The translations under genes and the position numbers were made by a program. Below, in pieces: positions 1 through 64,000 of a DNA stretch of 64,000 nucleotides. The notes beneath the pieces were generated by a model that saw only the letters and a program-made list of their open reading frames with translations, had not been told where the DNA came from and made no database searches. The first letter of the stretch is position 1. Every line of letters begins with the position of its first letter. Origin of the DNA: Octopus sinensis (lineage: Eukaryota); assembly GCF_006345805.1 (NCBI RefSeq), contig NC_043015.1, positions 46,438,001 to 46,502,000 on the forward strand, written 5' to 3'.

Positions 1-39
1 AGATTAGCCACAAACATATATATATACACAGAAATATAA

Positions 40-337
40 ATACATACATACATATATATATGTGTGTATGTGCGCGTGTGTATGTGTGTATTAAATATAA
101 AATTTACACACATACACACACACATATATATATATATATTATATAAATATATATATATATTATCTATATATATATATATCTATATATATGTATATATATT
201 AATATATATATATATATATTATATTATTATATTATATATTATATAATATTATATATTATATATAATATAATATATATATATAATATTATATATATATATA
301 TAGATATTTATATTATATATATATATTATATATATAT

Positions 338-385
<48 letters not shown>

Positions 386-460
386 TTAATATATATATAA
401 TATATATATATATTATATAATGTATATATTATATATATATATACATATATACATATAACA

Positions 461-493
<33 letters not shown>

Positions 494-500
494 ATATATA

Positions 501-543
<43 letters not shown>

Positions 544-703
544 ATATATATATAATATATATAAAATATTATATATATAGATATATATTATATAATGTAT
601 TATATATATATATTATATATATATATATATAATACATATATATATAATATATACATATAATATATATATATATATACATATATATATAGATATATCTATA
701 TAT

Positions 704-758
<55 letters not shown>

Positions 759-775
759 ATATATAGTCTCTGTAT
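40..775. repeat. (AT)n-rich low-complexity tract
   Basis: Near-continuous TA dinucleotide repeat with interruptions. Confidence 0.95.
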
Positions 776-1012
776 ATAATTCCCTGCATACCACTATATA
801 TTGTATTTGTAAATAAGAGTTATCAAAAGAACTAAAACTTTACAGATTTATCTCCCTTTCCCTTTGCACTGTGGTCTGATCATTGATAGTGTTCTTTTTG
901 TTTTATTTATTGATTTTTTTTTTTAAACTTGACATAAACATTCTCCCTTGAATTTCAGACAGGACCAAATAAAATGCTTAACTCTGAAGCCAATACAAAT
1001 ACTGCTAGAGGG

Positions 1013-1016
<4 letters not shown>

Positions 1017-1085
<69 letters not shown>

Positions 1086-1520
1086 TGAGTGAGAGACAGA
1101 CAGACAGACAGACAGAAAGACAGATGGACAGAGAGAAAATATCATATATGTATATACGTATAGGTGGATGTATATGTTAGTTTGTACATGAGCGTGCATG
1201 CAAATCTGGATAATTATGTATGGATAGGTAGGTGGGTGGATGGTTTGATGGATCGGTGGTTGGATGGATGGATGAATGGGTGGGTAGATGGATGGATGGA
1301 TGGATCGGTGAGTGAATTGATGGATCGATGGTTGGACGGATGGATGAATGGGTGGGTGGATGGATGGATGGGTGGCTGGATGGGTGAATGGATGGATGGA
1401 TAGACGAATGAGTGGGTGAATGGATTGGTGGATGGATAGATCGGTGGGTGTATGAATGGATCAGTGGGTGGATGGATGATGGGTGGATGGGTGGATGATT
1501 GGTTGGATGGATGGATGTGT
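1017..1520. repeat. Compound microsatellites (AG)n, (ACAG)n, (GGAT)n
   Basis: Read directly; these explain the ER-, WMDG- and HPSI-repeat ORFs in the track. Confidence 0.95.
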
Positions 1521-1677
1521 TTGTATCTATGCATGACTGTATAAATGCATGTCGGTATGTGTGAATGTATGTGTGTGTATGTATGTGTGCATGTGTGTCT
1601 GTGTCTGTATGTATATATGTGTGTGTGTATATATACAATATATATATATTGTATATGCTTGTATGAAAGAATCTACA

Positions 1678-1718
<41 letters not shown>

Positions 1719-1890
1719 TGTGCGTGTATAACAAGTCTTTCTGTTAAGACAACCTTTTCCCTGCAAATTCCACACTTCTGTAACGCACAATTAATTCAGT
1801 CATTATTGATTCAAAGATTTTGAATTTCAATACCTGCCCCACCTCTTGAACCCACATTATTTACGGTTGAAGCCAAAAGCAGTTCCTTTC

Positions 1891-1921
<31 letters not shown>

Positions 1922-2023
1922 AAAAACCTTGGCTGTAGACAGACGCGTTTGAATTATGTACTTTATATAGGACAGAACAAATATTTTCAAACTGGTATAT
2001 ATACATATATGCATGTGTATGTA

Positions 2024-2058
<35 letters not shown>

Positions 2059-2099
2059 CACATACAGGAAAACAGAGGAGTCAATGATTGATACTGAAT

Positions 2100-2548
2100 G
2101 TAAGGTGGCAAGCTGGCAGAAACGTTAGCACGCTGGGTGAAATGCTTTGTGGCATTTCGTCTGTCTTTATGTCCTGAGTTCAAATTCTGCCGAGGTCAAC
2201 TTTGCCTTTCATCCTTTCAGGGTTGATAAATTAAGTTCCAGTTGCATACTGGTGTCGATCTAATCGACTGGTCCCACCTCACCAAAAATTTCGGGCCTTG
2301 TGCCTAGAGTAAAAAAGAATATTCTTTTAAAGGGCCGCAAACTGGCAGAAATGTTGGCACGCCAGGTGAAATGCTTAGTGGTATTTCATATGTCTTTACA
2401 TTCTGAGTTCAAATTCTGCCGAGGTCAACTTTGCCTTTCATCCTTTCGGGGGTTGATAAATTAAGTACCAGTTGTGTGCTGGAGTCGATCTAATCGACTG
2501 GCCTCCCCTCCCGAAAAACTTTGGGCCTTGTGTGTAGAGTAGAAAAGA
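2100..2548 (+). mobile_element. Two degenerate tandem copies of SINE family B (Deu/Nin-domain-like core)
   Basis: Head ggcaagctggcagaaacgttagcac and core gttcaaattctgccgaggtcaactttgcctttcatcctttc...gataaattaagt occur twice and match the copy at 9457-9686. Confidence 0.8.
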
Positions 2549-2615
2549 ATAATTTATACTGAGTGTTTATTGAAGAAAACAAAGAACGCATGCATATAGA
2601 CATCACACACATGAT

Positions 2616-2657
<42 letters not shown>

Positions 2658-3142
2658 TGTATCTCTTTTACCATCTGTCATTAAATATATGCATATACAT
2701 ACATGCATATAAATATTTACACACACACACACATACATATACATGTGTTATATACATAATACACATGTATATACATATATATATATATATATATGTAAGT
2801 AAAAGAGAGATATAAAGAAGAGAGTGGTGTGTAGGTATCTAAGTCTATATATTTGTTTATATACATGTATGCAAATGCATACATACATATATATACATAT
2901 ACGTATGTATATACATATATATATATGTACATATACATATATATATATATATATGTGTGTGTGTGTACATATACATATATATATGTGTGTGTGTATATAC
3001 ATATATATATATATATACACACACACACATATGTATGTATGCAAATGCATATACCTGCCTTCAACATATACATGAACAAACACCAAGATAAGAATCTATT
3101 AACATATATATATTATATATAAATAGATCCATAGATATAGAT

Positions 3143-3209
<67 letters not shown>

Positions 3210-3705
3210 TATATATACATAATATATATATATACACATACATATATATATATATCTTAATACATCCTATGTGTATAACCATTATATTTCAAAATATATT
3301 GCAGGACCTATTAATTTGTGAAGGAAGAATAAAAAGGAATTGCTCTTTGGTACAGTTTAATTAATTAATTAACAAACTAATTGATTTGATTAAATTACCG
3401 ATGATGTAACTATAATGAAGAGGAAAACCGGGCATAAAATATTTTTAAAAAATGGAGAAAAAAAAAATTGAAAAATATAAAAAAAAATTTCAAAAAACAA
3501 GCAAACAAACAAACAAATATTTCAAGATGACACGTTATGCTAAGCACCTATATAACATGAATGATGGTGGTTCTGTGGTAAAAGTGCTATAAATCTGGTA
3601 TGAAAATGGTTTTGAGCTGAATTTTCAGCCAATGCACGAGACTCCCTTGGATGGCTTCTACCTTCATCCTTTCTCATGCAAAACTATTTACTATGAAAAA
3701 AAAAA

Positions 3706-3736
<31 letters not shown>

Positions 3737-4345
3737 TTTAAAAAAAACAAAAACAAAACTATGTTCAGAAATCCCAGAATTAAAAAAGATATTATAATTA
3801 ACTTTTAAGCAAAACCAAAGAAAGATTGGGAAAAAAAAAAAAAAAAAAAAAAACGCCAACAAAAATTCTGAAATATAAAAAAAAAGAACAAATAAACAAG
3901 TAAAAGAAATACAATGCAACAATAACAACAACAACAACAATTGCTTGAATATTGATTATATTTCTTTGTATTTGCTCATTTAAAAACAAACAAAAAAAAA
4001 TATTCTTCAACCTGCAAATTGTGATGCAGTGAGATAAAAGATGGGTCTGTTTTTTTGTTGTTCTGGTTGTTGTCTTTTTGTCTTTTATCCATTTTTTTTC
4101 TTCTTCCTCTATTCTTTTTTAAAAACTTATTTATTTGTCTATTTATTTATTTATTTATTTATTTCCTCATGTTGCATTTATTAATTGAATAAAGATGTAC
4201 AGCCTGAAATGAGGAAGAAAGGAAAACAGAAGAAAAGAAAAGATCTACTGTCATTCACGTCACACAACGTGAAAGGAAGCAACAACAATAATTCCTTTAT
4301 TATTTTTCCTACAAGAACTATAAAAAGGCAAGAATATAATACAAT

Positions 4346-4754
4346 AGGCGCAGGAGTGGCTGTGTGGTAAGTAGCTTGTTTACCAACCACATGGTTCCGG
4401 GTTCAGTCCCACTGCGTGGCACCTTGGGCAAGTGTCTTCTACTATAGCCTCGGGCCGACCAAAGCCTTGTGAGTGGATTTGGTAGACGGAAACTGAAAGA
4501 AGCCAGTTGTATATATGTATATATATGCGTGTGTGTGTTTGTGTGTCTGTGTTTGTCCCCCTAGCATTGCTTGACAACCGATGCTGGTGTGTTTATGTCC
4601 CCCGTTACTTAGCGGTTCGGCAAAAGAGACCGATAGAATAAGTACTGGGCTTACAAAAAAGAATAAGTCCCGGGGTCGAGTTGCTCAATTAAAGGCGGTG
4701 CTCCAGCATGGCCACAGTCAAATGACTGAAACAAGTAAAAGAGTAAAAGAGTAA
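4346..4754 (+). mobile_element. tRNA-derived SINE family A (representative copy)
   Basis: Head aggcgcaggagtggctgtgtggtaagtagc...ccgggttcagtccc (pol III box-like), internal (TA)/(TG) tract, gagtaaaa tail. Other copies at about 14712-15058(+), 18720-19058(-), 27270-27660(-), 33385-33797(-), 36295-36780(-), 38060-38362(+), 42705-43112(-), 43495-43878(-), 50306-50690(+), 55400-55695(+). Confidence 0.85.
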
Positions 4755-4823
4755 TATAATTCAGAGCAATACAAAAGCATTTAATAATAACAACAGAGAT
4801 CATTCATCATATATTGGAATGTA

Positions 4824-5334
4824 CCATAAATCCTCGAGTATAATCCACATTTTTTCCCAAAATTTAAAGGTCAAAATCTCTAGTGTGTTCTATACACGAG
4901 ATTAAAAATGAAAATTATTTTCTAAGCAATGTCCGAGTCTCTATTTGCTGTCCAGCAATGTTTATTCAGACGCATTTTGTGATGTCGGGCACAAAAATAC
5001 CTTAAGCTAAGCCTGAAAGCAATGAAGTCATAAAATAATCATCCATAACTTGCAGTTAGCAACATTTATTAAACATTATTACTGTTATTTCTTTATTTTC
5101 TGCAAACAAAATGCACAAAAAAGCTACATGTTTGCATTATGTTATATATACAATAATAATAAAGGACGTTACAGTATACATTTTTACAAACCAAGGATGT
5201 TATATAGACCTCCTTGACTCAAGTTAGAGAAGGGGTGCGTATTATACACAAGGTTTAGGTTTTTCAGAGGTACAGCCACCTAAAAATCCCCTGCTTATCA
5301 TATTCAAGGGCAGACTATACTCAAGGATTTACGG
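4824..5334. mobile_element. pogo/Tigger-type MITE with TA target duplication
   Basis: Termini ta-ccataaatcctcgagtata and tatactcaaggatttacgg-ta are inverted repeats; no ORF inside. Confidence 0.75.
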
Positions 5335-5713
5335 TACTCATCTAAGTAGAATTATAGTTTAGAGGGAATACATACGCAGGGGTTGGACAAAATAATGGAA
5401 ACACCTAAAATTTCAAACAAATTTATTTCAATATGGGGTAGGACCACCTTTGGCAGTAATTACAGTTTCATCTTTTCGGGTTCGGTAAAAATAAGCACCA
5501 GTGGAGCACTGAGGTCGTTGTAATCGATTTACCCAGCCCCTAAAATGACTGGCTTTGCGCTAAAATTTGAAACCGATGTTTAAGTCCTACCGAGTTATCT
5601 TCCTTGCTCAAAAGGCTCCCTCGCATTTTTTTTTTAACTGGTATATAATTTTCGCAACATAAATACAAATAATCAATGATGCGATATAATAGACTATATA
5701 TATATATATATGG

Positions 5714-6093
5714 AAGCACTCCGTCGGTTACGACGATGAGGGTTCCGGTTGATCCGAATCAACGGAACAGCCTGCTCGTGAAATTAACGTGTAAGTGGCT
5801 GAGCACTCCACAGACACGTGCACCCTTAACGTAGTTCTCGGGGATATTCAGCGTGACACAGAGAGTGACAAGGCCGGCCCCTTGAAATGCAGGTACAACA
5901 GAAACAGGAAGTAAGAGTGAGAGAAAGTTGTGGTGAAAGAGTACAGCAGGGATCACCACCATCCCCTGCCGGAGCCTCGTGGAGCTTTAGGTGTTTTCGC
6001 TCAATAAACACTCACAACGCCCGGTCTGGGAATCGAAACCGCGATCTTATGACCGCGAGTCCGCTGCCCTAACCACTGGGCCATTGCGCCTCC
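5714..6093 (-). mobile_element. tRNA-derived SINE family C
   Basis: Minus-strand head ggaggcgcaatggcccagtggttagggcagcggactcgcggtc...ggtttcgattccc (A and B boxes); related pieces at about 50940-51228 and 51660-51960. Confidence 0.8.
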
Positions 6094-6646
6094 ACATAAT
6101 AGACTAAAACTAGTATAAACAGAGCCCCAACATGCCCAGAGTCAGAGGATAGGAATTGAAATAATAGTCTAAAAGAATACAATGTTGTCTCCCTTTATCT
6201 CTATTACCCAATGATTTTTCTTAAAGAATTGTTTTCTGCGTTACCGTAAAAAAAAATATTCCATGGCAGACTTTCTTATAAGCTATCCTTACTTCATAGG
6301 GAACGAAACTAGCAAAGAATAAGATGATTCCCACCCCCCTCACTTGGAGTATTCCTCTGTTTCATACAACTAGAATTATCGTTCTGAAAGAATTTTTTTC
6401 CTTTATTTATTTGAAAATATTTCAATCTTTTTAAAACAATTTTTTCCAGCTATCTTCTGACACTTTCCCTTGCCAGTGGGTCAGTGATAGCTACTCCGAA
6501 ATGTGGCTGATTCTCCAAGAATCAATATTTCCTTAGTCATTGCACGGTGACCGCCATAAGCTTTAAGCTTATATAAATATACCATTATTATCATTTAGAG
6601 GATTGTAAAAACGGCACCATATAAAAAGCCATTCGCACCGAAGCAA

Positions 6647-6723
<77 letters not shown>

Positions 6724-6864
6724 TACTTGCATAAGATGTATTTGCATAGCGAGTGACTTGATCTGAGATCATGATCTGGAACGAAAACAATTGCAGCGTG
6801 GAAGGTGTTTATAAGCCATTTAAGAAACACACAAAACCGTTAGATTCACTTCATTTATATTTGA

Positions 6865-6915
6865 TTTGTCAAAATATTTTCGTCGCTTTGAGACCGCGAT
6901 CTGTTCACTGACAAA
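6865..6915 (-). ncRNA. Minimal type I hammerhead-like motif with G3:C8 core (GUGAACA)
   Basis: Minus strand: TTTGTCA GTGAACA GATCGC ggtctcaaa GCGAC GAAA ATAT T T TGACAAA, i.e. 7-bp stem I, stem II, GAAA and a palindromic loop III. Activity untested. Confidence 0.45.
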
Positions 6916-6930
6916 GCTTTGTGCTGCGTA

Positions 6931-6991
<61 letters not shown>

Positions 6992-7024
6992 ATGCATGTA
7001 ATGTATGTATGTATACATATATAC

Positions 7025-7358
7025 AGAAGATAAGAAAATAGATAATTGATAAATAATTATTTATTAATTAAAAACATTGACAACATCTCTGATAGCTGTT
7101 TCAATTCCAGACTTTTAGAAATTAACAAAACTGAAACCATTTAAAAGTCGAAGCTCATCAGAGTTAGCTAAATATATACAAATTAGGTGTTCAATTCCTG
7201 TATGTTGTGTATACAGCTACAAACTGTTAACTCTTGGTTTCAATTTGGTAAATCAATTTCTAAAAGCCTGGAATTGAAACAGCTGTCAGAGATGTTGTAA
7301 AATTTTTTAATTAATAAATAATAATTTATTAATTATCTCTCTATTTTTTTGTCTTCTT
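7025..7358. mobile_element. Inverted pair of Penelope-like (PLE) repeat ends carrying a hammerhead core
   Basis: Arms at about 7025-7125 and 7255-7358 are imperfect reverse complements. Minus strand 7084-7165 reads CTGATGA-stem II-GAAA-CAGCTA-TC; the plus arm has GAAA-CAGCTG-TC. PLE origin is inferred from the motif. Confidence 0.55.
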
Positions 7359-8373
7359 TAAATATATATAAGCCACGGTTTATCTAGTTACCTTGCAGTT
7401 GAATATTAATTATAATATTCAACACATTTTGAATAAGTACTAAACAGTATTTCCATTGGATTTTATTTTCCCTTAATGAGGTTTGTGACTTTTATTTGAA
7501 CTTTTATTTGAGCAGACGTTTTAAGCTTTGTTTGGTAGCGAGGACAAGGATCCTAAAAAGAACCTCGCTTGAACCTTTTTAAACTCAAGGAAAGAAGTTT
7601 TTAGCCAGTGTCCTCCTAGAAGCTTGGAACATACCAGGTGTTGAATAAAACAACTACATCATCTTCTTAGAACACCACCACAGACGGAACCAGAATGTTG
7701 AAGAAATCAACAATAGTAGCATTTTAGAACATCACCACAGCCGAAGCCGTTCCTGCAAGCTTCGAACTCCACAGATGTCGAATAAAGCAGCAACAACAGC
7801 ATCTTAGAACACCACCGCAGTCGGATCCGAGATGTTGGGTTTTTAAGATATAACACACGTAGCTTAGAATATAATCACAAGCGAAGGTGATGTAGGGGAG
7901 ATAACCCCGTACCTCCTATGGCAACCAAGCTCGAACATATTGTTTATATGTACTTAGTAACCTTGGCGTTTTCTACATTTAAAGAAAGACGTTATGTGTC
8001 ATCGGCCATTTTGAGTCTGTAGAGTTGCCTATACAGCTTAGCGCTTTATAGGTGCGAAACGAATGGCTACTCTTTGACCATCCATAATAAACTTAATATA
8101 TACTCTCTCTCCTCTCCCTTCTTTTTCTCTCTTCCTCTCTCCCTCTTCTGAAAGGAATCGGTTGTGTTCACAACTGGAGAAGAACGGGTTCCGTCTGGCC
8201 TTAAAATGCCTACGGCTCGCAGTATGTCGTAACGGCGTCCCTACGACTAGGCAAGGCAAAATATAAAGTACCAAGTGCTTCAGTCGAATAATAATTCTTA
8301 TAACGTATCCTAGATGATGCGAATCGAATCATAACTGAAGACAATACGATTAGAAAATGTTACACCCCTTTTT

Positions 8374-8789
8374 GGATCTTTTCCATTTGAACGGCAGTTT
8401 TTAACATAATTTCTAGGTAACTAAAAAATTTTTAACTTCGTATACTGGTAGAATGTGTTTATAAAACATCTTTTCCTCTTGGCTTATTGAGCAAATTCTA
8501 TAGTTTGTAAGATATTTGTTGTTGTTTTTTCTTCAATCTCTGCAATTTCAACCAATCACTGACGTCTATTGAGTTAAAAAGCATTCTGTGCCGTATGAAT
8601 ATGTCCCTCGTTTAAGAAACAAATTGGGTTTATTTACATTTGTGAAGAAAAAAAATACCCTTCCCCCACCCCTAACCCTAACCCTAAAACAGATTGAAAT
8701 GCAATAGATCGATTCTAGGGTCATAATTATGGGTGACAATTTCATATGACACCGCTAGAAAAAAACTGCCGTTCAAACCGAAAAGATCC
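8374..8789. mobile_element. MITE family M (TIR GGATCTTTTCGGTTTGAACGGCAG; internal TTAGGG repeats), copy 1
   Basis: Terminal inverted repeats at both ends; interior homologous to the other copies listed. Confidence 0.85.
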
Positions 8790-9456
8790 CCCTCCTTTTC
8801 CTCAACCAGCAACATTTATATAATTCAAATCCAGAAAGATAGCGAACCACTTTTAATACAAGATGTAATAATGTATTCCTTACATATTCGTTACATAAAC
8901 TTATTAATGGATTTCACTTAAATTTTAACGCTATTAATAATATTATGAAGTGAAATCATAGCCGACTTTCACATATTCATGCCACTGACAGGAAACAATT
9001 ACACAACCCAACGGCTATCGTGTTGTCAGGAAGTTTTTATCGGATTTGAAGTGGGGGGGGGTTGATTTGCAGAATCCAGAAATAGAATCTTTTGTTTACC
9101 ATCACGTCTAGAATTCAAGATAACCCCAGCACCAATCATTAGTAGGCAACCTCATCTCCGGTCTCAGGTCGGTGAGATATTTTATCTTCCACCTTAGAAG
9201 GAAGGTGAGGCTGGAGAGAAGATGCCTGTCAAAGAAAATGTTCAAAGAAAGATGGTTGCATGTTGCGAGGGTGCTGGGAATGAAAGATTCCTCGTGAACA
9301 TGTCATAAGTCTGAATACAAAAGTTTCGGTAGGAGAATGGGGCTCGTGGGGTCGGAGCGTAAGCCATCTCTCTGCTTCATCTCATGTTTGTATTTCGTCC
9401 TTGTATCTCATTCGATTTCATTATATTTTGTAAAATTTTAAAAGTCATACAATCTG

Positions 9457-9686
9457 TTTCTTTATTGCCCACAAGGGGCTAAACATAGAGGGGACAAACA
9501 AGGACAGACAAACGGATTAAGTCGATCACATCGACCCCAGTGCGTAACTGGTACTTAATTTATCGACCCCGAAAGGATAAAAGGCAAAGTAGACCTCGGC
9601 GGAATTTGAACTCAGAACGTGACGGCAGACGAAATACGGCTACGCATTTCGCCCGGCGTGCTAACGCTTCTGCCAGCTCGCCGCCT
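9457..9686 (-). mobile_element. SINE family B, CpG-intact copy
   Basis: Full unit ggcggcgagctggcagaagcgttagc...gtgggcaataaagaaa. Other copies at about 21676-21847(-), 24398-24628(-), 24815-25021(-), 41075-41312(+), 52198-52428(+), 57133-57358(-), 62241-62470(-). Confidence 0.85.
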
Positions 9687-9744
9687 TAAAAGTCAGGCTG
9701 TATTGTCCCCCTCTATGTTTGGGCCTTGTGGCTAATAAAGAAAT

Positions 9745-11260
9745 TGGATGATATGCGTGGACTTTAAGATGGGCAATTTTCTCCCGAGGCAACAAAGTGG
9801 ATACACCAAATATCCATGCTTTTTATGTATGTGGGGACAGCAGAGCCAAGGGAAAACATTGGGTGGTCAAAGAATGGTCGTAGCAAATATTGGTTCCAGG
9901 TCTTTTTATGTGGTTGAAGAACCTTTAGTTCAACCAGGAAAAAATCATCCTACCTTTTTGATTGGTTGAAATTGCCGAAATGCAAGAAATTAAAGACCAA
10001 ATATCTTACAAACTATAGAATTTTCTCAATAAAGCCAAGAGAAAAAGATGTTTTATAAACACATTCTACCAGTATACGAAGTTTTAAATGTTTTAGTTAC
10101 CTAGAAATTATGTTAAAAACTGCCGTTCAAACCGAAAAGATCCCCCATCTCTCATCAATTTTCTGATTTGAGGCCCATCAAATACTCTAACTTTTATGAT
10201 TTCACTGCTAAGACCTGGAAATGTCTTGATCCAGAACTTTAACAAACTGCTTCATAATGCCAAGTTTTGTATGAAGAAAAGGTAGGATGATTTTTTCCTG
10301 GTTGAACTAAAGGTTCTTCAACCACATAAAAAGACCTGGAACCAATGTTTGCTACGACCATTCTTGAGGTGAAAACATTCTGTGCCGTATGAATATATCC
10401 CTCGTTTAAGAAACAGATTGGGTTTATTTACATTTCTGAAGAAAAAAAGATACCCTTCCCCCCACCCCTAACCCTAAAATAGATTGAAATGCAATAGATC
10501 GATACTAGGGTCATAATTATGGGTGACAATTTCATATGACACCGCTAGAAAAAACTGCCGTTCAAACCGAAAAGATCCGAGATGAGAACTTTGTAAATTC
10601 AATGAATTGCATTGAAATATAGAATTCATTTGTTATAATTATAAATTACTTGCTACACAACAAGAACGCAGCCAGCTATCCCCAAAGGTTGGGATCAAAT
10701 ATGAGCATAATGCTGCACTATTTTCGAAGTGTCTACCGTGTTAAATTCCTTGGAAATCTCGGTGACACAAGTGTCAAGCAATAAGAACGTTTCCATCAGA
10801 ACATGAAATTATATGAACATATGAAGGCAGATACGACTTGCAAATGATGGCGGATCACTGCAGGAACGTGGCTCGTGATCTTCCTGAGGTCCAGCACTCA
10901 AGAAAATCATCCACACGCAAATTCGTATTGCATAAACAATAATGTAATTTGTCTGCAGAAATTTTAAGAGTTTTACTAGTTTTTCAGTAGAATTTTAAGA
11001 AAACATTCTGGGTTTGAAGAAAAACCAATTTCTGTGTATGTTCGTATGTTATGCCTTGTTCCTCACAAGCTGTTTTATTTAAGAAAAATAAATAAAGAAA
11101 GAAAAAACAATGAAATTCTACGGATCCAGCATTATAAAACCCTGACGTGGTGGTAATAAACGGATATCATTTTCGGATTTGTGTGTCAAAATAGTTTTAG
11201 TTTAAGCTCAAATATTTTGACAACAGAAAACTTTTTCCTTTTTTTTTCTTTTTGTTGGCC
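9745..11260 (+). mobile_element. Decayed DNA transposon, Chapaev/CMC-like transposase remnant (partly inverted, MITE-interrupted)
   Basis: Translatable pieces ICVDFKMGNFLPRQQSGYTKYPCFLCMW (9748-), KIILPFLHTKLGIMKQFVKVLD and FPGLSSEIIKVRVFDGPQIRKLMRD (on the minus strand of the inverted block 10144-10364), then ENFVNSMN and NLGDTSVKQ*ERFHQ. Transposase identity is fairly clear; the superfamily is assigned from memory of the motifs. Confidence 0.7.
9959..10578. mobile_element. MITE family M copy 2, split by an inversion (halves 9959-10143 and 10365-10578)
   Basis: Both halves end in the TIR aaccgaaaagatcc. Re-inverting 9959-10364 restores one element with an 8-bp TSD gagatggg/gagatgag. Confidence 0.8.
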
Positions 11261-11332
11261 TATGTTATTGATGAAATAAAAAACAATGAACTGCAACGGG
11301 TTGCAAGATTAATATTTATTCTTCTCAGTGAC

Positions 11333-11824
11333 TTAAAAAAAGTACATCTGATTCCTTTCGGTGTAAGTAGAATATGCGACGTATATGGCAATAAACAAAA
11401 ACAGCCATATAACTGCATAATCAAAACAGACCAAGAAGTTTTTGAAATGCAACTGCCGATTATTACTATATTTAATGGCGTAAACTTTGTTCATATTGTT
11501 GTCAGCGCGTTCTGAATTATCGGGAGTCTCTTTGTTATTCTGATTTTCATCTGATATAGCATTTACAACCATATGTTGCTGGTTCTTGTTTTGTTCATGT
11601 TGATGTTGCTTAATAAACTTAGGTGTCTGAGTAACGAAAGCGTTACTGCCAGCCGAATCTGGGAAACGATTTGCGCATGTATTTCTCGACGATTTATTTA
11701 CAACAGCCTCATGTTTATAATTCAACGAACTATCTACCTCCGAAAAAATTCTCTCCCCATCATTTTTATGTAGAGGAGCCAAAACTAGGAAACAAATGAA
11801 ATAGATAGTACTCATTGGAGACAT
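11333..11824 (-). CDS. Intronless 163-aa predicted type I membrane protein; highly diverged SARAF-derived paralog
   Basis: Signal peptide ending LHKNDG|ERIF, N/Q-rich ectodomain, one TM (FDYAVIWLFLFIAIYVAYSTY), short tail. Collinear anchors shared with 15961-16704: LHKxxGERI, SAGxxAFV (tcggctggcagtaacgctttcgt vs tcggctggctgttatgcttttgt), AIS, YxxNN/YxNN, FD-TM-YSxY. AATAAA 13 nt after the stop (11315-11320, minus). Confidence 0.7.
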   Translation of the reverse strand: MSPMSTIYFICFLVLAPLHKNDGERIFSEVDSSLNYKHEAVVNKSSRNTCANRFPDSAGSNAFVTQTPKFIKQHQHEQNKNQQHMVVNAISDENQNNKETPDNSERADNNMNKVYAIKYSNNRQLHFKNFLVCFDYAVIWLFLFIAIYVAYSTYTERNQMYFF

Positions 11825-12146
11825 TTCAAGTCCCCTAAACGTAAACTTCGAAAATTAGTGTATTGATTTAGCGTTGCTAACGTTATCAAGGGACATAACG
11901 TGAGAGGAACTGCTGACTATATAGTGATGTAATAAATCAGCGAAATGAGATCAAGTGAAGTGGCAGAAACGTCAGAGCGTCGGACAAATTGCAACGAGGT
12001 ATTTATTTGTTCCCACTCCTTACGTTCCAAGTTCGAATACATCCGAAGTTAACTTTCTCTTTCACTCTCCTAGGATGCTGTGATCAAATTTAAGGCATAA
12101 TTTGATAAATGACAAGAGAATGTTAACAAGTAAATTCTTTATCGAC

Positions 12147-12546
12147 TTTCGAAACGGCAGTTTTTTCTAGCGGTGTCATATGAAATTGTCACCCATAATT
12201 ATGACCCTAGTATCGATCTATTGCATTTCAATCTATTTTAGGGTTAGGGGTGGGGGGTAGGGTATCTTTTTTTTCTTCAGAAATTTAAATAAACCCAATC
12301 TGTTTCTTAAACGAGGGATATATTCATACGGCACAGAATGTTTTCACCTCAATAGACGGTCATTGATTGGTTGAAATTGCCGAAATGCAAGAAATTAAAG
12401 ACCTAATATCTTACAAACTATAGAATTTTCTCAATAAAGCCAAGAGAAAAAGATGTTTTATAAACACATTCTACCAGTATACGAAGTTTTAAATTTTTTA
12501 GCTACCTAGAAATTATGTTAAAAACTGCCGTTCAAACCGAAAAGAT
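12147..12546. mobile_element. MITE family M copy 3 (left TIR truncated)
   Basis: Homologous interior and right TIR; about 320 bp upstream of the 11824 ATG. Confidence 0.85.
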
Positions 12547-12671
12547 TCGAGGATTGTTTTGGTTGAGGCTAAGTCGATAAAGTGAAAAAGAAAGAGTCGT
12601 TGGAATAGTCAGGACCCTCGCGAGCCTATATATTGGTTTGAGTGAAGTGCAAAGTATTATCTACCTTTCAC

Positions 12672-12732
<61 letters not shown>

Positions 12733-13089
12733 CATATATTAGGGAGTATAACTCCAAACTTACAGGGAAAAATTCAATTTAGTATTAAATCAAATTTCAC
12801 AATATATATATATATATAGAATATCAATTAGAGAAAAAAAACAACTATTATGCAATTCAAGCAATATACTTATATATTGATTATTCATTTTTATACTTTT
12901 TGTGATCAAGTTATATGTTTTACAAAAATATATTTATTTTTTATTTATGATTTGGTTTATGTCTATCATTGTTTGAATTGCATAATAATGGGTTTTTTTC
13001 TCTAATTTATATCATATATATATATATATATATATATATGGAAAAAAGTCAAGGTAGAAAATGCTAAAATAATTTTATAAAAAACATTT

Positions 13090-13125
13090 CAGTACCGGTT
13101 TCAGTCATTGAGACTTTTTTAACTG
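13090..13125 (-). ncRNA. Degenerate minimal hammerhead-like motif, U3:A8-type core
   Basis: Minus strand: CAG TTAAAAA AGTC tcaat GACT GAAA CCGG TA CTG. The G5 position is A in this copy, so it is predicted inactive. Confidence 0.35.
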
Positions 13126-13327
13126 TAAGTATGGAAAACAATTAAATTTTGGAAAAATTTGCAATTATTTGAAGAATATTTGCATAGTATTTAAATACAG
13201 GGGGGTATTTCCCTAGTTTCTGCCTGTCTCTATCTCTCGTTTACTCTTGTGGGTTCGAGGACGTTGTGAATTCTTGGCAGAGAAGAAGAAGAAGAAGAAG
13301 AAGAAGAAGAATGCGGGAGTGCCATGA

Positions 13328-13371
<44 letters not shown>

Positions 13372-13750
13372 ATAGTAGTAGTAGTAGTAGTAGTAGCTAT
13401 CACTGCCTCATAGACAGAAAAGGACCCAGATTAAGAGAGGAAATGTTTAAAAATTGAAATTGCTTTGGAAAAATAATTCATTCAGAATCATAATTTTCAT
13501 TGTATGATATACAGAAAAACTAACAGAAATGAAGGGGGCAAAAACTATAATCCATTGCCATTTTTCTTTCCCATGAAGTGGTAAAAGCTATTCCAGAATT
13601 CCGCCCCAGTGCTTGACTGGCGCTTTGTTTATCGACCCATAATGCATCATAGGTAAAGTTGACCGTAGCACGATTTGAACTCGCGAGTGGCTAAATGAAT
13701 GCCGCAAAACATTCTAGTCGACGCTCTTACCGACTGTCGACTTCCTACGT

Positions 13751-13886
13751 CTAAGATTCCTAAAGACACGCGTGATATATCATGACGGCGCCCCTACGAC
13801 CCTGCTAAGAGTTGAGGACCCTCAACTCTTAGCAGGGTCGTAGGGGCGCCGTCATGATATATCACGCGTGTCTTTAGGAATCTTAG
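13751..13886. repeat. Perfect 67-bp inverted repeat with 2-nt spacer
   Basis: 13751-13817 is the exact reverse complement of 13820-13886. Confidence 0.95.
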
Positions 13887-15367
13887 CTTGCTTGGTGAGG
13901 AGGTTGTTTATTGGACACCCTGCGGGATGAAAAACAAAACCCGTCAAAGGGCGGAGGAACTCTTGAGAGTCAACGGCCGTCCAATAAATGTCTTAAGGCT
14001 GTATCATGCGCGGGGACATAGAAATAATCGGACTGAATACCTGATCGCGCGGTTAAACCATTGGAGTGAAGGACTCCTAACCTTTTGTTAGGGCATCTTT
14101 CTAGGAGAAGGTAACTCAGGTAACTGGGATAACTCCGACATAAAAGCTGCGGCTCAGTGGTTACCGATGATGTTGACTTGTTCTTCTTTTCGGATTATGG
14201 CTGCTGTTGCTTAGAATTGACTCAGTGCACAGCCTATCCTCACTTAAAAAAAATCTTCTTGCACAGGCATTGCACGATAACAACATTGATTAAGCTTCGC
14301 GCAATGGCCATACTTGATAACGAGGGGGCAGCCACCATGTATGTATGTATGTATGTATGTATCTATGTATGTATCATGGGTAACATGTATGTATGTATGT
14401 ATGTATGTATGTATGTATCATGGGTAACATGCGGCCCGCCTCGCGAAGAACCATATCTCATGCGGGTCGCTTCTCGAAAAAAGTTGCGCGCGCGTAATTA
14501 TACCCGTCGCTAGCAATCCAGGATAATTTGGAAACAGAAACTACCATTGTTTCCTTTTATCCTATTATATGTACAAAGTTCGAAAGATTCATCCCTTAAA
14601 TTTATCCACTTTCAACAAGATTTATATTCATAGTCGTTCATCCAAAGTTACAAACAATGACCTGCCCTTCTGCACGAAATAAACCAGCGTATCTATTAAT
14701 TAATCCATAATAGGCGAATGAGTGGCTGTGTGGTAAGTAGCTTGCTTACCAACCACATGGTTCCGGGTTCAGTCCCACTGCATAGCACCTTGGGCAAGTG
14801 TCTTCTAATATAGCCTCGGGTCGACCAAAGCCTTGTGAGTGAATTTGGTAGACGGAAACCGAAAGAAGCCCATCGTATATATGTGTGTGTGTCTGTTTGT
14901 CCCCCCGATGCTGGTGTGTTTACGTCCCCGTAACCTAGCGGTTCGGCAATAAGTACTAGGCTTACAAAGAATAAGTCCGGGGTCGATTTGCTCGACTAAA
15001 GGCGGTGCTCCAGCAAGGTCACAGTCAAATGACTGAAACAGGTAAAAGAGTAAAAGTATAATACAATAAAGGGCAATCCTTCGGTATTGGTACACGACAT
15101 TATTCACCCACACAACTTTCTAGGCTGAAAAGAGAGAGTGAATGACGTCGTCCCGTCCCCTCATACTGACCCTCTGTAGGCCAATATTGAAGGATCGCCC
15201 AATAAGGGCTTACCAATAGGGGTTTGTTCTGTCACATCATCGCTGAACTTTCGATTGAAATTAAAATGAACGAGGCGTCCATATCAAAATAATAAGCAAA
15301 CTAAAGTTATTTTTCAATGAATAAAGACTATATTACATCGGAATAAAAGAAAATAACTAAACTATTT

Positions 15368-15801
15368 GGATCTTTTCGGTTTGAACGGCAGTTTTTTCTA
15401 GCGATGTCATATGAAATTGTCACCCATAATTATGACCCTAGTATCGATCTATTGCATTTCAATCTGTTTTAGGGTTAGTTAGGTTTAGGGTTAGGGTTAG
15501 GGGTGGGGGGAAGGGTATCTTTTTTCTTCAGAAATGTAAATAAACCCAATCTGTTTATTAAACGAGGGGACATATTCATACGGCACAGAATGTTTTCACC
15601 TCAATAGACGTCATTGATTGGTTAAAATTGCAGAAATTGAAGAAAAAAAACAACAAATATCATACAAACTGTAGAATTTTCTCAATAAAGCCAAGAGAAA
15701 AAGATGTTTTATAAACACATTATACCAGTATACGAAGTTTGAAAGTGTTTAGTTACGTGGAAATTATTTTAAAAAACTGCCGTTCAAAAGGAAAAGATGC
15801 C
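15368..15801. mobile_element. MITE family M copy 4
   Basis: TIRs at both ends; the longest internal (TTAGGG)-like run (about 15471-15505); flanked by agaaaataactaaactattt / agaaaataacaaaactattt. Confidence 0.85.
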
Positions 15802-15960
15802 AGAAAATAACAAAACTATTTTGTTCGAAAATTCGATACGAGATAAACGAGAAAATAGAGCAAAAAATAAATAAATCTATTGGAAAAACAGTAAAGTTTC
15901 ATAGTTAAACGAAAGCATTTTTTATTTTCTCGCAGTTCGATTGTTTATCTATTGTTTTGG

Positions 15961-16704
15961 TTACGCATCAGGTCTGGGATTTCGATTCATGCCGTGTTTG
16001 GCGGGTCTGATCACACACGATAAAATTTGATGGGGGCGAATTCTAAAATTACGAAAATGTTGCAGAGGTGGTTGAACTTTATTCGTTGCTGAAGCTGTTG
16101 CGATGAGCGGTGGTTTTGGAGTATTTGTATGTTTATCTAAATTCGAACTATTCTTATTATTTTTGGACGTGGAAAAGATATTCGGATACCAACTGTAAAC
16201 CATTTTAGCTAATAACACAAACAAAACGATACATAAAAAATCGAATGCCGGATCTGATCGGGAATCTTCATATTCCCGATTATTATTCTCAACGCTGTTA
16301 TTTATAGTGTATTCCAGACCACAAGAGTTGGCCAATACATAAGGATCATCAGAATAATCGAAGCCTTCGCAGGATATAGCGAGGTGTCCGAAACGGTATT
16401 TTTTATCCATGTTTGTTTTACAATCCCATAGGACATTGTTGCCATCCAAGCCTTTGTTGTAGCAATGGACTTGTTTTGGCACAAAAGCATAACAGCCAGC
16501 CGACCCTCCAATACATTTCAATTGAGGAACTGGTGTCAATCTTCTGGCAGTAGTCATTTGGTTTTGATACAAAGAAATAACCGTCACATCCTTCAGTAAT
16601 ATTCTTTCTCCTTCAGTTTTATGTAGAGATGTTAGTGATACGAAAGCAAACGCGAAAAAATATATAAATTCTGATCTTCTGGATGTTGAGAAGGATGTCA
16701 TCAT
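15961..16704 (-). CDS. SARAF: Intronless SARAF/TMEM66-like protein (store-operated calcium entry-associated regulatory factor), 247 aa
   Basis: Signal peptide, then ERILLKDVTVISLY...TTARRLTPVPQLKCIGGSAGC...CYNKGLDG..VLWDCKT.MD..YRFG...ISCEGFDYSDDPYVLANSCGLEY, which matches the SARAF luminal domain with six cysteines. One TM follows; the tail lacks the usual SARAF C-terminal motifs. AATAAA at 15921-15926 (minus). May be a paralog rather than the ortholog. Confidence 0.9.
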   Translation of the reverse strand: MMTSFSTSRRSEFIYFFAFAFVSLTSLHKTEGERILLKDVTVISLYQNQMTTARRLTPVPQLKCIGGSAGCYAFVPKQVHCYNKGLDGNNVLWDCKTNMDKKYRFGHLAISCEGFDYSDDPYVLANSCGLEYTINNSVENNNREYEDSRSDPAFDFLCIVLFVLLAKMVYSWYPNIFSTSKNNKNSSNLDKHTNTPKPPLIATASATNKVQPPLQHFRNFRIRPHQILSCVIRPAKHGMNRNPRPDA

Positions 16705-16931
16705 TTTGACTACAATATTTTCTGAAAGTCGCGTCGAAGACCAGGAGCAGATAACTACGTTGCTTAACAGTAGTAAAACTTCTTACAACTCAAATAATTC
16801 AATAATTGACGAGAGAAAGGAACTTCTATATGGTCGCTTCATCTGCTAGAAATAGAAGCTAAATCTCCTCCAAAATACACCCCACGTTTTCATTCTGTTT
16901 TTAAAGAAATATAACATTGAATAATGAAATG

Positions 16932-17372
16932 GGATCTTTTCGCTTTGACCGGCAGATTTTTAAAATAATTTCTTTGTAACTAAACACTTTTTAAACTTCG
17001 TATACTGGTAGAATGTGTTTATAAAACATCTTTTTCATAAAAGTTTAATAACGATAATCTTTTATTCATACGAACGTAACTGATATGAAATATGTCATAA
17101 ATAACAGTGGCAAATTCATATAACACCGCAAATAATTGTTGTTGACACACTACGGCAGAAATTGAATTCACCTCAATAGACGTCATTGATTGGTTGAAAT
17201 TGCCGAAATGCAAGAAATTAAACAACAAATAGCTTACAAACTACGGAATTTTCTCAAGAAAGCCAAGAGAAAAAGATGTTTTATAAACACATTCTACCAG
17301 TATACGAAGTTTAAAAGTGTTTAGTTACAAAGAAATTATTTTTAAAATCTGCCGGTCAAAGTGAAAAGATCC
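16932..17372. mobile_element. MITE family M copy 5, fold-back variant with ~104-bp terminal arms
   Basis: 16932-17035 is a near-exact reverse complement of 17270-17372; 8-bp TSD atgaaatg/atgaaacg. Confidence 0.85.
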
Positions 17373-18675
17373 ATGAAACGCTTAGATGTATGGGGGAAAA
17401 AACGGGACAGTCACCGCTGGAATGTCTGTGATCATAGGTATAATCAATCAGAGCTGATCTGAGGCTAAGACTAAACACCAGTTGATGGCGCATGATTAAA
17501 TTTTTTAAAATTCGCCTTGTAATCACAAGAGCACGGGTTTGGGATCTTGAGCAAGTGTTTTCTACCCAACAACTTCAGGATAGTGGCTGAAATTGAATAG
17601 ATTGAAACGGCGGAAGGTCTGAATTATAGGTGAAAATGAGTTCACAATGATAGTATCATTCAATAAGTAGGTACAGTGATTTTCTTGATCGAATTACTGA
17701 AGTACTTATCGAAGAAAGCGACCGTTGATCTGTTTCTATTTTAGGCACAAGGATTGGTTCTTTGAACATTTAAATCTTGAGAGATCAATGTGTCAAATAA
17801 GACGGAGCTTTCTTTTTTTGTTTACCGATTTCTTATCTAAGAAAGAAAAGATATGCATGTGTTAATCATCTACTCAAGTGTAGTACTGGCAGAATCCGTA
17901 CAGCGCTTCGCATTCTAATCCCCTTGCTGGTGAATTTACCATGCATCCTTCTGGGGCCGTGATTTCCGGTATGACTCCGGAGGAATGCAAGTAACCCGTT
18001 GATATATATATAAAGAATACAAAATGGGACAAGAACGCAAAACATCCGAACAGTTAGGTGATACAAAAATGGGACAACAAAACATCCAGATAGACGATAC
18101 AAAGAAAACAAGAACGGGTCATTCGAAGTTTTCTTTCTTCAGTCAAGTACCAGATTATCTTCGCAATTTCGGCTGATTATACTTGAAATTGCTCCAATAT
18201 GGCCAGCCCCAAGGAAAATCTAAGCTAAGAGTATTAGATTCCTTGGAAGAAAGCAGCGAATGTATACAAAAACAAGGACGGGAAAAAAACGGACAATGTT
18301 ACACAAATACAATAAAAATAATAACAGAACACACTAATATCACCATGTCGCGCACATATGGTTGTGATGCATGTGCCTGGTGTACCCTTATCAGACGGGT
18401 AGTCATGATGGGTATACTGGGCTTCGTATATTTTACCCCAGTGTCACTTTGATGGTATGCACTGCTTTCTCACTCAATGATAATAATAAATTCGTTTATT
18501 GGCCACAAGAGTTTACAAAAAATTACATTAAAACACATACAACATAAAGGGCTTCGGCAAAAGAGACCGATAGAATAAGTACGAGGCTTACAAAGAGTAA
18601 GTCCTGGGATTGATTTGCTCGACTAAAGGCGGTGCTCCAACATGGCCGCAGTCAATTGACTGAAACAAGTAAAAG

Positions 18676-18713
<38 letters not shown>

Positions 18714-18863
18714 ACGTTGTAAAACCCATTGTACCGACTTATTCTATCGGTCTGTTTTGCCGAACCGCTAAGTTACGGGGACATAAACACACCAGCATCG
18801 GTTGGCAAGCGATGTTGGGGGAACAAACACAGACATAAACATACACACACACACACACACACC

Positions 18864-18915
<52 letters not shown>

Positions 18916-19542
18916 CGATAGGCTTCTTTCAGTTTCCATCTACCAAATCCACTCACAAGGCTTTGGTCGGCCCAGGCTATAGTAGAAGACACTTGCCCAA
19001 GGTGCCACGCAGTGGGATTGAACCAGGAACCATGTAAGCTACTTACTCCTGCGCCTATAATAATAATAATAATAATAATAATAACTAATCGTTTCTAATG
19101 TGTAGGTTCAAGGCCAGGTATTTAGCGGGGGGTGGGGTTAGTCGTTTAAATCCATTCCAGTTCTTCACTGGAACTTTATTGTGTCAACCCCAGTGGGGGC
19201 GAAAACTAAGTCGGATCCTTTTGGATTCGAACTCACAAAGTAAAAGATCGCAACTAAATACCACGAAGTTTATTCTCTGACACTTTAACATTTCCCTCAC
19301 CCACCACACCAGAGTAAGTAATAACAATAATCAATGTAAACAAACCAAAGTGAAAACAAATAAAACGAAAATATAAAAAAACAACAATAATAATAAACAG
19401 CATCCGGGTCTTTGGTCGCTATGACGACACTTCGCTTTGTTTCTCGGATTCCCTCCCTCTCTCTCTCTCTCTCTCTCTCTTTTCAACTCTATCATTTATT
19501 TAATCCCTCTTCGTTGTTCTATTTCTCTCCCACCACTACTCT

Positions 19543-19596
<54 letters not shown>

Positions 19597-19743
19597 CTCT
19601 GTCTGTCTATATCTCTTTTTCTTATTGTATCTCTTTCTATCTTCTTTTCTAGTCTTGTTACCTTCAATCACATTGTCAGCCTCATTCATTCACACTTGGC
19701 AACCTTTCCTCTCTCTCTTTTTGTTTTCAGTTCACTCTATCAT

Positions 19744-19783
<40 letters not shown>

Positions 19784-22429
19784 TTTCCTCGCTATCTTTC
19801 TACTAAAGACAAAGGACGAGAAAGTAAAGAAGAGAATAAGTGGCACAATGAAAGTAAGAGAGAGAAAGTAAGCTTATAAAAACGTAACTAAGAAAGAAAG
19901 AAATCGAAAAGAGAAAGGGAAGAGGGGAAAAATAGTTATAAAAATAGAGACAGGTGAATAGTAAGAGAGAGAGAGAAAGAGAGGGGTCGATAGTGTGGGA
20001 GAGGAGAGAAAGAAAGAACAGAATAAGAGAGAAAGGAGAGAAAGAGTATACGTCTAGTGAAAAGTGAGAGAGAAGAGCGAGAGAAGGAGAGAATAGAAAG
20101 AATAAGAGAGAAAAAGAGAGTGTGTGTGCGTGTCTGCATTCGAATTTGATCTGACGATAAATCGAGTACGTGGATATTTTCTCCTGACATTCCACAGAAG
20201 ACCAACAAAGTGGTGTTGCTTGGACCAAAGTACATCGTGTCAACTGAAACAAAAACGGATGACGATGAAAAAAAAAGCATTCGTAAGTGAATCTGGTCTC
20301 TCAAAGAAATTATTAGTTGAAGGAGCATTTACCAACCAAGCACTACAGAATCGCTTCAAGGTAAAGAGAAAAAAAGTTCGTTTGTGGTTTAATCCCAGGT
20401 CAGTCCTGACCGAACTGGTCCTATGTATTATCAAAGGCGTCCCAGCTGTGACCATTACGTTTTTTTCTTTTTTTCTCACCCATCTCATCTCTTTCAAGCA
20501 CAGTATATCTTCCGTAAGACGCAGTTTTTCCCCAAAATAATTTCTCCAAAAAATCACCCTGGGTCTCCTATAAGTTGTTTCAAATATTTAGGACACTAAA
20601 ACTTTTCTCCCTGGATATGCACTGCTGAAATTCGGGTGCCTCCTTGCACGCTCGTATATCTTCTATACCATCAAATACAATAGTTATTAGCAGTGGTCCT
20701 CAGGCTGGGAAATAACAACCACCCCATCACAGAGATACACGATACCCTTTTCAAAAATATTAGATATCTGTCTCCATTAATTTTGGACGGAAGGAACATT
20801 GCCAATGGCAAATTACATTGACCTTAACTTGTACTTTACCTTAAGTACTTGTTGACCTCGGCGGAATTTGAACCCAGAACGTAAAGAACTGAATTCTGTC
20901 AATCTCCTATCAATGAGAAAACGGAATATCATTTTCGTTTTGTCGCCATAATGTTGGATAAATTCAAAAGCTTTAAAAGCATCTTAATTCTTTTTATCAA
21001 CGCAATTTTCCGCTCCTTATTCAATGCTCAGAGGATAAACTCCTGGTGAGTGGAGAGCATGGCCATGGCCCGCTCCTATGAGAAACTCTGGTCTGACCCC
21101 CAGGTTCCAGATTCGATCCAGGAGACTTATATTTGATCAACGGTGTCCCAGCCGTAACCATTTATTTCTTGCTTTCCTTTTTTCTTTTAGAGACCAAATA
21201 TATATCGGGCTACACATCCAGTATAACATTTTATTTATATATCTATCTATCTATCTGAGATGGTAGGCTTGTTGTCTAGTGACAGATTACCTCCTGTTCG
21301 AGCACGCCTTATGAATCGAGGACACCCCAGTCATGACCGTCCCGTTATTTTAGGGATGTGCAGAACTACGCTATCTATCCTTATTTAAGACAATATAGTG
21401 GGACTACAGGTAGATTTACCTGTTATTTCTAGCAGGATCAGTGACCACTTAAAGGCTTTGTGATAAACTTAGACGCTCAAGGTTTGACATATTTTAGAAT
21501 CTCAATTGTTTTCGTTGTAATATTTTCAACGATATTTTTGTTTTATTTTATTTTATTTTATTTTATTCCCCCCATATTAAGTTGAGTATCGATTGTAGTT
21601 TAACCCTTGTATAAACCCTATGATCAAGGACATTCCAGCTATGACCGTCCTGCTATTTTTTTCTGGACATAATATATATTTCTTTATTGCCCACAAGGGG
21701 CTAAACATAGAGAGGACAAACAAGGACAGACAAAGGGATTAAGTCGATTACATCGACCCCAGTGCGAAACTGGTACTTTTATTTATCGACCCCCGAAAGG
21801 ATGAAAGGCAAAGTCGACCTCGGCGGAATTTGAACTCAGAACGTAACGTGGACATAATATAATATGCCCAACTACATTGTCAAACAAGATGTATCTTTCC
21901 TTCTTTTAAAAACCGTAGAATGTAATATGAAGGTAGTATCATTGGCTGTTGTTTCTAGCGGGGTTAACTTGTTATAGGGGCACCCTCGTTGGCTTGAATA
22001 GTTGTTGACGGTTCTGACGATCAAGACAACGACCATGACCAACACGTCGACGACGATGATGATAACGATTATTGGTAAAGGTGTTTATAATAGCGATGGT
22101 GTCGACGATGTTGATGGGGAAACTTAAGTTGCTAATGGTGATAGTGATGATGATGATAATGATGATGGTGACGGAAGTTGTGTTTATAATGATGTAAGCT
22201 GTGATGATAAGTGTTGATGTTTGTTTTTGTTGTTCTTTTTTTATTTTGAATATAACTTTATACGCATATTGCGTCTGTGTGTATGTGTAAGATTAATCAC
22301 TTATGTATGTGTACGCATATACACAAATATTGCCGGCGAATATATGGCTATTGTGATTTCATTATTGTTTGCGCCACTATCTAATCAATCTATGTGTGTT
22401 TCTTTCTCTCTCTTCCTCTCTGTCTCTCT

Positions 22430-22434
22430 AGATG

Positions 22435-22514
<80 letters not shown>

Positions 22515-22573
22515 GACAGACATATAGATAGGTAGACAGATAGATAGATAGACAGACAGACAGATTGACAGGC

Positions 22574-22649
<76 letters not shown>

Positions 22650-22815
22650 GGACATATATAGATAGATAGACAGACAAACAGACAGACAGATAGATAGATA
22701 AACAGATAGATAAATAGATAGACAGATAGATAAATAGATATATAGACAGATAAATAGATAGATAGATAGACAGATAGATAAATAGACAGACAGACAGACA
22801 GACAGACAGATAGAC

Positions 22816-22853
<38 letters not shown>

Positions 22854-22875
22854 ACAGACAGACAGATAGATAGAT
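22430..22875. repeat. (TA)n followed by a long (TAGA/CAGA)n microsatellite
   Basis: Read directly; explains the YLSI-repeat ORFs. Confidence 0.95.
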
Positions 22876-23330
22876 TTGGGACGTTTTGTTGAAGTTTCTA
22901 TGACTCCATCTATACCTGTTTTCAAGAGTTAGTAACGAAATATCAGAGCTGAGCCACGACTTTGACAAAATGGTAACTAAGATAATAACAACAAACTCTT
23001 AAACGTAAACACACACACATATACATAGATTCGTAGACAAAGATAAAACAAATGGCTGTTCACAATAGCATGAAAGGCAAGCTTTATCACACATACACAA
23101 AAAAAAGCCACTTATAGGTCCCTCCTGTGTTTAAAGTTATATATGTGTATGTGTGCGTATGTATATATGTATGTTATGTATGTATATATGTTTATGTATG
23201 TATATGTATATGAGTATACGAATATATATGAGTACAAGGAAATGTATGTCTGTGTGTATATTTGTGAGTGTGTGTGTATAAATATGTATATGTATTATGT
23301 ATATATATCATTCATAAACATTTATATACC

Positions 23331-23920
23331 GTAGTTCTAGCCCCAGGAGGACACCTCCTCCAGCTTGCTATAGACACACTTTCTGTGCCCTATCAGTATT
23401 TGCAAAGGGAAGCCAGAAATACTGATAGGGCACAGAAAGTGTGTCTATAGCCAGCTGGAGGAGGTGTCCTCCTGGGGCTACAAACTACAGTAGCATCCAC
23501 CCTTAGGGGTTTAGCCATATTTAAATGGCAAATATACGTCGCGATGTGTTGTAGCTACTGTTTATAACTCTCTCTGAGATTTATTATTGCTCATTTATAT
23601 ACCAATATACATCAAAGTTTTCGATTTTCACTGAACACTGGTAAATACCGGAGAACTAGGATGCAAACATCCCTTAAAGGGTTAGGGTTAGGGTTGGCAT
23701 GATTATATATGCGTGTGTGTGTGTGTGTGTGTACATGTCTATGTATGTATATATAAATATATATATATATATACATCATGACGTATATTTGCCATTTGAA
23801 TATGGCTAAACCCCTAAAGGTGGATGCTACTGTGGTTTGTAGCCCCAGGAGGACACCTCCCCCAGCTGGCTTTAGACACACTTTCTGTACTCTACCAGTG
23901 TTTGCAAAGGGAAGCCATCC
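23331..23920. repeat. Three copies of one repeat segment in +/-/+ arrangement (nested inverted repeats)
   Basis: 23331-23401 pairs with 23417-23488 (15-nt loop); about 23417-23545 pairs with 23776-23905. The spacer contains gggttagggttagggtt. Confidence 0.85.
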
Positions 23921-25230
23921 TTCCCGTCGCTCTAAGATTTATTATATATATAATAAGAGATATACACATATATATCTAGATGCGTATATATTCATATACA
24001 AATGTGTGTGCCTGTGTGTGTTTTACTAATATTCAGTAGAAGTAACAGAGTGACTCAAGATCTGAGAGTTTCGCTTTATTCATTTCTTTTAATCATGAGT
24101 TACAAACGCATTTCAAGGACTGAGAATTTCACTTGTGAAACATATTATCCTTCATCATCCTCATTTTCAACATCCTCTTTTCTATGCTACAGACGGGGTC
24201 TGATTAGGCAGATTTTTATGCAGCCGGACGCCCTTCATGTTCCTAACCCATTCTTGTTTCCAAGCAAAGTATTATTTCCTCATGACCGAACATGATTTTG
24301 CGGTATACCGAAAATGAATGCAGCAAGAGGGAAATTAACTCATGTCTCGCTACATGAAAGACTTTGCTTGGAGACACACACGTATACATCTATTTATTAT
24401 TTCTTTACTACCCACAAGGGGCTAAACATAGAGAGGACAAACAAGGACAGACAAACGGATTAAGTCGATTACTTCGACATCAGTGCGTAACTGGTACTAA
24501 ATTTATCGACCCCGAAAGGATGAAAGGCAAAGTCGACCTCGGCGGAATTTGAACTCAGAACGTAGCGGCAGACGAAATAGTGCTAAGCATTTCGCCCAGC
24601 GTGCTAACATTTCTGCCAGCTCGCCGTTATAACCATCTCGCGCATATATAACAGGCTTCCGTCTACCAAATTCATTTACAAGACTTTGGTTGGTCCAGGG
24701 CTATTGTAGAAGACACTTACTTGTCCAAGATGCCAGGCAGTGGGACTGAACTCGGAACTATGTGCAGATATGAGTTAAACACTCATATCTGCATCTATGT
24801 ATATGCCTATATATCTATTTCTTTACTACCCACAAGAGGCTAAACAAAGAGAGGACAAACAAGGACAGACAAACGGATTAAGTCGATACTTATTTAATCG
24901 ACCCCGAAAGGATGAAAGGCAAAGTCCACCTCGACGGAATTTGAACTCACAACGTAACGGCAGACGAAATACGGCTACTCATTTCGCCCGGCGTGCTAAC
25001 GTTTCTGCCACCTCGCCGCCCTATATATATGCCTATATATCCTTATATGTATGTGCCTGTGCGTGCGTTTCAACTGAAACGTAAATATGTATATATAAAT
25101 CGATATGTATATATCGTCACCGAAAGATATGCACATAAAAAAACCCAGAGAAGTAGAGAAAACAGCAGAGTAAATTAGATAATGATAGTTATGGCCATAA
25201 CTATCTTTATCGCATACATATATATATATA

Positions 25231-25379
25231 TAGGTTTCCCGTCCAAAAAGGTTTTAGCTTTATGGCGTATCGTCAGATTCCCAAAACCTGTTGGCCCACG
25301 ACCTCTTGTCATGGGTCAACAGGTTTTGGGAATCTGACGATACGCCATAAAGCTAAACCCTTTCTGGACGGGAAACCTA
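25231..25379. repeat. 72-bp-arm hairpin (5-nt loop, 4 substitutions); possible TA-flanked mini-MITE
   Basis: 25231-25302 vs 25308-25379. Confidence 0.9.
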
Positions 25380-25394
25380 AGGTAATCCCATAAA

Positions 25395-25477
25395 CCGGCC
25401 CTCGCCATTTTTGATATATACTGCTCTACATCTTACAGTGTGCTTCTTTCGGATTTATGTTTTTTTACAAACGAAGT
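25395..25477 (+). promoter_or_regulatory. Candidate transcription start and first exon of the + strand gene (probably PACRG)
   Basis: CpG-containing ccggccctCGCCATTTT (YY1-like motif) followed by a strong donor GTGAGT at 25478. ATG at 25457 gives MFFYKRS in phase 0, compatible with the 39637 exon. No transcript evidence. Confidence 0.3.
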
Positions 25478-25599
25478 GTGAGTGTGTGTGTGGTGTGTGC
25501 ACGCGTGTGCGTATGTATGTATGTATATATGTATGTATGTATAGTATATTGTCAATGTATCATATATCTGAATAAGGAAATATGATACATTAAGGCTCT

Positions 25600-26830
25600 T
25601 AATCATCCGTGCCCTCTTATTTGATTAAACTTTGTGTATTTCTTGAAAGTTCTTAGATTTTTGGAGTGATACACAAATAGGGGCTTTAATTTCATTTTAC
25701 CAGCAGCATTTTCTCCCATAAGAAGTGTCAGGCGATTTTTGGAAGCTTTAAATCCTGGTGTTAACTTCTCAAGAAATAAAAGTTCTAGCAGGCAGGTGTT
25801 TCCAGAAAAGTGCAGTTTCATCAACATAGTATGCTTGCTCTGGCCCCCTTTAGTAATCATTTTCTTCAACTGCTCAGGGTAATTGGTAGCAGCCTCTGTA
25901 TCATAGCACACAGTTTCACTAGTATTGTGCAAATTCATGCATTTCTTAAACCTTTCATCCCAGCCTTTTCTAACCAGACAGGATTTTTGGATATTTCGGT
26001 TTGAACGGCAGTTTTTTAACATATTATCTAGGTAACTAAACACTTTTAAACTTCGTATACTGGTAGAATGTGTTTATAAAACATCTTTTTTCTCTTGGCT
26101 TTATTGAGAAAATTCTATAGTTTGTAAGATATTTGTTGTTTTTTTTTCTTCAATTTCTGCAATTTCAACCAATCAGTGATGTCTACTGAGTTACAAAACA
26201 TTCTGTGCCGTATGAATATGTCCCTCGTTTAAGAAACATTCGGTTTATTTACATTTGTGAAGAAAAAAAAGATACCCTTCCCCCACCCCTAACCCTAACT
26301 AACCCTAACCCTAAAAGAGATTGACATGCAATAGATCGATTCTAAAGTCATAATTATGGGTGACAATTTCATATGACACCGCTAGAAAAAACTGCCATTC
26401 AAACCAAAAAGATCTGGATTTTTTATTAAATGTTTCACCTTCCATTTTTGGCAAATTGTCATATAAACTTTTGGCTTGGATTTTGAATTACCATGTTATG
26501 CCAATTCTGATCCTCAATCCATACACTCAAGAGGCATTCCATTTTGAGCATTACATTAGATCTATGAAAAAAATAAGGTCAGGTCAATTAACAGAGTGGC
26601 TTCTTAAGCACTCAGCATAATTTTCTCTCTGTATTCATGTATTGGTCCCACTGTAGATGCTGCAAGATTTAATGTTTTGGCAAACTTTTGGCAAAATTTC
26701 TGCAGTCAGTATTTTTAAAACATCAAATTTAATACCCTGTGTAATCCCTTTATAATTCCTTTCCACATTAGTTCCTTCAGGTTTACTTGACAGCTTCTTT
26801 CTAGACGCCTTAAGCTGAAGGTAAATCCAA
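25600..26830 (-). mobile_element. Tigger/pogo transposase pseudogene fragment (CENP-B HTH to start of DDE), interrupted by MITE M
   Basis: Frameshifted pieces YKGITQGIKFDVLK, AKTLNLAASTVGPI, LSVWIEDQN, KGWDERFKK, DTEAATNYPEQLKKMI, TPGFKASKNRLTLLMGENAAGKMKLKPLFVYHSKN. Confidence 0.85.
25989..26415. mobile_element. MITE family M copy 6
   Basis: TIRs and an exact 8-bp TSD ggattttt (25981-25988 / 26416-26423). Confidence 0.9.
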
Positions 26831-27776
26831 CAGCAAAATAAAATCGGCCCAAGAAATATTTGCTTTGTGAGAACAGAAGATTTTCTTATTTCTATGCAAT
26901 AATGAAAATGAGATGAAAAGGTAAAGGACTGAGAAAGAGAAAGTAATATATGATTTCTGTTGGCTGAAGGGTCACCAGATTTTAAAGACAATTTTCCCTT
27001 GCACTTTTGACTTAAGCCATAAACACACACGTGCACACACACACACACACTGTGTCAGCTTTTCATCAGCATCTGTTTGTTTTCATTCCTTCTTCCTTCT
27101 TGGTCGTCATAATCCTCAGCCCACAGACGGTCTTATTCCAGTCCCATCTTCATTCATTGATTTTCCTTTCTTCAGGAAAGTCTTCTTTGCCATCTCTTGG
27201 AATATCATTCCAAGCTTTCTTTTTTATTCCCCATGTCACAAGAGGACATGCTCAGCTTCTAGATGTCTATTTTTTATCTTCTACTCATTTCATTTCAGTC
27301 ATTAGATTGTGGCCATGCTGGGGCACTGCATCAAAGAATTTTTAGTCAAATGAATTGTTGTTTTTTTTAAGCCTGGTACTTATTCTATCAGTCTCTTTTG
27401 CAGAACTACTAGGTTACGTAAACTCATCAACACTGGTTGTCAAACAGTGGTAAGGAACAAACACAGACACAAAGGCACCAACTCACACAGATACAAAAGC
27501 ACACACACACACACATATACACAACAGGCTTCTTTCAGTTTCCATCTACCAAATCCATTCACAAGGCTCTTGTCAGCCTGAGGCCATGTAGAAGACACTT
27601 GCCCAAGGTGCTATGCAGTGGGACTGAACCTAGAACCATGTGGTTGGGAAGCAAACTTCTTACCTGAAGACATCCAGTTATTCCAGATCTGATATGTGGG
27701 CCTTTTAGCACAGCTGTCTTGGCGCCGCTTATTTGGCATCGCTGATTCGATGCTGACTTATTTGACATCAGACATT

Positions 27777-27871
<95 letters not shown>

Positions 27872-28289
27872 GCTCCCTCTCTATCTCCCTCCTCTCTCTC
27901 CCTCCCTCTCCCCCTTTCTCTCTCTTTGTATGTATGTGTGTCTGTGTTTACCTCCAGCACCAAAATGTGCCGTTTGCCAAAGCAGGTTGCATTTCCAGTC
28001 AGTCATGCCAAACTGTCAGCATCCAAACAGATGCACACTGTCATCTCATTCTGCTAACACATCATATCTTTTGATGTCTTATTGAACACCACATCTATTG
28101 TGCATTGGATAAAAAACAAATGTCTTGCAGTATTTGTTCTGGCTTTCTCTATGTTCTGAGTTCAAATCCTGCTAAGGTCAGCTTTGCCTTTCTTTCTTTC
28201 AAGGCTGATTAAGTTAAAACACCACTTCCTGGAGTAGATTGGTACAATCATTAGTGTTACAGACATGATGTCTTGGTTCAGCTCTTTGA

Positions 28290-28535
28290 ATTCATTGTCA
28301 TCGCTTTTGTTGTCATCATCATCATCATCATCATTGTCATTATCTTCATCATCATCATAATCATCATTATCTTCATCATCATCATCATCATCATTATCTT
28401 GTTCATCATTATCTTCATCATTACCATCATCATCATCATCATCATCTTCATCATTACCATTATCATCATCATTATCATCATCACCATCATCATCATCTTT
28501 ATCATTATCATCATCATCATCATCATCATTATCAT
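28290..28535. repeat. (CAT/TAT)n trinucleotide tract
   Basis: Read directly; explains the poly-D, poly-I and poly-M ORFs. Confidence 0.95.
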
Positions 28536-29654
28536 TAATTTCACGGCCACTTTTCCATGCTTGCATGAGTTAGATGGAATTCATTGAAGCAGATTTTCTA
28601 TGGTCGAATGCCCTTCCTCTCACCAGCCCTCTCACCTATTTCTAAGAAAGGTATTTTTTTTTCAAAGCTAAAGACATTTCCGCAGAAGATTAGAAATGAA
28701 CAAGACCACTTGTATGACCATGATGCTCATTCACAACTATTGTATTGTACAACTATTGTATTACAGTTCTATATTTAATATATTCTATATTAACTATTGT
28801 ACTGTACAACTAAAACACACAATGGGCTTCTTTCAGCTTCTGTCTATCAAATCCATTCACATTACTTTGGTTGGCTTAGAGCCATACAGTAGAAGACATT
28901 TGCCCAAGGTGCTAAGCAGTGAAACTAAACCCAAAGTCATGTGCTTGGAAAGTAAACTTGTTAACTATACAGCCATGCCTACATTTGAATTCTAAGTTCA
29001 ATTTTCATGAAGGGGCTCAAATCCCACCAATGGCCCCAGTTAGTTACCCAACCATGAGATTACAACTGATTATGAAAGCTGAAGTGGGTGGAAGAGAATT
29101 GGAGCCATCCACTACAACAGTTGTACGGTGATGATTATGATAAAAGTGCCATAATTTAACAGCACAAAGCATTTTATCTGATATTCTATTGCTGTATTTC
29201 CCAAATGTTGGGGGAATTCTTAGAATGTATCCCTTGTCTCTGAGAACCCCTACATAAAAATTATTATACATCATCATCATCATTTGACATCTGTTGTCCA
29301 TGCTGTTTGGACAGTTTGACCCAAGCTAGCAAACTAGGGAGCTGTACCAGACTCCAGTCTGATTTGGCATGGTTTCTACAGCTGGATGCCCTTCCTAATG
29401 CCAACCACTTTACAGAGTGTGCTGGGTGCTTTTACATAGCACCATACGAGTACTTTTATGTGACACCATATCAGCGCTTCTATGTGGTGCCGCACAATGT
29501 ATCTTCTATTCATCTTTTTCCCTTCTCATTTCATAATGTTAAATTTCAGAGATTAAACAAACAATGAAACAGTCTTTTAAAGGTTTTGATACTTCTAAGA
29601 TCATCAGATGCTACAGAGAGGGTTTAACCCTTTAATCTTCAGATTACTCTGTCA

Positions 29655-30170
29655 AATGTAATGTACTTGTACTTGTACTTGTGGTGACATTCACCCTGGA
29701 TGGGTTGAGTCAGCTTCTTCTACCACCCTCGAGGCATCTCGAACCATGGCAGTGGAAGAAGTTTCGTGGGAATATGAATTTCACGAGCGGTCCTCAACAA
29801 TCCCACATGTAGAGACATCCTGTTTGCCGCATATTGTCCGCAGACGCAGGGACAGAACGACCGAGGAGTCGCCGGTTGCCGAAACAGACACTCCGAGGAT
29901 TTTCACCAGAGCCCCGTTTGCCGGGTTGTGGTCCTAATACCACTCGGTGTCAGACCAATCCGCCTTGGGTGGCCCTACCAGGAACCGAAACAGACACTCC
30001 GAGGATTTTCACCAGAGCCCCATCTGCCGGGTTGTGGCCCTAATACCACTCGGTGTCAGACCAATCTGCCTTGGGTGGCTCTACCAGGAACCGAAGTTCC
30101 TGACGGCATAGATCTGACACTACCCATTGCGAGCGTCCCCACCATGGTGAGAAGGGGATGGACTTTGGGG
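29655..30170 (-). mobile_element. 3' end of an RTE-like LINE with an internal 106-bp tandem duplication
   Basis: (caagta)n tail at about 29660-29680; homologous to 61720-62165; duplicated unit 29880-29985 / 29986-30091. Confidence 0.65.
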
Positions 30171-30776
30171 ACACAATGTAATACTTATTTATTCATATTG
30201 TTTTGAATTAACCAGTGGAGACCTCCAGCATTCTTGATCCTTGGACTACATCTCTGCTCACTGCTATCAGAGCAGAGATGGCTATCTGTAAATGCCAGTC
30301 CCTTGAATCAGAGTGGCTGTTCCAGCATGTCTACATTGCCATCCTCTGGGACAGTGACTTTTCCATTTTATCTGCTGGGACCATGAGGTGGATTGCCTAG
30401 TCATTTTAGTTTTAGCTGTTGTACTTCACTGGTACATACACCATTCTTAATTGTAAAATCAAGATGGCTTAACATTTTTTTTTAAAATTGCCTATCTTCT
30501 ATTCAGTCAAATTGATGAAATAAGTGGTGCTAAAGACTTAGAATAAACATGACAGTATTGTGACAAGGCTGGGCCTTTGAATTACAAGTACACTCCATCC
30601 AGTAGGCTTCTATACAGTCACAGTCTACCCAAATGCACTCACAAGGGTTTTGATCAACCCGGTGCTATGACAGATCCATGTGCTCAAGATTCCACACAAT
30701 GGAAGTGAAACTTGAACCTCATAGTTTCAAGGCAAACTTCTTAATCGCTCATCCATGCTTGCTTGCAACACACACA

Positions 30777-30807
<31 letters not shown>

Positions 30808-32301
30808 CACCCACATTCACACACACACACACACACACATGCTGACATATCTTGGTAGTAATTGCTTTTCTTCAGTACGCAGAAGAATTAAGATAGCTGG
30901 CTTTATGTCTGATGAACAAGTTTATCATTAAGCCTACCTAAAGCTGAAACCCTTCCCAAGTCTTAGTGGCAAATCATAGATGAAAATTACAATAACCACA
31001 TCATATTACAAGTGTCTTGCACTCATTACCAGAGTCTATTCAGAAATTGTGGTGCACCTGAGCACTGTATACAATAATTTCATTATTATTATTATTATTA
31101 TCATAACAAAAGTAATTAGCTGCTGTTTGTTAGCTGAAAGCTGTAATTGTCTTTGTGAGCGTGTAATTGTGTATGTGTGTGCATGTCACAATGTCATAAT
31201 GTTTTTAGATAAGCTAATATGATGAGATATCTGAAGCCTAATGAATTAAATGAATATGTTACTGATAGCAACTTGTCTAAACACATGCGATATACATACA
31301 AAGGCCTTGTAGATATAAATAAGCACCATGAAGAAATGGAGAAGTAACAATTCACTGCTGTATGAGCTACACATAGAATTCATTTCATGCACTGTGTTAT
31401 AAGTGGCTCAGTCCATTTAGCTGTAAGTAGGCACCACGTGGAGATCACTTGTCTAGTGATTGAGACCTTTGAAATCAATGTCAGTGTCATAAAACTGGTA
31501 CCCATGCCAGTGGCACATAAAAAGGGCCCTTCAAATATTGGGCCCCACAGAGGCAGTGACAAGTTACTGAGTGAGACTTTTGGCAATATACTGTGCTTGA
31601 AGACCTGTCAAGCTAAGTGAGATTTTAGTTATGACCGATGCTAGTGTTTCATAACTAGCACCTGTACCAGTGGGATGTAAAAAGCACCCGCTACACTCCT
31701 GTAGTGGTTGGCATTAGGAAGGGCATCTGGCCATAGAAACCATACCAATTTGGACTGGAACCTGGTGCAGTTCCCCAGCTTACCAGTTTTCAATTGAACC
31801 ATCCAACCCATGCCAGAATGGAAAACGTATGTTAAATGATGAATGATGATGATGGAGATACAGTTCACTGCTGAGCTGTCTTCATAAAGTGGCTCAGTCC
31901 ATGTAGCTACAAATGTGCAGGGCCGGCTGAATGTACTGAAGGCAGCTTGGACCATCGCCCTGGATGCCACCTACTAGAGAGCAGAGAACACCATGTCATG
32001 TTTGAGATCTTCCAAATACAAAGACAGATTAGATTCTTCATCAGTTTTATTATTAGAAACTGTTTTAGTTGAGTTATTGTGTGTTTTTCAGAGTGTTCGT
32101 TTCATTGACATTCTTTAATTCATTTGGAGAAAATTCCTTACATCTATGGCATCCTTTGGACTTTCTCTCATCAACCATCCATACCATTCTCCTCTCAGTG
32201 TTTGTAACGCATATTTATCTAGATCATTGCCAATAATGTAGTAATGGCTCTGTCTTTATACAATCTTGCTCTGTCTTTATACAATCTATTAGTACTCCAT
32301 A

Positions 32302-32338
<37 letters not shown>

Positions 32339-33926
32339 GAAATGAGATACTCAGAAATTCGGATGGTTTTATATTTACAGATATTTATTTGTATATTACA
32401 TGTTTTTATACATCATATAACTTATATCATATATCATATATTAGCGCTTTCGTCTATTCTGGTGGATTTTTCAAATGGAACTAAGTTCCTGTGGAAAAAT
32501 TTTGACCATTTTATAGTGTTATTGAGTGGGTAGTGGTGGTGAGGGATATAAGACAGTACAAGAGGGTGATGGATGGGGAGAAAGTGAGAGAGAGAGAGCA
32601 TGTGTGTGTGTGTGTATGTGTGCTTTTGTATCTGAAAGTAGTGTTAGAGAAAAAGAAGGGATGGAAAAAAAGGGAGAGAGGGAAGAAGAAAAAATTGTTT
32701 TGATGGTTTCTTTTGTGAGTGTGTCCATGTATTAATGGATTCTTTCATTGTGTTTTTGTTTCCAACAGCTTCTTAGGTGGCAGTGTCATTTCAAATCCTC
32801 CCCTGGGCTGGCAGAAAGCAATGGGAAACAGAATCGTCTCTGTAAAACTTCACTTCATGAGACACAAAAAAAAAGTAACACACTCTGCTTTCAGAAGTAT
32901 TGAGTACTTCATTTCATATTTGTTAAGTCTTGTTCTAATGAACAAACACACAGGTACACGTAAATGCGAGAATGAAATTTGCTTAGGGGGATACAAACCC
33001 AGTTTTCAGGAGGATGTTCAAAGTGTTTTCACTTCCCGCAAAAAATGTTTGGGAGTGGACCACTTGCACCCCCGATGGCCCTGTTCTCAAGCTCATGCAG
33101 GAATATACACACATATGATGACATTTGCATAGAGAAAGGTCTGAGCACTCAAAGGGAACGGACCCTATGGAAGAGGGAAACTGAGAAAGACCTCACTCCT
33201 AGAGTGTAGCTGGGGTGTGTACCACCCAGGATAACACAGGACCATATTGATTGGTGATATATTTAGTAATGCATGTTGTGCTGCAGAAGACCTGATCAGG
33301 TCTTGCATAACGAGGGATTACTTTGAACCTGTTGATTACTGGAACACCCGTTCTCTTTTTTTGTTTGTTTGTTTTTTCACATACTCTTTACTCTTTTACT
33401 TGTTTCAGTCATTTGACTGCAGCCATGCTGGAGCACCACCTTTAGTCAAGCAAATCGACCCCGGGACTTATTCTTTGTAAGCCCAGTACTTATTCTATCG
33501 GTCTCTTCTGCCGAACTGCTAAGTGACGGGGACGTAAACACACCAGCATCGGTTGTCAAGCAATACTAGGGGGACAAACACAGACACACAAACACATACA
33601 CTCACATACGTATATATATATATATATATATACGACAGGCTTCTTTCAGTTTCTGTCTACCAAATCTACTCACAAGGCACTGGTCGGCCCAAGGCTATAG
33701 TAGAAGATACTTGCCCAAGATGCCACGCAGTGGGACTGAACCCGGAACCATGTGATTGGTTAGCAAGCTACTTGCCACACAGCCACTCCTGCGCCTGTAC
33801 ATGTGTACTGCCAACCGATACTCCTCTTTTCTCAGGTTACTCATGCATTGACGTCTGTCACTCTGTTTACCACTTAGTATTTCCTATCACTACTGCTGTC
33901 ATTGACAACCATCTCCCCCCACACAC

Positions 33927-33970
<44 letters not shown>

Positions 33971-34489
33971 ACATACACACAACAACAACAACCACACCAC
34001 CCCTCGTTCATCTCTGTCTCACTCTCTCTGTCCCTCTCACTCCCTCTCTTCATTTCTCTGTCTTTCTCCCTGTCTCCCCAGCATTCTGTATACCTCTGTT
34101 GATTCTCACTTCTCTCTTTTTCCCTCCTTCTCACTCTGTCTGTCTCTCTCACTTCTCTCTTTCTCCCTCCTTCTCACTCTGTCTGTCTCTCTCCTCTCTC
34201 TCTCCCTTTCTCTCTCCACCCTCCTCTCAGCAGTGTCCCTGATTAATGAATAATTACATTAGAACTGTAATAATATCTAGTATGCACACACCTCCACCTC
34301 CACTGCTTTCTCTCCTACAAGCAAATATACCCAAAGTGGTGCTGAAAACTTCCTGGCTTTAAGAGTATCACAAAAGGCCTGGTTGAAGGCCCAAACTTCC
34401 AAGTTCTTTAACAGAGCTTAGAAAAATTGGAAGACCACTGCATTGAGTGTATGAGAGGGGAAGACCGTGAGCTCCAAAATCGTTTTTTA

Positions 34490-34935
34490 TTCTCTCTCTG
34501 TTTATTTCCTCATGTTCCTCTCTGTTGAAAAGTGTAGGCTTGAAGCGTAAAAGACTTTCTCACCTTCCCAAACATTAAACTAATACACCTGTTTAATAGA
34601 TCGTTAGCTCGTACACACATTTTTTTTCTCTCCTTGTTTTTTTCTGTGTCCCTTTCTGTCAAAGAGCGTAGGCTCGAAACGTAAAAGACTTTTTCTATTC
34701 CTGAGCACTATACTAATACATTTGTTTGTTTGTACTCCACCTGCCTTCGTCTTTTGTTTATTTTCGTAAACCTTCTCATTATATATATATATATGACTTA
34801 ACTATCCTCTCACACCATCTCTGATGAAGGGATATAATTAATAAATATCCTAGAAACAGCTGTAAGACCTTCCATCTATAAATGCTCTAATATCTGCACA
34901 GCCTTGGTTTTTTATCTTATTACGCAAACAATTCT
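34490..34935 (+). mobile_element. PLE-derived repeats with hammerhead-type motifs
   Basis: Two tandem units containing (g/a)ag(c/t)gtaggct(c/t)gaa(a/g)cgtaaaagac (about 34510-34560 and 34650-34695), followed by a second repeat with a canonical core at 34818-34867. Confidence 0.55.
34818..34867 (+). ncRNA. Minimal type I hammerhead ribozyme motif (canonical CUGAUGA core, GUA site)
   Basis: TCT CTGATGA AGGGATAT aattaataa ATATCCTA GAAA C AGCT G TA AGA; the base of stem II is an A-A mismatch in this copy. Confidence 0.6.
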
Positions 34936-34989
34936 TATATATATATATATTTATATATGTGTATGTATATACATATACATACATTCGGC

Positions 34990-35460
34990 GAATATGGTGG
35001 GTGGAGCATTCTTTCCCATTCAAACTGCTCCAGCCTTTGGAATATCATCCTCACTGCTTGTGGCCAAGTATTATCCTGATGGAAAAACACCTTTTATCTT
35101 GAAAAATGGCCATTTTTCTTCTAGCGCTGATTTAAGCTGCTCGAGCTGCTTGCAGTAGATCTCCTTTATCATTTGGTTTGGGTCTGAAAGTTCAAATTGG
35201 ACTAAACCTTTCATATCCCACCAAAACGATAACACCTTACATGGGTGAAGACCTTCTTTAGCCTGGGGTGCCGGTGTTTCTCCTTTCACTACCCACGGTC
35301 TTCGGTGCTTGACATTTTTATAGAAAACCCATATCGGTCCAAAATTGGTTCATTCATGAAACGTGACAGCAAAGAAGAGCATGCATTATTAACTCTCTAC
35401 ACGCGATTAGACTCGGAAAGTTTGTGAGGAACCCACTGACCCAATTTGCTGACTTTGGTA
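34990..35460 (-). mobile_element. Mariner transposase remnant
   Basis: KLGQWVPHKLSE, GLHPCKVLSFWWDMKGLVQFEL, IYCKQLEQLKSALEEKWP, with frameshifts. Confidence 0.85.
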
Positions 35461-35463
35461 GTT

Positions 35464-35508
<45 letters not shown>

Positions 35509-36545
35509 AAAGCGCATGGCTCAGTGGTTAGAACTTTGATCTTACGACCATGAGGTTGTGGTTTCAATTCCTGGACTAGGTGATGCATTGTGTTCTTGAG
35601 CAAGACACTTTATTTCATGTTGCTTCAGTTCACTCAGCTGTAGAAATGAGTTGCGATGTCACTGGTGCCAAGCTGTATCGGCCTTTGCCTTTCCCTTGGA
35701 TAACATCAGTGGTGTGGAGAGGGGAGGCCGGTATGCATGGGCGACTGCTGGTCTTCCATAAACAACCTTGCCTGGACTTGTGACTAGGAGGGTAACTTTC
35801 TAGGTGCAAGCCCATGGTCATTCGTGACCGAAGGGGTCTCCAAGTAGTAGTAGTAGTAAGGTGGTGAGCTGGCAGAAATGTTAGCACGCTGGGCAAAATG
35901 CTTAGTGAGATTTCATCTGTCTTCATGTTCTAAGTTCAAATTCTGCCAAGGTCGACTTTGCTTTTCATCCTTACAGGGACAATAAAATATGTACCAACTG
36001 AGTACTATAGTCAATGTAATCAACTGTTTCCTTCCTCCAAGTTCCAGTAGAAAGGATTAAGGTGGGGTTATTTGATTATCCCTAAATGCCCTCCTGTATC
36101 ACCAGAACCCCACCACTATAATTTTTTTGTTTTTTTTCTTCCTAGTGCCATATTCTATGTACACTTCCCTTCTTTTAATATATACCATGTACACTTTTTT
36201 TTTTAATCATTCTATTATATGTAAACCCCCCGCACACACTCTATCCTTCGCCCCGGTGCTAAATAAAAGGAATCATTATTGTTACTCTCTTTCTCTCTTT
36301 TACTTGTTTCAGTCATTTGACTGTGACCATGCTGGAGCACTGCCTTTAGTCGAGCAAATCGACGCCAGGGCTTATTATTTGCAAGCCTAGTACTTATTCT
36401 ATCGGTCTCTTTTGCTGAACTGCTAAGTTACGGGGGACGTAAACACACCAGCATCAGTTGTCAAGCGATATTGGGTGGGACAAACACAGACACACAACCA
36501 TATACACGCACTCATACATACACACACACACACAGACACACACAT

Positions 36546-36576
<31 letters not shown>

Positions 36577-36577
36577 T

Positions 36578-36610
<33 letters not shown>

Positions 36611-36812
36611 CATATATACGACAGGCTTCTTTCAGTTTCCGTCTACCAAATCCACTCACAAGGCTTTGGTCAGCCTGAGGCTATAGCAGAAGACACTTGC
36701 CTAAGGTGCCATGCAGTGAGAATTAACCCGGAACCATGTGTTTGGTAAGCAAGCTACTTACCACACTGCCACTCCTGGACCTAAAAAAAACAAAAAAATT
36801 ATATTATTATTA

Positions 36813-36844
<32 letters not shown>

Positions 36845-36959
36845 TATGGTTTCCTTTTATTTTAACTTTATTTCGGTTGCCTTCGTACCGGGCATCCTCC
36901 GAAGGCCAAGAGTAGCAAAGGCACTTTTGTTTTGCTAAGCATGCTAAAATTATCACCAC

Positions 36960-37870
36960 ATTTATTTCATTTTAAATGGAGAGTGCTTTCTGTAGTATAT
37001 GGGTTGTACCCAATCAAGGTTATCCTCTGTAGTTCATGGAGATACTTCTCATCCCCCTTTTTTTATCATTCCCTAGTACTATCCTAGTATTATCCTAGTA
37101 CTATGCTTCCACGTTTTTATGATTTCAATTTGCAGATCTTTATAGTGAGAAAGCTTTCTGTATTGCTTTCTTGGACATTTTGATCTTGTGAGACAGACAT
37201 ATCTATTAACAGACTAGTTCCTCTGTTGTTGTCCTTGATCACAATGTCTGGTCAATTGGTGTCAATTTTTCTGTCTGTTTTTATTGGGAAGTTCCAATGG
37301 ATAGCCCATGCCATTTACTACATCCTCTGGATGGTGCCTGTACCACTTATAATTGGATTTAATTTTGTAGTATTTACAAGCATTCCAGTGGATGTACTGC
37401 CGTAGTCTGTCATGTCTTATGAGGTACTCCTTTTCAGCATGGACTGGGCGACCAGAAACAAAATGATCAAGTGTCACTGTGAATTTTCCATTATTATTAT
37501 TATTATTATGTTTTTTCCTTCTTTCTTCAAATTTTCTTCCGTTTCTCGACGAGTGTTTTCCATACACCTAGGGCAGAGAAGGGCATTGTATGCATTCCCA
37601 GATTACATGCGCAAATTCACAGATAGAATATGCATTTAAAAATTAATAAATAAATAAATTCATGGATGGATGTTGTTTTTACAGCGATAATGCTCTTCTC
37701 AGTACATAAGTCGTTCCAGTTAACACGATTTTTTGCACTTCCTGTAGGGATGGTAAGCCTGGAATCATTTTCAAATAGGTTTCAGTACCTTTTTTTATCA
37801 TTCCTAGAGATCCTAAAGTCACTGGTACTGTAGTCGCCTTGAGATGCCACATTTTTTCAATTTCTATCAG
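36960..37870 (-). mobile_element. R4/Dong-like non-LTR retrotransposon C-terminal fragments beside (TAA)n tracts
   Basis: YLIRHDRLRQYIHWNACKYY..KWYRHHPEDVV, a degenerate PDIVIKD endonuclease motif, and IEKMWHLKATTVPVTLGSLGMIKKG...IQ/VQKIVLTGT; flanked by (att)n runs as expected for TAA-targeting Dong elements. Confidence 0.75.
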
Positions 37871-37922
<52 letters not shown>

Positions 37923-38012
37923 GAGTGAGAGAGCAGCATATGCCATCAAAATGATGCTGGGTTACAAATATATGAAGCTCAATATAACCATCATGACTAC
38001 TCTCCTGAAAGG

Positions 38013-38058
38013 ACCACTGATGAGGTCACAGAAGTGTGAAAGAACTCTGGCCGAAATA
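38013..38058 (+). ncRNA. Hammerhead core truncated on its 3' side by a SINE
   Basis: ACCA CTGATGA GGTCA..19 nt..TGGCC GAAA TA; stem III and the stem I partner are replaced by SINE-A sequence. Confidence 0.4.
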
Positions 38059-38651
38059 TTATAGCCTCAGCTTGACCAAAGCCTTGTGAGTGAATTTGAT
38101 AGACAGAAACTGAAAGAAGCCCATTGTATATGTATATATGTATTTATGTGTGTGTGTCTGTGTCTGTTTCCCTGCCATAGCTTGACAAGCGATGCTGGTG
38201 TGTTTATGTCCCTGTAACTTAGCGGTTCGGCAAAAGAAACTAATAGAATATGTACTAAGCTTACAACAAATAAGTCCTGATGTTGATTTCTTCAACTGAA
38301 ACCCTTTAAGGCAGTGCTCCATTATGGCCACAATCACGCAGCTGAAACAAGTAAAAGAGTAAATGTACTTGGAACACCCAATGTGAGGTTCCAAGCAACC
38401 ACAAGGTTGAAACATATGTAGGAATTATTAATGGTTTCAAGTATCAGCACAAGGCCAGCAATTTGGTGGAGGGGATAGATAAGTTGATTACATCGATCCC
38501 AGTGCTCAGCAGGTACTAATGGTATCGGCCCTGATAGGATAAAAGGCAAAGTTGACCTCAGTGGAATTTGAACTCGGAAAGTAAAGATAGATGAAATGCC
38601 ACTAAGCAATTTGCCTGGCAATCTAACGGTTCTGCCAGCCCGCTGCCTTAA

Positions 38652-39096
38652 CCCTTTTGATACCAACCCGGCTGAAACTGGTTCTTGCTTTGTAGTACAA
38701 ATGTCTTGCTTTCAAAAGTTCTGAATTAAAATCTCCCACCAAACCATAGTCACAATTTATGTTCCTAACACTGGCTTAACCCTTTAGTATTTAAACTGGC
38801 CATATCCGGCCAAAATATTTAATTTGTTTTATGTTCAAACTGACCAGATCCAGGCTCTCACACCTACCCTACAATATTATTCTACATTAAGTAATTACAC
38901 CATCAAGATCTTGAAGATATGAGATAATGCATGATTAATTCAAATCAATGGGAATCAATAAGCATTATGTTTGATAGAATAATCTGAACACTAAAGGGTT
39001 TATGATAACTCTGTTATTTTACTAAATTCTTTGTTATATTTAAAATTAATTGAAAGAAACACAGAGCATCTCAAAATAAATACGGTAACAAAAGGG
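38652..39096. mobile_element. piggyBac-like MITE P1 (TTAA TSD) with nested piggyBac-like MITE P2 at 38780-38998
   Basis: ttaa-cccttttgatacc ... ggtaacaaaaggg-ttaa; the inner element runs ttaa-ccctttag ... ctaaaggg. Confidence 0.8.
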
Positions 39097-39636
39097 TTAA
39101 TGTAGGAACTAATAACATAAGCTTGTATCTATCTTAATTTCTCATGTGTCTGTGTGTGTGTGTGTGTGTACCCTAGTGCAGACATCACATAATGGTTGCA
39201 AATGAGCATCATCACCATACAAGTGATGTTATTGATGGAATTTTATTAAAGCAAGGATTTGTTTTTGCATATCCTATTTCAAATTTTCAAATTAGTATTG
39301 TTGCAATTAACCCTTGGTCAGCCCTGCATAAAGACTGACCAATGATAGGAAGGCATCCTACCTATTTCCATCCCAACATTTAATAAGACATCATACCTCC
39401 ATGACATTACAGGACATTAATGAATACTTCCGTCTTTTTGTAAAACAGTAGAATGTGATTTGAGAGTGAATTAACTGCTGCTATTTCTAGCAAGTTGATC
39501 AACCATATAGAGGCTCTGTTGTTCGGTTGCTTACTTAGGCCAGTTAGTCATATGTGTTTCAGGTAAAATAAACCATTGGCAGGTTTGTAAATATGTGATT
39601 AAACCAATCAAAACATCTATGATTTTTTTTAAACAG

Positions 39637-39771
39637 GTTCAACCACCACCAGATGCTGGAGCATTCAAACCAAGAATCCTAAAAACAACTGCCTTCCGTC
39701 GATTTTATGAGAGGGGAGACTTCCCTATAGCTCTAGAATTTGATACGAAAGGAAACAAGATTGCATGGAAG
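39637..39771 (+). CDS. PACRG: PACRG coding exon (135 bp)
   Basis: [45 protein letters not shown]; AG/GT boundaries; size equals the vertebrate exon as I recall it. Confidence 0.95.
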
Positions 39772-40759
39772 GTAACATTTTAAATATATATCTTTGTGTG
39801 TGTGTGTGTATTGTGTCAGATCACTTGTAAGATAAGTGCCACTGATAATATGGAATCCAGTACAACCTGTTGGATATTATTTAAATACATAACATCTTTG
39901 TTTGTGTGTGTGTACATGTGTATATATATCATCATCATCATCATTTAATGTCCGTTCTCCATGCTAGCATGGGTTGGACGGTTCGACCAGGGATCTGGGA
40001 AGCCAGAAGGCTGCACCAGGCTCCAGTCTGATCTGGCAGTGTTTCTACAGCTGGATGCCCTTCCTAACGCCAACCACTCCGTGAGTGTAGTGGGTGCTTT
40101 TTACGTGCCACCGGCACAGGAGCCAGGCGAGGCTGGCAACAGCCATGATCGGATTGGTGCTTTTTATGTGCCACCGACACAGGAATCACAACTACAATTT
40201 CCATTGATTTTTTTATGTTGAGATACTTGACTCAATAGGTCTCCTCAAGCACAGGGTCGAAACAATGTTTCTTTACTTGCCACTTGCACAGGAGTCAGTC
40301 CAGTGGCACTGGCAACTGCTGGGTGCCAGTCATAGGATTGGTTCAATTTCGATTCTGATTACATATATATATATATCATTGCTATTATGTAAAAGTGTTG
40401 TAAGTCCAAAACGTTGCTTTTTCAGAAAATGAAAAAATAGTTTCCCCATTCCATTTCTTTTTACATTAGCAACAGTTTCAGCTTAACAATAGTACTTTGT
40501 TCGGTGCATAAGATCTTAACTTCATGCATGTATGAGATTTTCAGTCAAAAATATTTTTGCAAAACTGTCGCATGTGGGACTTACTGCACTACTGAAAAAT
40601 GCTAAACTGATGTACTACACCTTATAGCAGAAGAATCCCCCAAATCTTACTATACTCAACTAATTAGCCCAAAGTTGCTAACGAACACACTTCAGTCCTT
40701 GGCTCACAGATCTTTTTTTCTTCACTCTACTTTCTCTAACAATATCGCAATAACCTCTG

Positions 40760-41390
40760 AAGGTGGCAAGCTGGAAGAATCGTTAGCACACCAGGCAAAA
40801 TAGGGGAGTAATTAGGTGTAGCTGTTTGGATTATAATGGTTTGACATGGCTGACTGGACTCAAGCTGTTTTGGCACTGGGGGCCTTAACATTCACACCCG
40901 TAAATGGTTATGATGCGCATGTACGTGGGGTACGCTTATCATATGAGTAGTCATGATGGGTATATTGGGCTTTGTATATTTGTACCTCTGCGTCACTTTG
41001 ATGGTGTGTGCTGCTCTGACACATACATATATTCTACACACCAGGCAAAATGCTTAGCGGCATTTCATCCATTTGGATGAAGGCAGCGAGCTGGCAGAAT
41101 CGTTAGCACGCCGGGCAAAATGCTTAGCGGTATTTCGGCTGCCGTTACGTTGTGAGTTCACATTCCACTGAGGTCGACTTTGCCTTTCATCCTTTCGGGG
41201 TCGATAAATTAAGTACCAGTTATGCACTGGGGGCGATGTAATCGACTTAATCTGTTTGTCTGTCCATGTTTGTCCCTTCTATGTTTAGCCTCTTGTGGGT
41301 AATAAAGAAATAGGCATTTCATCCATTTTTACATTCTGAGTTCAAATTCCACCGAGGTCAACTTTGCCTTTTATCCTTTTAAGGATTATT
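40760..41390 (+). mobile_element. Old SINE-B interrupted by two later retro-insertions (40802-41036 and 41075-41312)
   Basis: TSDs cacaccaggcaaaat (15 bp; 40787-40801 / 41037-41051) and ggcatttcatccattt (16 bp; 41059-41074 / 41313-41328). Confidence 0.85.
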
Positions 41391-41788
41391 TATCAATTAT
41401 CATCCGTCTTCCATTCTGATATGAGTTGGACAGTTTGACAGAATTATCATCATCATCATCATTTAACATCCGTCTTCCATGCTGGCATGGGTCGGACAGC
41501 TTGACAGAAGCTGGTAAGCCAGAGGACTGCACCAAGCTCCACTGTCTCTTTTACCATTGTTTTTACAGCTGAACACGCTTCCTAATGCCAACCATTTTAC
41601 AGAGTGGACTTTAGCACCAGCAACCAGATAGGTGGCACCAAAGTGGCTGTACCAAAATGCCTCATACCCAATTTACACTGATATTGATACTTTTAGTTGT
41701 TGGTAATCAATATATTTTTAGCAGTCAATTTCTCTTTTCTTTTTTTAGAGTAGAGGTTATTTTAAAATTTTATTTTCCTTTCTTGCAG

Positions 41789-41960
41789 ATTGAAATTGAA
41801 AAAATGGATTATCATCACTTTTTACCACTGTTCTTTGAAGGATTACGAGAAAACCAGCACCCATATGAATTCTTTGCTCGCCAGGGTATACATGACATGT
41901 TAGAACATGGAGGAAATAAAATTTTGCCTTGCATTCCTCAACTTATTATTCCAATTAAAG
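41789..41960 (+). CDS. PACRG: PACRG coding exon (172 bp)
   Basis: [57 protein letters not shown]; phase 0 in, phase 1 out. Confidence 0.97.
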
Positions 41961-42139
41961 GTGAATTCTTAAACTTACCTATGTTCTTTGCATTCAGTTA
42001 AATGCTACTAGGGTTGACTTTGTCTTCCATCCTTTTTGGGTTGATAAAATAAGTACCAGTCAACTACTGGGGTTGATGTAATCAATTTATCTCCTCCCTG
42101 AAATTGCTGGCCTTGTGCCAAAATTTGAAAGCATTGGCA

Positions 42140-42256
42140 ACACATAAAAGCGCCCGTGCAGTGCCACATAAAAGTGCCCATACAGTGCCACATAAAAGTG
42201 CCCATTCAGTGCCACATAAAAGTGCCTATATAGTGTCACATAAAAGTACCTGTGCA
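42140..42256. repeat. 24-bp minisatellite (cacataaaagtgcccatgcagtgc), ~5 units, fused to a SINE-B fragment
   Basis: 24-bp period; same junction as at 45329. Confidence 0.9.
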
Positions 42257-42912
42257 GCACGAAGTAAAATGTGTATAGTTTTTTAGCCTGTGTTACTGAA
42301 TTCTATATATTCATTCAACTGAAAACTCTTCAGGGGAGTGCTCCAGCATGGCTACAGTCTAATGACAGAGACAAATAGAAGGGAAAACAAGATATCATCA
42401 ACACCATGTCTATGTATTAATATACGTATATACACACACCTGCAAACACAAACACAAGCAAGTATACTAAAATCCCAACACTTAGAATATTTGTAAAAAA
42501 AAAAATGGAAGGGTGTGATTTTGGAGTAAATTTGGATGCTATTTCTAGCGGATCGTATGATCATGTCGAGCAGTGGTTCTCAACCAGACTCTATATGACT
42601 TTTGTGGGTGGGGATTCCAGGTAAGATTTTGTTGTTAAAATCTATGTATAATAATAAATTGATATTACTTCTACAATACACAAAACATTTTATATAATTC
42701 CTCTTTTACTCTTTACTTGTTTCAGTCATTTGACTGTGGCCATGTTGGAGCACCGCCTTTAGTCAAGCAAATTAACCCCAGGATTTGTACTTTGTAAGCC
42801 TAGTACTTATTCTATCAATCTCTTTTGCCGAACCGCTAAGTTACGGGGATGTAAACACACCACCATCGGTCATCAAGCGATGTTGGGGGGACAAACACAG
42901 ACATAAACATAT

Positions 42913-42949
<37 letters not shown>

Positions 42950-43178
42950 CGACGGGCTTCCTTCAGTTTCCACCTACCAAATCCACTCACAAGGCTTTGG
43001 TCAGCCTGAGGCTACAGTAGAAGACACTTGCCCAAGGTGCCACACAGTGGGAATGAACCTGGAATCATGTGGTTGGTAAGCAAGCTACTTACCACACAGC
43101 CACTCCTGTGCCTATAATATTAATATTCAATTATATAAATACGATATTTAATTGCTACTATCTTCTTTTTTCTTGTAG

Positions 43179-43328
43179 AGGCTCTGAATACAAGAAGTTT
43201 GCCTATAGTATGTACAACGTTGAAGGTCCTGCAGCATTTGGTTGTATCAGCTGAATTAGTTGGTGAAGCGCTTGTACCGTATTATAGACAGATTCTACCA
43301 ATATTCAACATCTTCAAAAACAAGAACT
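43179..43328 (+). CDS. PACRG: PACRG coding exon (150 bp)
   Basis: (E)[49 protein letters not shown]; AG/GT boundaries, phases consistent. Confidence 0.97.
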
Positions 43329-43984
43329 GTAAGCTTCTTATATGTTTCTTCCCATAGCTGCCTGCAGGCAACTTTTTTCTGTCTTATAAGGCTAAATACT
43401 CAATCTTTCTGCTGTTTCACAACTTCACTGTATTTAAAGTTTACTCTCTTGTCTGTAAAATACCAAACACATTCGACACTTCCAAAGTTTATTCTTTTAC
43501 TTGTTTCAGTCATTTGACTGCGGCCATGCTGGAGCACCACCTTTAATCGAGCAACTCGACCCCGGCACTTATTCTTTTGTAAGCCCAGTACCTATTCTAT
43601 CGGTCTCTTTTGCCGAACCGCTAAGTAACGGGGACATAAACACACCAGCATCGGTTGTCAAGCAATGCTAGGGGGACAAACACATACACACATATATATA
43701 TATACAATATATACTACGGGCTTCTTTCAGTTTCCTTCTACCAAATCCATTCACAAGGCTTTGGTCAGCCTGAGGCTATAGTTGAAGACACTTGCGCAAG
43801 GTGCCACGCAGTGGGACTGAACCCTGAACCATGTGGTTGGTAAACAAGCTACTTACCACACAGCCACTCCTGCGCCTATAAAAAAAAAAATGTCTAAATA
43901 TTGCTTTAAATAGTCATGTGCCTTCATTACAAACAATTTATCATTTTTTAACCAAATGTTGTTTCGTCCTTTGTTATTTTTTAG

Positions 43985-44145
43985 TAAACATCGGTGATGA
44001 AATAGATTACAGCCAACAGAAACGAATGAATGTTGGAGACTTGATTCAGGAAACTTTAGAGCTCTTTGAACGCCATGGTGGAGAAGACGCTTTCATCAAC
44101 ATCAAGTACATGATACCAACATATGAATCCTGTCTTATGAACTAA
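43985..44145 (+). CDS. PACRG: PACRG last coding exon (161 bp)
   Basis: (L)[52 protein letters not shown]. Confidence 0.97.
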
Positions 44146-44906
44146 TTCTTGTTTCAGTCTTTAACCTTGGTGGATGGAGAGTTTTCTCAAATCAGGATTC
44201 ATAACATAATTTGCTCATTTGGATGATATAAAAGATGTCTAATTTTCCTGATATATATATATATTCATATATATTCTTTATCTCTTCATTACTCAATGCT
44301 CTGTGGAATCTTCTACTACTACCACTATTCTACTATTACAATTGTTATGATTAATGATTATATTATTTACAAGATTATTTTAACAAAAATTAAAGATTTT
44401 AAACCTAGTTTCTTTTTTTTTTATTTCTTTCCTTTGTATTTTTCATCTGTTTTTCCTTCATTTATTTTTCCGATTAACTTTGCTTCGAACAATTACATCA
44501 CGGAAGAAAACCATTTTAACCAACAAGCGCATACACCTCCCATACACGTGCACACATACATATACATGATGAGCTTCTTTCAGTTTCCATCTTCCAAATC
44601 CACTTACAAGAGCAATTAGAAAATACCCAAAGTGCTACACAGTGGGACTGAACCTGAAACTATTTGGCTGGGACACAAGCTTCTTAACCACACAACCAAG
44701 CCCTACACTTACATACCTCAAAAACTAAATAAAAAAAGTAAAAGAATGTCTAAAGCAACACAAAAATACCAAAACTCCTAAAATCCAAAATGTATTCTCC
44801 AAGAAGAAGACATGAGAATTATTATGAAAATAATTTATTATATCAATGAAAATAAAGATATATATATATATAAAAAAGACATTATTTTCATATCAATGAA
44901 ATTATT

Positions 44907-45029
44907 TCAGTATCTGTTCCTTGATTTTAGAGGAAATTTGAAATGTTTGTTCCCAATTTGGCAATGTATTTCTGTAATGGAGATGACAAAACTGTTGATA
45001 TGTTCAGAAAGGTAATCGTCCAGGTGATT
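44907..45029 (-). CDS. USB1: USB1 exon 7 (last)
   Basis: NHLDDYLSEHINSFVISITEIHCQIGNKHFKFPLKSRNRY*; polypyrimidine tract and AG acceptor. Confidence 0.9.
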   Translation of the reverse strand, partial: NHLDDYLSEHINSFVISITEIHCQIGNKHFKFPLKSRNRY

Positions 45030-45328
45030 CTTGAAAAAAGAAAGAGAAAGAAAAAGGAAAATTAATTTTGATTGTTTATTAATATAAGTTTATTAGGGAT
45101 GACCTATAAGGGGGCAAGCTGGCAAAATCGTTACCCACGCTGGAGAGAATGCTTAGCTATACTTCATCCAACTTTACGTTCTGAGTTCAAATGCTGCTAG
45201 GGTTGACATTGTCTTTCATCCTTTTGGGGTTGATAAAATAAGTACCAGTCAACTGGGGTTGATGTAATCAACTTATCCCCCCGCCCTGAAATTGCTGGCC
45301 TTGTGCCAAAATTTGAAAGCATTGGCAA

Positions 45329-45600
45329 CACATAAAAGTGACCACGCAGTGTCACATAAAAGTGCCCATGTAGTTCCACATAAAAGTGCCTGTGCAGTGC
45401 CACATAAAAGCGTCCACGCAGTGTCACATAAAAGTTCCCATACAGTGCCGCATAAAAGTGCCTGAGCAGTGCAAAATAAAAGTGCCCATGCAGTGCCACA
45501 TAAAAGTGTCCATGCAGTGCCACATAAACGTGCCCATGCAGTGCCACATAAAAGTTCCCATATAGTGCCACATAAAAGTACCTGTGTAACGCCATGTAAA
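45329..45600. repeat. 24-bp minisatellite, ~12 units, between SINE-B and SINE-D sequence
   Basis: cataaaa recurs every 24 bp from about 45331 to 45595; explains the GTFMWHCM-repeat ORFs. Confidence 0.9.
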
Positions 45601-46742
45601 AGCACCCAGCACACTCTGTAAAGTGGTTGGCATTATGAAGGGCATCCAGCTGTAGAAACCATGCCAAATCAGACTGGAGTCTGGTGCAGCACCCCAGATT
45701 GCCAGCTCTGATCAAACCATCCAACCCATGCCAGCATGGATAATGGACGTTAAATGATGATGATGACCCACCCTTCCCAATTCTTTGGATTCTTTCCTAT
45801 ATTCTTCACCTTGTATCTTAAGAGTATGCTCTGACCCCTCATCACTACCATCATTGTCTTCTTTCCAATTACTCTCATCCACCCTCATAATATGGGGGAG
45901 CCATGAATCTCCTCTTATAGCAAGACCTATGAGCTCTATCATATTTAACCTCTCAACACCTAGCATGATGTCACTGCTCTCTTCACTAAAAAAACCTATT
46001 AAATGGTGGGTCTTTTCTCTGTCTCACAAGTTACTTGGTAACTGTACTAGTGCCAGCAACACAAACAGAGTACCGAGTGTTAAGAAGAGCAGCTAGCTAT
46101 AGAAAGTATGCCAGTACAGACATTGGAGCTCAGTGCAGTCCTCTAGCTTGTTAGAACCTGTCAAACCATCCAACCCCATGCCAGCATGAAAGACAATCAT
46201 TAAATTATGATGATGATGATGAAGTCATATAAAGTTATGTAAGACAATCACTTTAACTCTCAAAGCAAAAATGCTGCTATATTTTGTAGTGTAAACATAA
46301 ACCTTATTACATAAATAAGTACTGGCATGACAGTGTTGGTTGATGATTGCATTTTGCAACAAAATAATTTTGGGTTCAAATCTCACTGATTGTGCAGCAC
46401 TTTGGAGAAGTGTTGCCTACCATGGTTTTGAATCAACCAAAGCCTTGTGGATGAAATTTGGAGACAGTGAGGAAAATTGTCAGAGAGAGAGAGTGCTTTA
46501 AAGGAGATTTATTTGGCTGCTAGGAATAGTAACCAAATCTCCCTCAAATCAGATACTATCAAGATGCATTAGATAAAGTAGTCCTACACAGCCTAAAACA
46601 ATGGAATGATCACAGCTAGAATGTCTTTGATCATAGATTTGTTTAACTAAGGCTGACTTTGAGTAAAACACGAAATCAAAAATCTATGGCAAGAATAAAA
46701 CTCTATAACAATAGCATAGTAATATTCTGATATGAAAATTAC

Positions 46743-46826
46743 CTGTAAATTCTGCATGGTTTCTTCTGGTATGGCATTTATAACATCCCCTAAAGACCAG
46801 GCAATACTCACATGGAAGGATGGGTC
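46743..46826 (-). CDS. USB1: USB1 exon 6 (84 bp), second HxS motif
   Basis: DPSFHVSIAWSLGDVINAIPEETMQNLQ. Confidence 0.95.
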
Positions 46827-46949
46827 CTAAAAATACAAGATATTTGAATTTATTTATTCATAAAAATCTATAACTGAGACTTTTGAACATTTCTAACAAT
46901 GGAATAAACTTCAATAATAAGCTTTACAGCTCCGAAGCTGCAAAATAAA

Positions 46950-47185
46950 CCTTATCAGACTATTAAATATTACCACACTCAACATTATCAGATCATTAAA
47001 CATTGGCATACTAAACATTATTAGGCTATTAAAACATTCTCATACTAAACATTATCAGCCCATTAAAGCATTCCCATACTAAACATAATTAGACGATTAA
47101 ACATTATGAGCCCATTAAAACATTCCCATACTAAACATAATCAGACCATTAAACATTACCAGCCCATTAAAATATGCCCATACTT
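46950..47185. repeat. Degenerate ~32-bp minisatellite (aaacattatcagcccattaaaacattcccatact)
   Basis: Recurring catactaaacatt / ccattaaa units. Confidence 0.75.
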
Positions 47186-48153
47186 TTAAACAGTTCCAGC
47201 AAAAAGAAAAATGCAGAGGTTTAATCACATCTGTAAAATGACTGGATCATTTGCAAAAAGAATCATATTTGGGAAAACAGAAGAGGAGAGGCCAACCAAA
47301 GAGAGACTGGTTCAATGATAGAGTGATGCAGATGAGAATGAAAACATCAGAAGGCATAAAGAAAACTGAAGACTGAGGGGAGTAGAAAATATTAATAACA
47401 AAAATTGAAGCACCCTCGATGACAGAAATGATATGGGATTGATTTGACTTGAATTGAAACATTAGCAGAACTATATCCTTCAGGATATGTATCAGATATA
47501 TGCGTATATCGCTTTATCTTGACATTGCGTGTTAAATGTAAAGCAAGTGTCACCATTACAGAAGCAATGAACTCCATTTCCAATCTTTTATGAAAGCGTG
47601 TCCAGCCACAGAGAAATATTACCTTGCTTGGACAACAGGAAGGGCATCCCAAGCATGGAAAGTAGACGTTGAGAAGGCGGTGGTGGCAGCAGAGATGGTG
47701 GTGATGTACTTTAATACAAGACTAACTTAATTTTAAATTGTGGCAGCTTAGATAACTTGTTTCTTTTAGCCACATAACAATGAATAATAGATATTTATTT
47801 TTATAAATGAAAAAGAACATTCGAGCAAGGTCATTGCCAGTGCTGCTGGACTGGCTCCTGAACAAGTGGCACATAAAAAGCACCATTTGAGCGTGGCCGT
47901 TCCCAGTACTGCCTGACTGGCCCTCGTGCCAGTGACACATAAAAGCACCAACTACACTCTCGTGGATGGTGTTAGGAAGGGCATCCAGCTGTAGAAACTC
48001 TGCCAGATTAGATTGGAGTCTGGTGCAGCCATCTGGTTCGCCAGACCTCAGTCAAATCGTCCAACCCATGCTAGCATGGAAAGCGGACGTTAAACGATGA
48101 TGATGATGAAGTTTATTTCACTTTTCTTAAAAGATGAAAACAATTTGACTTAC

Positions 48154-48259
48154 TGAATAAAATGGAGGTAGATTAAAATCTTTAAATGCTTTGTCCACAT
48201 AGGTTGTGTAGTCAAATAACGTATCTGTTGAACTGGTCACTTGCAAAGAAAGAAAGGTT
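48154..48259 (-). CDS. USB1: USB1 exon 5 (106 bp)
   Basis: (R)TFLSLQVTSSTDTLFDYTTYVDKAFKDFNLPPFYS; AG/GT boundaries. Confidence 0.93.
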
Positions 48260-49364
48260 CTGTAAAAGAATAATAGTAGCAATAGTAAAAAAACAGAACC
48301 AATCAATCATATCAGTTTCTAGACCCACAAACACACCAAAAATATCTAACCACAGTCAATAAAGGAGTCTTTATGTGGTTACCCGAGCTTCTAGAGATAG
48401 CTGTCAAATCTCTCCCAAATCACATCCTACGAGCTTAAAAGAGAAAGGAGGTAATTAATCGCATTGTCCCCAATATACATTGTCTTAATAATAAAAAAAA
48501 AAAAAGGGGGAAAAAAATCTTCTGACTGCTGTCACGGACTGAAGGTTTTCGATTCTGGTTCACTGCATAAAGGATAACCTGAGATCCAACAAAAACAATA
48601 ACAGCTGGTCATAACACCGATAATAGCTTTTCTACGTTTAAATTGCATTGGATTACTTTGTATGCCACCAGGACAGAACTCAAATTTCGATCTGCTAGAA
48701 ATAGCAGTAAGTTTTTTTTTCTCACATCACACTCTGCCGTTTTAAAAAGCGGGAAGATTGAATGATATAGTCCTGGATATAAATAAATTTGGAAAATTAT
48801 AGAATGGTCGCGGCTGGAACGTCTTAGATCTGCTCAAGGAAGATAATAAAGGGCGAACCAACAGCCAAGTCCCATCAAAATCAGGAAATACAAGGGAGAC
48901 AACTCCATCAAACATAACGCCTATATAATTAAATTTGTTTTGCAAGATCCTTAATGCGAAATCGTATGTTGATACAGATATAGTATCTAGTGTGTGGTGT
49001 GGAGAGGTATCATTTTGTCAATAAGAAAGATTCTATTTCACTTCATTTTCCATCCAGTGAGAGATAAGGATTTCACTTCATTTATTTGTCAACCAGTTAA
49101 CCAAATAACTAATCGGGTTTTTTTTTTTATTTAATCGTTCGATTAATACATCAATCAGCTGGCTTGTAAGAGTCTTTTCGTCACTATTCACGATCTCACC
49201 AAATAACATGCCATCATTACTCCAGACATATCTCCTTACATATTCACTTTAAGCATTCTTTTGGGTTTAAATTCTCCAAAGTCATCCATTTGAGAAAATT
49301 CGAAATATTCATAGTTGTCTCCCTTGAAAATTTTTTCTTTTTAACTTTTCTCCTTGCTGTGATT

Positions 49365-49424
<60 letters not shown>

Positions 49425-49451
49425 CAGTAGTAGTAGTAGTAGTCATCGTCG

Positions 49452-49469
<18 letters not shown>

Positions 49470-49489
<20 letters not shown>

Positions 49490-50060
49490 GTTTAACGTCC
49501 GCTTTCCATGCTAGCATGGGTTGGACGATTTTGACTGAGGGTTGGCGAACCAGATGGCTGCACCAGGCTCCAATCTTGATCTGGCAATGTTTCTACAGCT
49601 GGATGCCCTTCCTAACGCCAACCACTCCGAGAGTGTAGTGGGTGCTTTTACGTGCCACCGGCACGGGGCCAGTCAGGCGGCACTATCAACGACCTCGCTC
49701 GAATCTTTTACACATCCCACCGGCACAGGTGCCAGTAAGGCGATGCTGGTAACGATCACGCTTGAATGGTGTCTTTTACATGTCACCGGCACAGAGGCCA
49801 GATAGTCGCTCTGGCAACGATCACGCTCAGATGGTGCTCTTAATACCCTACTAGCACAGGGCTCGAGTGCCAGTAATGCGACGCTGGTAACAATCACACT
49901 CCAATGGTGCCTTTTAAGTGTCACTGGCATGGAAGCCGGTTAGTCGCTCTGTCAACGATCACACTCGTATGGTGCTCTTTGCACCCCGCTAGCATGGACG
50001 CCAGTCATCTAATATGATTTTGATTTTTGATTTTTGATTTCACTTGCGTCAACAGGTCTT
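49470..50060 (-). mobile_element. SINE family D ((GAT)n tail, RTE-type 3' end) with internal repeats
   Basis: (cat)n then ttaacgtccgctttccatgctagcatgggttggacg... Other copies at about 29270-29450, 31660-31850, 39930-40340, 45590-45765, 47760-48108, 59060-59815. Confidence 0.75.
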
Positions 50061-52007
50061 CGCAAGCAGAGTTTTAGTGTCCAAAGAAGGAAAAGGTACG
50101 CAATAACAAAGGGCTGGTAATGCCCCTGGCATAGGCCATGTAAATAAAAAGATAGAACCATGAATTCTTGTAGAATTGTGGACATTCAACCACTAGAGAT
50201 AGCAGGGATTCATCTCCTCACCAGCAATATATGAGAAAAAAAAACAGTACCAGAACAGGCACTTGTGCTGAAATTAGCCATTGAGCTTGTAAAAAAAAAA
50301 AGTTCTGCAGGAGTGGCTGTGTGGTAAGTAGCTTGCTAACCAACCACATGGTTCTGGGTTCAGTCCCACTGCGTGGCATCTTGGGCAAGTGTCTTCTGCT
50401 ATAGCCCCGGCCGACCAATGCCTTGTGAGTGGATTTGGTAGACGGAAACTGAAAGAAGCCTGTCGTATATATGTATGTATATATATGTGTGTGTTTGTCC
50501 CCCCTAACATCGCTTGACAACCGATGCTGGTGTGTTTACGTCCCCGTCACTTAGCGGTTCGGCAAAAGAGACCTGTAGAATAAGTACTGGGATTACAAAG
50601 AATAAGTCCTGGGGTCGGTTTGCTCGACTAAAGGCGGTGCTCCAGCATGGCCGCAGTCAAATGACTGAAACAAGTAAAAGAGTAAAAGAGTATACAATAG
50701 ATCTACATGCTGTAATTCCCTACGTAGTACAGATCTCTACCTACAACAGAATTCTATCTTTAATAGTATCTGTATACTATAGGTCTCTACATGCTATGGA
50801 TCTTTACATACTATAGATTGCTACATACATATCCCTGCATACTGCAGCTTTCTACATTACAATAGAACCCAACACACTATAATTTTATATATCCTATACA
50901 ATTTATACATCTGTAGAACTCTGTATACACTCAACAGAACAATGGAACAGCCTGTTTGTGAAATTAACATGCAAGTGACTGAGCACTCCACAAACACAAG
51001 AACCCCTTAATGTAGTTCTTGGGGAGAACAACATTAAGGGGTTCTTGTACTTGACACAGAATTTGACAAGACCGGCTTTTTGAATTGCAGGTACAACTCA
51101 TTTTTGCCAGTGAGTGTACTGGAGCAGCATGAAATTAAGTGTCTTGCTCAAGGACACAATGCGCTAACAGGAACCGAACTCATGATCGTGAGTCAATTAG
51201 CTTAACCACTAAGCCACATGCCTTCACTTTGTATAAACTATAGATCTCTATATATTATATATATAATATGTTTAGTCTCAAGTCAGTCCTGATTGAGTAG
51301 AGATATGATCAAAGCATTGTTGCTGCCTACACCAAAGATTTGTTTTATCTTCATGCAGTGAACTGCAACTTAAGCCTGGCGGGTTTCTTCCTTCTTTAAG
51401 TTGTGGTTATTGAAACATTTCACCTTTGCACGGCAAGCCAAATAAATATATTATATATTATATATATTATATATATATTATATATATATTATATATTATA
51501 TATATAATATGCACCAAATGGCAGTTGCTAAAAAGCTTTCGTGAAGTAAAACCATGTAGCAACACCAAATGGCGGTGCCCCAGCATGGCCACAGCTCATG
51601 AGCTGAAACTAGAATCAATCAATCAATCAATCAATCATACATCACTACTACTTCAGATAGTGGAGGCACATGGCCTAGTGGTTAGATCAGCGGACTCACA
51701 GTTGAGGGATCGCGGGATCGAATCTCAGACTGGGGGATGTGTGTGTTTATGAGCGAAACACCTAAGCCCCACGCGGCTCTGACAGAAAGTAATGGCAAAC
51801 TTCTGCTGACTCCTTCGCCACAACTTTCTCTCACTCTTTCCTCCTGCATCTTGCAGTTCACCTGCAACGAACCAGTGTCCCATCCAGGTGGGGAACCTAT
51901 AGACCAAGGAAACCGGTAAACCGGCCCTTATGAGCCAGGCGTGGCTCGAGAAGGAACAAACTATGTCTCCAAGGGTTCTCATTCAAATAAAACCAAAAGC
52001 AACTTAC

Positions 52008-52061
52008 CGAGTATTTTCGTCATTGGTGTAAAGTTTTATGGCACAAAATCCACACGATGTA
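52008..52061 (-). CDS. USB1: USB1 exon 4 (54 bp)
   Basis: (S)TSCGFCAIKLYTNDENT(R); size and phase match human USB1 exon 4 as I recall it. Confidence 0.92.
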
Positions 52062-53262
52062 CTAAAGGAAAAAGAAATAACAAAGATACATAGATATGTG
52101 TGGCATGGAAAATATGATGGGATTCTATCAGTTTCCATCAACTACAAACTCAGAAATCTTTTGTCAGCTTAGAGCTATAGTAGAAAAAACTTACTCAGGG
52201 TGAGCTGGCGGAAACGTTAGCATGCTGAGTGAAATGCTTATCGGCATTTCATCTGCCGCTATGTTCTGAGTTCAAATTCTGCCAAGGTCAACTTTGCCTT
52301 TCATCCTTTTGGGGTCGATTAAATAAGTACCAGTTATGCACTGGGGTTGATATAATTGACTTAATCCGTTTGTCCGTCCTTGTTTGTCCCCTCTGTGTGT
52401 AGCCCCTTGTGGGCAGTAAAGAAATAAGAAAAAACTTGCTCAGGGTGCTATGCAGTGAGACTAAACCCAAGACCACATGGTTGGGAAGCAAATTTCTTAA
52501 CCACACAGCCACACCTGCACCGAAACAGTACTATAAAATAAACAAGTGCTTTATTTGGCTTGCAGTGCAAAGGTGAAATGTTTCAATGACCACAACTTAA
52601 AGAAGGAAGAAACCCACCAGGCTTAAGTTGCAGTTCACTGCATGAAGATAAAATAAGTCTTTGGTGTAGGCAGCAACAATGCTTTGATCATATCTCTACT
52701 CAATCAGGACTGACTTGAGACTAGACAACAACAGCAATAACAAATTCTAGGCAGCTGCTCTCTTACTTCACCACAAGACAGACTTTTAATAATGGTTTCA
52801 AATTCTCTTTCCATAAAACCCATGAACTCACCCACCCTCTCCAATCTCCAGTCCACTTCCCTGTAATTTGGGTCTACCTCCACCTCCAACATCACATCTT
52901 CCCCATCTTCTCTCTCTCTCTCTCTTCTTTCTCCCCACTTGGAGTAGCCATGAATAAGTAGTAGGCTTACAAAGAATAAGTCTTGGGGTCGATTTGCTTG
53001 ACTAAAGGCAGTGCTCCAGCATGGCCGCAGTCAAATGACTGAAACAAAAGAGTAAAAGAGTAAATACTGAATAGCATTCTCTCTGACACTCTACAGTTTC
53101 TGCCAATTCCCAACCCCAAGGCATACATTCAATAACCCTCATGCACACATCACTGGGCTAAGAGAGCTATGTTGTTACATTCTGTCCGTTCTAAAACCAA
53201 ACATCCAGGTAGATCAAACATATATATGCACATACATACATATACATACATAATAAAAAAAT

Positions 53263-53512
53263 AAATGCGCCCTTTTAAAGCCTAGCCAGGCTCATGGGCC
53301 CGGTTTCCCGGTTTCAATGGCGTATGTGTTCCCCAGCTGGATGGGATGCCAGTCCATCGCAGCGTTACTCCTTTTTGCCAGCTGAGTGGACTGGAGCAAT
53401 GTGAAATGAAGTGCTTTGCTCAAGAACACAACGCGTCACCCGGTCCAGGAATCGAAACCACAATCTTATGATCATGATGCTGACACCCTAACCACTAAGC
53501 CACGCACCTCCA
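53263..53512 (-). mobile_element. tRNA-derived SINE family E (CORE/V-like body)
   Basis: Head ggaggtgcgtggcttagtggttagggtgtcagc; body ttgtgttcttgagcaaagcacttcatttcac...gatggactggcatccc; related copy at about 35510-35800(+). Confidence 0.7.
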
Positions 53513-53605
53513 CATATACATACATAAGCTTTCTGTATTACACATGGTTAAGATTTTGATCTTCTCTACACGTTTCAGCACAGAAGTATAAAAAATTGTA
53601 CAAAC

Positions 53606-53786
53606 CTGACAGCATCCTGTAGACTTACTGACAGACTGTCAGTGAGAGGCTGAATCCAATGATGACGTATTGGCACTGTCTTTGACAAACTAAGATGAAG
53701 CTGAGAGAATGCTTTGAAATCTGCAAAAGGCTCCAGTTCCGAAAGTAGAAGTCTCTGTATTTCTGCAAAGTGTTCGTTTCTTTCCA
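53606..53786 (-). CDS. USB1: USB1 exon 3 (181 bp), first HxS motif
   Basis: (V)ERNEHFAEIQRLLLSELEPFADFKAFSQLHLSLSKTVPIRHHWIQPLTDSLSVSLQDAV. Confidence 0.95.
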
Positions 53787-55175
53787 CTGGAGAAAGGAAG
53801 AACAGTAATAAAATTTAGCTGAAAAAAATCTTCCCCAAAATTACTTACTAATGTAACAGCATAAAAAAAAAAATCCTCCTCCTCCTCATCATCATTATTA
53901 ACTTTTAGCATGCTGGAGACACATTATGTTGCAGTATGAGTTTTCTCCCCTCTCAATGTGACACAATACATCTGCTGCTACAGGGGACAAAACTCATAAA
54001 AATGTCATGGTGCACGTAAGTGTGCTAAAGGTTAAGATCCACTTTTTCATGCATGGCTCAGATAGAAATTTATTGAGACAAATTTTCTACAGCCAGATGT
54101 CTTTCCTTTCACCAACCCTGACCTGTTTCCAAGTAAGGTAATATTTCTCTATGACCAGACATATTTTTATGGAAAACGACACAGCTTATATAACAATGGC
54201 ATACAACTTGTACATTGTTGTTGTTGTTCTTGCAGTAGAATTTTATGCTTTTGTATACCATAAAATTCGCACGAAAAACTTTTGTGATTTTTATAACTCC
54301 TTGTGAGTTTGTTAATTCCTCGTCACCACTGTTATAATCCAATGTTGAACTGTTGTAACATCCACTCCAGTATAGCAGTATAGTTAGTTAGACAAGTAAG
54401 ACATGACTATCTATGACTGACTACACCCAACTGCTCCTACATCACAGTATTTGTAACGACTAGCACATACCACTTGTCACATGGGAAGAGTGTTCCATTA
54501 TTATTATTATTCTCATAACATAAAGGATAATGATGATGATGGGAAACAGGAATTTAGGTTTGAGTCAAATATAACAAACCACTCCAAATCCTTGTTAGAA
54601 CATCCATGTTTGAAATGTTTTAACTGATAAAGAGCTTATGTAATGGATGCATTTCCTATTGTATATGACACAGACCTGAAATTTACATATTAAATGATTT
54701 CAAAATATCATTATTTGGTTCAATTTCATTATTACAACTTGTATGTGTGTATGCATTCATGCATGTATATATGTATGTATGAGTATATATGTATATGAGT
54801 GTGCCTGGATGGATGGATGGATGGATGAATGGATGGTTGAATGGATATGCACGTTTATGTGTAGCCTTGTCTTGACATTATGTCTACAATGTCTTCCACA
54901 GCTCAACAACATCTTATCAATCTAGCATGTCTGCAACAAATCCAATATCCACCACAAATCTAAAACATCTACCACCATCCTACAATGTCTACAACCACTA
55001 CTTTACAATGGTTACCAAAACACTACCAGACTTATCGGCACTCTGCAATGCCTATGACCACCAGTCTACAGTGCTTATTGCCACAATACAGAATCTTTCT
55101 TACCACCTTACTACAATAATCATACACTTTATCATTTATGATAGATTAAAGAAGCAACTAAGTAAATATCCTTAC

Positions 55176-55321
55176 CTTCAATGTACACATGGGTAGCCCA
55201 GTTACCGGCAAGATGTGGGAAACTTCGAATACGTCCTTCATGAAAATCAGGATTGTCAACGATAGAGATTTCTTTTTCTTTAAACATGTTTTTAATGTCA
55301 TCTGGCAATGGAAGTGGGTCT
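55176..55321 (-). CDS. USB1: USB1 exon 2 (146 bp)
   Basis: (R)DPLPLPDDIKNMFKEKEISIVDNPDFHEGRIRSFPHLAGNWATHVYIE, carrying the USB1 signature GRxRxFPHxxGNWATHVY. Confidence 0.96.
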
Positions 55322-55771
55322 CTGAAATAATTTACCGCAATCATAATTGAAGAGGACAAAAAAAAAGTGACTTGGATTGAAGTATATTTTTCTAACATAG
55401 GCTAAGGCATGACTGAGTTGTAAGAAGTCTGCTTTCCAACCACATGGTTCCAGGTTCAGATCCACTGCATGGCACTTTGGGCAAAAGTGTCTCCTATAAT
55501 AATCCCAGGCCAATCAAAATCTTGTGAGTAGATCTGTTAGACGGAAATTGAAAGAAGCCTGTTGTGTGTGTGTGTGTATCTTTGTGCATGTGTTGGTTCC
55601 CCATACCACTGCTTCACAACTGATGTTGGTTTGTTTACATCCCCATAACTTAGTGGTCCAGCAAAAGAGACCAAAAGAATAAGTACCAAGCCTAAAACAA
55701 TGTCATTCTAAAAATTAAACAATCACATCATTGAAATCTTGAAGCTACAAGATAACACATGATGAATTTAA

Positions 55772-56419
55772 CCCTTTCATTACCAACCCGGCTGAAACCG
55801 GCTCTGGCTCTGTAATACAAATGTCTTGTTTTCATAAGTTTTGAATTAAAATCTTCCACCAAACCTTAATCACAATTAATGTTTCTAACACTTGCTTAAT
55901 GATAACTAAGTTATTTTACTAATTTCTTTGTTATATTTAAAATAATTCTGAACGCCTTACTTCCCTATGCATGGATACATTGAAACTCCGACGTCTGGCA
56001 GCTGACTTGGTAGACACCCATAAAATTATCAACCATCTTACAAACAATAACTCTGAGCACCTTTTCAAACTCCATCTGTCTAACACCCGTGGACATGTTT
56101 ACAAAGTCAGAAAACAGCACAGCTCCCATGACTTTCGGAAACATTTTTTCACACTAAGAGTTGCTGAAGCATGGAACAAACTGCCTGCATCAGTTGTTAG
56201 TTGTCGGAGCACTGCATCCTTCAAAACTTCCATGCTTCCTGAGATTCGCCAACACTACACCTGATTACACATGCACTGTTCACTTTCCAGACATTTGTAC
56301 ATTACTGCATATGCTTTATGCACACTTTTGACAAGTTGTGGTGCACCTGAACACTGTATACAATAATTTCATTATTATTAAAAACAGAGCATCTCAAAAG
56401 AAATATAGTAACGAAAGGA
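55772..56419. mobile_element. piggyBac-like MITE P1 inserted in a P2 copy and itself interrupted by CR1
   Basis: ttaa-ccctttcattacc ... gtaacgaaagga-ttaa; both flanks match P2 interior sequence. Confidence 0.75.
55948..56380 (+). mobile_element. 5'-truncated CR1-type LINE 3' end
   Basis: DTLKLRRLAADL...TRGHVYKVRK...RKHFFTLRVAEAWNKLPASVV...FK, then a (att)n tail; a very short end of the same family at about 31045-31100. Confidence 0.85.
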
Positions 56420-57526
56420 TTAAAACAAGGTGAACAAATAAGCCTTACATTTGATAGAGTAATCTGAATGCTAATGGGTGAATCTATTTTCAGAATGGTG
56501 CCTTGGCAGAAGTATTAAAGCATCAAACAAAATACATTGTAGCATCTGTGCCAGCTTTTAGCATTCTGAGTTGAAAACCCATCAAAGACAACTTTGTTTT
56601 TCATTCCTCACGTGCTGATAAAATAAAGTGCCAGTCGATTACTGGAACTGATTTCATTAACTAAACTGTTCTCTACAAATTTCTGGCGTTTTGTCTTTGT
56701 TAAATACATTTTAATTTTAAATTTGTTGTAAGCATATAGAACTCAACGGAAAGCTTTTAGATATTTACTTGTCTAGTAAAGTGATTTGATCTGATACCAT
56801 GTGCTGAAACTGGAGCAGTTACATTGTGCGACAATAAGCAAAGTTAGCTCCGGCGGAATTTGAACTCAAGAGCGTAAAAAAGCCGGAACAAATGCTGCAA
56901 GGTAGTCTATTGCCTCTAACGATCGATTCGCCTCCTTATGAACCAATAACAAGCAATAATTTCTAACATAGGCAGAAGGCCAGAAATTCAGAGAAAGAAC
57001 TATTTGAAACTATTTCTTGACTTATGCTTATTTTATTGACCCCGGAAAGATGAACGGTAAAGTTGATCTCGCAAGGCATTTGAACTCAGTATTTAAGGCA
57101 CCGTCCACGTACAAATGATTTTGCCAGACAAATATATTTCTTTACTACCCACAAGGGGCTAAACACAGAAGGGACAAAGACAGATAAACGGATTAAGTCG
57201 ATTACATCGACTCCAGTGCGTAACTGGTATTTAATTTATCGACCCCCGAAAGGATGAAAGGCAAAGTCGACCTCGGCGTAATTTGAACTCAGAACGTAAC
57301 GGCAAGCGAAATACGGCTACGCATTTCGCCCGCCGTGCTAACGTTTCTGCCAGTTCGCGGGACGATTCACAGAGACTGATTTCCCAACGTTACTCGACAT
57401 TCGGTCAGGAATAGTTTGCATCTTAACACCGATATCACTCAAACAGGGGAAACATTATCATTGACACCGTTTTACTACAACTCGTGTATTGTCGAGGGAC
57501 AATTTATAAACATACGAAGTTCTCAC

Positions 57527-57672
57527 CTGTGTCGCCTTTTATTATTTATTTCTTTTTCAGGTGTTGCACTACAAGGTGATTTTCGTTTTAAACAACTCTC
57601 CTTGCTGTCTTCCTCATCACCGAGATCAGAATCTGAACTTCCCGAATAATCAACAATTCTTCCACTTGCCAT
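57527..57672 (-). CDS. USB1: USB1 exon 1 (146 bp coding), U6 snRNA 3'-5' phosphodiesterase
   Basis: MASGRIVDYSGSSDSDLGDEEDSKESCLKRKSPCSATPEKEINNKRRH, donor GTGAGA. The seven exons splice in frame to 840 nt (279 aa plus stop). Confidence 0.9.
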
Positions 57673-57788
57673 TAAGATTGAGCCTACCGGTGTTTCACAA
57701 AATTTACTTCCTTATCAATTTTTTTCCATGTGCTTCACTTGTCAAGTGGGTTTCACTGGTGTGCTTGATGTTTGATAAAAGAAAGTTG

Positions 57789-58192
57789 GGATCTTTTCGG
57801 TTTGAACGGCAGTTTTTTCTAGCGGTGTCATATGAAATTGTCACCCACAATTATGACCCTAGAATCGATCTATTGCATTTCAATCTGTTTTAGGGTTAGG
57901 GTTAGGGGGGAAGGGTATCTTTTTTTCTTCACAAATGTAAATAAACCCAATCTGTTTCTTAAACGAGGGACATATTCATACGGCACAGGATGTTTTTAAA
58001 CTCAATAGACGTCACTGATTGGTTGAAATTGAAGAAAAAAAACAACAAATATGTTACAAACTATAGAATTTTCTCAATAAAGCCAAGAGAAAAAGATGTT
58101 TTATAAACACATTCTACCAGTATACGAAGTTTAAAAGTGTATAGTTACGTGGAAATTATTTTTAAAAACTACCGTTCACACCGAAAAGATCC
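57789..58192. mobile_element. MITE family M copy 7, 117 bp upstream of the USB1 ATG
   Basis: TIRs and an exact 8-bp TSD gaaagttg (57781-57788 / 58193-58200). Confidence 0.9.
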
Positions 58193-60286
58193 GAAAGTTG
58201 TCCCACAGCTAAATATATTTTTTACTATTTCTGATTATCAGCATTCTTATGGCAGTATCAGTGGTGAAGAAATGCCGCACAACATTTAATTTCGTTCTCT
58301 TATAGACTGAGTTAAAATCCACCGGGTTCGACATTGCCTTTCACCCGTTATTTGGGAATTGGTGCCCAACTACGTTGTTCCTGGTTCGATCCCACTACGT
58401 GCTGTCTTGAACATTGTTTTCTTGTGAAAATTGTGGCGTTGCTATATTCAGCATCATTTTATATCGTGTTTCTATGCTACAATGAATTAGTGGGTCGTCA
58501 TGTTCTGTATTTTGTAGCATGCACAGCTACAGAAAAAACCAGCTGACTTTGGTACTGTGAACTGAATGTATTTTGATGAGTCAACGAGAGATGTTGTCCC
58601 CATCTAGGAGGGCTGAAGAAGCTTCTTTATCCAGGAGAAGTTTATATTCACATTTACTGTGTCTCCTAAGCTAGGGAGCCTATAATGTAACTCACTGAAT
58701 CCAGATTCCATTTTTACATGGTTTCTACTGCTGGATACCCTTCCTATCACCAATCACTTTACAAAGTGTTCTAGTTCACAAGAGAAGTGATATTTGAGTT
58801 GGACTAAAGAGTGCAATTCATCCTTGAATCAGTTCTTGTGTGTATGCACATCTTTTATCCAAAGGCTATAAACATAATTGAAAAAAGAGGTGCTTAACAA
58901 ACAAAGTCGCTTGTCATATTTGTTCTTTAGCTAGTTCCAGACATTTCCTTGACAGTTTCACTGTCAGAAATGCAGTGAAGCTGTAATTGACCCCCATATA
59001 ACCAATGACATTACACCAATTGTGATATAAAATATAATAAACAGGATTGAGAAGACCCAGCAAGCTAAATTAGACCATAACCTCGTGGCCTATGCCAGGG
59101 GTGTAACCAACCCACTTATGCGTACTTTTCCTTCATTGGACACTAAACTCTATTTGCAAAGACCTGTTGAGACAAGTGAAATCAAAATCAAATTTGATAA
59201 CTGGCATCCGTGCTAGTGGAGCGCTAAGAGCACCATCCAAGCATGATAGTTGCCAGAGCGGCAAACTGGCTTCTGTGCCGGTGGCACATAAAAAGCACCA
59301 TTCAACTGTGATCGTTACCAGCGACGCCTTACTGGTACTTGTGCCGGTGGCACGTGAAATAACAATCAAGTATGGTCGTTGCCAATGCCGCTGGACTAGA
59401 TCCTGTGCAGGTAGCACGTAAAAAACATCATTTGTGTGTGGCCGTTGTCAGTACTGCCTGACTGGCCCTCGTGCTGGTGGCACATAAAAAGGACCCACTA
59501 CACTCTCAGAGTTGAGGCAAGTGAAAATCGAAATCGATCAACATCAATGGAAATTGTAGTTGTGATACCAGTTGTGTAAGAGAACCATCCAAACATGGCT
59601 GTTGCCAGCGCCACCCCGACTGGCCTCAATGCCGGTGGCACGTAAAAAGCACCCACTACAATCATGGAGTGGTTGGCGTTAGGAAGGGCATCAAGCTGTA
59701 GAAACACCGCCAGATCAGACTGGGCCTGGTGCAGCCTTCTGGTTTCCCAGACCCCAGTTGAACCGTCCAACCCATACTAGCATGGAAAGCGGACGCTAAA
59801 CAATGATGATGATTACTAAGAATGAAGGCTTTCCAACTGTGGCTGTCCTTCAAAATAATGCCTTCAAAATCATGTGGGACAACAGGTCCCTTGTCAGGAA
59901 GAGCATCCAGCTGTAGAACAATACCTTACCAATAAATTCCTCTAACCCATGATAACATGGAAAGGCAGACATAAAGATCAAATGAATATATGTAGAGACA
60001 TATATATGTCCTTTTGCTTGTTTCAGTCTTTGAACTGTGGCCATGCTGAAGCACTGCCTTGAATAGTTTAGTCAAACTAATTGATTACTGTACTTACTTT
60101 ATTGGTTTCTTTTACCCAACTGCTAAGTTATGGGGCATAAATAAACCAACAATGGTTTTCAAGCAGTGGTGGAGGTACAAACACAAACACACATGCATAT
60201 GTGTGTGTGTGTGTATGTTGTTATGGTTGAGAATGGTCATATTTTGTCAATTAAACACACTCACTATATACTTGATCATTTCAGCT

Positions 60287-60740
60287 TTATTACCTCTGCC
60301 TTAGCAAAGGCGGAGGTATTGTTTTCAGATGTGCTTGTTTGTCCATGGACAAGATATCTCAAGTTTTGTTTCATTAAACTGAAATGTGTTTTGTAAGAAA
60401 TTTCGTTACGATAAAACTTATCCTTTTAGCTTTTCACATTATTCTGTCAAAAGTGATGCTTTCTGGATGGATTTGGATGAAACTTTCAGTGATGTTTAGC
60501 CACATGACTGGCACGAACTGATTAGATTTTGGGATCAATCCGGTACCGGACAAGGATTCTGGATTATTTTTCCAGTTTTTTTACTTCATTTTTGAGAGTA
60601 GTTGGGTCCATATTTAGTATTCTTGTTTGTGGTAGCAGTCAAGTTTATTTCAGATATTCCTATTTTAAAAATCATTTCAGGCTAATCATTGAGAGGACAG
60701 TGTTGCCTTGGCGGAGGTTTGCGCTGAGTGCTCTTGTAAT
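60287..60740 (+). mobile_element. Non-autonomous Helentron/HINE-like element
   Basis: 5' ttattacctctgcc...ggcggaggtattgttttc, 3' cttggcggaggtttgcgc...gagtgctct (subterminal inverted repeat), T-rich flanks. Confidence 0.5.
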
Positions 60741-61719
60741 TATTATTTTAGTTTCTTTGTCAAAGTTCTTTTGTCACACACCTGTGACCTCTTCACCAAC
60801 TCTCTATCCCAAGTGTCTCTTATTGTTCTGCTTATTCCATTTTGTCTTTCTATGGCATCTGTCTCTATTTGCACATGCAATTGCATCTGTATCTTTGTGC
60901 GTGTGCATGTGTTTGCTTACTACACTGTTTGCACTTGTCTTTTACTTTTTTTTTCTCATTCTGTCTTCAGTATGTGTATGCGTTTCCTCAAACAGGGATT
61001 ACTTGGAGCTAAAACTAATAGTTTTCACACAGATAAAACACCAGAAACCTCCACCAAAAAATGTGCACATGCGTGTGTGTGTGTATCGCAGTGAAATTTT
61101 TTTTACCCCCATCAACATAGTCACTATCATCATCATCGTTTTAAGGCTCACTTTTCATGCTTCAATGGGTCAGGTGGAATTTGTTGAGGCAGATATTCTA
61201 TGGTCAGATGCCCTTCATGTTGTCAACCCTCATCTGTTTCCACACAAGGTAATATTTCCCCACGGTTAGACATGCTTTCACAGAACATTGAATTGAAAAC
61301 AAATGACACACCTTGCATGAAGATACTCATTTACAACTACTGCACAATGTCAAAACAAGGAGACATGCACCCCATGTGCGTATCTTCTTTCCATCTACCA
61401 AATCATTCCAGAGTCTTTGGTAGTCACTTTGTTAATGAGAAAACAAATAAAGTTTGGTTCCTTATAATTCTTTGCCATGATGTTAGAGAAGTCTTTATTT
61501 TGTCAGACATAGAAATTTCTCTGCCCCTTTTCCTTATCCTCACAGACTTACCCCTACTATGAAAAGCACTGGGCTAAATAACAAAGACAATGACAGGTCC
61601 CTTACCCCTTAGGGGTCATTGGGGCAATGCAGCTATGCAGTGTATCTTGGGCGAGAAAGCCTGGCAGAGTCCATACCTCTCCAGACTAAACTCATTTCTA
61701 CAGCCGGGTGGACTGGAGA

Positions 61720-62165
61720 CTTAGACTAGACTAGACTTGACAGCATTCACCCGGGGTGGGTTGAGCTGGCTTCATTCATACTCAATGCTGCATCTCTCAC
61801 AAATGCCGACCAGGCCTGGCGATTTGAGGCTAACGACCGCGTGACCTCCAACCATTCCTTATTCCAGCAGTGAACGCCGTAGATATGGGGGCCCAGGTTG
61901 GGTTCCAGATCAGCCAGGTTTTTCGTTGTCCACCACATCGCTTTCGCCAACCCTGAAGGGGAGCTGGGGCAATTACTTCGTAGATGAATTCTCCTGGTTG
62001 ACAACAGAGGGCATGACCCAGCCAACGCAGACATCTCGTTAGGATGACTTGTCGGAGGGAGGTGATTCTGCACTGGTGTCGCACCGAATTGTTGGAGACA
62101 AAGTGATGCCATTGGACATGAAGGATGCAGCGTAGACAGAGGTGATCAAAGGATTCTAGCGACTA
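61720..62165 (-). mobile_element. RTE-like LINE 3' end
   Basis: LRWLGHAL...RCGGQRKTW...LASNRQAWSAFVRDA...STHPG*, with a (gtcta)-type tail. Confidence 0.8.
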
Positions 62166-62636
62166 GAAACCTTCGACTAGAGTGGACTGGAGCAACATGA
62201 AATTAAGTGTTTTGCTCAAGAACAGAATGGATCACTCGGTCCTATTTCTTTACTACCCACAAGGGGCTAAACACAGAGGGGACACACAAGGACAGACAAA
62301 CGGATTAAGTCGATTACATCGACCCCAGTGCGTAACTGGTTCTTATTTAATCGACCCCGAAAGGATGAAAGGCAAAGTCGACCTCGGCGGAATTTGAACT
62401 CAGAACGTAACGGCAGACGAAATACGGCTATGCATTTTGCCCAGCGTGCTAACGTTTCTGCCAGCTCGCCAGGGATCAAAACCACAATACCCTAACCACT
62501 AAGCCACTTGTCTCCACAAATAAAAAGAACATTGAATAACCCAGATAGCTTTAGTGCTATCTCCTTTCTTTCACTGTCAACCAGAACAATCAAACTCCAC
62601 TCATTACATACTGTCTCCTATCTCCACACCCTACAC

Positions 62637-62833
62637 CAGTGCTTTTCAAACTTTTTGCTGGAGTGGAACCCCAAGGAAACATTCCACTGGCTCGAGGAAC
62701 CCCCGTGCAATAATTTAATAGTCTTATGCACACATATCTGCACAGGAGACTTAAAAATTACTGCCGATTTTAGCAGTTTTGTAACTTCTTGCGGAACCCT
62801 AAGGTTCCGTGGAACCCTGGTTGAAAGCCACTG
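62637..62833. mobile_element. hAT-type MITE, 197 bp
   Basis: TIRs cagtgcttttcaa / ttgaaagccactg; exact 8-bp TSD ccctacac. Confidence 0.9.
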
Positions 62834-63050
62834 CCCTACACTAACCACAATAACCAATCTTTCCTCTGTTGAATTCAATCTATTTGGAATTCCTTGCTTG
62901 CTCTTTCCATGTTTTTCTTGCAGTAATTCAAGAACATCAACCACATCAATCTCACAGGTCTCGAGAAAGCTATAGACACATTCCTGTACCAAACCAAACC
63001 AGACCATTAAAAGAAATTTTTCTTTTGTTTTTAAATCAAGTAATTAAATA

Positions 63051-63505
63051 AATGGTCAGTGGCAAGAGAGGAAGAGGCCGACCAAGAACCCGCTGGCTTG
63101 ACACCATCAAGAGTGATACTGGAATAGACAGCCAATCTGAAAGAAGTGGCCCAGGATAGAACTGACTGGAGGACACTGATCCAACGAGTAACCGAGAGTC
63201 GACTTCGACTGAGCGGATAGAGAGAGAAGTATTGTATATATATACCGTCAGTTGTTAAAGGTGAAAAATATGTTTTCAGAGAAAGCGATGGGGGTGGAGG
63301 AAGATAAACTATTGGAGAAGGACATGGAATGGTCAGTGGCAAGAGAGGAAGAGGCCGACCAAGAACCCACTGGCTTGACACCATCAAGAGTGATACTGGA
63401 ATAGACAGCCAATCTGAAAGAAGCGGGCCAGGATAGAACTGACTGGAGGACACTGATCCAACGAGTAACCGAGAGTCGACTTTGACTGAGCGGATAGATA
63501 GATAG
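63051..63505 (+). mobile_element. Two near-identical RTE-BovB-like 3' ends (about 63051-63225 and 63303-63505)
   Basis: MVSGKRGRGRPRTRWLDTIKSD...AQDRTDWRTLIQRVTESRLRLSG*, with (gata/gaga) tails. Confidence 0.8.
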
Positions 63506-63849
63506 AATTAAATAAAAAAAACAAAAATAAATCAACAAGAAGCAAATTTAAATTCTATATGATGAATCGTCACATTTTATTACCTGGCATTTTCACAGAG
63601 TCAGAATGAAAAAATAATTTCCTGTTCTATCATTTCCTTCACAGGGATGTGTTTTGGAGTTTTTGGTAATCCTTGCAACAGAAAACATTTCAGTTCATTT
63701 TTGTTCTTCTATAGACACATACCAACATTGGTTGTAGAATTCCACAAAAAAGTTTTGCTTCTTTTTTTTATATATTTTTGGCTTCATTTTTCTGGTCCCT
63801 GGTCTTAAAGTTGTCAGAACGCCTTCTCAAACACAAATAATACACAGGA

Positions 63850-64000
<151 letters not shown>

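What the first reader, a model, noticed from the sequence alone, without database searches (positions are those of the whole stretch)
11333..11824. Orphan membrane protein born from SARAF: signal peptide and TM kept, disulfide fold erased
Seen: an intact 163-codon ORF 4.1 kb downstream of, and co-oriented with, the SARAF-like gene. Five collinear anchors are shared, one of them nearly identical at DNA level (tcggctggcagtaacgctttcgt vs tcggctggctgttatgcttttgt). The aligned cysteines are substituted (AGC to AGS, ISC to ISD) and only one Cys remains in the soluble ectodomain. The ectodomain has become N/Q/H-rich, the net indels between anchors are in frame, the tail is cut to about 9 aa, and an AATAAA follows the stop. 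Inference: staying open and topologically intact despite such divergence in AT-rich DNA suggests selection. This would be a lineage-specific, rapidly evolving type I membrane protein, possibly a new modulator of ER calcium signalling or a tissue-restricted (e.g. gamete or gland) surface protein. Similarity searches could easily miss the link.
Basis: partly seen in the sequence, partly recalled or inferred. Interest (0 to 1): 0.85.

Follow-up and report, generated by a model that had tools for sequence, protein, structure and literature searches.

The report
Degenerate tandem copy of octopus SARAF-like gene
Next to an octopus-specific copy of the calcium-regulator gene SARAF lies an unannotated, still-open 163-codon reading frame that is a very old, almost unrecognisable duplicate of it, keeping only the membrane-targeting ends; it may be a lineage-specific small membrane protein, but there is no evidence yet that it is expressed or conserved.

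Summary
Window 11333-11824 (-) is an intact 163-codon ORF, 4.1 kb downstream of a genuine single-exon SARAF-family gene (15961-16704, Pfam 1.7e-52) and in the same orientation. The window is Octopus sinensis chr CM016877.1.

Homology to the neighbour is real, but it can only be demonstrated for codons 1-66: the signal peptide, LHKxxGERI and SAGxxAFV (0 of 1258 null windows reach the score). For the remaining codons it is marginal (p about 0.02).

The ORF fails every sequence and structure criterion for SARAF:
- no Pfam hit;
- five invariant cysteines gone;
- no beta-sandwich predicted;
- a cytosolic tail of about 10 aa.

It has no relative among 1.84 billion representative proteins and is not annotated.

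For coding: the frame is open against odds of about 6e-6 for its composition, the other five frames carry 4-19 stops, the three-base periodicity is strong, and all five anchors are in frame. Synonymous sites are saturated, so the duplication is old.

Against: codon usage does not pick out the frame, chance ORFs here often look like membrane proteins, and no orthologue or expression data could be reached.

Verdict: probably a selected, degenerate SARAF-derived type I membrane ORF (about 0.55). A dead relic is the main rival (about 0.3). The proposed calcium-signalling role is speculation.

The parts
11333..11824 (-). ORF A: intact 163-codon ORF (ATG 11822-11824, TAA 11333-11335). It is unannotated and is a degenerate duplicate of the SARAF-like neighbour.
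   Evidence: It is the second-longest ATG ORF in the 64 kb window, and the other five frames carry 4-19 stops. It is not on record as a called gene.
11756..11824 (-). Codons 1-23: signal-peptide-like N-terminus. MSPMST is followed by the h-region IYFICFLVLAPL, then HKNDG. The likely cleavage site is near G23/E24, by analogy with the neighbour; this is inferred.
   Evidence: The Kyte-Doolittle 11-residue maximum is 2.61, against 2.29 in the neighbour. BLASTP matches 12/23 residues with the neighbour's signal peptide and junction, E = 5e-4.
11745..11775 (-). Anchor 1, CDS nt 50-80 (PLHKNDGERIF). It is 26/31 nt identical to nt 77-107 of the neighbour (SLHKTEGERIL).
   Evidence: E = 2.4e-5; score 37 against a null maximum of 31 (0 of 494). 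Differences fall mostly at third codon positions.
11634..11656 (-). Anchor 2, CDS nt 169-191 (SAGSNAFV). It is 19/23 nt identical to the neighbour's SAGCYAFV at 16481-16503. The conserved Cys is replaced by Ser.
   Evidence: E = 0.013. Diagonal 33, in frame.
11438..11746 (-). Codons 27-129: Asn/Ser/Lys/Gln-rich segment predicted to be disordered. It has one Cys (C50) and one N-glycosylation sequon (N43-K-S). It also holds the weak anchors AIS (CDS nt 265-272) and NNR (CDS nt 360-369).
   Evidence: AlphaFold pLDDT is below 50 for residues 34-36, 39-44 and 46-101, with no strands. Composition and Cys positions are, the sequon. The weak anchors have E of 6.5 and 0.54.
11366..11437 (-). Codons 130-153: the single transmembrane helix (FLVCFDYAVIWLFLFIAIYVAYSTY). 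It is collinear with the neighbour's TM (FDFLCIVLFVLLAKMVYSWY).
   Evidence: Kyte-Doolittle 19-residue peak of 2.37. AlphaFold helix with pLDDT 87-92. Similarity to the neighbour's TM has p about 0.017 by shuffling.
11336..11365 (-). Codons 154-163: a 10-aa tail (TERNQMYFF and the preceding residue), where the neighbour has a tail of about 75 aa.
11315..11320 (-). AATAAA hexamer 13 nt after the stop. It is a possible polyA signal but weak evidence in AT-rich DNA.
11917..11923 (-). TATA-like TATATAG, 93-99 nt upstream of the ATG. Weak and unverified.
   Evidence: upstream sequence.
15961..16704 (-). Parent-lineage gene B: a single-exon, 247-aa, octopod-specific SARAF paralogue. Its luminal domain is intact and its tail is not the canonical one.
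   Evidence: Pfam SARAF 1.7e-52. PDB 6o2u SARAF luminal domain 2.6e-38. Orthologues at 90% identity (O. bimaculoides) and 83% (species X). dN/dS against X is 0.079/0.287.
12136..12546 (.). MITE-like interspersed repeat 312 bp upstream of the ORF's ATG. It belongs to a young subfamily.
9958..10562 (.). Rearranged young copy of the same repeat downstream of the ORF: 9958-10141 direct and 10364-10562 inverted, 98-99% identical to 12136-12546. Together with the upstream copy it bounds the 1.59 kb of unique DNA that holds the ORF.

Best explanation
ORF A is an old tandem duplicate of the octopod-specific SARAF paralogue that lies 4.1 kb upstream. It has diverged almost beyond recognition but has been kept as a coding sequence.

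What it keeps:
- the homologous start;
- a signal-peptide-like N-terminus with the LHKxxGERI junction;
- the SAGxxAFV motif;
- one C-terminal transmembrane helix.

What it has lost:
- the SARAF luminal beta-sandwich, including the five invariant cysteines;
- the cytosolic tail.

If translated, the product would be a small type I single-pass membrane protein of the secretory pathway. It would carry a disordered, Asn-rich luminal or extracellular segment of about 100 aa and a cytosolic stub of about 10 aa.

Shown: the ORF, its partial homology to the neighbour, the loss of SARAF features, and the improbability of the open frame.

Inferred: that selection kept the frame, the membrane topology, and any activity. 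If it is active, it most likely works through its TM and juxtamembrane helix in the membrane. It is unlikely to work as a SARAF-type regulator, because it has neither the luminal domain nor the tail.
For: Homology:
- The local DNA score of 37 exceeds all 494 null windows.
- The N-terminal block has z = 7.3, with 0 of 1258 null windows reaching it.
- BLASTP E = 5e-4. The global protein alignment has z = 7.3.
- hhalign against a SARAF profile aligns residues 4-66 with P = 0.0067.
- The shared residues are specific to the neighbour's lineage.
- The C-terminal chain has p about 0.02 and the TM segment p about 0.017.
- All five anchors lie on diagonals that are multiples of 3.

Coding maintenance:
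- There is no stop in 163 codons, while the other five frames of the same DNA have 4-19 stops.
- 0 of 20,000 composition-preserving shuffles stay open. P is about 6e-6 for the whole ORF and about 7e-4 for codons 66-163 alone.
- Three-base periodicity gives chi2 = 31 (p = 2e-5). That is the second highest of 28 long ORFs, and the pattern resembles the SARAF genes.
- Synonymous sites in the alignable codons are saturated: pS is 0.72, against 0.34 for the same codons between the neighbour and its species-X orthologue. The copy is therefore old, and a neutral relic of that age should be full of stops and frameshifts.

Architecture:
- Signal-like h-region, a single TM, and a disordered middle.
Against: - No transcript, protein or orthologue evidence could be reached.
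- The ORF is not a called gene in the O. sinensis record.
- It has no relatives in the word-indexed search of 5.8 billion clustered sequences or in the exhaustive search of 1.84 billion representatives.
- A six-frame query of the surrounding unique DNA found no called ORF from an orthologous locus. Yet species-X contigs cover both SARAF paralogues, and the caller used there reports ORFs as short as 32 aa.
- Codon-usage log-likelihood does not prefer the ORF's frame (0.062 against 0.086 for frame +2).
- The Asn/Lys/Gln-rich composition is what AT-rich DNA encodes by default.
- Signal-like plus TM-like segments occur in 4 of 42 chance ORFs here.
- Homology beyond codon 66 is only marginal.
- The dN/dS estimate in the anchors is biased, because the anchors were chosen for their similarity.
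Confidence: 0.55

Rival explanations
1. Dead relic. The ORF is a non-functional remnant of the duplicate. It is either not transcribed, or was released from selection recently. Its open frame is a leftover or a matter of luck, and the hydrophobic ends reflect AT-rich composition.
For: - It is not annotated.
- No orthologue or any called ORF from an orthologous locus was found.
- Codon usage does not discriminate the frame.
- All fold-determining residues are lost.
- The predicted middle is low-complexity and disordered.
- Chance ORFs of 120-152 aa exist in the window, and 4 of 42 chance ORFs look like signal peptide plus TM.
Against: - With divergence at saturation (pS 0.72; no detectable similarity outside the anchors), about 12 stops would be expected in 163 codons. 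None is present, and P is about 6e-6.
- The five other frames of the same DNA are full of stops.
- Indels between all anchors are in frame.
- Periodicity is strong.
- The start and the TM are at homologous positions.
Confidence: 0.3
2. Partial duplication or chimera. Only the first 200 nt or so (signal peptide to SAGxxAFV) were copied from the SARAF-like gene. The remaining ~100 codons, including the TM-like stretch, are unrelated sequence into which the frame happens to read, or into which it was extended de novo.
For: - Neither DNA nor protein similarity beyond codon 66 is significant in the global and local tests (ectodomain z = -0.8; z of -0.8 to 0.8).
- Identity along diagonal 60 is only 35%.
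- There is no flank homology outside repeats.
- TM-like segments are common in chance ORFs.
Against: - The collinear in-frame chain of 8-10-nt matches has p about 0.02.
- The TM matches the neighbour's TM with p about 0.017, including FD at its start and YS.Y at its end.
- The spacing of signal peptide, motifs and TM mirrors the parent.
- 98 further open codons have P about 7e-4 by chance.
Confidence: 0.12
3. Chance resemblance. The ORF is unrelated to SARAF and the anchors are coincidental matches in AT-rich DNA.
For: Three of the five anchors are individually not significant (E of 0.5-6.5). The Pfam, phmmer and PDB searches see nothing.
Against: Anchors 1 and 2 together beat every one of 494 and 1258 null windows. 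The ORF is adjacent to the only SARAF gene in the window, has the same orientation, and matches it collinearly and in frame.
Confidence: 0.03

Closest known systems
SARAF / TMEM66 (Pfam PF06682; luminal domain structures PDB 6o2u, 6o2v, 6o2w)
   Same: Descent: the ORF is a tandem neighbour of a bona fide SARAF paralogue and is homologous to it over the signal peptide, LHKxxGERI and SAGxxAFV. Both have a type I layout, with an N-terminal signal-like segment and one TM at a collinear position.
   Different: The ORF has no Pfam or profile match at family level. The five invariant luminal cysteines and the beta-sandwich are gone. The middle is predicted to be disordered. The cytosolic region is reduced to about 10 aa and has none of the conserved C-terminal motifs. 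It therefore should not be filed as a SARAF, nor expected to regulate store-operated calcium entry in the same way.
Octopod-specific SARAF paralogue 'B' (window 15961-16704; O. bimaculoides P0002, species-X P0003)
   Same: This is the closest relative and the likely parent lineage. Both are single-exon, have the same orientation, and share lineage-specific residues. B has itself already lost the canonical SARAF C-terminal motifs.
   Different: B keeps the complete luminal domain, with six Cys and a PDB match at E = 2.6e-38. It is conserved at 83-90% identity among three octopods with dN/dS about 0.28. No known orthologues of the ORF exist, and it has no fold.
Orphan (taxonomically restricted) genes that arise by duplication and divergence beyond recognition, detectable only through synteny with the parent
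   Same: There are no detectable homologues in exhaustive searches. The parent gene is adjacent. Short residual anchors remain. The product is short, disordered and membrane-anchored.
   Different: Membership of that class requires evidence of expression and of a conserved ORF in sister species. Neither could be obtained here.
Unprocessed (duplicated) pseudogene
   Same: It is a tandem copy that has lost the parent's functional residues and is not annotated.
   Different: It has no stop codon or frameshift despite saturated divergence.

Membership tests
SARAF family (PF06682) | Scores above the Pfam gathering threshold, or matches a SARAF profile significantly | tested here: not met
   No SARAF hit even at E <= 1. 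hhalign against a 12-sequence SARAF profile gives probability 5.7% and P = 0.0067, over residues 4-66 only. phmmer against the PDB finds nothing at E <= 10.
SARAF family (PF06682) | Luminal beta-sandwich domain with the invariant cysteines (C64, C81, C95, C112 and C128 in the neighbour's numbering) | tested here: not met
   The ORF has a single ectodomain Cys (C50), and SAGC has become SAGS. AlphaFold predicts no strands, and residues 46-101 have pLDDT below 50 (single-sequence model).
SARAF family (PF06682) | Type I topology: N-terminal signal peptide plus a single TM helix | tested here: met
   Hydropathy gives a signal-like h-region of 2.61 and one TM peak of 2.37 at residues 129-153, with nothing hydrophobic in between. 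The AlphaFold TM helix has pLDDT 87-92. Caveats: no dedicated signal-peptide predictor was available, and 4 of 42 chance ORFs pass the same crude test.
SARAF family (PF06682) | Cytosolic C-terminal regulatory region with conserved motifs (PGFW..GG.LGY and the terminal GFGGTxRR) | tested here: not met
   The tail is about 10 aa. The motifs are visible in the consensus and are absent from the ORF. They are also absent from the neighbour B.
SARAF family (PF06682) | Common descent from a SARAF gene | tested here: met
   Significant for codons 1-66. Marginal for the rest.
SARAF family (PF06682) | Regulates STIM/Orai store-operated calcium entry | not testable with these tools
   This needs cell-based assays.
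Duplicated pseudogene | Disabling mutations (stops or frameshifts) relative to the parent | tested here: not met
   The ORF runs intact from ATG to TAA, and all anchors are in frame.
Duplicated pseudogene | No transcription or translation | not testable with these tools
   No RNA-seq or proteomic data were reachable. The only indirect hint is the absence from the annotation.
Orphan gene by divergence | No homologue detectable by sequence search, while a syntenic parent exists | tested here: met
   Searches found nothing. The parent lies 4.1 kb away.
Orphan gene by divergence | ORF conserved and under selection in sister species; expressed | tested here: inconclusive
   No orthologous locus could be retrieved. 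The species-X contigs show no A-like ORF, but it is not known whether they cover the locus.

The most novel reading that the evidence does not exclude
ORF A is expressed and under selection as a 'headless, tailless' SARAF. It would be a small ER or secretory-membrane protein that uses its retained TM and juxtamembrane helix to bind the SARAF-like paralogue, canonical SARAF or STIM, and so modulates store-operated calcium entry in particular octopus tissues. It would also be a clean, synteny-anchored example of an orphan gene made by divergence beyond recognition, with the parent still next door.
Probability: 0.1. Interest if true: 0.65.

Novelty: new variant of a known kind. Interest (0 to 1): 0.35.

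Why it matters
If the ORF is expressed and conserved, it would document a stepwise decay or repurposing series within one genome. The series runs from canonical SARAF (300 aa), to the octopod paralogue B (luminal domain kept, tail replaced), to ORF A (only the targeting signal and membrane anchor kept).

It would also be a concrete case in which an apparent orphan gene can be traced to its parent through synteny and two short anchors. That bears on the debate over how many lineage-specific genes arise by divergence and how many arise de novo.

It would add an unannotated gene to the O. sinensis and O. vulgaris gene sets. If it is a dead relic, the finding is ordinary.

Tried and rejected
1. 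Direct homologue searches with the ORF: word-indexed search, exhaustive phmmer over 1.84 billion representatives, PDB and Pfam. All were empty. The only Pfam hit was DUF2417 at 16 bits, below its cut-off of 25, and I disregarded it.

2. Retrieval of orthologous loci. The O. bimaculoides protein P0002 is not on record. The ORF itself is not on record. The species-X contigs are only about 1.4 kb and do not reach the ORF's position.

3. A six-frame concatenation of the unique DNA 10579-12135, used as a query to catch any ORF called on an orthologous contig. It found nothing at E <= 10.

4. Global DNA alignment with free end gaps as a test of whole-length homology. The statistic collapses to about 0 and is uninformative except for the N-terminal block. 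I replaced it with an 8-mer band-chain test. My first chain script timed out.

5. A codon-usage likelihood test trained on the two octopus SARAF genes. It did not discriminate frames for the ORF; the training set was only about 545 codons.

6. Flank homology, to tell segmental duplication from retroposition. The loci share only interspersed MITE-like repeats, which fits an old event but decides nothing.

7. The idea that the 98-99% identical repeats bracketing the ORF mark a recent duplication of its locus. I rejected it because identity stops exactly at the element's ends.

8. Tandem-repeat origin of the Asn/Gln-rich middle. TRF finds no array inside the ORF.

9. Literature. 'SARAF' plus 'octopus' returns only author-name hits, and the run accession is not in the library.

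10. Rfam finds no RNA family anywhere in the window.

Full report
**Where the window comes from**

The SARAF-like protein encoded in the window is found on one public record: Octopus sinensis assembly GCA_006345805.1, chromosome CM016877.1. A 20.7-kb locus fetched from that record matches window 26704..5961 at 100% identity. A window coordinate y therefore corresponds to CM016877.1 position 46,438,000 + y.

**Check of the observation**

- Window 11333-11824 on the minus strand is an intact ATG-to-TAA ORF of 163 codons.
- A 247-codon single-exon ORF lies at 15961-16704 on the same strand. Its stop is 4,136 bp upstream of the first ORF's ATG.
- This 247-codon ORF, called B here, is a true SARAF-family protein. 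Pfam PF06682 gives E = 1.7e-52. The solved SARAF luminal domain 6o2u matches at E = 2.6e-38.
- Both quoted 23-mers are present and 19/23 identical.

**Is the similarity more than chance?**

For the N-terminal third, yes:
- The best local DNA alignment (CDS nt 50-80 of the ORF against nt 77-107 of B, 26/31) scores 37. The maximum over 494 equally long stretches of the same window, on both strands, is 31.
- A block alignment of ORF nt 1-195 against B nt 1-230 has z = 7.3, with 0 of 1258 null windows reaching it.
- BLASTP gives 12/23 identities over the end of the signal peptide and LHKxxGERI, E = 5e-4.
- hhalign against a 12-sequence SARAF profile aligns residues 4-66 with P = 0.0067 but only 5.7% probability.

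For the C-terminal two-thirds the evidence is marginal:
- The ectodomain alone is not similar at protein level (z = -0.8).
- The three remaining anchors are 8-10-nt exact matches with E of 0.5-6.5.
- Taken together as a collinear band they are matched or beaten by 11 of 576 null windows (p about 0.02).
- The TM segment resembles B's TM with p about 0.017 by shuffling.

All five anchors lie on diagonals 27, 33, 60, 60 and 54, each a multiple of three.

The residues shared in the anchors (LHK, GERI, AFV) are those of the B lineage. The canonical octopus SARAF has LEE, GRKV and RFV. The ORF therefore derives from the B lineage after B split from canonical SARAF.

**The paralogue family**

- O. 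sinensis has a second SARAF, P0004 (300 aa, 45% identical to B). It is also single-exon and lies 5 Mb away on the same chromosome.
- P0004 keeps the canonical C-terminal motifs. B has replaced them.
- B is conserved in O. bimaculoides (90% identity) and in an unidentified octopod, 'species X' (83% identity, Logan runs SRR118693xx).
- B against its species-X orthologue gives dN/dS of 0.079/0.287.
- Species X also has the canonical gene.

**What the ORF no longer is**

- It has no SARAF Pfam match and no PDB match.
- It has no relative at all in the word-indexed search of 5.8 billion clustered sequences or in the exhaustive phmmer search of 1.84 billion representatives.
- The five cysteines that are invariant in SARAF are gone.
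- A single-sequence AlphaFold model (mean pLDDT 60) has an N-terminal helix, a low-confidence stretch that is coil from residue 43 (pLDDT below 50 over most of residues 34-101), and a confident C-terminal helix containing the TM (pLDDT 87-92). It predicts no beta strand.
- The cytosolic tail is about 10 aa.

The ORF therefore fails every defining feature of the family except topology and descent.

**Is it a gene?**

For:
- The frame is open for 163 codons, whereas the other five frames of the same DNA contain 4-19 stops.
- None of 20,000 composition-preserving shuffles stays open. The analytic probability is about 6e-6 for the whole ORF and about 7e-4 for codons 66-163 alone.
- It is the second-longest ATG ORF in the window, after B.
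- Three-base periodicity is strong (chi2 = 31, p = 2e-5, second of 28 long ORFs). Its pattern is purine-rich at position 1, G-poor at position 2 and T-rich at position 3, like the SARAF genes.
- In the 29 alignable codons, synonymous sites are saturated between the ORF and B (pS 0.72). The same codons differ at pS 0.34 between B and its species-X orthologue. The duplication is therefore much older than that species split. A neutral copy of that age should have about 12 stops and out-of-frame indels.

Against:
- The ORF is not a called gene in the annotated record.
- A codon-usage likelihood trained on the two octopus SARAF genes does not prefer its frame.
- Its composition is what AT-rich DNA encodes by default.
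- Signal-like plus TM-like segments occur in 4 of 42 chance ORFs of 80 aa or more in this window.
- The anchor-based dN/dS is biased by how the anchors were chosen.

No orthologous locus could be reached. P0002 is not on record, and the species-X contigs are only about 1.4 kb. A six-frame query of the unique DNA around the ORF found no called protein in any frame.

The caller used on those contigs reports ORFs as short as 32 aa. The absence of an A-like ORF from species X is therefore mild negative evidence. However, neither B nor the canonical SARAF of O. sinensis or O. vulgaris appears in any Logan assembly either. The collection therefore says nothing about expression in this species.

**Context**

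- Outside the CDS, the two loci share only copies of a ~411-440-bp MITE-like element.
- The copies in both flanks of B are missing from species X.
- The copies bracketing the ORF (12136-12546 upstream; 9958-10141 and 10364-10562 downstream) are 98-99% identical to one another. Other copies are 87-90% identical.
- That identity ends exactly at the element's borders. They are therefore recent independent insertions, not a duplication of the ORF's locus.
- TRF finds no tandem array inside the ORF, and Rfam finds nothing in the window.

**Verdict**

- Most likely (about 0.55): an old, degenerate tandem duplicate of the octopod SARAF paralogue that has been maintained as a coding sequence. Its product would be a small type I membrane protein with a disordered luminal segment and no SARAF fold or tail.
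- Main rival (about 0.3): a dead relic.
- Less likely: a partial-duplication chimera (about 0.12) and pure chance (about 0.03).

Its inference of selection is reasonable but unproven. The proposed calcium-signalling or gamete-surface roles are speculation, and a SARAF-like mechanism is unlikely given what has been lost.

None of the steps I took or propose needed to be referred.

Noticed in passing
window 8376-8773, 9958-10141, 10364-10562, 12136-12546, 15384-15798, 16934-17370, 25994-26399, 57805-58190: A ~411-440-bp non-autonomous element with terminal inverted repeats (MITE-like) hits the window at least nine times. Most copies are 87-90% identical to one another. The copies in both flanks of the SARAF-like gene are absent from the orthologous contig of another octopod (L001), so they are lineage-specific insertions.
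   Followed up: partly
window 10442-10562 vs 12153-12273; 9870-9958 vs 10277-10365: Two inverted-repeat pairs are each 99% complementary. The first pair (121 nt) encloses the 1.59 kb of unique DNA that holds the ORF and could in principle mediate its inversion. The second pair (89 nt) lies inside a rearranged young copy of the MITE-like element. An assembly artefact is not excluded.
   Followed up: partly
window 15961-16704 (-); L007 10001-10903: The SARAF-like neighbour lacks the conserved SARAF C-terminal motifs (PGFW..GG.LGY and the terminal GFGGTxRR) that the second O. sinensis SARAF (P0004) keeps. It is nevertheless conserved in three octopods with dN/dS about 0.28. Both octopus SARAF genes are intronless and lie 5 Mb apart on one chromosome.
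   Followed up: partly
window ~20259 onward (+), e.g. 41657-41998: A PACRG (Parkin co-regulated, Pfam ParcG) gene lies on the plus strand, head-to-head with the SARAF-like gene. An exon-sized ORF at 41657-41998 matches ParcG at E = 2e-23.
   Followed up: no
window 25606-26022 (-): A 139-aa ORF has a DDE_1 endonuclease match (E = 4.6e-6). It is a transposase relic, probably within a PACRG intron.
   Followed up: no
window 28162-28566 (-): A 134-aa ORF shows extreme three-base periodicity (chi2 = 214) and the highest codon-usage score among the control ORFs, with no Pfam match. It could be a trinucleotide-repeat region or an unannotated exon.
   Followed up: no
window 9457-9685, 24400-24626, 41080-41312, 57132-57358, 62242-62470: A second interspersed repeat family of about 228 bp, with copies 89-94% identical.
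   Followed up: no
window 6569-6830, 13266-13457, 18729-19037, 19412-20328: Microsatellite and low-complexity tracts (CT/TC, CA/TG, and AGC-type runs that encode poly-Ser or poly-Arg). They generate long spurious ORFs of up to 152 aa, and these set the real-sequence background for ORF length in this window.
   Followed up: no
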